64,000 bases of DNA from Blasia pusilla (taxonomy: Eukaryota). Positions 1 to 64,000 of this stretch are shown here, piece after piece (positions within the stretch are counted from its first letter, which is position 1; each line of letters opens with the position of its first letter). Under the pieces are notes generated by a model, which was not told the DNA's origin, did no database searches, and saw only the letters and a list, made by a program, of their open reading frames with translations. The translations under genes were made by a program, and so were the position numbers. The DNA lies in NCBI GenBank assembly GCA_050084515.1, contig CM114271.1, positions 30,132,001 through 30,196,000 of the forward strand. The letters run 5' to 3'.

Positions 1-59
1 ACTCATGAAATTGTATCCAAAGGAAATGAAAACTTACTTTCTCTTCAGATTTGGCACTC

Positions 60-2460
60 CGCACCAAAATCTCATTGGAGACAACCGAGATTTTTGCAAT
101 CTCCCACCTTTGAAAACGTAGAGGACTATGGAACCCCGGCCTGCCGCCCATCAATCCCCTCCTCTGGATCTATCTCCACCCCACCTCTCAATGGCTCGGT
201 CCTCGCAGCACCCTGAGTCACCACTGCAACAACCTCTATGGGAGCCATATCCATTACACACATCATCGATGGTGCCCACAGATGGGGCAGGTGTGTGAAT
301 GTCACGAGGAGTTGGAGGGGCAACTCTTATGCCGACTTGTAGGGAGTAAGTGTTGACCACGGTTTTGGAGATGGCCACCGCGGTGAGCCAGACTCCTTTA
401 TTTTTCGCAATGGAGTTGGCGAGAGTGGGAGTTAGACCAGCAGAGGTGTTGGCCGCCATGCTGTGTGAGCGTGAAGAGGTGATTATGGGAAGAGACACCC
501 GTCATGGCATGGCTCTCAGTGGGACTATCCTCTACCAAAATTTCCTTCGCATGTGTGTTCTCCTCCAACAACTCTCCTGGCCAACCACCACCATCTGTGA
601 AAGTTGTCAACGTGGTCGATCACCTCGTCCTCCAAACTATACAGGAAATTGACTCATCCGTCCATCGCCTGATCGCCACCCTAGCTGATAAGCAACGGTC
701 TCCTCCCAAAAGTCAAGGATGAATCTTAAGGGATATAACACAGTACTTCCAACCAACACATCGTTCGACTCACATGGTGTCATGATCACACCCGTGCACA
801 CCATTGCACTTTCCATCGCATGCTCACGTTGGACTTTGACAACTATCTCCTTTTGAGTCATATGTTGCGTGGATGATACGCATCCAAAAGAAGTCTATAT
901 TTGGAAGGGACAAGGCTCAATGTTGCCTTTCCATAACCCCAACGCCAAACATGCCACCTTCCCCAACATTAGGGGTTGCGCTCCTTAATCAAGTAGGACG
1001 CGCTGGAGGTGGTACACCCTTCCTATCGGACTAACTAAACGAAACACTCCATCTCAGTTATCTACAACACTACACCTGGTGTCACCATGGCTCGCTCTAT
1101 CATTGCCCTAGCTGACATCTCTACCAACTTCACCACCACAACATGCCATGACTCAGTTGAGGACGTCTCGAGCACCTACACCGAGGGTACGTCCGCCTTT
1201 ATCTCTAAGTAGAGAGAGTCAAGTGACGATAGAGCTTCTAGAACGGAGACGTTGACACCATTGGATACTACACCTGTAGTGTGGCAATGTCCAAAGGAGG
1301 ATGTGAGTCTGAGTGTTAGATCTCTTTGGAGGGATCAACACATTATTAGCACTAGTGCTGTTACAGCCAGACATACGAGTGCATTAGTACATTTAAGTGG
1401 AGAGAGATGAGATTGCATGATGGGTCTCATTGTGCCATGTGGTGAGATTGGTTCAGAGACATCTTAATCTATTGTTGGTATCTGCAATACGAGGTTACCT
1501 ACATTTCGTTGTTGGGGGCGCAAGACCAAGATAGAGTTGGCACCATTCGTTTGGTGATTGCTAGATGGCCATGTCAAGGTTATTTATTACCTGGCCGAGG
1601 ATTTGGATTACAGGATCCAAGGTCAATGATGTTTTGGGAGATGTTGCGAGTATTACGACACTTGCAGGAGAATCAAACATGTCCTCCAATGTACATTCTG
1701 GAGAACGTGCCACTCATGGGAGACACTCGTGCACGGGTGATGACAAGTATGCATCAGGTGAGATTGTGGTTGGGACTTGCCGTATTGCTTGATGTAGCAT
1801 GAGTTGGATTATGCGCACACCGTCCATGGTTGTGGTGGACAAACCTTCACCATCAAAGGTGCTAAGGCAAGCTTCTGATGGAGTTCAGAGAGCACCATAC
1901 TTGATAGTGGATGCAATCTTGGGTCCAAGGCATCGATCTCAAGTGGTGATGTGGGATGATAGAATACTATTGGCAATAGCCAATATGATGGGACAATTGA
2001 GGGCAACTTTACCTATGTTAGTTAACTTCCCAACATCCCATGCCTTTCATTAGTGAGGGCCAAGCATGATTTGGGATAAGGAAATCCAAGCATTAGAAGA
2101 GCCTACTATTGATGAGCGCAAGTGCACCATGGGATTTGCTACGGGTATTATGGTGGTGCCAAATATGACCAAGGCATCACAAAGATGGATCTCAACTGTC
2201 TCACATGGATAGTCAATCTAGGTATGGTTGAGCAAAGAGAGATGAGAGTGTCATCCATGTCGTCACATCCACAAGTTAGCGCAGTGCCTATAGGGTCTGT
2301 AGAGGCATTGGTTGGGGGTGCGGCGAGGAGAGATTGGCACCCATGGACTTCTTGGGACTTTATTCTAGTAGAGAGTGCGGAGGTGACCAGAGTGGCATAT
2401 GTTTATTTTTCAGGTGTAAAACATGATGAGAAAAGTGAGAGTGCAGTGGTTGTGTGAGAG
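60..2460 (+). mobile_element. Degenerate, internally rearranged Ty3/Gypsy element (copy A): post-gag linker, protease (inverted segment about 497-1210) and C5-DNA methyltransferase domain
   Basis: Minus 961-1020 reads RVYHLQRVLLD*GAQPLMLG (aspartic protease LLDSGA motif with a stop). Plus 350-490 VLTTVLEMATAV...AAMLCERE aligns with the pre-protease linker of copies B and C. Plus 1250-2200 carries the DNMT motifs. Confidence 0.85.
1300..2200 (+). pseudogene. DNMT3-like C5 cytosine methyltransferase domain within copy A (frameshifts and stops)
   Basis: Motif I LDLFGGINT (about 1316-1342). Motif IV TIRLVIARWPCQG (PC about 1569-1574). Motif VI YILENVP (about 1692-1712). Motif VIII HRPWLWWTN (about 1817-1845). 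Motif IX EPTIDERKCTMGF (about 2098-2137). Confidence 0.85.
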
Positions 2461-2599
2461 GTGGCTAGGCGTAGCTTGGGATGCAATTAAATTGAAACAA
2501 ATTTTTCTAGTATGACCATAATGCTGGCAAAGATCACAATGGAATAATCGTGGTGCAATGGGGGTTGCTCAAGTGCAATGAGGGATTTATTTACTTGTC

Positions 2600-3300
2600 A
2601 TATCATTTTGGAGGCATTGCTTTACTAATAATATACGTGAATGAGGGACAAGTTTAGTTGTTATCTACTAGACCACTTTTTTATTAGATGGAGGACGTAC
2701 AACACATTCACGCTTCAAGGTTCCTATTATTCTTGGTGAAAGCTCTATTTGCAAGAAAAAATTCAATAGCGATACGACACATGTAATACAAAACGCCTGG
2801 TTATTGCATGGGAAGAGGCGTCATGCATTTGAAGTTGTTAATCTTAATTAATAATCATGGGAGTGATCTCTCAAGACTTGATGGATTTACTATTTGTGGG
2901 AAAAGCTTATAATATTTGGTGATGACTTTCACTAAATCCTCTATATATGCCGTTTGTCACAGGCACCATTCAAAAATTATCCAAGCCACTTTAATACTAT
3001 CATATTTATTGTCCCATATGAGAGTGAAGAAGCTTATTACCAACACGAGAGTTAACAAATTGGAAAGCTGCATATGTATTCATCAACAAACTTTTTCTTA
3101 TTGGTTATTGAAGATGGAAGAGGGTCACATGTCATTGCACTCTTCTTTGGAAGATGATTTTATCCAACTGAAATCACACATGGTTATTTGGAGTAAGAAT
3201 GTAAAAACAAAAATTGATATCATAAATGGGAGTGGCATTCAAAGGTGGAATGACATAAAATTTTTGAGACGTATATCTATTCCCACACCACCAAAACATT
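2600..3300 (+). mobile_element. Helitron PIF1-type helicase remnant
   Basis: LLDGGRTTHSRFKVPI (about 2680-2728) resembles GGRTAHSRFKIP. IIFGDDFH*IL (about 2909-2941) resembles GGDFRQILP. IIQATLILSYLLSHMRVKKLITNTRV...FSYWLLKMEEG resembles IINASLKSSYLW...LTTNMR...FSEWLLKIGEG. Multiple disruptions. Confidence 0.8.
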
Positions 3301-4748
3301 TTTCTAATAATATAAACATAAAAGTCATATCTTGATTTTTTAAACATGTAAATTTTGATATTTCCAAATTCTGTTAAATTATTATTTCATAAAGTAATCC
3401 TTAAGAAAGAAATATACTCTTTTTTAAATTTATTCTAACAAATATATATTATGTATGTGACCAAACTTACCTCAATGTTGACTTTGTTCCAAAATCAACA
3501 TTAGATATATTTATCTAACAAAATTCTTGAATCCATGCTTATCTTTTGGATTGCCTCTACTCCTTTGTGTTTGAAGATTGGTACACATACAATGATTTTA
3601 TAGAATATGAATTTTGCAAAAGGACAAGAAAATGATATTTGATCGGTGATTCATGGATTCATGCGACATATCTAGATATTGCAATTCTTATAGGGAAGAA
3701 CGTTAAATATCAAGTTTGCATTCTGCATATCCCATTGATTGCTTTTGACTCATATTTGCCTTCTAATTATGTAGATGTCGATTTCCTATCTATCTAACTG
3801 TTTTCCTAAATTTAATAAGTGGATCTCTCACAATTATATTTAATCTTGTGTATGAGGATAATGAACGAGTGCATGTTATTAGTCTAACTGAAAGTCCATC
3901 ACAATAAGTAGGACTAATTTCTCTACACTCAAGTATAGTTCTAATGAAAATTATATAAAGAAATTATTTCCACTTGCCTTAGGATATTCCATGAATGCCC
4001 ATAAGAGTCAAGGCTAGCGCTCAATGGTTATCGACCCTTATCTCCTAGTTGATTTAGTATGACCTTGTCGCTAATGTTTCACCACCACAAACCAATAATT
4101 TTCGTTCTACACTACAATCTCCTAGCAAGACGAAATGCACTTAGTATCTATTGTTCAAAGGCATGTACCCTACATACTTGTCTTTCAATTGATTGTCATT
4201 TCAGGAAATTCATCTGGGATAGCTACCACTAAATTTGCCCTCTCTTCATACTTGGAAGTTAATTTCTCACCGTGCACACAAGCCAACCTTTTTTAATGCT
4301 AACTATAGCTATATCTTCCTAGGATTTCTTGGAGCATTTTTGGAATCAATTTTTTTCCATGGCTACTCAAATATTTGATTCCAAATTTCGTATTTTGATG
4401 CACGATATCTTATATATTTCTCTTTTTAGATATAATCTTAGGATTTTCAATGGATGCAATTACTTAAACATGTCCAAATTAGATCTATATTCTTTTCATG
4501 CATTCAATATCTCTTCTTGCTATAATTTTTTTTTGGTAATCAATCATTGCTTTATCCTTTTTCTAAATGGCAAGTCATTCTTGTATTGTTATCCATTCAC
4601 CATCCTTATATCATTCAATCATTTCGCCTCTATTCCTAATTAAGTCAATTTCTCCATTCTTCCTTAGAATATTTCAACAGTTCAATCTGCCGTTCTTACT
4701 TGCTAATCAACCATGTTGAAATTGGATTATTTACCTTCATTGTATCAG

Positions 4749-4915
4749 CCTGAATGCTTAAACACCATGGACAGGCTCGTGGAAGACGTGGACAACTACG
4801 ACCTTGTGTTCCTTATCGGGGACATAAGTTACTCAAATGGATACGTACCACAATGGGATCAGTTCATTTAGCAAGTGGAAGAGATATCTTCTAGTGTGCC
4901 ATTGATGAATGCTAG
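4749..4915 (+). pseudogene. Orphan exon of a purple acid phosphatase / nucleotide pyrophosphatase (PAP1/24/27-like)
   Basis: After a cag acceptor it reads PECLNTMDRLVEDVDNYDLVFLIGDISYSNGYVPQWDQFI*QVEEISSSVPLMNA, containing the metallophosphoesterase GDxxY motif. It has an in-frame TAG and no GT donor, and no other PAP exons were seen. Confidence 0.8.
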
Positions 4916-6642
4916 ATATTCATATTTGGGATGACACTCATAATGTCGATTCATACCATCATAGATACACGGGAGATGCTGCAAATTTGGATAACTATAT
5001 TCATGGAGTTCCAAATCAGAAACACTTCCATCCGTTCAACTTTGGATGAGGCTGAAGAACACTCAATCCGCTCTACCAATTGAAGTCATCGTTCTCACGG
5101 ATATGTTATAGCTTGAGCACGAAGCAAATAGGAATTAACATAGCTGAGTTGAATGATGTCAAGTAGCAATTAGAAGATGCTAGGGCTCAATTCAAAGACG
5201 TCTTGATCAATGTCGAGAACTACATTCAACATGACCCCAAACTTGCTCTCCACACTTCTGTCATTTAGTCTCTTCTTTGTTGGTGGTGCTTGATTGCATT
5301 CAACTGCAGGTTTTCTACAAGAACATTTTATGTGCTCAGATTTTGATTGGATAATACTGTAAAACACTCAAGTTATTCACTTTTCCATATCAAGACTTCG
5401 ATTCCTTCAAAACTATGTACATCTACCCATTCTCTATTCATCCATTTTCTCTTTCAAGTTCATCTCATGGATTTGCTATTTTGCACTATTCCCACTATGC
5501 CCAATGCATTTTTTTCTTCGTAACAACAGTGCCCGATAAATGTCGTCAATACAAAGGCACTCATTCGTCCATTCAAATCCAAATTGTGAAATCAAAATAT
5601 GCTCACTAGAACTAGTATCCGCTACCCCCCTATTCTCATGTTTCTTCAAGCCCACGGAGGTCTATTAAGCATACTACCTATTAATTTAGCTTTGCCTACT
5701 TGGTCATTGATGTCCCCCTATTTTGCATGCAAGTGGAATGCCTTTTCAAATTATGCCAAGTCCTGCTTCACAAAGTATTGCGCAACAACTTCGATATACG
5801 GCACATGTAGCACACTCCAACCCGTTGCAATATCTCATCCTCTTCGCTTTGCTCCACTCTTGCGCATGTGGTAATGTCCCTTTCATGTTCTCCTTAGGCC
5901 ACTATTGACTCATTTTTTTTCTTTTGCTCCGCTCACGGCCTCTAATAATCATTTATCCCTTAATTCGGGCTTGTTTCATTTTACAATGCCCCGTACTTAC
6001 TTTTTCTATTCAAGGCCATTTCCATCCATGTAACCACACTAGTATGATGCATGTGCTATGCGCGGGCGGGTGAGGGGAAAAGTTTTCTGGATCCCTCAAC
6101 ATAATTACTTCTTAAATCTAATTATTAACTCGTGAGCACTAAAAGAAGTATCAAAAGACAAGTTTCAACATCTCATAGGTTTCTATGTTGATAGTTTAGA
6201 TAGATGGAAATGTTTTTTTCTTTTGTAAGATTTCATAATAAGAAAACTTGTGTTTGACACGTGCTGTACACTAGTACCCATCGTGTATGTCGCTACTACA
6301 TGGAGGTGCGGGCCGGACGGGATTGGTACGTCAGCGCGTTTGGAGCCGGACGAAATGAAGAACGATGAGAAGTCCTAATCTAGGGAGGAAGGATACGACT
6401 GGAGCAGTGGGGTGAGAGCGGAAAATCTGACTAAGAAAACTGCTTTGTTTCAATCTACCATGGCTGGAGGTCGAGATGGGAGAAGCTTTTCAATTTGTAT
6501 GGTGGCCGAAATGAGGAATGGTAATTGCAGGAGCAGCAATCACTGCACTGGGTAAGAGAAAGTGAAGGGTTACAAATTCAGTCATAGAATCATGCTGGCC
6601 AGCAGGAGTATGTAGAGAGCTGGTAAAACTCTTACCATCACA

Positions 6643-9600
6643 ATGGGTGTACCTGTGATAAGTTCTACTCTCCAAGAACTGCTTCCTCTATCCGGTCCAG
6701 GAACTCTTGATGAGTCCGCTCTGCTTGCAGCATCCGATTTGATAACACTTTTGGACAAAATTAGGATACGGCAGGAAGGAATCAAAGAGAAGGTCCAAAA
6801 GACTGTTACGACCTACAACAAGGAATTTTTCCGAATCATTTCACAATCGAACAGGACTGCTTTAGATGTTGAAAGCGTGTCCCAGGAATTACGGCTTCTT
6901 CTGGAACTTTTAGGTCAGAAAGTCGGAGATGGCTCTACCCGGAATTTTGCAGATTGCACTAGTGCGAGATCTTCAGGAAGGAAATCTGTTTATCTGGAGA
7001 GTTCAAGCTTCTCAGACAGTTTGAACAGATCACAAAACCTCGATACGGTTTCTGATGCAATCGAAAATGAATCTGATGTTAGCGTTAAGGTTCCGCTAGA
7101 CGTGGAAATATGCCTTTTAGCGTCAGAAGTTCAAAGACTTAAGAGCAGGGTACAGGAGCGTGAAGAAGCACTAGTTGTGGTGGAGACAATTTCCATTCTG
7201 CACGGCCTGCTATTGGCTACAGAGAAGATGTTCCTTGACAATGAGTTAGTGAAGGCGGCTAGAAACATGTGCATCCTCCAACAGAAACTGGGAATCCTGG
7301 TAGGAGACACTGATATACCACGTCCAGTCGAGGTGGATGATGTCAGAGCTTTCAAACTTCTTCAGGATGCATGGTCAGATCGCTACAACAAGGTGTGAAG
7401 AACTCCGACCGAGAAATTCAGCTCTAAAGTATTTTCTGTTTCCTGTATGATCTTATCTCACCTGATAATTCGTTTATATTTCTACCCTCTACTGGCCTTC
7501 TATCCCTAAAGGCTCTAGTATCGATTTAGCACACCATGGATGTATGACAGTAGTCTAAAATGGCACCTACAGTTCATTGGCATCTTGGAGGAGGCGGTTT
7601 CAAGAAAAATCTTGCTTGACGACAGCAGATCAGAGCTCTCGGTGACCTTCGAAGCTGAACATGAGCCAAGAAAAGGTGGGGTGGGTCATGGTTCAGTGAA
7701 TCTGCCTGCTGTCTTCACTGCAATGGATGTAAGTCAACATTCCTTTCATCGTACCGTAGGCTCAAAAATCACAGAAAGTCTTAAGTAATAGGGAAGTAGG
7801 TTCTTTGTCCAGTTTCTATCGTGTGCGTGATCTATCAGTCTAATAGTGTCTATTATTACTGATTCATTAAAAATTTATTGACTCCAAGACGTGGGGTCGG
7901 ACAATTTCAGTGAAAATGACTGGCATGTTCCGAATTCAGTTCTACTTTAATTTGGTTACCTACTGACATGCCTAATTGATGTGAAATTGTATAATCAAAT
8001 TTTGTTGGCGGTACAGATCATGGGAGTTCTAGATGCCAGGCTTGCAAGGCTTGGAGACACTGTTTACAAAAATATCTTGGGTCCACTTTTGAAGAATCCG
8101 CAAATAATCGTATCTACAATAGAACATGGAGATCCTGCTGACCTGCCATCAAGTTGTGTACTGAAGTGGCCATCAAGCTCACAGACTGAGGTGAAACATG
8201 TGAAACGTTGCGATTCTAAAAACGATCAACAACAAAGAATACAGGCTTTGTGATAGGAAGTTTGTGAGACATTGTATGGTGATGGTTTTTTAAAGCTGTT
8301 CATTTGCAACAGAAACTGTCTGCCTTACAACATTTTGGCAAGTCTAGACAATTTCTAAGTGCTGAACTGTTTCTTCACATCACAAACCTTGGAGACAATT
8401 AGTCTAATAGCTAATCTTTGGAAAGCTTATCTTGAAGAATCTGAGACTATTCTTTATTTTAACCATGCCACATCTTAAACTGCTGTGTGTATCGTTTCTT
8501 GTATTTGTGTCTCTCAAGGTCGATGTAGTCCAGTATGGACAGCTGATTACACACCTTGGTTAATGCTTGCTTCTCCCTGGAAGAAGCCTACACTCTTCCA
8601 CAAATGTAAAACTGCAAATCTCATTTCTCGACTGACCATGTGAATCTGTGATAGGGCCCAGGTACAGAAACTGTGGCAGTTGTGTATCCAAAAATCCTGC
8701 AGGTCATAAAGTTCTTACACAACCAGGTCTTTGACAACCATAAAGAATGGATGGGCCGCTTTGGCCGTGTGTTTTGGCCGAGACTTGCAGAGGCTATTAT
8801 TTCTGGGTGCCTGAGCAAGGTGATCATTCTAACATTTGTGAATTTTTCCGGGTAATATTTGCTCCACTCCAATGATGACCTAATTGATGTGATGAAGTAC
8901 ATGAAGTAAAGTGAGAAGACTTTGTGATGGAATCTTTGGCCCTTTGATGTGCAGGCAGTCCCAAATGAAACTTCTCAACTTAAAGACTTTCATACCATTG
9001 CTGAGCTAACAGCAAAGTTTGAGAAAGATCTAGCAAGTCAGGGTCTTATTTCAAACTTTGATGCAAGTAGAGGTGACAAATTGAGCACTTTCACATCAGA
9101 TGTAGAGGTCCACTTTGCATTGAAGAAGAAGAAATATGTGCTAGCGAAAGCCAGAGATTTGCTCATGCAATCGGAGTACAGTTTATTGGTAAGTTTGAAC
9201 GAACCAATTTATCCTAATTGCTTCACTATTTTTTATATTTTAAGTACAGAAATTTCTTTCAATAATAGTCTGCGCAGGTGCTACTTCCATGAGGTACATT
9301 TATCTGTTATTCATTTGCAGAGGTGATGTTTATACCCTTTTCAAAGTTGTACATTGGTCCATGACTGTATGGTTGCTTATTTGTTTTGATCAGATTCAAT
9401 GTACTATTAGATTTCAAGACTATGAGGGCATGCTAGGTTATGGAATATTGGAGGATGTAATATCAAATTTTAACCTAAGTTTCCTTGCTCTTTATCGTCA
9501 AGTAGAGGAGTTCATGGGAAAGCTTCAACAGTCGGGAAAAGGAAAGAACTGATCCAGATACAGATCGGTCTATATTCTTGCTCTCAGACCCTTGTGCAAT

Positions 9601-12600
9601 CAGTGTGCTGGCGAGATCACTGTTGGAGATTGTCCATGAGGCACTAGAGGTATGAGAGGTAGTTTGTCATTATCTGGTCTTCATTGTGGACCTTTATCAA
9701 TTTTGTTTTGTATGGCTGGATGTTTGGGCTAAGCAAGGGTTGGCTATTGGAACACATCATTATGGTTATGCCTTCAAGGAATGAAACTGTCCTTCCTAAG
9801 CATCATTGCAAAACAGTAGAATGATGAATGTCACAAAGAAAACATCTCTTGCATATCTCACTGACATGTGTAAACTACTGATGCTAAATTTCTCCTCGGT
9901 TGTGAAAAGCCAGTCTAACCTTTTGTCTATATATAGTGTAGCTGTCTTTGTATATCAAATGGTAGGAGTGGATGCTCAAATGTGAAGAACCTTTTCTGTT
10001 CCTAGGAAATGTTTTCATTAGTTGGAGATAATTGCTGGACTAAAACTCATTCCTTAATATCGTCCTGCCAAAAGCTCACTTCTTTTTTGTGCAGGATGCA
10101 TGCTTGTCAACACCAATAACAGCTCTAGAACTTTATCATGCTTCTCGAGATGTAGTTCTTCTTTACCGCGCGATTATCCCAGTCAAGGTGCTGAACTTGT
10201 ATTTTTGTTGCTGCACACGCAGCCTCATGTTTATAGGGCTTGTTAGGGTGTGTCAAAGCAGGGTAACATGGCTTTTTTAATGTAGTTTTCCAGTATTACT
10301 TTACTCATTTGGGAACAGTATCATACCAAAAGTTCCTCTCCTAGGTCCTTTTCCAGTCTCTCCTATCTTTTTAGATCGAGTCCAGCCTTGACACATCCTG
10401 TTCCTTCCACTTGTAGATGTTTATGTACACGAGTGCAGATATAGACAGTTGATAAGGGTTCATAATCCTTGGCAAGTCAGAAAGCGGGGTTCCTACTTAA
10501 TGAACTTTTGTATCCTGCTTTCGTTTGATTCCTCACAGCTAGGTTCAAAGCTGAGCAGCTTAAGCGAAGTTGCAGCATTATGTCACAATGACTGCTTGTA
10601 CATGGCACACGAGCTACTTACTTTTGTGTACCAGGTGTGTTGACTGTACTGTTACTTTGTAATTTCTCTTACCACAGTCTATATTCTCCCTCACGAGATT
10701 TGCTTGTATCTTTTGAAGGTTAGGAACAGATTAGATGGAAATGAGTGTGTTGTACTTAGACCACTTGGCATGCAGCTGTCTCTCTACTTTTGGAGTGAGA
10801 CGATGCACTCTGGATGGTCATTGTGACTGCGATAGTAGGATGGTTTTGGAAAGTGAAGTGATGGACCACATTAGTGAAGCTAGCATGTACTTATTAAGCA
10901 CACCCTGGCATATACTCCTTTGGAAGCCCTGGTGGTAACTCGGATGGTCAATGAGGAATCGAGGATGAGCTCAACCTGAAGGAGGATGGAGAGCACATAA
11001 CTTTTGTTGCATGGAACCTATTTCAGGGTACACAGATGTGTCGTCTCTCAACTTCTCAGGGAGTTCTTTGGCTATACTTGAGCTACACTGATCATGCAGC
11101 ATCTTGAAGCTCAGCCTGGGCACCTAAGAGGAGAGAATTCACTTGTATCTACCTATATGACTTTATTCTGATCCCCATTTGTAAAATCCCGCAGTGGACT
11201 TGTTTCTGCAGTATCAGGAAGCATTGCCTGCGAGCCTGAAGGAGCTATTTACGTTTGTGGACCTGGTACCACTATTTCGTCAGATGGCAAAGGAGGTTTT
11301 TGACCAGCAAATCACCCACTTGACAGCTGATCTCATGCAGGTAACTTGTGTAACTTTAAATTTAAAGAACCTACTGAAAGCACTATTGTGCCCTGAGCAC
11401 ATGGAATAATTTCCAAGAGGATGCTAGGCATTGTTCATTTTGAAACCGGATGGGAGGTCTCCTCGTTGGAGTGTTGTGAAGCATCATTAGTCGGGCAGAG
11501 GTTGGAGAGCCCAATTCTTGTTTATAAAGGGAAAATTGAACTCATGTGTTTTCTTGTGAGAATTACTTGGCTCATATTACCACCAGCCTATGGTGAAGTT
11601 GAGGGTGTTCCTGGCTGTTAATTTGATTCAAGAATACTGCAGCTGATTACACTATGAACATTATGTGGCCAAATCTGCTCCAGATTCTTGATCGTGCCCG
11701 TGGATTCCGATATACCGATGATCAATATGAAGTCACCCAACAAGCTCTTGAAGAAGTTTGTTCTTGCTTCCCTTATTCGATCATCGGGCTTCGAGTATCC
11801 AGCATAGATTCTAAGTGTTTGCTTTAGAAACATTATTCTGTCCACTTTCTTTATGATTTTAGTCATTTGGTATTTTGTGCTAGTTCTTAATCATTACAAT
11901 AAAAGTGTATCTCAGGCGTTTCCCTCACTCCGTGAACTGCTTTAGTTCAGACAAGGAGCTCTGCATTTTTAAATTAGTTGATTAGTGTTCAATGGTTGAA
12001 ATTGTTACCAAAAGCTTGGAACAGGTGTTCGTTTGTAACTTAACAGGGTGAATAAGCCTTGAATCTAAACTACACTTTGGGATGTTGTACAACAAAAGTG
12101 TCTGTGAGTTAAGTAGTTAATAAGTTTTATGATATTGCTACTTCTGATGGCTGAATCTGTAAATTCACTTGAGTTTATTTTATGTAGGTACTCATAAAAT
12201 TCCAGAATATTGCTACATCTTGGAAGCCAGTGCTGCCATTCAACTTGTTCAAGAAGGTTGCAGGTGGTTTGATCAACGTTGTGGTCTGGAGGATTGTCTG
12301 TGAAGTACTTTCTATCAATGACATTGCAGTCCAGGAGGCAGTTCAGGTCGGTTTTTCTCAAGCAACTTCTTCCAATGGCCCTAAACCTTGTACAAGAAAT
12401 TGGAATTCATGTGCAGAAAACTTCCTAGTGATTTGGAGAGTGACATATTGTAGGGCCTGATCTACTGCCCACCATTTCACTAGGATGAAGTTCCTATGAG
12501 ATCATGAGGATTTGACCACCTGGCTCCATGAGATCATTTGACCATTGGCTCTTTCCAGCTGATGCACTGTGCTCTCTGCACCATCCTTCCTTTTGCAGCT

Positions 12601-13738
12601 CCAAGAACTGTTACTTCTCATTCAAGAGAAACTTCCAACTGTTTTAGCACCACCAGTTGTGGATGAGCTCGGGGACCAGGAAACAAAGGATGATGTTTCC
12701 CCCAAAGAAGCAGTGGCCGAATTGGTCCCAGCCTGGCGCAAGCTGGATAGCCTTATAAGTAAGACTCTTCTAGTTTATGATCTGCCAACACCCAATCTTT
12801 GAAAAATCGTAATGTGGTAAAGTGTGGGATGTCATTCAACATCAAGCAATCCTTGTGCTTGGGTCTCTTGCAGATTTTCGAGGACCGGATTGTGGGATTT
12901 TTTTTCTTATTTGGGGGGCTCATGCTTGACTGTCATGGATCCAAAGTGTGTATTTCTGTATAGGATTGTATGACTAGAATTGCAACGTCAAACTTTCCAG
13001 AGAGATATTGGTAGAGTAACGCTAGCTAATCCCTGTGGCTACACAGATCAATTCTCAATTGTTTTTCTTTGTGGATACGTTTTCCTTCTGATGATTAACT
13101 CGTACTGTCCTCCTAATTCAACTGTCTCAACACCATAAGTAATTTAGGCCGTACCTTTCTTCTGGGTTTCTTTGAGTGACTCACACATAGAAATTTACCA
13201 TGAAAAACTGATTTATCTTCTAGAGTAAGAGAATATTTTGCTCTCAAGTAAATTAACTAGTGCCACAACAGATTAGGGATACAAGGGAATAACAACTATA
13301 CTATCAGTGCAAAAAAACTGCCAGATAACTTACAGACAATGAAAAAAGATGTTTGATCTCATCCACGTTTCTGACACCAGACTCCCGATGGTGCAGATTT
13401 ATTAGACATGTCTCTGGTAACTATAACCCAGGCATGGGAGAGTGGAGACTTAATTTCTCGTGGCTTTACTGCTTCTGAGGTACAGAGAGACGCTCTTTTC
13501 TTCGTTTGAGTTACCAGGATGCTTTGTTTGATTGCCAGAGAACAAAGAAAGCTTTGTTCGAGTTCCCATGATGTTCGTTGTTTGTGTTCGTTGTGATATC
13601 CATTGTATTTCAAACTTTGTGATGACTGAGTTGAGTGGGACCTTTTGAATGCAGGTGCAGAAGTTCATTAGAGCAATATTTTCTGAGACAGCTCTGCGAG
13701 AGGAGTGTGTTCAAAGAATAGGAAGACATCGAAGTTGA
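6643..13738 (+). CDS. ZW10: Centromere/kinetochore protein ZW10 homolog (RZZ / Dsl1-NRZ tethering complex subunit), about 832 aa, 14 coding exons
   Basis: GT-AG exons read manually: 6643-7392, 7573-7728, 8017-8190, 8655-8819, 8955-9188, 9506-9649, 10095-10187, 10539-10634, 11212-11340, 11684-11755, 12188-12346, 12599-12758, 13397-13479, 13655-13738, joining in frame. Typical ZW10 segments include AALCHNDCLYMAH, FVDLVPLFRQMA and the C-terminal LLDMSLVTITQAWESG...EVQKFIRAIFSETALREECVQRI. Confidence 0.92.
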
Positions 13739-13948
13739 CAACCTGTGGGTTATCTAAGTATTTCTAGTCAGCCGCCTCAAAGTTAGTCTTTTCCATACTC
13801 ATTCAGACCCACGTGTAAGTTTTCAGGGTTTGGATTTGTCCAACTCTTTCAGAGTTCTTTCAAAGCTCCATTGTACATGCTGCTTACCCATTCCAAGTCC
13901 TTCTAGAAGTTATTCGGTGGCAGTACTTGTTCATTAAACAGGCACTGA

Positions 13949-13982
13949 TGAACTTGAGAGACGGATAGGTCTCTCAAGTTCA
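13949..13982. repeat. Perfect 14-bp stem hairpin about 210 bp downstream of the ZW10 stop
   Basis: tgaacttgagagac-ggatag-gtctctcaagttca. Confidence 0.85.
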
Positions 13983-16900
13983 AACAGATGGAATCCTACT
14001 CCAGGGAAAGCACTTTCGGACCGTTCGTGAGCAACACATTTTGAGAATGCTGTCGCTTTTTCTTTTCAATTTCTCAACCGATGATTCAGAAGACTCCGTC
14101 TTAGAACTCTGCACACTTTTGCTGTGGCGCGTGGTTGAAAGCGCGACTCTGTAGTGTTAACCCAGTGAGCCTGGTCCGGTCATCAGTCAGCAGCACCTAA
14201 TGAGCACGGGCGATGGCGTTTAGCTGATGATACTGTCATCTGGCCATTCCAAAAATAGATTTCAGGACCTACCTTATTAACGTTAAGAAATTTGTGATTT
14301 CACTTGACTCTGCTTCCTTTCGGATGAAGCACTGATCTTCATTTTGAGGTATTATCAGAACCACATTTATGTTTTTTCTGCAAACGATCACGTGAGGAGT
14401 TTCACGTGACTTACTGGCAGAGTCCATGTATCAAAGATGAATACCACTCGCCGCCATTGATAAGTGTCTCACTCTTTCTCGTTTCGATGCTTGGACTCGC
14501 ACCTCAAGGACAGATACACCATTGTCGACGATCCGCAGATCCATCGTGCAGCATCTCAATCCAGAGATCAAAACTTCTCATCGATCGGCCACCCTCCTTG
14601 TAGCAGGGAATGGCCTCAGGCGGTGTGGCGCACCTGCTCGTTCTTTCTGACATTTGGAGCCGATCTTGTGCCATCGAAGACCTCAGTCTTTCCCGAGTCA
14701 GCCGAGTTTATAAAATTTCGTGTCGCCGGTCCAGTCTAATTCACTGCACGTCAAAGAATGCCTTACGATGTCAACGGAATGCCTGACGATCTATACGCCG
14801 TCACACATCCATGGCACTGCAATCTCTCCCGCCGAGCACTTAACGGATTACATTGTGCTGAGAGGCGTCCGAAACGACACGCGTAATTACCGACTGGTTT
14901 TGGGTTGACTCTCAATGTGTGTCCAGCTTTTACGGTTCAAACCGAACGCAATTACGAGGGCCATGTCCTCTGGAGATGAATCCTGGTGTGCAGAATGCTC
15001 GCACCATGTGAAGAATGTAGAATAGTGCATGCATGATGAGATCTGAATCCAATCACAAGTTATTCTGTACTGGGCAAAAGTGACTGAATGTCCCACAGCT
15101 GATTGTCTTCCGTCAATCTCGTGTTCCCCTGTTGAACACTGCATACCTTAGAAACAGCGTGTGGAAGGAAGAAAATGAAATTTTCATCAAATCACGTAGT
15201 AGAAGGTGAATCTGCTATTCCTAGGTTGATCCCCTGCACACATTCGACAGCATCAGCGTTTGCCCTATTCGGGCTCTTCCTCGCAAGTGAAGTGTACGAA
15301 CTTCTCACCGGTGCTGACCTCACAACCTGTGTCACGAGGCGATCAGTTTAGTCCCCATGGTCATGTTCATCATCTTCATTTGTGTGACAGCATGGTGGAC
15401 CAATGCCCAGCCCGTCAAAAGACCCTGGGCCTTCAATCCCCAATCTACTACAATTGATAATTTAGTTTCGTCTTAGCGTCAGCTGCAGGGACAGAAATCG
15501 TAACAATCCGACTCAGCAATCGAGCTTTTTAAGCGCCACCACAAGTTGTACGTCTGCCCAACTTATGGTCGTATTCTAGGTTCGTAGTGTACATGTGTCA
15601 CGGCCGCTCTCTACCGGACGAACGTCATCTCCATGGCCGATATCCTTGATCCTTACCAACGCACTTCACCTGTTTGTTTCCCGCCATTCCCGAGCGTTTC
15701 GTTCGTTGATGCGCTCGATTAGCACGCGATTAGCCGCAAGTGTACCCTAGCTGTCACCACGATTAGCTCCAGCTACAAGACCGCTGGATCGTCGGAAGAA
15801 TCGGACCATGGGACATTTGGACCACTGTCCAGGTGCTATCCGTCCGAATGTCTGGTGCCTACCATGGTGGAAACTTACTGTGTGCGCTATACTGCGTAGA
15901 CGGGATCGCTTCATACTACCTGAAACTCGACGCCGTCAGCCATCGCTTCCATTTAACTGTCTCCAATCAAGCGCCGACTGACTGTCCGGATTGCCTCAAG
16001 AGCGACTGTCCGGATATCTGCCTCCGTTTATGGCGGCTATGCACACATCGTCCCGGTTCATGCACGTCGTCGATGCATAGTAGTATGTGGCTCACAGCGC
16101 CATAAACGCGCCGTCTGGCTGTCCCCGGCCCTTCTCCGGCTAGGCCGTGGTGAAGATTGCTACCGCAACTATAAGCTGCGTGCACACGACACTGACCACA
16201 GTATCGATAACGTCGTAGCTACCGCCTTTCCCGTCAAGGGCTAGTTTCTCTCCGGTGAGGAACGGAGCAGGTCCATTCGTAGACACCTACTTTTTCTCGT
16301 TTCGTGGGTGTGAAGCCATATTCTGTCGACGGTTAATGGAATGGAACTTGTATAAAGGTGACTAGCATACTGTAATGATGCACGGGAATGAAGAGATAAT
16401 GATTTTGCATATAAATTTAAAAAAGATATTCTGGTATCAATGGGAAAAAAATTTGTTGTTTGCATGGCATTTTCTATTAAAAATATAAATTAACGTATAA
16501 CCTGATATGTATCTGTTAATAATCATACCACCTATAAATTCAAAAACAAAGAAAATAATTTCTAATTACATCAAAATAAATCTTCTTTTGGTAGTACTAG
16601 GGGATGCCTATTTAATGATGGATGATTTAATCTATTCATCATTATGTTAAAATATGAAAAATGATTTAATCAACCTTCAAATTGGTAATTGATTTCCTAC
16701 GTCAATTTTAAGCCATTTTATTGGTTGAGAGTGGTACGTATAAAAATGAAAAGGGTGATAATAATATGGATATATGTATTGTTCGTACCTTAAGGCTTAT
16801 TTTAGGGGATAAAATTACATAACCAAGGAAAGCTTAGGCACTAGCCATCTTCATTTCAAATTCATTTGGTAAGGATGATTTATTAATGAGGAGAGTGGCC

Positions 16901-17989
16901 TAAATATGCAAGTCACCCTAGCTTTTGGTTTATTTGGAGTTAATTTTTGGAATTTGTTGTTTTGGGTAAGCTCCCTTTTTTAGTTAACTCCTATTTTTTG
17001 AAAGTGCCTCTTGACCTATTATTATGGGTTAGGATTAAGAAATTGACACGTGTGCCTATATCATCGAGAATAAGACATGTGGAAGGAAGAGAGGATACAC
17101 CTAAATGAGAAAGGGACGTGGAGTTCATTCTCTCTTTGTTGAAACTCCTTCCATAAGACCATAGAGCTATGGTGTGCCTTGCCTTACAAGTAACCTAAGC
17201 CTCTTACTATGAGATTGGGTGTGTTTTTAATATTGGAGAGAGCTATGCACTATAAGTTTTTGTTGGATTAAGATTTTTACAAAAAGAGAATCATTGAGAG
17301 AGACAATTTTGTTATGCGGGAGCTCTACAGCAAGGGCATAGAGATGTGTTGTTTGTTTGCACTTTGAGACTCGTGTTTCCCATATTATATCCCATAGGAG
17401 GCTTAGTAAGTTTCTATTTTCCATCGTTGTGAGGGGAAGTATTAGCTAGACTTGAGGTCCTAGGATGATAAATCGTTGCGGCTAAAGAAACCATTTGATG
17501 TTGAAGGGTTGCTAATGTTATAAACTCCAAAGCTGAAAATACAAAAACTTGATGGTGCATAAAACGGTTGAGCAAGGGGGACATTATAGCAAAGAAGAAA
17601 TAGATCAACGTGTCTGCCAAGTCGTCGATCCTAAACTAGCTAGTCATCCAAAGCTCTGACCCATGCCTTCGAATTGTTACCCAATCATGTTTATGGTTTC
17701 TCCTTGACATCTTCGATAATTGCATCAAAGTCGTATGCACATGTATCTAAGCATATCTACCACGCATGTATGTGAATCAAATTTCACCAAAGATTTACAT
17801 GGTATTTTCTTATCATCCAATTTTAGGGTTTGAAGTTTACTAACAGCTTTGCGTCATACTCAGTTTTCGAGGTCATCTTCGTACTAACATATAGTGTTGC
17901 ATTGATATCTTCTTACAATACTAACAATAACTTGTTCCTACTTGACATATGATATATGTTTCATTATTGTTTTGTGTCAAAAATCGACT

Positions 17990-18420
17990 TGACATATATA
18001 ATCAAAGAGCAAGGCGTTGCTCTACATTCTTGAGATTTATGTTGTATGCATTATGTGCAAGGTTACATATGGAAAAGTTCGTGTCAGCGTACATGTCCAT
18101 ATCCATGGACTTACATCCATCCTATAGAAGGACTTGTCCATATGGGCCCCACCTCCTCCTCCTTTCTCATCCCTCCCACTTACCTTCGTGATCTGCACTT
18201 TCTCATTTCTTCTTTCTCCCATCTCTACTCCCTCCACCCTTATTGCCCCATCCACTTTTGCCTTGCCTTCCACCATCAACTATAAGTATGGACCCCACCT
18301 TTTGCAATCCATATCCATAGACATTTCCAAATTAAACTTTTCCATCCATGGCCTTCTTAGGGACGAACTTGTCCCTTTTATTTTGCAACCATGATTGTGT
18401 GGAGTCGGCCGTATACATGT
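17990..18420 (+). repeat. Dispersed non-coding repeat, copy 1 (other copies at about 24990-25400 and, partially, 31790-31900)
   Basis: Shared blocks include gtccatatccatg, tgggccccacc, cttcgtgatctgcactttctcatt and ttgccttccaccat(c/g)aactataagtatgg. Confidence 0.8.
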
Positions 18421-19019
18421 CATTACATAATCTACATCTTTTTCCCCTTCCACGCACCAAATATTGTTGATCTTCCCAACACATGGGTAGATTGATACAT
18501 ATATAAAGTATACCCACAAAAATACCCCAAAAACACATGACAAGATTGAAGTAAAATAGGCTTATCAAGAAAACCCCACTTCCAAATCTAAAAGTAATCA
18601 TTAAGCCACATTCAGCCTTCACCATGAGGGAAGCCGGACTCTAGTTCTTAAGCTCCTACCAAACCCTAATACACATAATGCTCCATGGGCTCAAAATGAG
18701 AAAGATGGCTAGTGAGAGCCATCTTTCCACCTCTTATATCCTTGGGAAGAACCAAGATGGATCTTTCCCCCAAAAGAACCAAAATATTAACTAACTACAT
18801 TATTTTGATTAATTGGGTAATCATTGACTATGTCAGAAGATCACTTAGCCAAAAATAGAAAAATGTTGGGATTTATGAAAATGATGATTCTTAAGTAACG
18901 CAATTTTAGCCTATCTCATCCAACTAGTCATGATGGAGTTATACATGAATAACCCAATGAGTCCCTATAACAATATTATGGTATATATACCTCTACCAGT
19001 CGAACAACTATAATATAAA

Positions 19020-19800
19020 AATTGTTGTGCAGATACACATCGTTGCACAATTTACATTGTTATTCATATTCATATAACAACCACCATCAATCTTCCCAAC
19101 ATATAGGTAGATCCATGCACACATAGAGAGATACTCACACAAATACACCAAAGATCACACAACCGCCCCCTTAACATACGATTAGGTCTCCTAACTCCAT
19201 GTAGGCTGATCACATCCATCAAATATAATCTACTACCCATTGGAGGATGGGTGTGTCCTATATATGTCAAGAGGGGGAGTAAAACACAACATACATAACC
19301 CTGTAAAATAAAACATCACAAAAAAACTTGATGGATGCATCCCTTGCACGTCCATATTATTCCCTCACACATCCATATAATATACACCTCAATCTTGCCT
19401 GTAACGGAGCCAAACTCAGATCTACTCTCCCATCCATGTTTGAAAGATGATAAACTACACAATTGCACACACGATCCTTTCAAGCCATACCATCCAATCC
19501 CTCCAACATGAGGTTTCTGGTAGGTCACACCTTACGCACACAAAATCATGCGCCATGTAGTAGCATCTAGCATCTTCGGTGTCACATGCTTTAAGTACAT
19601 AAGCTCTATGATGCAATTTCCTAATACTTGGATGATAGCCTCCTTCATGAATGGTCACATAATTCAATATTTTCTTATGTTGAGAAATATCTAAGTTCTC
19701 AAATGCTATGGGCATAACATACTCTATGATAAATTTCTACCCTCTAAGAATATGCTTGCAACCATATATCCAAGTCATCAAGATCCAACACCTCCAACAC
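19020..19800 (-). mobile_element. Remnant of the same Gypsy family: integrase C-terminal region, eroded PHD start and 3' non-coding region
   Basis: MPIAFENLDISQH...YVTIHEGGY matches MPMAFENLAITQHRDSLRYATIRG of copy C. KDRVCNC matches KDHVRNC. aaccgcccccttaac...ttaggtc (about 19160) matches aatcgcccccctagc...ttaggtc (about 54650). Confidence 0.75.
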
Positions 19801-19804
19801 TCAA

Positions 19805-20135
19805 TATTGCAATCATTTGGCCAACAAATTGAGTGAGGCTCTAGACAAAGGGCATATTCGTAGTTAATATTCTTACAGAAAGAATGTCATTATGGCTGCA
19901 TCATTCGGTGTAGGAGAGTCTTTTTATGGGGCTAAAGAAAGAAGCTTTGATGTATGAATGGCTAGGAGTGAGGCCTTAACACAAGCTTGAGATAGGTTGG
20001 ATGAGCCCGAGGTAGCAAGGAATCCTACGTTATCATGCATCCTTGGACATTATGTTTTCATGTGGTTCATTAAAGATAAGGATTTGAGAGTGGCAGATCT
20101 CTCTTAAGGAATGAGTATTGGGTTGGATGTTGTGT
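19805..20135 (+). mobile_element. Fragment of the same family spanning the PR-DNMT linker and an eroded DNMT motif I
   Basis: IIWP...MAASFGVGE...ARSEAL...EPEVARN...DLRVADLS*GMSIGLDVVL is collinear with ITWP...VAASFLGGE...AWSEPF...KPKIARS...DIHVLDLFGGIATGLVVI of copy B. Confidence 0.65.
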
Positions 20136-21249
20136 TAAGTTAACTTAACACAACTCATGTTGTGTTAAGTTACTCTAAAGCTATTGGTATGATGTTACAT
20201 ATTATCTCCTATGAGCACTATTGTGAGATATTTCATAGACTTCATATTATTGAACTATCTAGCTTGCAAATTTACACATTTGACGTACCAAATCTTCCCA
20301 AATCTAGTTGAATCCAAGTTTAATACATGTCAAAAACACCCTTCCCTAACCTTTGATCAGAAGGCTTAATTGTAGGAATATTAACCTAGCCTCACAAAAT
20401 CTCCCCTTGGGATAAACCCTTCTCGAGGCACTAAAGGCTCTAAGAAGGTGACACGTGCAGAGAAGTCATCTCCACCTTCTCAACATATTTTCAACTAATC
20501 AAACACCTCCAAAAAGGTCCCAAGAGATCTCCTAAGGGATTACAGATACACAAACGTCACTTAGAGAAGCCAACATGTCACTCTTAGTCTCTCCACGCCC
20601 AGGTAGACATATAGCCTCCCCATAGAGGCATACTATTTACTCTCGCTCAATTACAAATACTGTACTAACTATCACACACATTCACATGGATATGAAACAT
20701 AAATTAGTATCACATACATATAGACATGCACTTATATGACCAAAACATACCACAGATCACAAACACATCATATCCATAAATACACCATCACATAAAGAGG
20801 CCTTATAATCCCCTCCCCTCCTTCCCCCTCCCTTCCCCAAGGCACCCTAATCAGTGGTTGGGTGCCTCCAACCCAAAATTTTGAGTTGCCATATCGAAAG
20901 TAACATGCACCTTTTTGGTCCAAAGATTTTGAGGTTGGGTACTCACTTGCCCCATAGTTAGTTTCCCTTGAGCAATACATGTTAATCTCAATGAATATTA
21001 AGTATGCAAGACATACTCATCACCCTAGAGAAACTACATCCAAGAGTGGTGTCAAACATGTCATATACTAACTGAAAACCATCAACACACACTACTGTCG
21101 TAGGCACATACCCACTTGGGTTGCACACCTCCCACCATCAAATATCACCAATAAATCTTATATCGAACCTTACATTCACAACATAGAATGCCACAACAAC
21201 AAAACACAATTTCAAGACACGTGTAACCCCAATGTCTCATCTCCCTTCA

Positions 21250-23400
21250 CACCCATCAACTCTAACACTTTTGTCTTTGGTGGAAACATGGCCACCACTT
21301 GTATATCAATCTCCTAAACACTTATTAGATACTCCAACACATAAAAGGGTGAAAATATCATTTCCCTGTTATACCTCTATCACACTTCTCCATAAAGGCC
21401 TCACTCCAAGCCTGATGGATATACCACTCTACCCTAGGTTACAATAACTTATGGGGCCTATCATTCGCCCCCATCAACATATACTATTACGCCAATGGGT
21501 GCCACTGCACAACATAATCATCACCAACCAACACATCTTCCACCACTAGCTATCCCTCCCATATATCAACAAACTCATCCATCACTAAAGATCACGCTTC
21601 AACAATCACCACCACATCCTGTTGCACACCACTTATATTTCCAATCTTACATATTGGCAAATGACCAATATAGCAACAACCAAATTGTCAATCTAGCTAA
21701 GAGCTAACTAACTCCTCTTCAAAGTCTAACGTGAAGCTCGTGGGATACAACACAATACCACCAGCTAACACATCATGAAGCTCAATGTGAATCGACCACA
21801 ACCGCCTCAAGCCCTCACCATCAAACTATCCCTGAGGTGCTTTGGCTACACCCTCACCATCAACTTCTACCACATCATGAATTGTGGTGCAATAGACCCA
21901 CCAAGTATCTAGTGGATTTGAAATTAGCAGCTCTCTAACTAGGACTTCCATAGTCCTAATCCTAAGTCCACATTCCAACCAAACATTAAGGGTTGTGCTT
22001 TAGTCAATACAACACACTAAAGGGCCCAACCAGCAAATACACCTTATTGATGTTATCCTACATGAAAATATCAAGGGTAGCTAGTGCATGTTCAAATATT
22101 GGTCCCACGAGAAACTCCTCCATCTTCATGCCATGTGTCACTCAACTCCATTCACGTAGAGAGCTCCACACTCTTCTCCCAACAAGGAGACACCATTTCC
22201 ACTATAGCTACCACCACTCTCACACAACATGGTTGCCAATCAAAACATCTTTACTAGTTCTCCTCCCATAATCACCATATTTTGGTCCCAAAAAAAAGAT
22301 GTATGGCATATGGTCCTTTTTCCCCTTATAATGTACTAGATCAAAGCTCCTCATGGCCCTCGTACTTTTTGCCAATAAATGTGCCATGTACACCACAAGA
22401 TATACACATTTCCCCACAAAAACTGCACTCACTTGACTAATCCCATCAGTGAAGTCTCCACAATCTGTAACTACAAAAATTACTACAAAAATTGTGTCTA
22501 TCGATTGATCAACCTTACCTTGCTTTCAGTGTGAGTTCAAAGCAACACCATGCAACTTATAAATGTTGTCTGCACCACAAGTCATAATGGTGCTTGCTTA
22601 TGTTCATTTTCACATTACCACATACAAAATCCAAACTTGCAATCCTATCATCACCATCCATCATTGTTGTGGAATCATCGTTGCCCCTAGAAGTGCCTAA
22701 ATGATGAAGATCCAATAGGCCATGCACCCGTTGCTCCAAGGTAGCGATCATGGCACAAAGATCAGCACCTGATATAACCACCACCATCAACTCTAGTGAT
22801 TATGGGTCATCAACTACAACCAAACCCACCTCCATTATGGTTGCCATCGTGTCCTACAACATGATCCCTCCACCACCTAGCACGCCACTAGCTACCATTG
22901 ACGCAACAACTCACATCTCTAGGTGGATATTAGGAGATTGCTCATGGTTGTGACTTTGATATTAACAATGGATGCTACACCACACAAATCAGCATGTTTC
23001 CCCATCTTTCATGGGCCTCGACATAATCTGCTCACTCTACTCGCTCATTATAATCACATTGTGAGTGAGCCCCACCTCAAGTCCAACATGTGGTTTCCTC
23101 ATGCCAGCCTGTGAAAAATATTCCTTCCTTGCAAAGGAAGGAATATTTTTCACTCTTGGCAATGTATGTACATAGGCCATCCTGGTCCATCTCCAATCCC
23201 ATACTATCATACGATGCGTGGTTTGATGGTCATACCATTGTCGATATTATGCTATGAGTTGGCCCTCTTGCAAAGCATGACACTACCATTCACTCCAAAA
23301 TAGTGATAAGCTTGATATCCTTAAACACCCAAATTTAAACACATGGTCTAGATTCACTTGGCCTGTTAACACCATCAAAAGGAAATATCACAATTACGAT
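21250..23400 (-). mobile_element. Highly eroded gag/protease/linker remnant of the same Gypsy family
   Basis: On minus: AQPLMFG (about 21980-22000), KMEEFLVGPIFEHALA (compare RMAEMPARPAIERAMA) and IHQAWSEAFMEKCD (about 21385-21425; compare VQIAWSETFALKCD). Boundaries are approximate. Confidence 0.55.
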
Positions 23401-24129
23401 TTCCACTCCATATATACCATTATTACACCACGTATGCCTTGATCACTGTCCAATAGTCAAGTACTCCATACCAATACTATTTTTTTTATGCCTTAGCTAG
23501 TCCTTGTGTGACATGAACTAAGCCACTCATGTTTGTGTAGGTTTTTCATAGGCTCTCTTCTAACCACCAATGAAAATCTTGCAGCTCACCAAATATCTCA
23601 ATCCACGCCTCATTTTAGTTCTTCCCCAACAACTTCAAAGAACATGGGGAGAAACTTGTTGTGCCTTCTTAGAAATAGGGGAACCTTACCTTTGTGTTTC
23701 AGTTTTGATTGTGGCAATTCAAATGTATTTGGGCCTTATTTTAATGTAAGTCTCTGTTTTTCATATAAAGCATCATTCAATATTCACTATGCATTCTTTT
23801 AATGTAAATAGATAGTCCATCTGAGTGTGAATAGATACAGTTTGTAGCTTTGGGCAGGTGATCATACTTGGATGTTTATATTTGATCATCCAAGTATAAA
23901 CATCCAAGTACTACTTGGATGTGTATACTTGGATGTTATCTTTATATTTCAATAGACAAGCACTTTTGACGTGATTGTGAAGATTGGTCATATGCTACAA
24001 TAGATCAAGGTTAGTACAAAGATATTGTGCCTATATATATTTTCATATGATATTGGTAGCATTAGGATTGTAGTGATAGCATAATGACTTCTCCAAGTGA
24101 TGTAAGACGAGTTATGATAAGAGGGTATG

Positions 24130-24777
24130 TACTAGAAGGCAATCATGAAGTCCACCAGATGGTAGGAAGGAGTGATTTTTATTTAGTGGTAGTCATGGAT
24201 ACTCAATAGATTCTAAATGCCAATATAATGTACATAATTCAATCAACAATAAAGCAAACTTGTCATATATAAATGACACGCTATAGTTGACTATGTTACT
24301 TACAGATATCTTTTGCATACTATCTCAGTTATATGATAGGAGTGTAGTATGACATGGACAAGTCATTTTAATGACTTGCAATTATTCTTTTGTGACACAT
24401 GGAGTTATTTTGTATTACTCAAAGTAGTCATTATTATTTGAGTTATGACTTATAAAATGGCTATTCCAAATCACTCTTTAATTAGACGAGTCATAAAGAG
24501 TGACTCATCTAGTCATTCTTTATGACTTGTGTAGTCATTTTTTATAACTTCACCTAGTCATTAACAATGATTAGGTGAAGTAGTATTCAGTGACTACATT
24601 GCGTAAAAAAAAATGAGACTCAAATATGACTATAATCGGTTTGAGTAACAGTTTATACAACTAGGAGTAATTTTGATTACTATAGTATGGTTAAGTAATT
24701 ACATAGTTTCATAGTCTTGGTTTGAGCAGCATCCAGTCTTTTTTTCTAGTCATTCAAAGGGGGGTTTTGTAGTAGTA
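24130..24777. repeat. Dense array of short atgact/agtcat motifs ending in a CACTA-like terminus; possible DNA-transposon end
   Basis: Many agtcat/atgact motifs occur in both orientations. ggggttttgtagtagta at 24761-24777 resembles the reverse complement of a CACTAC(TAC)AAAA terminus, but imperfectly. Confidence 0.35.
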
Positions 24778-24989
24778 GAACATGGGGCTAAACTAAAGTA
24801 GCACATGCGTCCCTTTGAATATGTTAGCGCCCCTAGTATCATTCGCCTTAAAAGCTACAATAGAACTATCCTCAGCCTATGAGACATACTCATTTGGAAT
24901 TACCATGTAAAATATAGCAAGGGTCATATTATTTCCTTCACACTTGATCTCCGCCACATGCTGCTTTGCAAACTTAATAGAGTCACAGA

Positions 24990-25400
24990 TTGGTGCATCC
25001 TCTAGATGCTCAAATATAAAAATCCAAACCACAAATAGGATGAACGTAGAGCAAGGTTGCATATGGACAAATTCTGTGTGTATGGATATGTCCATGTCCA
25101 TGAACATACATCTGTCCTACATAAGGATTTTTCCATGTGGGCCCCATCCCCCCTTCTTTCTCATCCTCTCCCCCCCCCAAAACTTGTCTTCGTGATCTGC
25201 ACTTTCTCATTAATTTCTTCCTTCTCCCACCTTCACTCCCTCCCCCCCCCTTATTGCCCTGCTCACCCTTGCCCTTGCCTTGCCTTCCACCATGAACTAT
25301 AAGTATGGGCCCCATATTTTGTAATACATGTCCATGGATATATCCAAACTTCTTCAGCCATGTCCAGTTTTTTTGCAACCATATATGACGTAGAGGGACA
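24990..25400 (+). repeat. Dispersed non-coding repeat, copy 2
   Basis: Collinear with 17990-18420 (gcaaggtt.catatgga, gtccat.tccatg, cttcgtgatctgcactttctcatt, ccttccaccatgaactataagtatgggcccca). Confidence 0.8.
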
Positions 25401-28400
25401 ACGGATCCTCTTATGCACATACCAAGCATCAAACTCTAACATATAGTAAAGGAGCTCGATCATACTCAAGTATGGGTCTATGAGAGTTTATTATCCCTTC
25501 ATAGACGCATAGATCACATCTATGTCATCGCGTAACGCCATGGTGACACTGTCACTCTAGCACCAATTAGTACCCTCCCAACCCCCACTTAAGTCATGCT
25601 AAAAATTGAACTTTGTGGGGATGGTTGATAATGCAACCCACTTTGGGTAAGACCATCACTACTACTCATGTTACCACATCCCTAAAAACTCAAAAAAAAT
25701 CAAAAAATAAACACTCATTGCCTCATATATCACCACTAGAAGTACCACACACCATCCACACTCAAACTCAACCCCACATTGAACACCATATGTAGTGACA
25801 ACACATCACCCACTCATAACTTATCACCCATTGCTACCCTCAATAAGTACCTCTATGGCATGATGTTGTACACACACGAGCATAAAACTTATCAACTCAC
25901 ACTAAGTCCACACACATCCGAATCAAGATACACACATACAAATCCATCACTTAATTAAATCCTATTTAACCCATACACATTCCATCCTAGGATACAACAC
26001 ACACTTGTCAACCATCCAAATGACTCATATTGATCCTACACATATTTCATATTGGGATACAATACACATCTCGTACTCATACCTACCATGCATTCAAAAC
26101 TCATCCCTACACCACATGATACTCACAACCATATGTCATGTTGATTGGCATCATTACAACTCATCTAAACCAAACTCCTATACCGCACGACTCTAATTGC
26201 ACTATGTGAGCTATTCAAAACTCTTACACTTGAAATATGGACCACAAAATATAGGACAGCGCATATACGCATGAAACTCATATTGGAGGGCTAAATTTTA
26301 TACTCATGATCTTGATCACGTTATCCAATTTCACATCCATTTTTCTTCTTGGAGTTTGACCTCTATACCTCCTTGCTTCATCCTCAAGCACTCATGACCT
26401 TGAGCTTTGCAAGCACACATCTTGGTTTGAGTCTCAAAGACTTAATTGGTTGCACGTTTTGAAGGTAGCCAAAAAGCCGCCAAGGTTTAATCGGGTCGAG
26501 TCTCCCTAAGTCCAAACCGTCTTCCTAAGTCCAAACCGTCTTCCTAGGAATCCTATTCTTCAAGCCTTGAAAAATATTTCCAATTTTCTTGTCTACAAAA
26601 GAGCGCATTTGTTGTTTCCTCGAGGAGCGTCCTATGCGATGTCTTTGCTCAAAACTAAAACGAGGCCAAACACATATCATAGGTAGTCTCTTATTCATGG
26701 ACTTAAGCCAATAGGGAGGGAGAGTGTCCCCGATATAAGTAATTTTAGGATTCTCCATGGGAACCCCATTTTCCCCATTTTCCACCCCATGCCCTTTATT
26801 TTGGAACCTAAGCCAATCATGAATTATGATCGATTTGCGGACTCGTTCCTTCCTAATTATCCCCATAATTAATTAGAGGAGTTTTCATATAGATTCTATA
26901 ACTCTCACCTTGGAGCTTAGACCCATCTTTTTAATCTCATAGCTAGCGTTCGTCTCGACTCTCACTGGTTGGTGTCTCATGGTTGTCTTGTTGCTCATCG
27001 CATTTCGTGACTAGTATAATAACATCTTGTATGTCTTAACTACTCACGTGTTCCTTGCCACTCATCCTTGACTTTGAGCTTGTCTTAAGGGTATCATACC
27101 TTGATTGCATTGTCCATATCCATGGGAGTATGTATGTCCCTTTCTAGCTTAAGGCTATTCTTAAGGCACATATCTGTCTCGCTTGGCATTAGTCTCACGA
27201 CCGGTTCCACCAACATTCCTAGTCTCGCAACTAGCTAGTCTAAACTTTTTTATTTGATGGGCCACGCCAAGTTCTTTCCTCCTTAGACCAACGACCATGA
27301 TTTTTTTCCTGAGTCCTTGCTAACGTGAATGCCATAGACTTAGCTATTCTCAAGGCTTGGCACCCCTATTGTATCATCTCATCCGCATCACTCCCATCCA
27401 ACAAGAAGTTGGCCTCGATCAAAATTCAAAATTCTACAAAATGACAAAATCCCCCTTGAGATGTAATGTCCACTAAAACAACTCTCTACTTACACACTCA
27501 CTTTTCACAATATTCCAAACTAAACTTGAGTACCACTAACCCAATCATATCTCACTTACTAATTTCTACTAATTGACCTACACTCACTTATTCATTACAC
27601 GTTTGGAGATCTCACCACAACCAACATGTCAAAAGCCGCTTTGTGTTGTGAATGGCTTCTATCAAAAAGTACTACAATAATGTTTGCCTTAGTCCTAACT
27701 TCCATGCACATTCATCCTAAATTGACCCCTATCAAAGAGGCTTTCCTTACATGTGTGTACTTGTTCCTCACCATTCACACAATAGATGCATCATATTCAC
27801 TAATCATTGGCTAAAGGAGAAACCTTCTCTACACAATTTCTTCCCCCTACTTTGATACACTCATCTCCTTGTGAGACTACCCAAGTACTTGCACACACCA
27901 AGCAACAAGTACTCCGGAATATTGTTGCATGAACAACAACATATGGAACCAACTTCTCAATTCGGTTGCCCTTTGTTGGCAATATTCCACGCACTTCAAC
28001 ACTCTCCACACATATCCATATCTTGGTTGCCATGATAAGACATTTAGCAATTGGCACACATTTGCATGTAGGCATGAAGACTCTCCCACAAAAATTCTTT
28101 TGTATGCATGTTGGATATATGTTTATTTTCTTCCCACGCCAATGATTTACATAACCTAAATATGCAATATCCATTCCAATTCGTCAAAGGCACTATCGTA
28201 TGAATAATGCTTATGGTAATCCACTCTATTGCTTGAATGATTTTTGGTGTAAAGTAAATTGATGTTCACTCTCTTTGCTTTATAAAGAAAACTAGTAGAC
28301 TTCGGAAAGTTGAAGCACAAAGTTGACTCGGGAACTTTCACATGGCGCATGTCACCACTATGTTTGTATCGTGCTTCTACACTAACTTGCCCTCTCCATG

Positions 28401-31400
28401 CAATCCATGCGTAAACTATGACTACTAACAAATGATTCACCTTACAGTAGCAACAAAGTTGACTTTCCAATGATGTAATATCTACCCAACATATTTTTAA
28501 CCCCTTTATGATATTGTTTTTACCAAGTTTGACATGTGTGTAAAAAATCCAAGTTTGGCATCTATCCATATACATATATGCAAGTCCCCATTCATATGAG
28601 AATCTAGGCATCTCCCAACTACCTGGAGGAACACCAAGTTCTAGCTAACTATATTATTTCAATGACTACGAATAATTATACTTTTTGAAACATCCATAAT
28701 TTATTTCTAGTAGCTATAGAAATTTAGAAAGCCCATATTCGTTCATAATCATTGGAATGCGGTGATAATCACATTATTATCATAGAATACTCTCGTACTT
28801 CTTTAGTGATAAATAGGAGTTAAGATATATTATATGATTTGTTTAATTATAATCTGATTTTTCATGCGCACATACATTATTTTCACCATCCATACGTACA
28901 CAAAATTTTCCTTCTACCCTTAATAGTGGAGTCCAATATGGACACTATTACGTACAAAAGTATCTTCAATAAAATAAGAAATCACCCCTCTCTCTTGCAA
29001 GTGCGCGTCAAACCAATCCCACTATCATTATAAGAGTTTATTGTTAGTATAGGTTGATATAGGATGGATCAAAGTATACTTATAAGTCAATATCCCCTAG
29101 GGTATGTGTACAAGCATGTAAGTGGGGTTGGAAAGTGGATTAGGAGCCGATCACGTTGTGCGTATCAATATGGCAAACGGGATTGGCCTTGGGAATATGG
29201 CTGTAGGTAGATTAGAAAGGTTGGTATGACAACAAGCATGGTAAGAAACGTACATGGTTGGCTATAATACCCCTACTCAACTACCCCCATATGCCCTTTT
29301 CTTAATTGATTTGAATATTTAATGTTCCTCCACATCCCTTTCTTTTTGGAAACTTATTTGTGGATCCACTAAAATGTAGGATCAATCCCACAAAAAAATA
29401 GTTACACAATACCCCCTACCTCCTAAAGAAATATTCTTCACCACTTGACACCCTCCAAAATAAGCATTTCCCCACAAATCATGTAGAGAGTTCTCTCACA
29501 TGGCGGAAATGGTACGTGAGAGAAGCATTTTGACTTTTCAGCGTGAAGCAACAACAAGCACGGCTCTTGGATCTACAATATCAAGAACTCAACATTCCAA
29601 TCTTCTGCTAACATCAGTATTCATTCATCTTGTAGCCCCAACTACATTTAAATTTAAATTGCACTTTCGCACACATCTCAATGCATTCCATGTTTTTTTG
29701 TTATTTTTGTATTTTAATATGATCAATCATATCTTGATGCACTAGTATCGATGAAGATATAATAGATAGCCTACTGTGCCCTTTTGTTCCAAGCTCAAAT
29801 TTATATGTGAATTGAGTATCCTATGGGCGTAGGATCATTTTTATGATTAAATCACTTTAGAAATGTTGACCCAAAAAAATAATTCACTGATCATGAAATT
29901 CCATATAGACTAATTGCGAGGATTCAATCACAACTAAATTTTCATCCAATTTGCGATCATGTTGTGGGAGTCACAACTAAGCCATTTTTTAGTCGCACTC
30001 GACTTATAACTTTATGACTCTTGCATTCACGATTGACCCGCAAACATGAGAAATAGACTAAAAAAATTGCGATTGCAACACAAATAGAAAGTTCCATTTT
30101 CTTACACTCACAAATTTTGCTGATCTATATGTCCTTCAACTTCAAACGAAATTCACACCTGAAAACTCTAAAGATTTAGCTCCATTATAGAAAAAAAACC
30201 AGTCACAAAGTATTATGTAGTATTATGAAGTTTAATCATCTACTTATTTTTCAATATTAAAATCAAATTATACCAAGAAAAAACTCAAGACTAAGTTCTG
30301 TTATGGACAAAAAAAACTAGTTTAAAGTGAGGAGGGGAATCTCATAAATTTGGGAGGAAGAGAATAAATGGAGTGGTTGTTGAGGTAGAAGGGAGATTTT
30401 TGGTTGAAGTTTCATTGTCTGCCAATACTATGCAAGTTGATTCCGAGTGCACCTAAACTAGAGCCTCGCAAGACTTTTGCAATTCAATTATGTCTCATGG
30501 AAGTTGCAAGTTGTAATTTTTGATATTGGCACTTTATAAATCATTTACAAAGCATACTTACAAATCTCAATGCGAGTTGTTCTTCTTCTCATGAAACTTA
30601 TAAATACGCAAGACTTATAACTTACTTATGATTGACTCTGTCACGTATTTTAGGATAGATCGACGAGATCTAGTAGGAAGCCTTTGCAGGTAGTGGAGGA
30701 AAGCCTCGAGAGCTCAAGGAAGACCTCCTGAGGCCATGGGTACTCTGAGAGAGCATATTTCCCCTTTTGTTTCGGCTCATTTGGAGCCATATAGAGAAAC
30801 TTACTAAAATTACAAATGTGTGCCTCTCATCCCTAGGAATGACCCAACATTGAAGATATTGAAAGAAAATGATGATAAACATGTTTCACTATGTATGTTG
30901 CTAATGAAACAAAGAATGGGCTATGGATAATTACTAACGTTTGGGGGAAATATTACGGTACGATTGGAAAATTTTGGTTTATAGTAAGAAGAAACGAGTT
31001 AAGACAATTGTATGAGATTTGAGAATTGAATTCTATATGTTCCCAAAGGATTGATGATCTACAAACAACATTTGGTGGTCCACATGGCTACAGGAGGAGG
31101 AAGTAGTAAGGTTTAAAATTATGAATTTTTTTCCAAACCATGTTTGTTGTGGCATATTGTGACATATCTATTTTTATTTTTATTTTATTAAAATATATAG
31201 ATAAAAAAATAGATTTCATATTTTTCATACATGTGGACGCAAGTAATAAAGAATACATAGATTTTCATAAATTGTGTACTATTAAAGAGTAAAAACCAAT
31301 CTCATGGATTTTCTATAATTTGTTCTATCGAGATATTATTGAACAAAAAATAAATCTGAAGTATAACTTTTAACTAATAATCCCATAGTGCACTGAAATT

Positions 31401-31723
31401 CAAATTGAGATGTTATATATATTCTCCATTATGAATAAAAGCTAATTAGTTAAATATTTAATAAAAAATATTAATACATGTAATGACATCATGGGGCACG
31501 ACTTATTTATGCATGGAATTTAGGTATCTCTATATAATAATTAAAATGTTTGCTTGTGACTTTTCTAAACACGACTGTATTTATGCCCATATTATGCACA
31601 AAGTGAAAGTATTTATATTACAATACTTGGCTTGGTCAAATTAATTTGTTTTCCTTACCAAACTTCCCCCAACAAAATAGCATTGAATGTTAGACTTGAA
31701 ATATGTTCAACTAAGAAGTGCTC

Positions 31724-31727
<4 letters not shown>

Positions 31728-31772
<45 letters not shown>
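31728..31772. repeat. (AT)n microsatellite
   Basis: Pure AT dinucleotide run of about 45 bp. Confidence 0.95.
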
Positions 31773-31776
<4 letters not shown>

Positions 31777-32164
31777 CCCTTGCACTATCTTACGCAATGA
31801 ATTATAAATGTGGGCCCCACCTCTTGCAATTCATATTCATGAATATGTCCAAACTTGAGTGTTTTTTGTACAACCATGGAAGGGAGGCAATTGTCCACAA
31901 AGTATAGGAGGAATTCGTGAATTATGTAGACAAGGATGGATTGGGTACTCATGGTTCTATGTTTTATCCATCTTCTTATTTAAATATGGAGGATCTATCG
32001 TATGATTAGTGGAATGCATTGCCTGACCATGAACGTTAGGATATTGTTAGGATGCATAATTTAGGGTTAATGGAACCATCTGATTAGTGGAATGCATTGA
32101 CTGACCGTGAACGTTAGGATGCACATAATACCACATGATAGCTCAATTAGGACCCATTCTTTAG

Positions 32165-32347
32165 ATGTAAGTATAAATATAAGTATAAATATAAACATAA
32201 ATACAAATAAATAAAAAACATAAATAAATAAATAAACATATAAATAAACAAAAAATATACAAATATACAAATAAACAAAGAAAAAAATATAGAAATAGAA
32301 ATAGAAATAGAAATAAACAAATAAAAAATAAAAAATAAAAATATATA
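32165..32347. repeat. A-rich low-complexity tract ((TAAA)n / (AGAAAT)n-like)
   Basis: Seen directly; it produces the spurious F/Y/I/L-rich minus-strand ORFs. Confidence 0.9.
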
Positions 32348-32592
32348 CACCTTTGGCGGCCATAGGCACGTACTGCATGTGTAGCATGTTCGGGGAAGGA
32401 GAGGTGCATAGCACTCGACGAGAGGGGGAGCGCTTTATGATTGAAGATTGATTCGGCCTACGGGTCTTGAGCCGAAGAGCCATTCGGCCTCACGCATCTC
32501 CGTAATTACCGAGATCGAGGCCGTAATGGCTCTGCTCAAGGTCTTCAATCGTAGCGCCCCTTAAAATCGAGTGCTATGGTCGCCAAAGGTAT
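32348..32592. mobile_element. Palindromic foldback MITE-like element in a TA-rich site
   Basis: The termini acctttggcggccatag and ctatggtcgccaaaggt are inverted repeats. Pairing continues inward (catagcactcg/cgagtgctatg, gattgaaga/tcttcaatc, ttgagc..agagccatt.cggcctc/gaggccg.aatggctct.gctcaa) to the centre gtaattac at 32502-32509. Flanked by TA runs. Confidence 0.75.
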
Positions 32593-35159
32593 ATATATAT
32601 GTGCTTTTTATCCACTAAAGGTTTATATTTTGGGTTTTTTTCTTCTAAAAGATCATATTTTATAACCTTTATTCAATAATTTTTCAAAATCCTTGGTTGA
32701 ATGAAAATGGCAGTGCATTTAATTTTATTACAATTTGTTGAAGAGAAATTAAATTAAATAATTTACATATCTATGTATATTAGAATATTTGAAAAGGAAA
32801 AAAACAAGAAGTCCCATGCTTCAAAGATTAAATTTTAAAGTTTGGTAAGATTTACTAAGCTTAATCTAGATTATTTTATAAATTAATATTATTTTTCAAT
32901 ATTCAACTTTATATGATCTATAATATTAAGAGAGAATCGGTTTTATTTTCTTTTGTTAAAAATTGTTGGTCTTTTTTTCATTTTTGTTTGTTTTCTAGTT
33001 GTCTAACTTTGTTTCCATTTTTTCTCAACGGCGAGATTTGTCTCATTCATATTTTCATCATAGTTATTTTTGTTGAGAATGGAAGTTTTTAATCTCATAT
33101 GTATTAATGGTAGTCATAAAATATTATCTAAGATTTGAAGGAGGAAAGTTTCTTCCTTTTTACACCTTCTTTGACTGAATTGAGTGAAAGCTTATTTTCC
33201 AACATCCTCGAAGTGAATGATAGATAGTGAAAACAAGAACTTAGGGTTACATCGTATTAGAATTTGGCACTTAGGATTCTCTAAATGGGATTATAGTGGA
33301 TGGAAATGCCCAGGGTTAGAATGGAGATAAAATATAGCTTCCTTAAAAGACTTAACAAAGAGAATGCTTGTATTTATCTTCTTTTGGATTGGATATTAGT
33401 CTAAAAGTGTTGAGACTATTTCTTGTTATGACATTCTAATGATACTAAATTCTTGCATCACATAATACCTTCATTGGAACCATGAATTAGAGGGAAGAAA
33501 AGTAATTGTAGAAGACTTGAAAGTTTATTCATATGGCTTTTGAATGTGATCACGCATGCATATTGAAACAATAGTGTATAATTTGTGCTCTCTATGATAT
33601 TAATTAGGTTTCACACTAGTTCCAACTTTTTTTCTTGCTGCCCCTAAAAGATTTCCTTGCTGCTTGTATTACATGTTTTTCTTCTTCTTGTTGCCCAAGT
33701 ATCGCATGTTAATCAAACAAGTATTTGAGAATCAGGAAGGTATTCTACAATAATAAAATAGAAATCGACGAAGAATTTAACTATCTATTGTGAAATATGG
33801 AGTAAAATTTCCTAATTCTAACAAACGGTAATAAGATAGTATGATGAAGAATGATGGGATGGCTTAAAAAAATTGGATGTCAAGAAATGATGCTTTGCTA
33901 GGTTGATTGAATGGAACAAGCACACAATCTTAAGAAAATAGCACGAATCCTTTGGCTTTAGAAAGGTAATATTGTTCATACCATTTTGACTTGAATTAGA
34001 TCATTCATGTTATTATACATGTTTCTCGAATGCCGTTGTGATTTTTAAATCCTTCTCTAGTTGACATCCGATAAATCTTGATTCATCTTTTCGTATAATG
34101 TCAAAGTATCAACCATTCAAAATTAATTAAAATTCTGGTGTGCAGCCTTGAGCATGCGCCATGCACGGGAGTATAGGGATTAATCGTGTTGCGCACAATT
34201 TATTTTTTTCTTCGGGTGGATGGAAAACATGTCAATCGAACATTTATTGAATGAAAATCAAGAAAACAATCTCCAATAATTACATAGATTTAATATGACT
34301 TATATTACCGGAAGTAATCCCCTGCAGCACGTGTATTTATTAGTGAGGTAATCTTGGAACGAAAATGCACATCGCCAAGCGAGCAAAGAAACACGAAGAG
34401 TGAGCAAAGAAATAGGGTGGAAAGGAGTGACATGCCATAAGATAAATAAATACGGGAAAGAGTGTGCGTTAACTTTCCGGTTCTTCCCTGCGAGCTCACG
34501 TAAGGAAGCAATCGGAAAGTGTGTGCGACAATAAAGGATGAAGGCAGACATGGATCCTGGCTCCCGCCCGCAGGAGCAGTAAAAGCGGGGGGATCGAACA
34601 GACACAAGAGTGGTATCGACAGCGACCTCCCATCTCGAGCCAGTCGGGAAGGGAAGGACGGATTACGAAGCGGAGGCTCGGGAGGGCCGTAAAGGAAGGC
34701 AGAAGAAAGGCGACGCCGTATTCTTACTTCGGTCCTAAGGAAAGGGGCGCAGTAGAAGTAGCAGTAGAAGAGTATACCCTCAGGGCCGGGTAGGGAGGCA
34801 GGACGACGGAATAATAATAGGTAGAGGGTACATGCCCATAACACATCGCATAACATACATCAGAGCTACATCATCATCACAGGCCTCCGATTTACGTCGG
34901 GGGAGTTCTTTTCCCGGAACCGATACTTTCCCGGTATTCGTATCGCGAGACAGTCATTTTCGAAGTTTTCTTAGTTCCGGTCCGCTATTTGATACCAAGA
35001 GACCACTCGTTTCCAGCCCGTTTCTAACCGGCGATTCAGAAAGAGAGACGGAAATTCTGGATTTCATCCGGGCAGGTCACCACGTAACCCGGTTCTCCCC
35101 GGGCTTTGCATGGGCCCTGCTCAGCCAGAGCACAGAGGACGGACAGACAGGCCGCTGAA

Positions 35160-35823
35160 GGTCGGTCGGTCGGTCGGTCGGTCTGTCTGTCTCGCTCTCT
35201 CTCTCACTGACTTCCATGTTTCTTTTTCACTTCCTTCCTTTGGGTAGCGGAGCCGCTCTCATTTCTCCCTCTCCCTAGGAACGCAGCCGTAGTAAGTAGG
35301 AGCAGGGCATCCGGGGGAGGTTGAGGAGAAGAGATAAACAGGGGAGACGGCGGAGGGAAGTGCAGGTGGCAGATACAGAACTGTAGGGAGGGGACGAAGG
35401 GAGTCCTTCGAAGGAGGAGAAGGAAGGGAAAAATAGGGAGGGAGGAGCGAGTAAGGAAGGAGGGAGGGACGGAGGCAAGAGGGGAGGGAACGGGAGAGGA
35501 CGGAAGGAGGCGGAGGGAAGAGGGAAGAGGGAAGAGGGAAGAGGGAAGGGGAAGGAGCGTCGGGGGAGAATGACCATGATGGCGCCCCCTCTCGAAGTGC
35601 GTCGCCTCTTTCTATCTGTGTGGATTGGAGTGAGATGCTGATATTGTCGTCGTAGGTAGTAAAGTGTAGAGAAAGGGAGGAGAGGGAGGAAGAGGATTCA
35701 CGGTGCATCCATCCATCTGCTGTTCTCTGTTTTGTAGTAGTCGAGGTCGATAGGGAGAGAGAGAGAGGGAGAGAGAGACAGATAGACAGACAGACACAGA
35801 GAGAGAGAGAGAGAGAGAGAGAG
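35160..35823 (+). promoter_or_regulatory. GA-rich promoter / 5' leader region of the UBP12-like gene with (GGTC)n, (GGGAAGA)n and (GA)n tracts
   Basis: GC-rich island with purine tracts at about 35290-35560 and 35752-35823, each upstream of an ATG micro-exon. Long GA tracts are BBR/BPC-type elements in plants; function here is inferred. Confidence 0.55.
35570..35596 (+). CDS. Alternative first coding micro-exon of the UBP12-like gene (MTMMAPPLE)
   Basis: ATGACCATGATGGCGCCCCCTCTCGAA|gtgcgtcg is a near copy of 36178-36204 with the same donor and phase. Confidence 0.65.
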
Positions 35824-36177
35824 GGCTTCGGAGGGCCTGCCTGCTGTCCATCGCCTTGCTTTCTCGTTGCATCGTGTCGTGTCGCGTGTGGCGGGCATCG
35901 CAGTGTTGTATCGCATCTCTTACGAGCGAGTTGCGGAGACGTATCGCTCGCGGGTCGTCTGGTCTGAGGGAGGGAGAGAGAGGATAAAAGATTGTGGCGG
36001 GGTTGCGTCTGGCGTGCGCGTTGCGTTGTGTGCGAGCCTTGCATCATCGCCCTCGGGGTTTTGTTTTTATTTCAAAGTCTCGTTCTCTGTCTCCGTATCT
36101 CCTTCTATTTGCGCCGGTTTGAGATCTTGTAGCAGACACATGCCCAGGCAGACGCTGAATTGAATTAGGCTGCTACA

Positions 36178-45859
<9,682 letters not shown>

Positions 45860-48229
45860 AAACGGGCATGTAATAGATGGTCCAATACGTCTGTTGGAAG
45901 ACAACTTTCCTAGATTTTCAGAAGCCACACTGTTCCCAGATTAACCTGCATAAGGCAGGTCTCCTAGGGGAAATTTCTTGGGTAGTAGGGTGCTTGGTGC
46001 CCTTTTGTTATTTAGCCTGATTCAAGTTAGCTGCTTGGTATGGGATGCCATGTACCTATGCCTTGTGGTGAAGTGCTTGGTTGTATAGGGATTTACACCC
46101 TTCTTTCTAATGGTGATGAATCTACCCTTCTGCGCTATTGTTGGTGCCCTGAAACATATGATTACTGAGCTTGGGTCTCTTGTTGCAATATTACTGTGAT
46201 CAAAGAAGGGGCCGGTTCTGCCAGTCTTTTGTGTCTAAAACCACTACGGTCGATAGCCAGGAATATTGGCTTGGACTTGGTGTAGTCTAGTCAGCTCCAG
46301 TTCTTGCAATTATTCCGTTCAATAGTCTTGGAGAGACCTCCATAGACTTTCGGTATATGAGTGCAGAGCTTGCACCCATTGTAGGTGAGACTGCTTGTTC
46401 CTGCCTGCTCCAGTGCAGGGCCAGGAGGACGCCTGTAGCGTGCTTACAAACTGTGGTGTCCTGATCGTTAGGCCCTTACTGACTTCCTTTCCTTTCTCGG
46501 TCCTGGTAGCATCCTTTTGATCCCTGTGTGTAGGTGATGTCCTCTTGGCTCTTGTGCACATGGGTTCTTATATGAGCCCGGTTGTGTAACCAACTTCTGA
46601 ACTCTCTTAGCTGGCTCATTGCAAAGGCTCAATCTGTTTTGAGTATGGGCACATTAAATTTGTTACTAGGAATGATAATCACAACAGTTCAGCTGGATTT
46701 CACTGGTAATTTGCCCTGCGGATGTTGGTCTTTGGAATGAGTCCCTGTGATTAGTAGTGTACTTGTCAACGCTATGTGGATTTCCTGGTGGATAAAATTC
46801 ATCTGGTTTCGACCTCGGGGTATAAGACCTGGTTGGGCTCTGAACTAAGTCATCTACTTGAGTCAGTTGTTTGGAGGTTGCTGAGCATGCTCGTGTTTAG
46901 TGGATGGAAATGCATGTAACATTGGTCATCCTTCTGAGAGCATGAAGGCCATCATTTTCTTTCCTAGACGCAGTTGATGAAAGTCTCCCCCTTACCTGGC
47001 CAAAGTGAAGCCCTTAAGGATATTTCTCGTCTGTACAATAGCTTTTGAACATGACATTAATGTTAGACTTTATAACTGAAATGGTGATTTAAAGTCTTGG
47101 ATTCGGTCTTTAGCTCTGCCAGTAACCAAAGCACCTCAACAGGGAGCCTCTGTGAACTTCATAGATGTACACAAAGATTTTGCTTGAAGGAGTTGATCAA
47201 GAAAAGCTGCATGTGTCTGCCCCGATTCAGGAAATCGTAGACCAGCTCCCTGCTCGAATACACCTCAGCAACACACAAATTTCACTTGAGTTGATTAGGA
47301 GCAGGAAATAGTTCTGACATCATGTTTGTTCGATCATGATTGCAAGATAGTAAAGATACCCATCTTACTACAGCAGTAAGCCAGCGGAAAGGTTCACACT
47401 GGAGCAGTTAACAATAATGGCACAATTTTTGCCAACGCATTTGTATAAATATCTCATTCGAGAAGTAGTAAATGAAAGTATGGACTATCAAATGGGTCAC
47501 TAGAAGATTATTGTTGTGTAATCACTGAGCTACACTCGTAGCAAGAAAAGAGGAGTGAGGATATGAGGGAATGGGGTCCAGTTGTGTCCGATCTAGTTGG
47601 AGGCTGCCCTAAAGTGAACCCGGTATCCTAAAGGTTTGCAATTCCATGTTTCTAAGCAAGATTGAAGCCTAAACCCTAAAAAGATCTATCCCTGAGAGCT
47701 ATCTCTAAACTTAGAAGAGGTTCTAGTCATGATTTTGTAATTATACCATTCATCCTTTTGTACTTGGTTGCGACTACTATCCACGCCCTTTGCACACACA
47801 CTACAATCCATGCCTTGTTTGGAATGCTTGTCATTTCAAAATTACCATTCAAGACTTTCTCAAACCAACCCGAAAGTGTTCAAACATTGTTCATTATTGT
47901 AAGAGCAGTGGGAGTCATATCATCAATGGTGTTGGATTCCAAATCATCTCTATGCCTATTTGTTTCTACTCATGAAATGCAATTGTATGTTTGTTACTAC
48001 CCTATGCTTCTTACTTATGACGATTCTACTAGATTCTTGTTGAGGTGAATATCGCCCATGTGTCCAACTTCTCAAACATGCCAACAAACCAACAACTACT
48101 TGCTTCTTACTCGATTAGCTTACGCCTCCTTTGTATAAGACGAACAATGTGCAAAAAAGGATTATCTATATTGTGGACGTCCTTCCCAATTTGCCATGCT
48201 TCCATGCTTGTTAGCAATGAGTACAATTT

Positions 48230-48545
48230 AAGTGTCCCCTTCAAATATCTATGTACTCTCTTCAGTGCAATCCAATGTGTAAAGCTTGTGCAGGAACTTG
48301 CATAAGACCCTAACAACATAGGCTTTATCGGGCCTTGTGCTCACAAAAAAATAAATCAAACTACCTATAGCATTTTGGAAAGGAATTTTGGTAATGTCAA
48401 CTTTTCCTACATCTCCTTCTCTAGCTTGAGTCATATCTCCATTGATGTCCCAACAGACTTGTAATAGTTCAAGCCAAACTTGGAAATTACCTTCTTCACA
48501 AACATAGATTGATCCAAATTTAAACTTCCTCCGTCTCTACTTTTG
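48230..48545 (-). mobile_element. Ty1/Copia reverse transcriptase C-terminal remnant
   Basis: LNLDQSMFVKKVISKFGL...KSVGTSM, PFQNAIGSLIYFFVSTRPDKAYVV and HWIALKRVHRYLKGT are canonical Copia RT motifs. Confidence 0.85.
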
Positions 48546-50029
48546 GTAATCAAGATGACTAACTGCAATGCCATAGTGGCACCAGGAGATTGCCAGTATG
48601 GCATTGCAGTTTTCTGATATCGGGTTAGTGGCATCGACGCCATATGAAGCAGCCGGAGACATGGAGGATCCTGGTAGGATATACGGGGCTGCACAAATGG
48701 AGGCAACCGATGTTGTTACTAGTGGAGTAGCCGTAGAGTTGGATCCACACATAGGGGAGGCGAGGAAACATAGCAAGCTTCCTCAATCTTTTATCTTGTT
48801 CGAAGCGATGAGGACCCCATCAATGGGTCCTGATCAGAGTTCCCATATGGTTGATGTTGTTGGTGTGTAGGCACAGAGGGTTATGGGAGAAGCGAGTGCG
48901 AAAACTCATAGTGTTGATGCAAAGGTGGAGCCCGTGTCGATTACGTTGTTGGGGCGGCCACTACGATGTACCGCGCCCCATGGTCCTCTGTTTCTGATGT
49001 TACGTTGGGAGGTATGTCCGCCGAGGTTTTCTGACTGCCGCTACGTTATGTGAGCGTGGAGTTGGTGTTCCTGCGTCACGTTCTAAGGTGATTTCAGAGG
49101 AGATGATGGACTTGCCCGGCCTTGAGCCTATGCTCAAGCCGTTCACCTCAGTTTCATGGCAAGTTGCGGCTGCTAGGATGGTGGAGATGCTTGCTAGACC
49201 CGCTTTAGAGCATGCCATGGTTTCCCATGAGTTTTTTTGCTCGATAATCAAGGAGAGGTATTCTATTCGGTGAGTCCATCAGGTAGAGTTTTTTTCCCGC
49301 AACGCGTCTTGTTGGATTCAAGAGCTCAACCTCTAATGTTGGGGAAAGCGACGTTGATATGATTGGGCTTAATGAAGTCAGATATGGAGCGTTTTCCATT
49401 CAGGATACATATATCCTTGGATGGAGCAAGTACGACATAATTTATCACTCGATATAAGGTCGTGGTGAGGATTCGACATGTACATCCATTAGATAAGTCC
49501 GTGGTGCGAGTCAAGGCGATACATACCGATGCCGAGTGCTATGACATTTTTGTTGGAGGAAGAGTGTTATATTCGATGTTTTCCCTAGATTACTCGGAGG
49601 AGTCAGGATCCTACAGACCAGGGTGGTAGCTAGGTAATGGGCGACTTAGTTCGTTACTTGTTCGATTCACAGGTGGAGTGACTGAGCGACGGCCAAGAGA
49701 GATGGCGATATTAGGAGCATTCACCAACGGAATCACTTGGCCTAATGATTTGATTGAGGGGCATGTCCATGCAAGGGACACACTTGCACCTGACAATTCT
49801 ATGAAGAGGAGTGTTATGGTAGCCGCATCATTCCTCGGAGGGGAGGTACCGTTGTGGGGCTCAAGTGAGGATCTTTGATGCTCGGGCGATAAGCATGTGC
49901 AGACGGCATGGAGTGAGCCGTTTGCACCAGAGCGTGATGCGTCAAAGAAACCCAAAATAGCAAGAAGTGTTACGATGACTCCCTTAGACACCACACCCAT
50001 TGTGTGTGGCATCCCAAAGGAGGATATTC

Positions 50030-52270
50030 ATGTGTTGGATCTCTTTGGAGGGATCGCCACTGGGTTGGTTGTTATTTTCAAGCATGAGTGCTTGTGCAAT
50101 AGTTTCTATATGTTGACCTTAATGAGGTTGCAAGGCGAGTTTCACTACGATATGTGGTGCACTTTCGCCTCTGTCTCCCCGATTTATTGTCCGTATCCGC
50201 CGCACAAGGATACTAGAGTTCCCTACCAAGGGATAGTTTGTTGTTGGGGGCACAAGACATGAAGCGGGTAGGGACCATTGATTTGGTCATTGCAGGTTGA
50301 CCATGTTATGGCTAGACAAGTGCTCAACGAGGTAGCAAATTAGCTGACACTCCTTTTGGGAGATTATGAGGATCTTGCGACATTGGTAGGAGCACCACTC
50401 ATGTTCTCCGATTTACATCCTAGAGAATGTATCAATTTTGGGCAATTAGAGGTCATTGTGTCGTATAGTAAAATAATCCGCTATGTAAAATTTTGTGTTA
50501 TTAGTGTTAGAGAGAGTTTTATAAGTATTAAGTAGATTAGCTTAGGAAAATAATTTTTTCATGCTTAAACCTCTTTATGGTGCCTCATTTATGCGGGTCC
50601 AACTTTAGGAAAAAAAATTTAATAAATAAGATATGGGAATTTAAAAGTAAAGCGGTGGGTTGGTGTATTATTGAAAATAGAGATAAAGTAGTGTTTGTTG
50701 GTGGCTAGGGTAGTTGGGTAGTTTAGAGGATATAAAGTGCTTGGACAAGATAATATGATATCTACTTGTGTTAAAATGGGATTCAGCAAGCCTTGAGAAG
50801 AAGCCATTTAACACAAGATAAGATTAACCCTATTTTGTATTCTTGTGGATCCTTTTGAGTATATATAAAAGATGGATCTTCAAGGGTTCATCACTTTCAA
50901 CTTCATTTCTTGAGTTTCTCTTTTCACTCTTGAATGGATGACATTGGGTTTGCTTTCTCTTCCAATGAGAGTGGATTACCCTTCTTAGGAGAGTGACTTA
51001 ACCATGATCTATTCTTAGAGAGTTTTCAAGAGTCTGATGTGTGTTTAGATGGTTGTTTGGAAAGACTTGTCATTTTAGGGGAATTCTGGTAATCATAGGG
51101 ATATTGGATGGATTTCGGTTTGTTACTTTTCTAATGAGAGTGGATTACCCCTTTTGGGAGAACAACTCTACATGAATCCATTATTAAGAAGAAAAGAGGA
51201 TGTTTGTCAATCATGGATAGAGGTGAAGCACGAGTCATACTGGATTTTCCTTTTCTTAACCCATACCATGTGAAGGTTTTCTTCGTAGATAGGCATTGGT
51301 TTACTCGTTTTAGAGAGGCATTCATGAATCAGGTTATGCAATCACCAACTTTGGTGATGCTTGCTATTATCACGTATCGAAGGACTTGGGATTATACTTT
51401 ATATATCCTTGTATAAGGATCTAGGGATGTAAATAGGTATGCTAGAGTAGGGTTTAATATTCATTGTGCCAAGCGTAAGTAGTTTACATGGACTACATAG
51501 TTAGGAATTTTGTGGTTAAATGTTATGAAGAAGGGTTCGTCTCCGCACTATCTTGTGTACAAGCGTAAGTAGTTTACATGGACTTCATAGTTAGGAATTT
51601 TGGGATTAAATATTTTGAAGAAGAGATCGTCTCTGCATTATCATTCGTGATTCTTATCGTGAGAGAATTGAGAGTGCATATAGTGATCATGTACTGAATG
51701 GGAGAACTAATTAGAGAATTTACCTTGCATCAATGACCACCGCAAGCGAGACGTTCATCCTTACTCGAAGAAAATCTCTCGACACGATAATGGCTAGTGA
51801 CAAGTGCACATTAGGTGCGTGCCTAGATTGGCCCAACAATGATTTTGGATACGTGTAGTTTCACGAGCACATTGCTTACGTCTATGGTGGACCAACTTGA
51901 TGCCACACTAGGTGTTACAAAGAGCGTATGTGAGAGTGGAGCATCCCTCACATTTATTGATGGATTATGTTCTAGATTTGGGTCATCAATCATAGGCAGT
52001 GAGGTACAATGATCGATCGTCATTGATTGTGGTCAACAAGATTGGGATGTCGTTGGCAACCTTTCCCACTTTTGTGAGTTTTCATGCTTCCTATGTCTAC
52101 AAGGAAGCCAACTTGGCTTCGTTTGGGATGAACTGGCACAAAGGTTGATGGAGCCCAATACAAATGAGTGAGAGCGCGCGATGGGATTTTCCACAAAGTG
52201 ACAGCAGTACCATCACTATCAGAGGCTTCACGGCGTCGTGTTTTGGGTTAGGCAAAGGACCTAAACTACC
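50030..52270 (+). pseudogene. DNMT3-like methyltransferase domain of copy B, split by a solo-LTR-like insertion
   Basis: VLDLFGGIATGL (50032-50067), GTIDLVIAG*PC (PC 50301-50306) and YILENV (about 50414-50431) precede the insertion. LRLWWTNL (about 51876-51899), EPNTNE*ERAMGF (52152-52190) and RRVLG*AKDLN (52233-52266) follow it. Confidence 0.88.
50459..51784. mobile_element. About 1.3-kb AT-rich solo-LTR-like insertion with TGTCG...CGACA ends
   Basis: It interrupts the DNMT reading frame between motifs VI and VIII. Terminal 5-7 bp inverted repeats, a TATA-like tatatataaaa near 50860 and internal duplications (aatgagagtggattaccc x2; caagcgtaagtagtttacatggac x2). The TSD is not clean. Confidence 0.65.
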
Positions 52271-54833
52271 TAACTTGGATAATCATCTTAGGAATAGTTA
52301 AACAACGTCGAATGAGGTTGCAATAGGTCACAACTGCATGTTGCATTGCTGAGCCCCATGCCTACCAAGATGATTGAGGCAATGGCTAGGGGCAAGGTCC
52401 GAGGAGATCAATACACCAAGGATGATGAGAAGAGATACTCTTGGATTTCTAGGGATGTTTTGCAAGCTCTCCAAGAGATGATATTCATCACGTGGAAGGG
52501 ATGAGATTTTGGAGTTGGCTGCAAAGAGCATGAGCAACATCTAGATGAGTTATTTCAACGATTGCAGGAAAATGGCATGAAACTACATCTAGGCAAGTGC
52601 ATGTTCTACTACGACCAGATTAAGTACTTGGGTCATACAATATACCCAAATGGCCTTGGTGTTCAAGAGACAAAGATAGAGGCTATCTCATACATTCCAC
52701 GCCCTACAAATATGACTCAATTTTTTGCATCTATTTGGTTAGAAAAATTCAATCGATTGTACGTATATAAAGGGTTTTAGTTTGACTGCAAAACCACTAA
52801 CGTTTCTGACCAAGATGGATCACGTGAAACACTAGGGGGATGAGCATAGGAGAGCATTTGAGTTGCTCAAGGACAGGTTGACCTTCACGCCTATACTTGG
52901 GAGACCTATCAAGGTGCGTCCTTTCCAATTACATACAAATTAGAGTGTGTAGGGGCTTGGAGAAGTGTTCACCCAATATGATCATGAGGGTAGAGAGTTT
53001 GTGGTGGCCTACGCTAGTCACTCAAGAACCCTCGTATGAGCTATATTTTGTTGTTGAGGCAAAGTATAGCACATATGAGGCTAAGTGTTTGACTACAATG
53101 TGGGCTATTGCACATTTCAAGTGTTATTTATTCGGTAATACAGTTACCATGATTATTGATCTTCAACCATCTTAAGTGGTTCACAAGGAAGTTTGTGAGA
53201 TCACCTCTAATGTTGCAAGAATATGACTTTTAGGTAGTACATTGACGTAGGACGTTCAACCAAGATGCAGATTGTTTAAGTCGTAACCCATGCCCGAGTT
53301 AGCAAGATGCGACTAGAGCTTATTGGCATGGAGAGAGTGATGAAAAAATGGTGTCTAATTGCCTCACGTCAGTCTATTTGAGGTTGTTGGCTATGGAGCG
53401 CTAGAGTGGTGAGACTTTGATGGCGAGTTCTGATGGAGAGCCCTTAGATCCAAAGGTCGGTGAGGAGGTAATATGTGGCCAAGATATCCACAAGGATTTA
53501 GTCTTGGAGTACCTGCATACTAGCAACATCCTGAGCACAATAGGTACTAGAGAGCGGGGTTGGATTCTACAACAAGCCTGCCGATTTTGATGGGAGGGGA
53601 CGTATGTGTTACGAGTTTGGGAGGATGATAGAGTACGTATAGTGCTTCATCCTTCGTAGAGAGCACGTTTGGTGCAGCATGCCCACAAGGAGTTGGGTCA
53701 TTTTAGAGTGAAGCCGATGTACAACATGCTCCATATACACTATTGGTGGTAAAGCATACAGACTGATGTTCAACAGTTTGTTTTCCTGAGCCTAATGCAT
53801 GGTGTGGGATCCAGTTTGGACATCATTCAATGCTCCAACTCCACAATTGCATCCATGTTTGATCATGGGTTAAGGTTATAGATGGAGTTTCGATTTTGCA
53901 AGAATGTTATCTTTGATAGAGCGCCATAGTCGTTATGGTAATGGTCGAGCACTTCTTGAAGTGGATAGACTTGGTTGCATTGCTAGACAAAGCGAGTAAG
54001 GAAGTAGTGTATGCCTTCGTAGATCGAGTGTTGAGCCATTATGGCATAGCAACTAATGTGTTGACAAACCAGAGGAGAAAATTTCACGGGGAATTTCAGA
54101 CCTTATGTGATTAGGCACGCATTGACCATCACACTACTTTACAAGATCATCTTGAGACGAATGGATAAGCGGAGAGTGCGGGATATATTTCCATCTAGTA
54201 TACTCTCATTGGAGAGACAAAATGGAATGGTTTGGAAGGACCATGTGCATAACTGTGCACTATGTCATGTTCTTAGCATTGATGATATGATTGATCGGAG
54301 CTTAGTAGTAGTTCCAATAGGCTTCCGTTGTATGTTATGTGGGTATGCCTATGGTGTAGCTACTATGCTAGTTTTTTATGAGTATTTGAGAGGGTGACAC
54401 ATAGTATGTTTGAGGCTATCTCTTACTAGGATTCGTCCATAATGATGGATGTGTCCCAGATATACACATTATAGATACTAGGTAGTCATAGATCCACACT
54501 TGTGTTTGTGACACATGTCTTGCGCATACACATTGCTACACAAAATACATCGTTGTCACCAAACACACACACACATACACACAAACACGCACAATCCCAT
54601 GCTAACTCATGGCATCCAAACAATGAGACAAGAAGTACCAAAATATCTCCAATCGCCCCCCTAGCTTGTGGTTAGGTCCCTCTAACTCCAGATAGTCATA
54701 TATCCCTACCTATCATGACATACATCTCTCGGACGCTAAGAGCAAGAAGGTCGGGTGCTCATGTGGCCCCATCGTTAGTCGTCTTCTTGTCATCCATGTC
54801 ACAAACACAAGTTGGAATGTAGAACTACCTACT

Positions 54834-54985
54834 CTATGTACATCTAGGACACATCCATTGTTCTTGAGGAACCCTAGTGAGAGGTGGTATCAAGCATGCC
54901 ATATGCCATCCTCTCGAACATCCATCATAGACTAGCATAATGGCTGCACCACGACCAATACCACACAACATACATCGCAAGCCTG
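54834..54985 (-). other. PHD zinc finger at the integrase C-terminus of copy C
   Basis: CMLCGIGRGAAIMLVYDGCSRGWHMACLIPPLTRVPQEQWMCPRC is a C4HC3 PHD pattern with one C>Y substitution, followed by a stop. Confidence 0.9.
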
Positions 54986-57329
54986 TAGGAACTATTGCTA
55001 AGCTTGAATCAATTGTATTTTCAATGTTCGGAAGGTGACACGGCACACAGTTACGCACATGGTCCTTCCAAACCATATCATCACGTTCCTCCAATAAGAG
55101 AACACCTTATGGCAAAACCTCATGCACTCTCAAGATGGTGCGCCTTGCAATCACATCCAACGTCGTGGATGCCGTCTGTTGCAAGTAGACATAGTCTTCC
55201 TAATGAAACCTCCAGATAGTAGATCGATAACCATCCCCCCCTCCCCGCGAATAGTCGCATACCTCAATGAATCTCGATGTTGCGTAATCGCCAAGTTCTC
55301 AAACGCCATGGGCATCACTCTCCCAAACAATTCATCCCTCTGAGAACATGCTTGCATCCTTTCATGAGGGTCATCAAGGTTCAACACCTCACCAATATCT
55401 CGACGAATGGCCGCAAGTAAATCTGGTTCTCGGCCATACAAAAGCAAGCACAGTGAGAAAGACACGAAGGATGCTTGTCTGCAGAATTTGTATCCCATCG
55501 CCAACCACGAAAATAAGAGGTCCCAATCTCCTTGGTGACCTTTCTACAAGCCATACTTGCGTTGTCCTCTCTTCACTGTCTATACAACCCACTCTGCTAG
55601 TCCATCCACCTCAGGATGATTTCGCAAAGTAGTGCAGTGGTGGATCAGTGCCTGATCACACAAGGCTTGAAACTCCCCTTAGCACTCTGTACCCTGGTCT
55701 ATCAACACCTTAGCTGGTGCACTGTAATGACTTAGCACTCGATCTAGGAAGACATACGCTACTCCCTCACTCGCTTTGTCAGGAAATGCAAACCAACTCT
55801 ATCCACTTTGAGAAGTGCTCGACCATCACCAACACATACTGACTATGGCGCTCCATCAAAGGCAAAGGTCCTGTAAATTCCAAACTCCATCTTTAACTTA
55901 AACCCATGATCAGTGGATGCAACTGTGGAGTCGGAGCATTGAACGATGCTCGGACTCGATCACACATCATGCATTTAGCAATAAATTGTTGAACGTCAGT
56001 CTGCATGCCTCGGCTCCAATACTAAATCTAGAGCAAGATGCACGTCCGCTTCACTCCAAAATGGCCCAACTCCTCGTGGGCATGACGCACCAAACGTGCT
56101 CTATACAAAGGATGAGGCACTACACACACTCTACCATCCTCGTACACTCGCAACACATGTGTGCCCTCCCACCGAAACCGTTTGGCTCGCTGTAGGATCC
56201 GATCGCGCTCTCTAGAGCCCACTATGCTCGCAACGCTGCCAATACGCAGGTACTCCAAGACCACTCCATCATTCTGAATGTCTCGGCCATCTGTCGTCTC
56301 CTCACCGACTTCTAGATCTAAGGACTCTCCATGGGATCTCTCCAACGAAGTCTTAGAAATCTTGCTCTCCATAGCCAACAAACCCAAATAGGCTGACGCA
56401 TGCCATCCTGGCACCAACTCCTCATCACTCTCACCATGCCAATGAGCTCCAGTCGCATCTCGCTGATTCGGATCTGGGTTACGACTCAAACCATTAGACT
56501 CTCCATCAAACCTCGCCATCGAAGTCTCAAAAATCTAACTCTCCATAGCTAACAAGCCCAAATAGGCTCGCCAAATAGGTTGACACATGCCATCCTAGCA
56601 CCAACTCCTCATCACTTTGTCTGCCGATTGATAAGTCGGTAATCTCCATACATATGCCTATCAATCTAGTTGCCATGCACATCTTTCTTGGCGGGTATGA
56701 CACTGGAAAATGCATATTCTCCATGCGACATCTCTACTAGTCCTCCGAAAACCAAGTCTTGGCTCCTACTCCGAATTAGAGCCCTCTCCATGTCACTATA
56801 CCTATAGGGTTGACGAAAGATTGTCGTGTCATTCGACAACTCAATGCGGATGTCTGGCCCCTTGAGCGTACCCAAATCCTGCATACTAAATGCAAAACAG
56901 CTCCTATAACTCCTAAGGAAGTGGTGTATCCGACATTGCTCTTCTCTTGTTAACTAAGGGCCCATATTTGGCTCCCAAGTCTCCATAATGACTACGGTAG
57001 GACTCTCCGGCGTGGATGTCGGTGGTTGCTATGGTGCAACCCCGTGTCGGACAACAAAACTCGAGTACTCCCCTACAACCAATTGCAAAATCGGATCTCC
57101 ATGTGCAGTCCCCGAAACCACGCTCGATGCTGTGGCTACCATCTCCTAGCGTACCTGCAAAACATCCCAAGAAGTCCAAGGGGTTCTCTCCCGATCACCC
57201 CTAGTGTGTCGATAGCTCGGGTCTCGCCCCGAGCCACTGCCTCAACCGTCTAGGTAGGCATTGGGCTCACCAACACAAATTTTGTGATCTGTCGATGTTG
57301 GTCAGCTACTCCTAAGCTGAAAATCCATG

Positions 57330-58260
57330 TGAAGCACTTTAGGTCCATCACCTAACCTAGGACATGACGTCGTGGTGGCTCTGAGAGCGACAGTACTGCT
57401 GTCACTCTTGTGGAAAATCCCATCGCTCGCACTTGCTCATCGGCGTTGGGCTCCAGCAACCTCTAAACCTGGTCATCCCAAACCAAGCCAGGTCAGGCCT
57501 CCTTGAATGCATAGGAAGCAGGAAAACTCACCAATGTGGGAAAGGTTGCTTATGGCGTGCCAATGATATTGACTATAATCAACGGCGGTCCATCATCGTG
57601 CGCGACTCCCTGTGATCGATAGCCTAGATCCAATATAGAATCCACTGACAAATCGGAAGGACACTCCTCTCTTGCACAAGCCCTCCGCAACACCTCATGT
57701 GGTACCAAGTTGGTCCACCAAAGACGCGGGCGATATGCTTTAGAACCTACTCGCACGGTATCTAACAACATTGTGGGGTCGATCCATGGGAGCACTCGAT
57801 GTGCACTCATCACCACGCGGGACCTCGAATCGCCCAAAATTGGCACATGCTCCAAAATGTATGCTAGAGAACAAGGCTAATGCTCCTGTAAATGTCGCAA
57901 GATCCACATCATCTCCCAAAACAACCTAGATCGAGTGTCAACTTACCCGCTACCTTGTCTAACACTCGATTGGCCCTGACACCGCCAACTAGCAATGACC
58001 AAGTCTATGGTCCCTATCCGCTCCAAGTCTTGCACCCCCAACAATGAAATATCTCTAGGTAGGGAACTTTGGTAACCGTGAATGGCGGACGCATACTACA
58101 AGTACGGAAAACGGAGCCGTAATTTCACCACATGGTGAAGTCAAGCGTGCCTCACAACATCATCATTCTTCACATATAGATATTGCTACACATGCACTCT
58201 AGCATGCAAAACAGTAGCTAATCCATTGCAAATCTCTCCAAAGAGATCCAACACCCGAAT
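57330..58260 (-). pseudogene. DNMT3-like methyltransferase domain of copy C (contiguous, with stops and frameshifts)
   Basis: IRVLDLFGEICNGL (I), GTIDLVIASWRCQG (IV; Cys at 57979-57981), LFWEMMWIL, YILEHVP (VI), PTMLLDTVRVGSKAYRPRLWWTNL (VII/VIII), EPNADEQVRAMGF (IX), RRHVLG*VMDL (X). Confidence 0.9.
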
Positions 58261-61227
58261 ACCCTCCTATGGGATGCTCCACAGAGTCGGCATTTTGCCG
58301 ATTCTTGGGCTGTTGCCTAAGATAATCTACGTGTCTCCGGGATGGTGTCCAAAGGGGTCATAGCAACACTCTTGCCTACTTGGGATTCCTCTGAACTGTC
58401 ACACTTTAGTGCAAACGTCTCGCTCCACGCAATCTGCACATGCTCAATGGCTAAGCGTCGAAGCTCCTCAATCAAGCCCCAAAGCGGCACCTCTCCTCCA
58501 CAGACTAATGCGGCTACCATGACACCCCTCTCCATAGAAATGTCAGGAATGGGAGTATCCTCTGCATGAATATGACCCTCAATCAAATCACTAGGCCAAG
58601 TGATGGCACTGCTAAATGCTGCTAAGATCGCCATCTCTCTTGGTCGTCGCTCGATCACTACACTTGTGAATCGAACGAGAATTAAGCTAAGGCGTCCATC
58701 ACATGACTGCCATCATAGTCTGTAGGATGCTAATTCCTCCTAGTAATCCAAGGAAAACCCCATCGGGTATAACACTGCTCCACCAACCAAGACGTCGTAG
58801 GACTCTTCATCAGTCATTATCGCCTTGGCTCGCACCACGGACTCATCTGTAGGATGTCCCGGGAAAATCCTCACCACGACCTCCTGTCGGGTGATATACT
58901 ATGTGATACTCCCTCCATCCAAGGAAGTTTGTATCCGAAATGGACAACACTCCACATCGGCTCTCGTCAAGCCCAATCCTTTGAACGACGCTTTTCCCAA
59001 CATCAAGGGTTGCGCTCGTGAATCCAACAAGACGCCCTGGGGACTAAAAGCTCTACCTCTTGGACTTACCAACTGGAAGACCTCTCCCCGGTTATCCAGC
59101 AAACCAACACCATGAGAAGCCATGGCACGCTCTATTGCGGGTCTAGCGGGCATCTCTGCCATCCTAGCAGCCGCAGCCTGCCATGAATCAGACGTGGATG
59201 GCCCGAGCATCAGCTCCAAGGGTAGGTCCATCACCTCTGAACGTGATGCAAGAACTCCAACTCCACGCTCACATAGCGTAGCGGCCAACCGAAAAACCTT
59301 GGCGGACGTACCTTCCAACGTCATAACATCGGAAGGAGAAAATAAAAGAGCGCGGTATACAACGGTGGCCGCCCCCAACAACGTGCTCGACACATGCCCC
59401 TCTTGAGCATCAACAATAGGAGTCGTCGCACTCGCTTCTCCCATCGCCCTCCGTGCCTGCGTACCAACTCTCGAGGAACTATGATCAAGACCCATTGACG
59501 GGGTCCTCATCGCCTCAAACAACGTGAAAGATTGAGGAAGCGTGGCCTATTTCCTGTCTTCCCCTCGCTGTGGATCCAACTCCATGCGTCACAACTTTGG
59601 CGGCCTCCATCTGGGCAACCACGCACATCCAATGAGGATCCTCCATATCTTGGCTGCTCCATATGGTGTCGATGCCACGGATCTGGCATCAAGTAACCTG
59701 AATGCCATAGCGCTAATCTGCTCATGAAGCTATTGTATTTGAGTAGCCATCCCAACCTCACGCCTGACGTCTCTCTTGACGCGTCTAGGTGGTAGGACTC
59801 TTCTTCCTCCACGGGAAACTCTACCACCCTATCGGGAAACTCCAACTCCTCGTCCCCCAATGGGACCATCTGGTGCACGATCTCTAGGCCCACCCCGACC
59901 GGCTACTCGCTCTGGTGCGCCCTTTCACCCTCGGTCCGGACGTAACTAAAGATGTAAACTTAAACATATGGCGCGTGTGTGACCATACCTCTGACAATAG
60001 TCATACTGATAACCTCCTGGTGCAGCACCATCTCCTCCGCCATGCTGAGGCACACTTCCATGACCCTGACGAGTGCAATCGTGTTGATGATGGGCTCCAC
60101 CACATGACCAACAAGTTATCATAGGCGGCTATTGCTGAGCCGCATATGAAGGCGCAGGTCTCTGTGGCACGGCCTCCCGATATCCTCCCTAAGCTCGTGG
60201 TGCCGCAGTCAACCTATCTCGGAGTCCACGTTGCTGCACACATGGTGCAGTCAATCGTGACTGCTCTCGCCCATAACCCATGGTGGCTACGCTCTCCTCC
60301 GCCATGTTGCGCTCACTGTTCTCGCGGTCCTAAAAACATTTCTTAATGTAGGGGAGGTGTTTATAAGAAGCACCCCCTCCGGTACCCGAGTCTGCAGGGT
60401 CCGGTCCAACATTATGTACCATGATTGGATAGCTTGAGCCTCTCTCACTACTTGAGTGACGTTGATCAATCGGCGCAAGCAAGTGTAACCCTCGCGCAAA
60501 CTCTCACCTAGGCGCCTCTGTAAGTTGTGGATGCTCCGCAACTTCTCCGTTCGTACCCCCTGATAGCTCGCCCTCAACTCAGCAAAGAACTCAACCACGG
60601 GGTTGAACCTAGGACCAACCCAACTGGACAATGCAATTGCTCCAATGTGAATTATCCCTCCTAAAACATCTGTGGTGGAAGAGGAAGAAGCCTCTCCTCA
60701 CTCCTCCTCCTCATCTAGGAACGGCTATGTCCATGAGAGATAGTGTAGGTCATAGTAGAATCGCCATGCCTCAATCTCTTGGGCATATCTATGGGAGAAC
60801 TCGAGGTAATCTTCCATGGGTGCCCCATCTAAATGCTAGAACATATTGTTCCATGTTGTAAACAGGTTGAACTCTCTAGAGTTCCTAACCCGTTGTGAGT
60901 CGCGCCAACTCCTAAACTCCAAGATGAAGTCGTGCAACTGTATTGTGCCTACAACACTTGAGAACCTACGTGGTTCTCTCCCTCGGTTATCCATCTCATA
61001 CGCCTAAGCAGTAGGACTACTCAATGTGAGTGGCAAAGCACTACTCAACTTCTCTATGCCCTCCTCCTCGTACGAAAATGACATAGAAGGAGGTCGAGGT
61101 GGTCCCTCACGTGGAGACCCTTGAAACCTCGCACAACTCCGGATAAACCCTCCAGAGCTACTCTTAGGTCCACTATCTCACCTCTCAAAATCCCGAAAGG
61201 ACGCTGTGATGGCCCTCATGCCCCTTG

Positions 61228-62214
61228 TGTCGCGCCCCTACTCTCCTTGAACGTCAATCTTTAGTGTTGCGGAAGCGTACGTTTAGTAGGTCACAATCTC
61301 ATCGCCAATCTACACCCAAACACACACTCTCGTTAGTCAGGTTTGGGCCAACCAACGTTCCAACCACCAAGTTCTCAACTCGGCGTCTCATCAAGCTCAA
61401 CCTTTCTTAGTTCCCGGTTTCCAAAACATGGCAAGTCCTTCAAGACTTGGTTAGACTTTCTGGGATCCTAAACGGCACTTGCGCGCCTAGCGATCCGAAT
61501 TGTTCAACGGACCTCGTGTGAGTTCCAAACTGAGACCCAAGTAATTGAGTCGCGGGGTGAAATACAAGAGGGATGTCTAAAATCGCCTCAAAAGACTAGG
61601 TGCAGGTTTTCCAACCCAACTCCCAAACTCGCGTTCCGTTCCATGTCCTTGAGCCGCCCCGCGGCGCCCGAAGTGGGGTTTGGGTTCCAAGCACTCTCGA
61701 AGACCTTCCCCATTACTAGTACTTCTGGGGTTCTCCAATAAACCCCCCTTGGAAAAGGAGGGTCGGGCCCTTCATTGTGGCCCTCAACCCGACTCCACTT
61801 ACAGTTGTTTCCGGGTTGTTTCTCAGCCGCTGCTTATGCGTTTGCAAAGATCTTTAGTGCGTTTGAACCGACTTTCCATAAGCCTTCCAACGCACCCTTG
61901 TTTAATCCAAACGCATCTTGGCGCTAAAAGTTATGGTGAAAAATACAGTCGGAAACTCTCAAACGCTAGTGGCGTTCCAAATCCGGATTCTTCCTTTTGG
62001 CAACCCACTTTCTAGACTCGACTTCTTTCAAGTCTCCTTTCGCGCTTGGTCCAGGTTTCTCGGTCGTGACCACAACATCTGAAACGCGAAGCCTTGCTCG
62101 CGTCTCGTCTCTTGTCTCCTTCGAGGCTACTCCAACGCGCAAACCATCTTAGCGTGAGCCCGCTAATGTTCCGATGTTCCGCTTGGCACTCGTTTGGTCA
62201 TGAGGTTCGCGACA
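61228..62214. mobile_element. Solo LTR 1 (987 bp), TGTCG...CGACA, TSD CCTTG
   Basis: ccttg|TGTCGcgcc ... ttcgCGACA|ccttg gives a perfect 5-bp TSD at 61223-61227 and 62215-62219. Confidence 0.92.
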
Positions 62215-62306
62215 CCTTGTGCCCCTCTCATACGATCAATCTCAATCTCGTGAGTAATCCCTCAATCACTCAAACTAAACATGCAGCACTCAATCTACAT
62301 ACTCTC

Positions 62307-63190
62307 TGTCGCAACCCTCATAACCAAACAACACCAAATAGGCGCCAAGCGAAACATCAGAACTCAAAGGAACTCACGCTGCAAGGTTTGCGCTTTGGAG
62401 AGGCATTTGGAAGAGTCTCTTGGAAAAGTCTAAGAGACGAAACACGGAACAGAGTTCTGCGTTTCATGCGTTAGTGGTCGCGACCATGAAACCTAGACCA
62501 AACGCGAGCCAAGACTTGAGATGAGTTGAGTCTTGGGAGGTTGGTTGCCAAAGATGTGAGAACCAGTTTGGAACACGACTAGCGTTTGGGAGAATCTGAC
62601 TGTGTTTAGGACCATAACATTGAGCTCCGAGATGCGTTCGGGACAAGTAAGAGCGCGTTGGAAAGCTGATTGTGATACGCTTCCAAGGCATCAAGTACAA
62701 GTTGAGATATTGGCCAAAAATAGTTGAGAGAGCAATCGGATCGAGGGCCAATTGGAGAGGCACGGGATGGAACAGGAGTTTGGCGCGGGAACCCGAAACC
62801 CAAACCTGATCCAAGGGAGTGGGCTTTATACGCCACACTTGGATTCCAACCCGAGATTCACTTCGTGCGAGTCTTGGTGAGGAACTAATTGGATGTCCAT
62901 CGGATAGTTGGAACTGCTAGGTGCGAAACGCCGTTTCAGGTTCCTGAACGGACCAGAAAGTCTGTCCCAAGTCTTTCGAGATTTACCCGTGTTGGAAACT
63001 GCGAAACTAGGAAGGTTGAGCTTTATGACAGTCCAAGACGAGAACTCGGAAAGTTATCCAGCTGATTGATCCAAGACCCGACTAACCGAAGTGCGTGTTT
63101 GGATGCAGATCAGCATTGAGAGCGTGACCTCCTGAATGCACGCTTCCGCAACAAACAAGATTAACGTTCAAGGAGAGTAGGCGCACGACA
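62307..63190. mobile_element. Solo LTR 2 (884 bp), same family in opposite orientation, TGTCG...CGACA, TSD CTCTC
   Basis: ctctc|TGTCGcaac ... gcaCGACA|ctctc. Its reverse complement aligns with LTR 1 at both ends and in the translated overlap (e.g. cctactctccttgaacgt.aatctt..tgttgcggaagcgt). Confidence 0.92.
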
Positions 63191-64000
63191 CTCTCATTGA
63201 GACGTGTGTTGTGCGGCAACAAGCAGCGTGATGCGGAAAATCAACTGATCTATTGTCTCATCGACAAACCATCCTCAACTTTGGACATCCCACACAGGTC
63301 TATGTCCCCTAAACCCATACATCATCGATGCTCTCAACATCAACACGAAACCCAATATCCCAAATAACTTCCCAATACCCATAAATCCCTCACACGTGTA
63401 GGGTAAGAGACCATAATGGGTAACTTGACAATAATGTTGATGTCTCTCCTCGATAACTAAAAATCTCGACCCCAACTCAGTCATGAAGACAACTCCTCCA
63501 ATCAGTAAATCATAATCCTCTCGTACTGACGCTGCTCAAACCTCCTCGATGTGCGGTGAAGGTCCAGTGGTCCAGTGCGCCACGGAACGGCTATAAATGG
63601 CATGGCATTCGGTGGCATACCCTCTTCAATCAACAATTCATACGCTCTGCTCCTTAGTGAAGGAGCGGCTCCGCGATCAAGACGATGCGGTACGGCCACG
63701 AGCGGCATGGCCTGGCAATCAGCGGCGTGTTGCAGCTACATGGTGCTTCTGAGAGCACCTGTATGGGGCAACCTGTTCCCATACTCAATCCCTATCAAAA
63801 ATCGGGCAGCGCTTCCGTGCGCCACTCTTCCACACAAAAAATCGGCAAAGGAAACATCACAAGTAAGTCGCTCTTGCTCCGTTGAGCACTCCCATGAATC
63901 ACTAAACGGGGAATATGATCCCGAACCAGCGAGTGACGAGCGAGCTCCCCCATGAAGCTCTCTCACTCATTCATTCTCTCTTTGTAAATCAAGATCCAAT

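Follow-up and report, generated by a model that had tools for sequence, protein, structure and literature searches.

The window examined here, a stretch of 64,000 nucleotides from Blasia pusilla (contig CM114271.1), contains at least four decayed copies of one Ty3/Gypsy-type retrotransposon, all of which are pseudogenes. The order of the element is gag, protease plus a Dnmt3-like cytosine-5 DNA methyltransferase (DNMT), a stop codon, reverse transcriptase (RT), RNase H, and an integrase ending in a PHD finger. This PHD finger is a conserved part of the integrase and is under purifying selection; its pairing with the DNMT extends over a large clade that comprises green algae as well as non-seed plants.

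Decayed Copies of the Element in the Window

The first-pass annotation had read the integrase tail of one copy, here called copy C, as a PHD finger and had suggested the PF00628 profile as a check. The finger, encoded in a 90-aa open reading frame (ORF; window positions 54834-55106, minus strand), matches this profile with a score of 34.6 bits, the Pfam cut-off being 24 (E 2e-8). Seven of its eight zinc ligands are intact in the translation, the third Cys being replaced by Tyr. The conserved segment that had been noticed ahead of the finger, WKDHVRNCVPCHLP, is present on its N-terminal side; its counterparts are WKDHVHNCALCHVL in copy B and KDRVCNCVVYHL in copy A, and it is almost invariant across nine database relatives. 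The copies were mapped mainly against L055, a near-intact metagenome locus (Table 1).

The integrase and the PHD finger of copy C lie in different frames as the result of a single frameshift near 55250, and the stretch from integrase to PHD carries four in-frame stops (55639 to 54980), two in the block of the C-terminal domain (CTD) and linker and two in the integrase block upstream of it, where Pfam returned a weak Integrase_H2C2 match on the ORF 56028-56534. A deletion has removed the RT core together with RNase H (L055 ORF3 residues 145-491); the block that begins with residue 492 resumes after 114 bases. The DNMT of copy C shares 41% identity with L055 ORF2 (tblastn, E 4e-68) and has DNMT motifs visible in its translation, and a CX2CX4HX4C zinc knuckle can be read in the gag ORF 59946-60128. 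RNA reads from three runs carrying the same species label cover copy C to a depth of about 1 at most; since nearly all of them are 95-99% alike and fit only in part, they probably come from other copies.

In copy B, some 1.3 kb without a counterpart in copy C separates the two parts of the DNMT (50064-50348 and 51861-52332), and the integrase stops at L055 ORF3 residue 787, with residues 788-938 missing. The eroded PHD remnants that the first-pass annotation had recognized in copy B and near 19350-19400, here copy A, were both recovered. That of copy B has three in-frame stops and has lost three of the eight ligands, and the surrounding segment (54173-54499) is 73% identical at the nucleotide level to 55131-54797 of copy C. 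The remnant of copy A extends to the N-terminal half of the finger only; positions 19649-19794 match 55249-55390 of copy C at the nucleotide level. Copies B and C map in the Ty3/Gypsy pol order protease-RT-RNase H-integrase (tblastn), and no terminal repeats were found around either of them in the window.

Table 1. Positions in the window of the four decayed copies and their domains
Feature	Position	Strand	Basis and remarks
Copy C, C4HC3 PHD finger	54840..54974	-	residues 45-89 of ORF 54834-55106, aligned to the L055 PHD
Copy C, integrase C-terminal SH3-like barrel and linker including WKDHVRNCVPCHLP	54975..55253	-	tblastn, L055 ORF3 residues 898-1034
Copy C, integrase: H2C2 zinc-binding part, rve core, post-core helices	55244..56501	-	tblastn, L055 ORF3 residues 492-903
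Copy C, N-terminal RT remnant	56615..56983	-	tblastn, L055 ORF3 residues 22-144
Copy C, in-frame stop between DNMT and RT	57029..57031	-	TAG CAA CCA; fits UAG CAR YYA
Copy C, Dnmt3-like cytosine-5 DNA methyltransferase domain, with stops	57292..58290	-	tblastn, L055 ORF2 residues 285-617
Copy C, aspartic protease region	58653..59174	-	tblastn, L055 ORF2 residues 19-194, E 3e-21
Copy C, gag	59946..60967	-	tblastn, L055 ORF1 residues 90-324 at 60332-60967
Copy B, protease and DNMT	49297..52332	+	tblastn to L055
Copy B, RT, RNase H, integrase	52508..54174	+	tblastn; Pfam RVT_1, RT_RNaseH and rve fragments
Copy B, end of integrase CTD and eroded PHD	54173..54499	+	alignment to L055
Copy A, remnant: integrase C-terminal region and N-terminal half of PHD only	19315..19730	-	tblastn, E 5e-10 to 9e-12
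Copy D, rearranged	628..2244		tblastn, L055 ORF2; protease-like 628-1142 (-), DNMT-like 1473-2244 (+)

In-Frame Fusion of the PHD Finger to the Integrase in Intact Relatives

Since all copies in the window are pseudogenes, relatives were needed to determine whether integrase and PHD finger are read in one frame. A single ORF of 1047 aa in L055 (ORF3) comprises RVT_1, RT_RNaseH, Integrase_H2C2, rve, and PHD (Pfam); its finger scores 39.9 bits against PF00628 and possesses all eight zinc ligands. The PHD also exceeds the Pfam cut-off in ORFs of 825 aa (L057) and 487 aa (L056), and it does so in 15 of the 17 long relatives scanned. Shorter ORFs in which the end of the integrase is joined to the finger were found in Marchantia polymorpha (Mp_2g13720) and in eight further cases. 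The in-frame fusion proposed for the element is thus borne out, by its intact relatives only; in no window copy do integrase and PHD share one open frame.

The SH3-like CTD of the integrase runs directly into the C4HC3 PHD finger, which forms the C-terminus of the protein. Structure models of relatives portray the CTD ahead of the finger as a small beta-barrel resembling the CTDs of the PFV and MLV integrases and Tudor domains. Algal relatives have an extension behind the PHD, for which a Tudor-like nature is suggested by no more than a faint Pfam match to PF21743 (E 0.032) in one of seven; the matches of a wide fold search fell on the integrase barrel (residues 106-179). When the window ORFs, L055-L057, and 17 relatives were scanned with Pfam, they matched PF00628 and returned neither a Chromo family nor an ADD domain match, in keeping with the earlier proposal that the PHD occupies the place at the integrase C-terminus where chromoviruses have their chromodomain.

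The claim that DNMT and PHD belong to the same element is upheld by L055 as well, where ORF2, encoding the protease and the DNMT (PF00145, E 5e-12), lies upstream of ORF3 in the same frame with a single TAG between the two. In the liverwort-type element, the DNMT is flanked by protease and RT, and the PHD follows some 1100 residues later.

Conservation of the PHD Finger and Its Predicted Ligand

A total of 356 protein clusters (50% identity) match the PHD tail at E<=1e-30, and the strict C4HC3 pattern is present in 137 of the best 150 of these. Across 28 diverse tails, each of the eight ligand columns is fully or almost fully invariant. Because an open frame is found in only two of 37 standard-length tails of the liverwort type, dN/dS was taken on the L055 subfamily; for the last 50 codons it amounts to 0.13-0.15 (about 0.14), as calculated from the five of ten pairs in which dS was unsaturated and pN was not zero, the L056 pairs being saturated in dS.

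Among the matches listed, the solved PHD fingers nearest to that of the element are binders of the unmodified histone H3 tail, and from this resemblance the same specificity is predicted for it. The best 60 of 109 sequence matches in the PDB include CHD4, PHF12, PHF21A/BHC80, KAT6A, and DPF2, as well as the KDM5 "lid," ATXR5, UHRF1, AIRE, and BAZ2. Among the fold matches listed, DPF2 superimposes at 0.7 Å, ATXR5-H3 at 0.9 Å (45% identity), and BHC80 at 1.2 Å; BAZ2A with an unmodified H3K4 peptide and UHRF1 with an unmodified H3 N-terminal tail are found there too. Several H3K4me0 readers make use of an acidic side chain immediately ahead of the first Cys; the family has GLPC or GLRC at this point, with no acidic residue. 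Readers of the cage type carry a Trp two residues before the zinc-binding His, a position at which the family mostly has Gly, with Ala or Pro in some cases. No histone H3 gene was found in the window or in the 80 related loci.

The DNMT and the Junction Stop

In the PDB, the DNMT is best matched by DNMT3A, 3B, and 3C (E about 1e-8), with bacterial enzymes and DRM ranking lower, and its motifs I, IV (PCQ), VI (ENV), VIII, IX, and X follow one another in unrearranged order. The stop between DNMT and RT occupies one conserved place in 23 related loci, where it is TAG (17) or TAA (6) and is followed by CAA; the general context in intact relatives is UAG-CAA-YYN. Gag-protease-DNMT ORFs of 1250-1450 aa end near this junction, as shown for six that have L055-like C-termini. 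UAG_CAR_YYA is a described readthrough motif (PMC3542737); liverwort-type loci have CAA CCC after the stop and fit five of its six bases. The context of the junction stop is conserved, and the stop is predicted to be leaky. It is not universal, since the relative P0037 reads from gag through integrase without a stop; its ORF ends where the PHD would begin.

Extent of the PHD-DNMT Pairing

A DNMT is located upstream in 28 of the 32 related loci that have at least 3.8 kb before the match, the homology of the other four ending inside RT. A DNMT was also found in 31 of 34 representative database polyproteins in which 1150 aa or more precede the PHD. DNMT and PHD are consequently not features of different subfamilies, an outcome that would have spoken against the first-pass annotation. 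Two PHD-tailed relatives (P0253 and P0255) lack any DNMT even with the HMMER filters off. Named hosts are Marchantia, Calypogeia, Sphagnum, Closterium, Tetradesmus, and Hariotina, and one metagenome scan alone yielded 199 relatives. The locus counts overstate independence because some of the 80 loci look like one place assembled twice (probably L066/L067, L068/L070, L032/L036, and L052/L053).

A quick tree of 47 integrase-to-PHD stretches, from which P0037 was excluded for want of a PHD, is unrooted and poorly resolved along its backbone. Type 1 comes out as a single clade (SH-aLRT 99) that joins the DNMT-less rows with a support of only 82; the row P0130 bears the label "noDNMT" solely because its ORF starts at RT. 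Present-day activity in this host is doubtful, since the window copies are dead, so few of the liverwort-type tails are open, and a full C4HC3 in an open frame is retained by 38 of the 80 loci.

Possible Roles of Reader and Writer

We consider it moderately probable that the PHD finger aims integration, that the DNMT is a separate upstream product, and that both serve one silent-chromatin strategy. Following leaky readthrough and protease cleavage, the PHD would stay on the integrase and tether the integration complex to nucleosomes with a K4-unmodified H3 N-terminal tail, and hence to chromatin away from active promoters. The DNMT would be produced from the upstream frame, the more abundant of the two, and would methylate the element's own cDNA or the new insertion, as put forward for KnitGypsy-Dnmt3 (PMC5890265). 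Reader and writer would then act as separate proteins in one strategy, to land in silent chromatin and to look like it, and would not constitute one ADD-DNMT3-like enzyme. The PHD looks like an accessory of the integrase rather than a guide of the DNMT, because the latter lies about 1100 residues off and before the stop and because two PHD-tailed relatives are devoid of it. A wider evolutionary reading can be offered only tentatively: an old Gypsy-type clade of chlorophytes and streptophytes would carry an epigenetic kit complete in itself, whose PHD would pick K4-unmethylated nucleosomes to land in and whose Dnmt3-like enzyme, made in excess ahead of the leaky stop, would methylate the new copy, so that the element would choose and write its own silent chromatin; the PHD would be the earlier or more stable component, as the existence of DNMT-less relatives suggests, and the DNMT would have moved within pol at least once.

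The ADD domain of animal DNMT3 enzymes reads the unmodified H3K4 tail, and the first-pass annotation had drawn a parallel to it. Were the PHD to work in this manner, it would read the H3 tail so as to position or activate the DNMT of the element, and targeting of integration would be secondary. Reader and writer do occur together in most loci and long proteins (28 of 32 and 31 of 34), and the PHD resembles readers of unmodified H3, the specificity that ADD has as well. Moreover, algal relatives show the order RT-RH-DNMT-INT-PHD (42 of the 47 tree rows); since the DNMT directly precedes the integrase in them, they may make a single DNMT-integrase-PHD protein and hence possess an ADD-like coupling. 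In the liverwort-type element, however, the finger is a plain PF00628 PHD with no ADD domain in the Pfam scans, RT, RNase H, and integrase separate it from a DNMT that precedes the stop, and P0253 and P0255 have the finger and no DNMT. The parallel is accordingly weaker than had been claimed, and we regard an ADD-like function as unlikely, if worth keeping in mind. About equally unlikely is a PHD that does not read histones at all and instead serves as a zinc module for a host factor or nucleic acid, or as a stabilizer of the integrase CTD; some PHD fingers have non-histone partners, and UHRF1 PHD structures with PAF15 and Stella peptides are among the fold matches listed, yet the closest solved relatives among these matches are overwhelmingly binders of the H3 tail, and the finger sits in the position of the chromovirus chromodomain, itself a histone reader.

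PHD fingers include many readers of H3K4me3, and recognition of such a modified tail would send insertions to active chromatin or promoters. Cnidarian retrotransposons have PYGO-like PHDs that are said to recognize H3K4me in a survey (10.1101/2021.11.30.470311). No classic H3K4me3 reader, however, is found among the best 60 of the 109 sequence matches or the listed fold matches (one match listed, Ehd3, was solved with an H3K4me1 peptide), and the position of the cage Trp is mostly Gly, so that we deem this reading improbable. That the finger was captured by chance, or reflects errors of assembly or annotation in a few copies, could be argued from the window PHD being out of frame with its integrase; this reading has virtually no probability left and is ruled out by the 199 relatives of a single metagenome scan, the 356 clusters, the continuous RT-to-PHD ORFs such as that of L055, and the purifying selection evident from dN/dS.

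A DNMT-bearing retrotransposon of known type is found here to possess a further chromatin module in the form of a conserved PHD reader borne by its integrase, and the value of this finding lies in the family rather than in the window locus, because the window copies are dead. The large clade includes the model plant Marchantia polymorpha, for which chromatin and methylation maps and transformation exist; two questions therefore become directly testable, namely whether readers other than chromodomains can steer retrotransposon integration in plants, and why a parasite should carry an enzyme that normally silences it.

Relation to Known Elements

Combining a reader and a writer in one element has precedent, since the EpiLTRs, as far as the accessible part of their description goes (10.64898/2026.05.21.726589), are LTR elements that unite DNA methyltransferases with a chromatin-targeting reader. 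They differ in having a DAM adenine methyltransferase, a DNMT4-related DNMT, and a chromodomain, and in their Euglena/Collodictyon-type hosts, whereas the present family combines a Dnmt3-like DNMT with a PHD in green plants. Animal ADD-DNMT3 likewise joins a PHD-type reader to a Dnmt3-type catalytic domain; ADD, however, is a composite of a GATA-like and a PHD part that adjoins the catalytic domain within one enzyme, while in the element a plain PHD is attached to the integrase, a long way from the DNMT and with a stop codon in between. Chromoviruses such as MAGGY (Gao et al., 2008, cited after 10.1101/2021.11.30.470311) also fuse a histone reader behind the CTD barrel and provide a precedent for a reader-tailed integrase that aims integration. 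Theirs is a chromodomain for H3K9me rather than a PHD zinc finger with a predicted preference for the unmodified H3 tail, and they have no DNMT. The same survey, in its accessible part, reports PHD and Chromo as the commonest readers associated with RT/integrase domains across eukaryotes; its named PHD examples are cnidarian and PYGO-like, and no DNMT-bearing element of plants or algae appears in that part.

Our literature search, the scope of which was sources other than subscription papers and Repbase, found no printed description of a Gypsy element with both PHD and DNMT, and PHD is mentioned zero times in Neumann 2019 (PMC6317226). The statement of the first-pass annotation that PHD-tailed Gypsy integrases are known in some non-seed-plant lineages thereby found no confirmation. 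The family most likely belongs to the KnitGypsy-Dnmt3 lineage described in 2018 from Klebsormidium nitens (PMC5890265), at which time DNMT-bearing retrotransposons were presented as a curiosity of one charophyte and dinoflagellates. Its text, legends, and one supplement make no mention of a PHD, Marchantia, or chlorophytes, and place the acquisition "in the K. nitens lineage," in contrast to the liverworts, moss, zygnematophyte, and chlorophytes recorded here. No K. nitens protein was present among 62 and 36 matches from word-based searches that scored part of the candidates. The Ty3/Gypsy pol order is seen in L055 and relatives (Pfam); L055 and L021 showed no terminal repeats within the sequence examined. 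KnitGypsy-Dnmt3 shares with the present family the Gypsy type, an unrearranged Dnmt3-like DNMT within the pol frame, and a streptophyte host. It further has A-coding-B-A-B repeats as in DIRS/Ngaro, and the relatives L018 and L050 possess the same split direct repeats rather than two identical flanking LTRs.

Decayed Copies of the Element in the Window

The first-pass annotation had placed a PHD finger behind the integrase of a DNMT-bearing Ty3/Gypsy element. This finger is real: it forms the C-terminal end of a 90-residue ORF of copy C (54834-55106, minus strand), of which residues 45-89 (window 54840-54974) match the Pfam model PF00628 with an E-value of 2e-8 (34.6 bits; cut-off 24). Mapping with the proteins of L055, a near-intact relative from a metagenome, recovered the eroded fingers of copies B and A as well, and the "KDHVRNCxPC" segment ahead of the finger is equally genuine. 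Copy C retains seven of its eight zinc ligands, Tyr replacing the third Cys.

Copies B and C, delimited by self-comparison of the window and mapped with the L055 proteins, are oriented tail to tail and share four matching blocks of 72-76% identity. In copy C, the RT core and RNase H have been deleted between the RT remnant and the integrase. Copy B shares this domain order and is damaged in three places: its DNMT is interrupted by additional DNA of about 1.3 kb, integrase residues 788-938 are deleted, and its PHD finger (54173-54499, plus strand) contains three stops and has lost three ligands. No terminal repeats flanking copies B or C were detected by self-comparison of the window. Every copy in the window is dead, and the PHD finger does not share one open frame with the integrase; copy C contains four in-frame stops and, near 55250, a frameshift. 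The observed/expected ratio of CpG (0.59 across the window, 0.63 in copy B, and 0.73 in copy C) shows moderate depletion, and copy B departs from copy C mostly by G-to-A and C-to-T changes (337 versus 216 in the opposite direction). The closest named proteins come from Marchantia.

Coordinates of element copies in the window and of features in related metagenome loci
Feature	Position or length	Strand	Basis or content
Copy A, integrase end and half of PHD finger only	19730-19315	-	L055 mapping
Copy B, extent	48554-54513	+	self-comparison
Copy C, extent	59751-54797	-	self-comparison
Copy C, gag	60967-60332	-	L055 mapping
Copy C, protease	59174-58653	-	L055 mapping
Copy C, DNMT	58290-57292	-	L055 mapping
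Copy C, junction stop	57029-57031	-	TAG CAA CCA
Copy C, RT, first 120 residues	56983-56615	-	L055 mapping
Copy C, integrase	56501-55244	-	L055 mapping
Copy C, integrase C-terminal domain and PHD	55253-54840	-	L055 mapping
Copy D (fourth copy), rearranged or nested	628-2244	both	protease-like piece (-) adjoining DNMT-like piece (+), same family
L055, ORF1	701 aa		gag-like, two CCHC knuckles
L055, ORF2	728 aa		aspartic protease, PF00145 DNA_methylase (E 5e-12)
L055, ORF3	1047 aa		RVT_1, RT_RNaseH, Integrase_H2C2, rve, PHD (E 4e-10)
L055, junction stop	4661-4663
L018, split direct repeats	1768-2074, 10378-10971
L050, split direct repeats	2430-2757, 10827-11395

Integrase, PHD Finger and DNMT in Intact Relatives

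Since no window copy retains an open integrase-PHD frame, the reading frame could be assessed only in intact relatives. A database search with the 90-residue ORF yielded nine relatives at E<=1e-3 among 79 candidates (55-70% identical), Mp_2g13720 of Marchantia polymorpha among them, and in all nine the post-core integrase region is continuous with the PHD finger. A metagenome scan with the alignment of these proteins matched 432 stretches, 199 of which encode a relative; the best 80 of the 199 were kept as loci. L055, an 8.4-kb contig, contains three long ORFs, the second and third of which share a frame and are separated by one TAG. Integrase and PHD finger lie in a single ORF in L055 (1047 aa), L057 (825 aa), and L056 (487 aa); hence, as the annotation had supposed, intact copies read from integrase into finger in one frame.

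The annotation also assigned DNMT and PHD finger to the same subfamily, and this held in loci and proteins alike. In 32 of the 80 loci the match is preceded by at least 3.8 kb, and 28 of these 32 carry a DNMT upstream in the same orientation (coverage 0.85-1.0), the number of independent loci being lower because L066/67, L068/70, L032/36, and L052/53 appear to be duplicate assemblies of one place. In the remaining four loci (L017, L033, L068, and L070) all homology ends inside the RT, so that they are 5'-truncated rather than DNMT-free. A search with the DNMT region returned 62 proteins, many of them single ORFs of 1650-3000 aa in which PF00145, PF00078, PF00665, and PF00628 occur together. 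With the integrase tail as query, an exhaustive HMMER search reached 7501 hits at E<=1e-3, of which 1210 passed E<=1e-10 and 356 passed E<=1e-30; a strict C4HC3 pattern is present in 137 of the best 150, and 31 of the 34 proteins among these 150 with at least 1150 residues ahead of the finger contain a DNMT. One of the three lacking it is P0132, a chimera that contains two integrases. The other two, P0253 and P0255, are clean RT-RNaseH-integrase-PHD polyproteins without a DNMT anywhere, even with the HMMER filters off. As a rule, then, PHD finger and DNMT occur as a pair, and the finger can also occur without a DNMT.

A Conserved Stop Codon between DNMT and RT

The DNMT-to-RT junction carries one in-frame stop at the same place in 23 loci (TAG in 17, TAA in 6), always followed by CAA and then by CCC, TCA, TCC, or CCT. 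This context (CAA YYN) fits or nearly fits UAG CAR YYA, the type I readthrough motif known from plant viruses (PMC3542737). In several assemblies, gene callers predicted gag-PR-DNMT ORFs about 1250-1450 aa long, six of which have C-termini similar to that of L055 ORF2; the database protein P0037 has no stop at this junction. From these sequences we infer that the DNMT would be made together with gag and protease, and RT-integrase-PHD only upon readthrough. If readthrough occurs at this stop, the recoding site of the family lies after the DNMT, not after gag.

Hosts, Architectures and Kinship of the DNMT

Named hosts are Marchantia polymorpha, Calypogeia fissa, Sphagnum fallax, and Closterium sp. 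NIES-54, together with the chlorophytes Tetradesmus deserticola (ORFs from transcripts) and Hariotina reticulata. The type 1 layout, protease-DNMT-RT-RNaseH-integrase-PHD, is found in the window, L055, and P0068, and in P0037 as far as its ORF extends, which ends before the PHD finger. Type 2, RT-RNaseH-DNMT-integrase-PHD followed by 100-500 further residues, accounts for 42 of 47 tree rows. The DNMT lies between RNase H and integrase in most algal and metagenome relatives (P0039-P0068, P0141-P0274), and between protease and RT in the liverwort type. Since the DNMT domains of both layouts are homologous (33-41% identity), the domain has changed place within pol. A quick tree of 47 integrase-to-PHD stretches, left unrooted, places type 1 in one clade (SH-aLRT 99); the backbone of the tree was not resolved.

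Past the PHD finger, type 2 proteins share a conserved stretch (G-x-V..., W/Y-G, YF-x-V-x-F-DDG; P0182 about 285-340, and the same region of P0208, P0229, P0246, and P0188), predicted as four beta strands (pLDDT 75-92) and with a faint Tudor hint in one of seven (Pfam, E 0.032); it may be a second reader domain. P0040 (2995 aa) carries a G-patch (PF01585) between DNMT and integrase (residues 2030-2073, E 3.7e-5, 24 bits versus a cut-off of 22).

The best solved-structure matches of the DNMT are DNMT3A, 3B, and 3C (E about 1e-8), ahead of M.HaeIII, M.HhaI, and plant DRM, and nine diverse members conserve motifs I, IV (GWPCQ), VI (ENV), VIII, IX, and X without any rearrangement of their order. 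In P0057, motif IV reads GWECQG with the catalytic Cys kept. The Dnmt3-type motif order agrees with the description of the Klebsormidium nitens element KnitGypsy-Dnmt3 by de Mendoza et al. (2018; PMC5890265), as does the unusual A-coding-B-A-B layout of split direct repeats that L018 and L050 possess in place of ordinary LTRs. Because of this layout and the Dnmt3-type domain in pol, the family likely belongs to the KnitGypsy-Dnmt3 lineage. The same repeat layout has been reported for DIRS/Ngaro. No K. nitens protein was among the 62 and 36 matches of two word-based database searches, in which part of the candidates were scored.

Precedents exist for PHD-transposon fusions, for DNMT-bearing elements, and for reader and writer in one element. 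According to the Grau-Bove preprint (10.1101/2021.11.30.470311), PHD and Chromo are the commonest readers in fusions with transposon domains, examples coming from cnidarians, and a 2026 preprint (10.64898/2026.05.21.726589) describes "EpiLTRs" with DAM, DNMT, and chromodomain and cites "streptophytes (Gypsy-DNMT3)". Neither PHD nor Marchantia is mentioned in the text, legends, and one supplement of PMC5890265, and neither PHD nor methyltransferase in Neumann 2019 (PMC6317226). In the openly accessible literature, we found no description of a PHD-plus-DNMT Gypsy, nor of the breadth of this pairing or of the stop codon.

Reader Class and Possible Role of the PHD Finger

Across 28 diverse tails, all eight ligand columns show little or no variation, and the same holds for a Met located three residues ahead of the third Cys, the Trp before the seventh Cys, and a Pro-Cys-His just upstream. 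The last 50 codons of the L055 subfamily show dN/dS values of 0.13-0.15 in the five pairs whose dS is unsaturated and whose pN is not zero. The L055 tail, as modelled by AlphaFold (mean pLDDT 78.9; about 90 across most of the finger), consists of a small beta-barrel followed by the PHD finger. The barrel of a second model, P0182, matches Tudor, SH3, and KOW folds and the integrase C-terminal domains of PFV and MLV; "KDHVRNCxPC" is thus the end of an ordinary integrase C-terminal domain plus linker.

By sequence, the closest PHD fingers (best 60 of 109 matches) are those of CHD4, PHF12, PHF21A/BHC80, KAT6A, DPF2, the KDM5 "lid", ATXR5, UHRF1, AIRE, and BAZ2. The fold superposes on DPF2 (0.7 A), ATXR5 with H3 (0.9 A, 45% identity), and BHC80 (1.2 A), and likewise on BAZ2A bound to an unmodified H3K4 peptide and UHRF1 in complex with an unmodified H3 tail. 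Classic H3K4me3 readers were found neither among these best 60 sequence matches nor among the fold matches listed. H3K4me3 readers carry a cage Trp at a known position, which is mostly Gly across the family. Several H3K4me0 readers use an acidic residue before the first Cys; the family PHD lacks it. By resemblance, this points to a reader of H3 tails unmethylated at K4.

Building on the observed anatomy, PHD-DNMT co-occurrence, conservation, and selection, we propose that the PHD finger would remain on the mature integrase and tether it to nucleosomes with K4-unmethylated H3 tails, as a counterpart of the chromodomain, which anchors chromovirus integrases to H3K9me chromatin. The DNMT would be produced in excess and would methylate the element's own DNA. 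The annotation had drawn a parallel to ADD-guided DNMT3; the position of the PHD finger, the stop codon between DNMT and PHD, and the DNMT-less relatives argue that it most likely serves the integrase rather than an ADD-like control of the DNMT. In the algal layout the DNMT abuts the integrase, and a single writer-integrase-reader protein is possible there.

Other Features of the Window

The homology between copies B and C stops about 37 bases past the PHD stop, with no 3' repeats. Their 3' ends are separated by a 284-base spacer (54514-54796) with a CA-rich run at about 54555-54596. DNA-read depth on this spacer is about 120 versus 1-9 nearby (run with the same species label), which indicates that it is part of a high-copy repeat. 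An ORF at 2913-3335 (plus strand, 140 aa) has a weak PIF1-like helicase match below the cut-off (E 0.0046) and may be a Helitron remnant. Self-comparison further revealed two short tandem duplications of about 81-90 bases with 89-91% identity (42284-42446 and 51470-51642), the latter within the additional DNA that interrupts the copy B DNMT.

Follow-up and report, generated by a model that had tools for sequence, protein, structure and literature searches.

A decayed DNMT3-type methyltransferase domain in the Pol region of dead Ty3/Gypsy retrotransposon copies in Blasia pusilla

Gypsy retrotransposons that carry a DNMT3 domain (Gypsy-DNMT3) were first described in 2018 in Klebsormidium nitens (de Mendoza et al., PMC5890265). 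According to the sections of that paper on these elements, KnitGypsy-Dnmt3 has the domain make-up of a Gypsy element, its Pol ORF includes a Dnmt3-type domain that is not rearranged, its A-coding-B-A-B repeats are DIRS-like, and its intact copies have conserved catalytic residues. The acquisition is placed there "in the K. nitens lineage". The same sections describe SymbioDIRS-Dnmt3 of Symbiodinium, which has a DIRS backbone with a tyrosine recombinase, a Dnmt3-type domain in Pol and the A-coding-B-A-B repeats, called typical of DIRS elements; SymbioDIRS-Dnmt3 methylated CG in yeast. Both elements bear out what the first-pass annotation of our sequence had stated about DNMT retrotransposons in Klebsormidium and dinoflagellates. 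A 2025 paper and a 2026 preprint cite, in the passages concerned, DNMT3-bearing retrotransposons "in streptophytes". In the literature searched we found no liverwort or moss element and no Marchantia gene that is named, although supplements may list some. It is puzzling that a retrotransposon should bear an enzyme of the very type used by hosts to silence transposons.

Here, we analyse a window of 64 kb from Blasia pusilla, i.e., the whole stretch of DNA that was studied (64,000 nucleotides), to which all positions refer. It contains four copies of an element, named A, B, C and D. To map the window, we used the protein P0160 from Marchantia and P0239 (2358 aa), a full-length ORF from a metagenome. 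The stretch at the center of this study, in copy C, is most probably a decayed DNMT domain in one of four dead Ty3/Gypsy copies from the streptophyte Gypsy-DNMT3 lineage that was first described in K. nitens. Copy C contains the following features:

59133-60979, minus strand: gag region, aligning with Marchantia P0160 from residue 9
58746-59132, minus strand: aspartic protease (PR) region, in which DSRA replaces DSGA
58264-58745, minus strand: linker of about 160 codons between PR and DNMT
57304-58263, minus strand: DNMT3-like C5 methyltransferase domain, contained in one frame that has 9-10 stops
56618-57016, minus strand: N-terminal part of the reverse transcriptase (RT), found by tblastn
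55244-56507, minus strand: integrase (IN), with the H2C2 zinc domain (E 3e-11) and the core
54840-54974, minus strand: intact PHD finger that closes Pol at the C-terminus (27.7 bits with PF00628)
54514-54796, minus strand: 3' untranslated part, with a polypurine-tract motif and a B-repeat-like stretch

Along the minus strand, the tblastn order is PR (59132-58746), DNMT (58263-57304) and the RT N-terminus (57016-56618). The gag translation contains a CCHC-like knuckle, recognised by eye. The remainder of RT and the RNase H, corresponding to residues of about 1460-1800 in P0239, are deleted.

The methyltransferase motifs I, IV, VI, VIII, IX and X of copy C follow each other in a single frame (57300-58299, minus strand), which has 10 stop codons over this span and no frameshift. 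In order they read IRVLDLFGE (I), IASWRCQG (IV), LFWEM, ILEHV (VI), AYRPRLWWTNL (VIII), ERAMGF and RRHVLG. Two losses are seen, as the proline of PC is replaced by arginine (RC) and the asparagine of ENV is gone (EHV). When copy C was searched by phmmer in a set of 1.84 billion representative proteins, 952 matches reached E<=1e-3; of these, 477 reached E<=1e-10 and 79 reached E<=1e-30 (best E 3.8e-67). This excludes a chance likeness.

The features of the other three copies are as follows:

48554-54513, plus strand: copy B, truncated at the 5' end, 72% DNA identity to copy C
49225-50106, plus strand: PR, linker and start of the DNMT in copy B, in one tblastn segment
50064-50455 and 51852-52317, plus strand: DNMT of copy B, in two pieces
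52526-53169, plus strand: C-terminus of RT and RNase H in copy B
53180-54174, plus strand: IN of copy B
54173-54454, plus strand: PHD region of copy B
1249-2361, plus strand: DNMT domain of copy A, with at least three frame breaks and several stops
87-1068, minus strand: gag and PR pieces of copy A (P0160 residues 435-488 and 612-763)
19263-25523, minus strand: copy D, the fourth copy, which is degenerate and retains gag, PR and the IN C-terminus/PHD region

Copy B is without the 5' part of gag and the N-terminal half of RT, and its DNMT is interrupted by about 1.34 kb (50456-51796) that have no counterpart in copy C. This extra stretch is AT-rich and its translation contains an internal duplication. 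When copies B and C are taken together, PR, RT, RNase H, Integrase_H2C2 and the integrase core are found in that order, with the DNMT added after PR. This is the Pol order of Ty3/Gypsy elements with a DDE integrase. The first-pass annotation had placed the domain after PR and its linker and before RT in both copies, in agreement with the tblastn order PR-linker-DNMT-RT. It had also deduced an inversion in copy A, and the PR piece (1068-613) indeed lies on the strand opposite to the DNMT of this copy. Nothing of RT was found downstream of the copy A DNMT, which keeps both the PC and the ENV motif (RWPCQG, ILENV).

In copies A, B and C alike, motif I comes ahead of IV, VI, VIII, IX and X, so the annotation was right that the methyltransferase motifs occur in order in three copies (1249-2361, 50064-52317 and 57304-58263). 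The search with PF00145 that it proposed gives a divided answer for single copies. The central piece of copy A (1503-1847) scores 27 bits (E 3.7e-6), above the cut-off; copy C narrowly misses the cut-off of 22 bits (20.7 bits, E 3.1e-4); and neither DNMT piece of copy B has a Pfam match at E<=0.1, although both align with copy C and its relatives by tblastn. A fourth motif-I fragment, claimed near 20080-20130, was not recovered. Here, tblastn with copy C finds nothing, a family HMM gives nothing significant over 17500-26000, and the sole trace is one marginal tblastn match (E 0.076) between a Sphagnum protein and the plus strand at 19919-20191. This region falls within copy D, where no DNMT, RT or RNase H is detectable. 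Around copy D there are two direct repeats (18057-18331 and 25051-25348), similar at 77% and separated by about 7 kb, which could be terminal repeats of this copy or belong to another element.

Every copy in the window carries stops, deletions or rearrangements. All four are dead, as had been stated for the copies seen in the first pass. CpG depletion was considered as a mark of the copies and rejected: the observed/expected ratio is 0.51-0.73 in the copies, close to the 0.59 of the whole window and therefore not distinctive.

The termini are better seen in relatives, of which 23 longer loci were checked for repeats. Direct repeats about 8.7 kb apart (A pairs) are present in three of these (L003, L048 and L058). 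A second pair (B) of roughly 115 bp, with a spacing of 453-455 bases, is present in five (L048, L058, L013, L057 and L032). L048 and L058 resolve as A1-coding-B1-A2-B2, with a polypurine tract immediately before B1 and a palindrome at the junction of B1 and A2. Their ends read TGTCATG...CACGACA, and target duplications of 4 bp (AAGG and CATA, respectively) flank the whole element. The paired identical long terminal repeats that had been expected were thus not found in these loci, which carry the A-coding-B-A-B arrangement instead. Close relatives of the window copies integrate as an A-coding-B-A-B unit with 4-bp target duplications. The DDE integrase and the 4-bp duplications set this family apart from SymbioDIRS-Dnmt3.

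In the window itself the terminal repeats are incomplete, the copy ends being truncated or rearranged, and only the polypurine motif of copy C and a B-like stretch were found. The 30-base polypurine-region motif (54654-54683) is exactly conserved, and its 25-base core is exact in L013, L048 and L057. The junction between copies B and C (54470-54840 region) sits where the A repeat of the relatives should begin. The two copies stand tail to tail; their likeness stops at GTGACA / TGTCAC, and the 283 bases between them all belong to the 3' end of copy C. As a conjecture only, the pair could have arisen by fold-back or recombination at a short inverted repeat (TGTCAC/GTGACA microhomology).

In L048, 16-17 bases right after A1 (2017-2033; compare 10516-10532), i.e., in the place of a primer-binding site, are complementary to the inside of A. 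Self-priming was considered and is not claimed, the complement being only 9 exact bases in L058 and L003 and 8 in the window repeat.

All 16 PDB sequence matches of copy C are DNMT3A or DNMT3B. A family profile built from 25 members scores highest with DNMT3A (81 bits), DNMT3C (73) and DNMT3B (71), followed by the DRM chains (53-63), M.HhaI (36) and DNMT2 (21), while DNMT1 is absent among its 57 PDB matches. The AlphaFold model of the Calypogeia relative P0157, made with 58 aligned natural sequences, has a block-mean pLDDT of 87-98 over residues of about 301-640 and is poor over the PR and linker part. Among the matches listed, Foldseek returns DNMT3A/B/C throughout for this model (best E 6.7e-18), with a TM-score of 0.76-0.84 for targets that are catalytic-domain chains and of 0.40-0.55 for longer chains. 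The animal DNMT3A, DNMT3B and DNMT3C catalytic domains are therefore the top matches in both sequence and fold, and they have the motif order I-IV-VI-VIII-IX-X in common with the window domain. They differ from it in that the identity is about 22-24%, that the window domain sits in a retrotransposon polyprotein, and that PWWP and ADD are undetected: in the family proteins Pfam finds only PF00145, retroelement domains and, in relatives, the C-terminal PHD.

Plant DRM is the second-best PDB family for the profile. The motif order of DRM is circularly permuted, as stated in the pertinent part of PMC5890265, while that of the window domain is not, so the domain is not DRM-like. Judged from sequence and predicted fold, it is a DNMT3-type, non-permuted C5 cytosine methyltransferase, as the first-pass annotation had proposed.

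Among 58 members of the clade, conservation is 90% or more at the PCQ, ENV and RxR positions, and intact relatives keep the catalytic residues. In metagenomes, 64 loci were returned, and 2 of the 35 examined have an open frame across the whole domain; most of the metagenome-locus copies are thus fossils too. The proposed dN/dS check was carried out among 24 loci of relatives and gives a median of 0.59 (interquartile range 0.50-0.71; 248 of 276 pairs with usable dS, the pairs being non-independent). Between copy C and the 24 loci, dN is 0.34-0.54 and dS is saturated or not computable. These values fit purifying selection on the active lineage, followed by neutral decay.

For the PHD finger at the end of Pol in copy C, the top PDB match is the PHD1 finger of KDM5A (E 7.1e-12), and further top matches are KDM5B PHD1, CHD4, PHF21A, ATXR5 and AIRE. 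These fingers read histone H3 unmethylated at lysine 4. A comparable design is found in chromoviruses, Gypsy elements with a chromodomain after the integrase. They likewise fuse a histone-tail reader to the integrase C-terminus, whereas the family of the window has a PHD finger instead of the chromodomain. In the main text of PMC5890265, no occurrence of "PHD" was found.

A mechanism can be tentatively suggested for active members. The domain might methylate the new DNA of the element itself, or the surroundings of the insertion site, de novo with S-adenosylmethionine, which follows ideas in the relevant part of the 2018 discussion (PMC5890265). The PHD finger might tether the integrase to nucleosomes with H3 unmethylated at lysine 4, and insertion would be steered into silent chromatin. 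That both parts operate jointly is a real possibility, if short of an even chance. The window copies are capable of none of this.

Alternatively, the domain would not methylate DNA in this lineage at all, and would act on RNA or serve as a non-catalytic DNA- or chromatin-binding module of Pol. According to the corresponding sections of PMC5890265, the Klebsormidium Gypsy-DNMT3 domain gave no de novo methylation in yeast, and RNA methylation is raised there as an option for a LINE-borne DNMT. However, human DNMT3B failed in the same yeast assay, which is why its authors call the result inconclusive. In addition, the Cys-Gln-Gly, the glutamate of ENV and the arginine and histidine of AHRxR lie at or above the same 90% level of conservation in the 58 clade members, and the fold and the top matches are those of the DNA-acting DNMT3A/B/C. 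We therefore regard the absence of DNA methylation in the lineage as unlikely.

The nearest named relatives of copy C are bryophyte proteins, and close homologues from Marchantia, Calypogeia and Sphagnum are already deposited, unnamed:

Calypogeia fissa: P0157, 56% identity to copy C
Marchantia polymorpha: Mp_4g09160 (P0160) and four MARPO_ models, 53% identity to copy C (for P0160)
Sphagnum: P0169 and P0189, 35% and 42% identity to copy C

Deeper members of the clade are K. nitens GAQ93235.1 (P0141) and two Closterium proteins. The K. nitens protein has the Pfam order CCHC-PR-DNMT, and it is not necessarily a published copy of KnitGypsy-Dnmt3. By local profile searches, 245 fetched proteins were sorted into architecture classes:

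DNMT before RT or RNase H: 14 proteins
PR directly before DNMT: 30 proteins
DNMT after RT or RNase H: 97 proteins
DNMT-IN(-PHD): 18 proteins
DNMT alone: 85 proteins
no DNMT: 1 protein

A FastTree tree of 211 rows, from which 36 of the 244 DNMT-bearing proteins are omitted for their short match, contains a single change of domain order when only the strict classes are counted, with 97 rows on one side and 17, among them the window, on the other. Adding the uncertain classes (42 and 115 rows) raises the number to three changes, with P0241 and P0139 as outliers. An IQ-TREE tree was made from 75 rows, namely 61 of the 67 clade rows (two long branches and four near-duplicates were dropped) and 14 picked rows of the RT-RH-DNMT-IN type. 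It splits the two architectures at an SH-aLRT of 100, with the K. nitens protein on the side of the window copies (61 rows). Here the three window copies are together (85) and sister (84) to the named bryophyte proteins (93), and the window and bryophyte groups are nested in sets supported at 95, 99 and 97.

The phylogeny that the first-pass annotation had asked for is thus obtained in part: the window copies do group with K. nitens GAQ93235.1, but the tree contains no host DNMT3 or DRM. The profile searches for such outgroups returned element-borne proteins only, so both trees are without an outside root and cannot separate one capture from several.

The second architecture, RT-RH-DNMT-IN-PHD, is seen in numerous Gypsy ORFs (e.g. 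P0010, P0023 and P0200), many of them from metagenomes, of which no description was found in the literature searched. It accounts for the 97 of 245 proteins that were strictly classed as such, and the named hosts are all chlorophytes. The named, strictly classed chlorophyte proteins (from Scenedesmus, Monoraphidium and Haematococcus) are of the RT-RH-DNMT-IN type in 4/4 cases. In these elements the DNMT, about 28-36% identical to copy C, lies between RNase H and integrase, and the IN-PHD tail is 33-41% identical; they stand on the other side of the SH-aLRT 100 split.

The family of the window could also have taken up its DNMT independently of the Klebsormidium elements, the likeness being convergent. 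The lack of an outside root leaves room for this, and the position of the DNMT elsewhere in Pol in elements of the chlorophyte type shows that such a module is able to relocate or to be acquired repeatedly. Against this, the CCHC-PR-DNMT order is common to the K. nitens protein, which joins the 61-row clade, and the unusual A-coding-B-A-B repeats described in PMC5890265 occur in relatives of the window as well. An independent uptake is therefore very unlikely.

With common descent as the preferred reading, the likeness to KnitGypsy-Dnmt3 as described in those sections comprises the Gypsy make-up, the unrearranged Dnmt3 domain in Pol, the catalytic residues kept in intact copies and, in relatives of the window (L048 and L058), the A-coding-B-A-B repeats. 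The differences are that the host of KnitGypsy-Dnmt3 is a charophyte alga, while the nearest named relatives of the window are from liverworts and mosses, and that the window copies are dead.

The position of the domain within Pol is clearest in uninterrupted ORFs of relatives from public assemblies, which have the DNMT between PR and RT and are 1875-2358 residues long. The single ORF P0239 has the Pfam order PR663-DNMT953-RT1443-RH1660-IN1925-PHD2300. The single ORFs P0017, P0244 and P0168 have CCHC-PR-DNMT-RT-RH, with IN too in P0017 and P0244, and in the Marchantia protein P0163 the DNMT continues directly into RT. Window copies B and C are collinear with P0239, P0017, P0244 and P0168. The methyltransferase is thus built into Pol between the protease and the reverse transcriptase, and the integrase follows with the PHD finger at the end. 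This upholds the claim in the first-pass annotation that the domain is part of the polyprotein and not nested. That the DNMT is instead a separate piece inside the Gypsy copies, be it a pseudogene from a host DNMT3 or a mobile element nested there, is extremely improbable, since, although the extra 1.34 kb in copy B and a nested element in L041 reveal that nesting does occur in this region, the DNMT has the same place in copies B and C, in the long ORFs and in the 14 DNMT-before-RT proteins, PR, linker and DNMT start share one tblastn segment in copy B, and the target duplications of L048 and L058 flank the whole element and not the DNMT domain.

In L041, a pair of 786-bp direct repeats (1398-2183 and 8444-9228) encloses an RT/IN element on the opposite strand, nested in the DNMT. 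This insert is a case of true nesting, unlike the DNMT domain itself.

Taken together, a broader picture can be proposed, which we favour by a small degree. Gypsy-DNMT3 would be an old green-plant clade of retrotransposons, with PR-DNMT-RT in streptophytes (Klebsormidium, Closterium, liverworts and mosses) and RT-RH-DNMT-IN in chlorophytes. It would have a PHD finger of the unmethylated-H3K4-reader type on the integrase, insert as an A-coding-B-A-B unit by means of a DDE integrase, and persist in land plants, with related copies still transcribed. Should the lineage indeed extend from charophyte algae to liverworts and mosses, the view of 2018 that the capture was lineage-specific has to be broadened.

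The annotation had raised that this architecture might be undescribed in land-plant genomes. This holds to the extent that no described land-plant member was found in the literature searched; on the other hand the kind had been published from Klebsormidium, and bryophyte homologues had been deposited. The kind is thus already known. The new aspects are its bryophyte members, a clade-specific order of domains, the PHD finger, and target duplications that flank the A-coding-B-A-B unit. The deposited Marchantia proteins include an ORF that spans gag, protease and methyltransferase. As Marchantia is genetically tractable, the roles of the DNMT and of the integrase PHD finger would be directly testable there.

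Three RNA runs and one DNA run were aligned to 48400-62400. RNA depth stays between 0 and about 1 in the DNMT, RT and IN portions of B and C. It reaches 7-12, first mates being on the plus strand, in the bin 54471-54937, where the polypurine region lies; the DNA depth of this bin is about 245 when both columns are summed, compared with a baseline of a few. Many reads in this bin continue into sequence that differs from the window, and their source is other copies with the polypurine motif. Transcription of related copies is only weakly indicated by these data, because most of the reads are only 95-99% alike and fit partially, and nothing follows from them for the window copies.

Two further observations concern the surroundings of the copies. 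A 987-bp repeat at 61228-62214 (minus strand) has the ends TGTCGCG...CGCGACA and CAAGG on both flanks, and has the appearance of a solo LTR whose target duplication is 5 bp long. Another copy of this repeat (62307-63191, plus strand) lies head-to-head with it, 92 bases away. Summed over both columns, the DNA depth there is about 40-150, the baseline being a few, and many reads break off at 61228, 62214 and 62307. Finally, the ORF at 6616-7395 (plus strand, 260 codons) is the only long open frame in the window that resembles a host gene. The ESM Atlas gives as its look-alikes the N-terminal domains of subunits from vesicle-tethering complexes (Vps54, Sec8 and COG), which is a weak lead.
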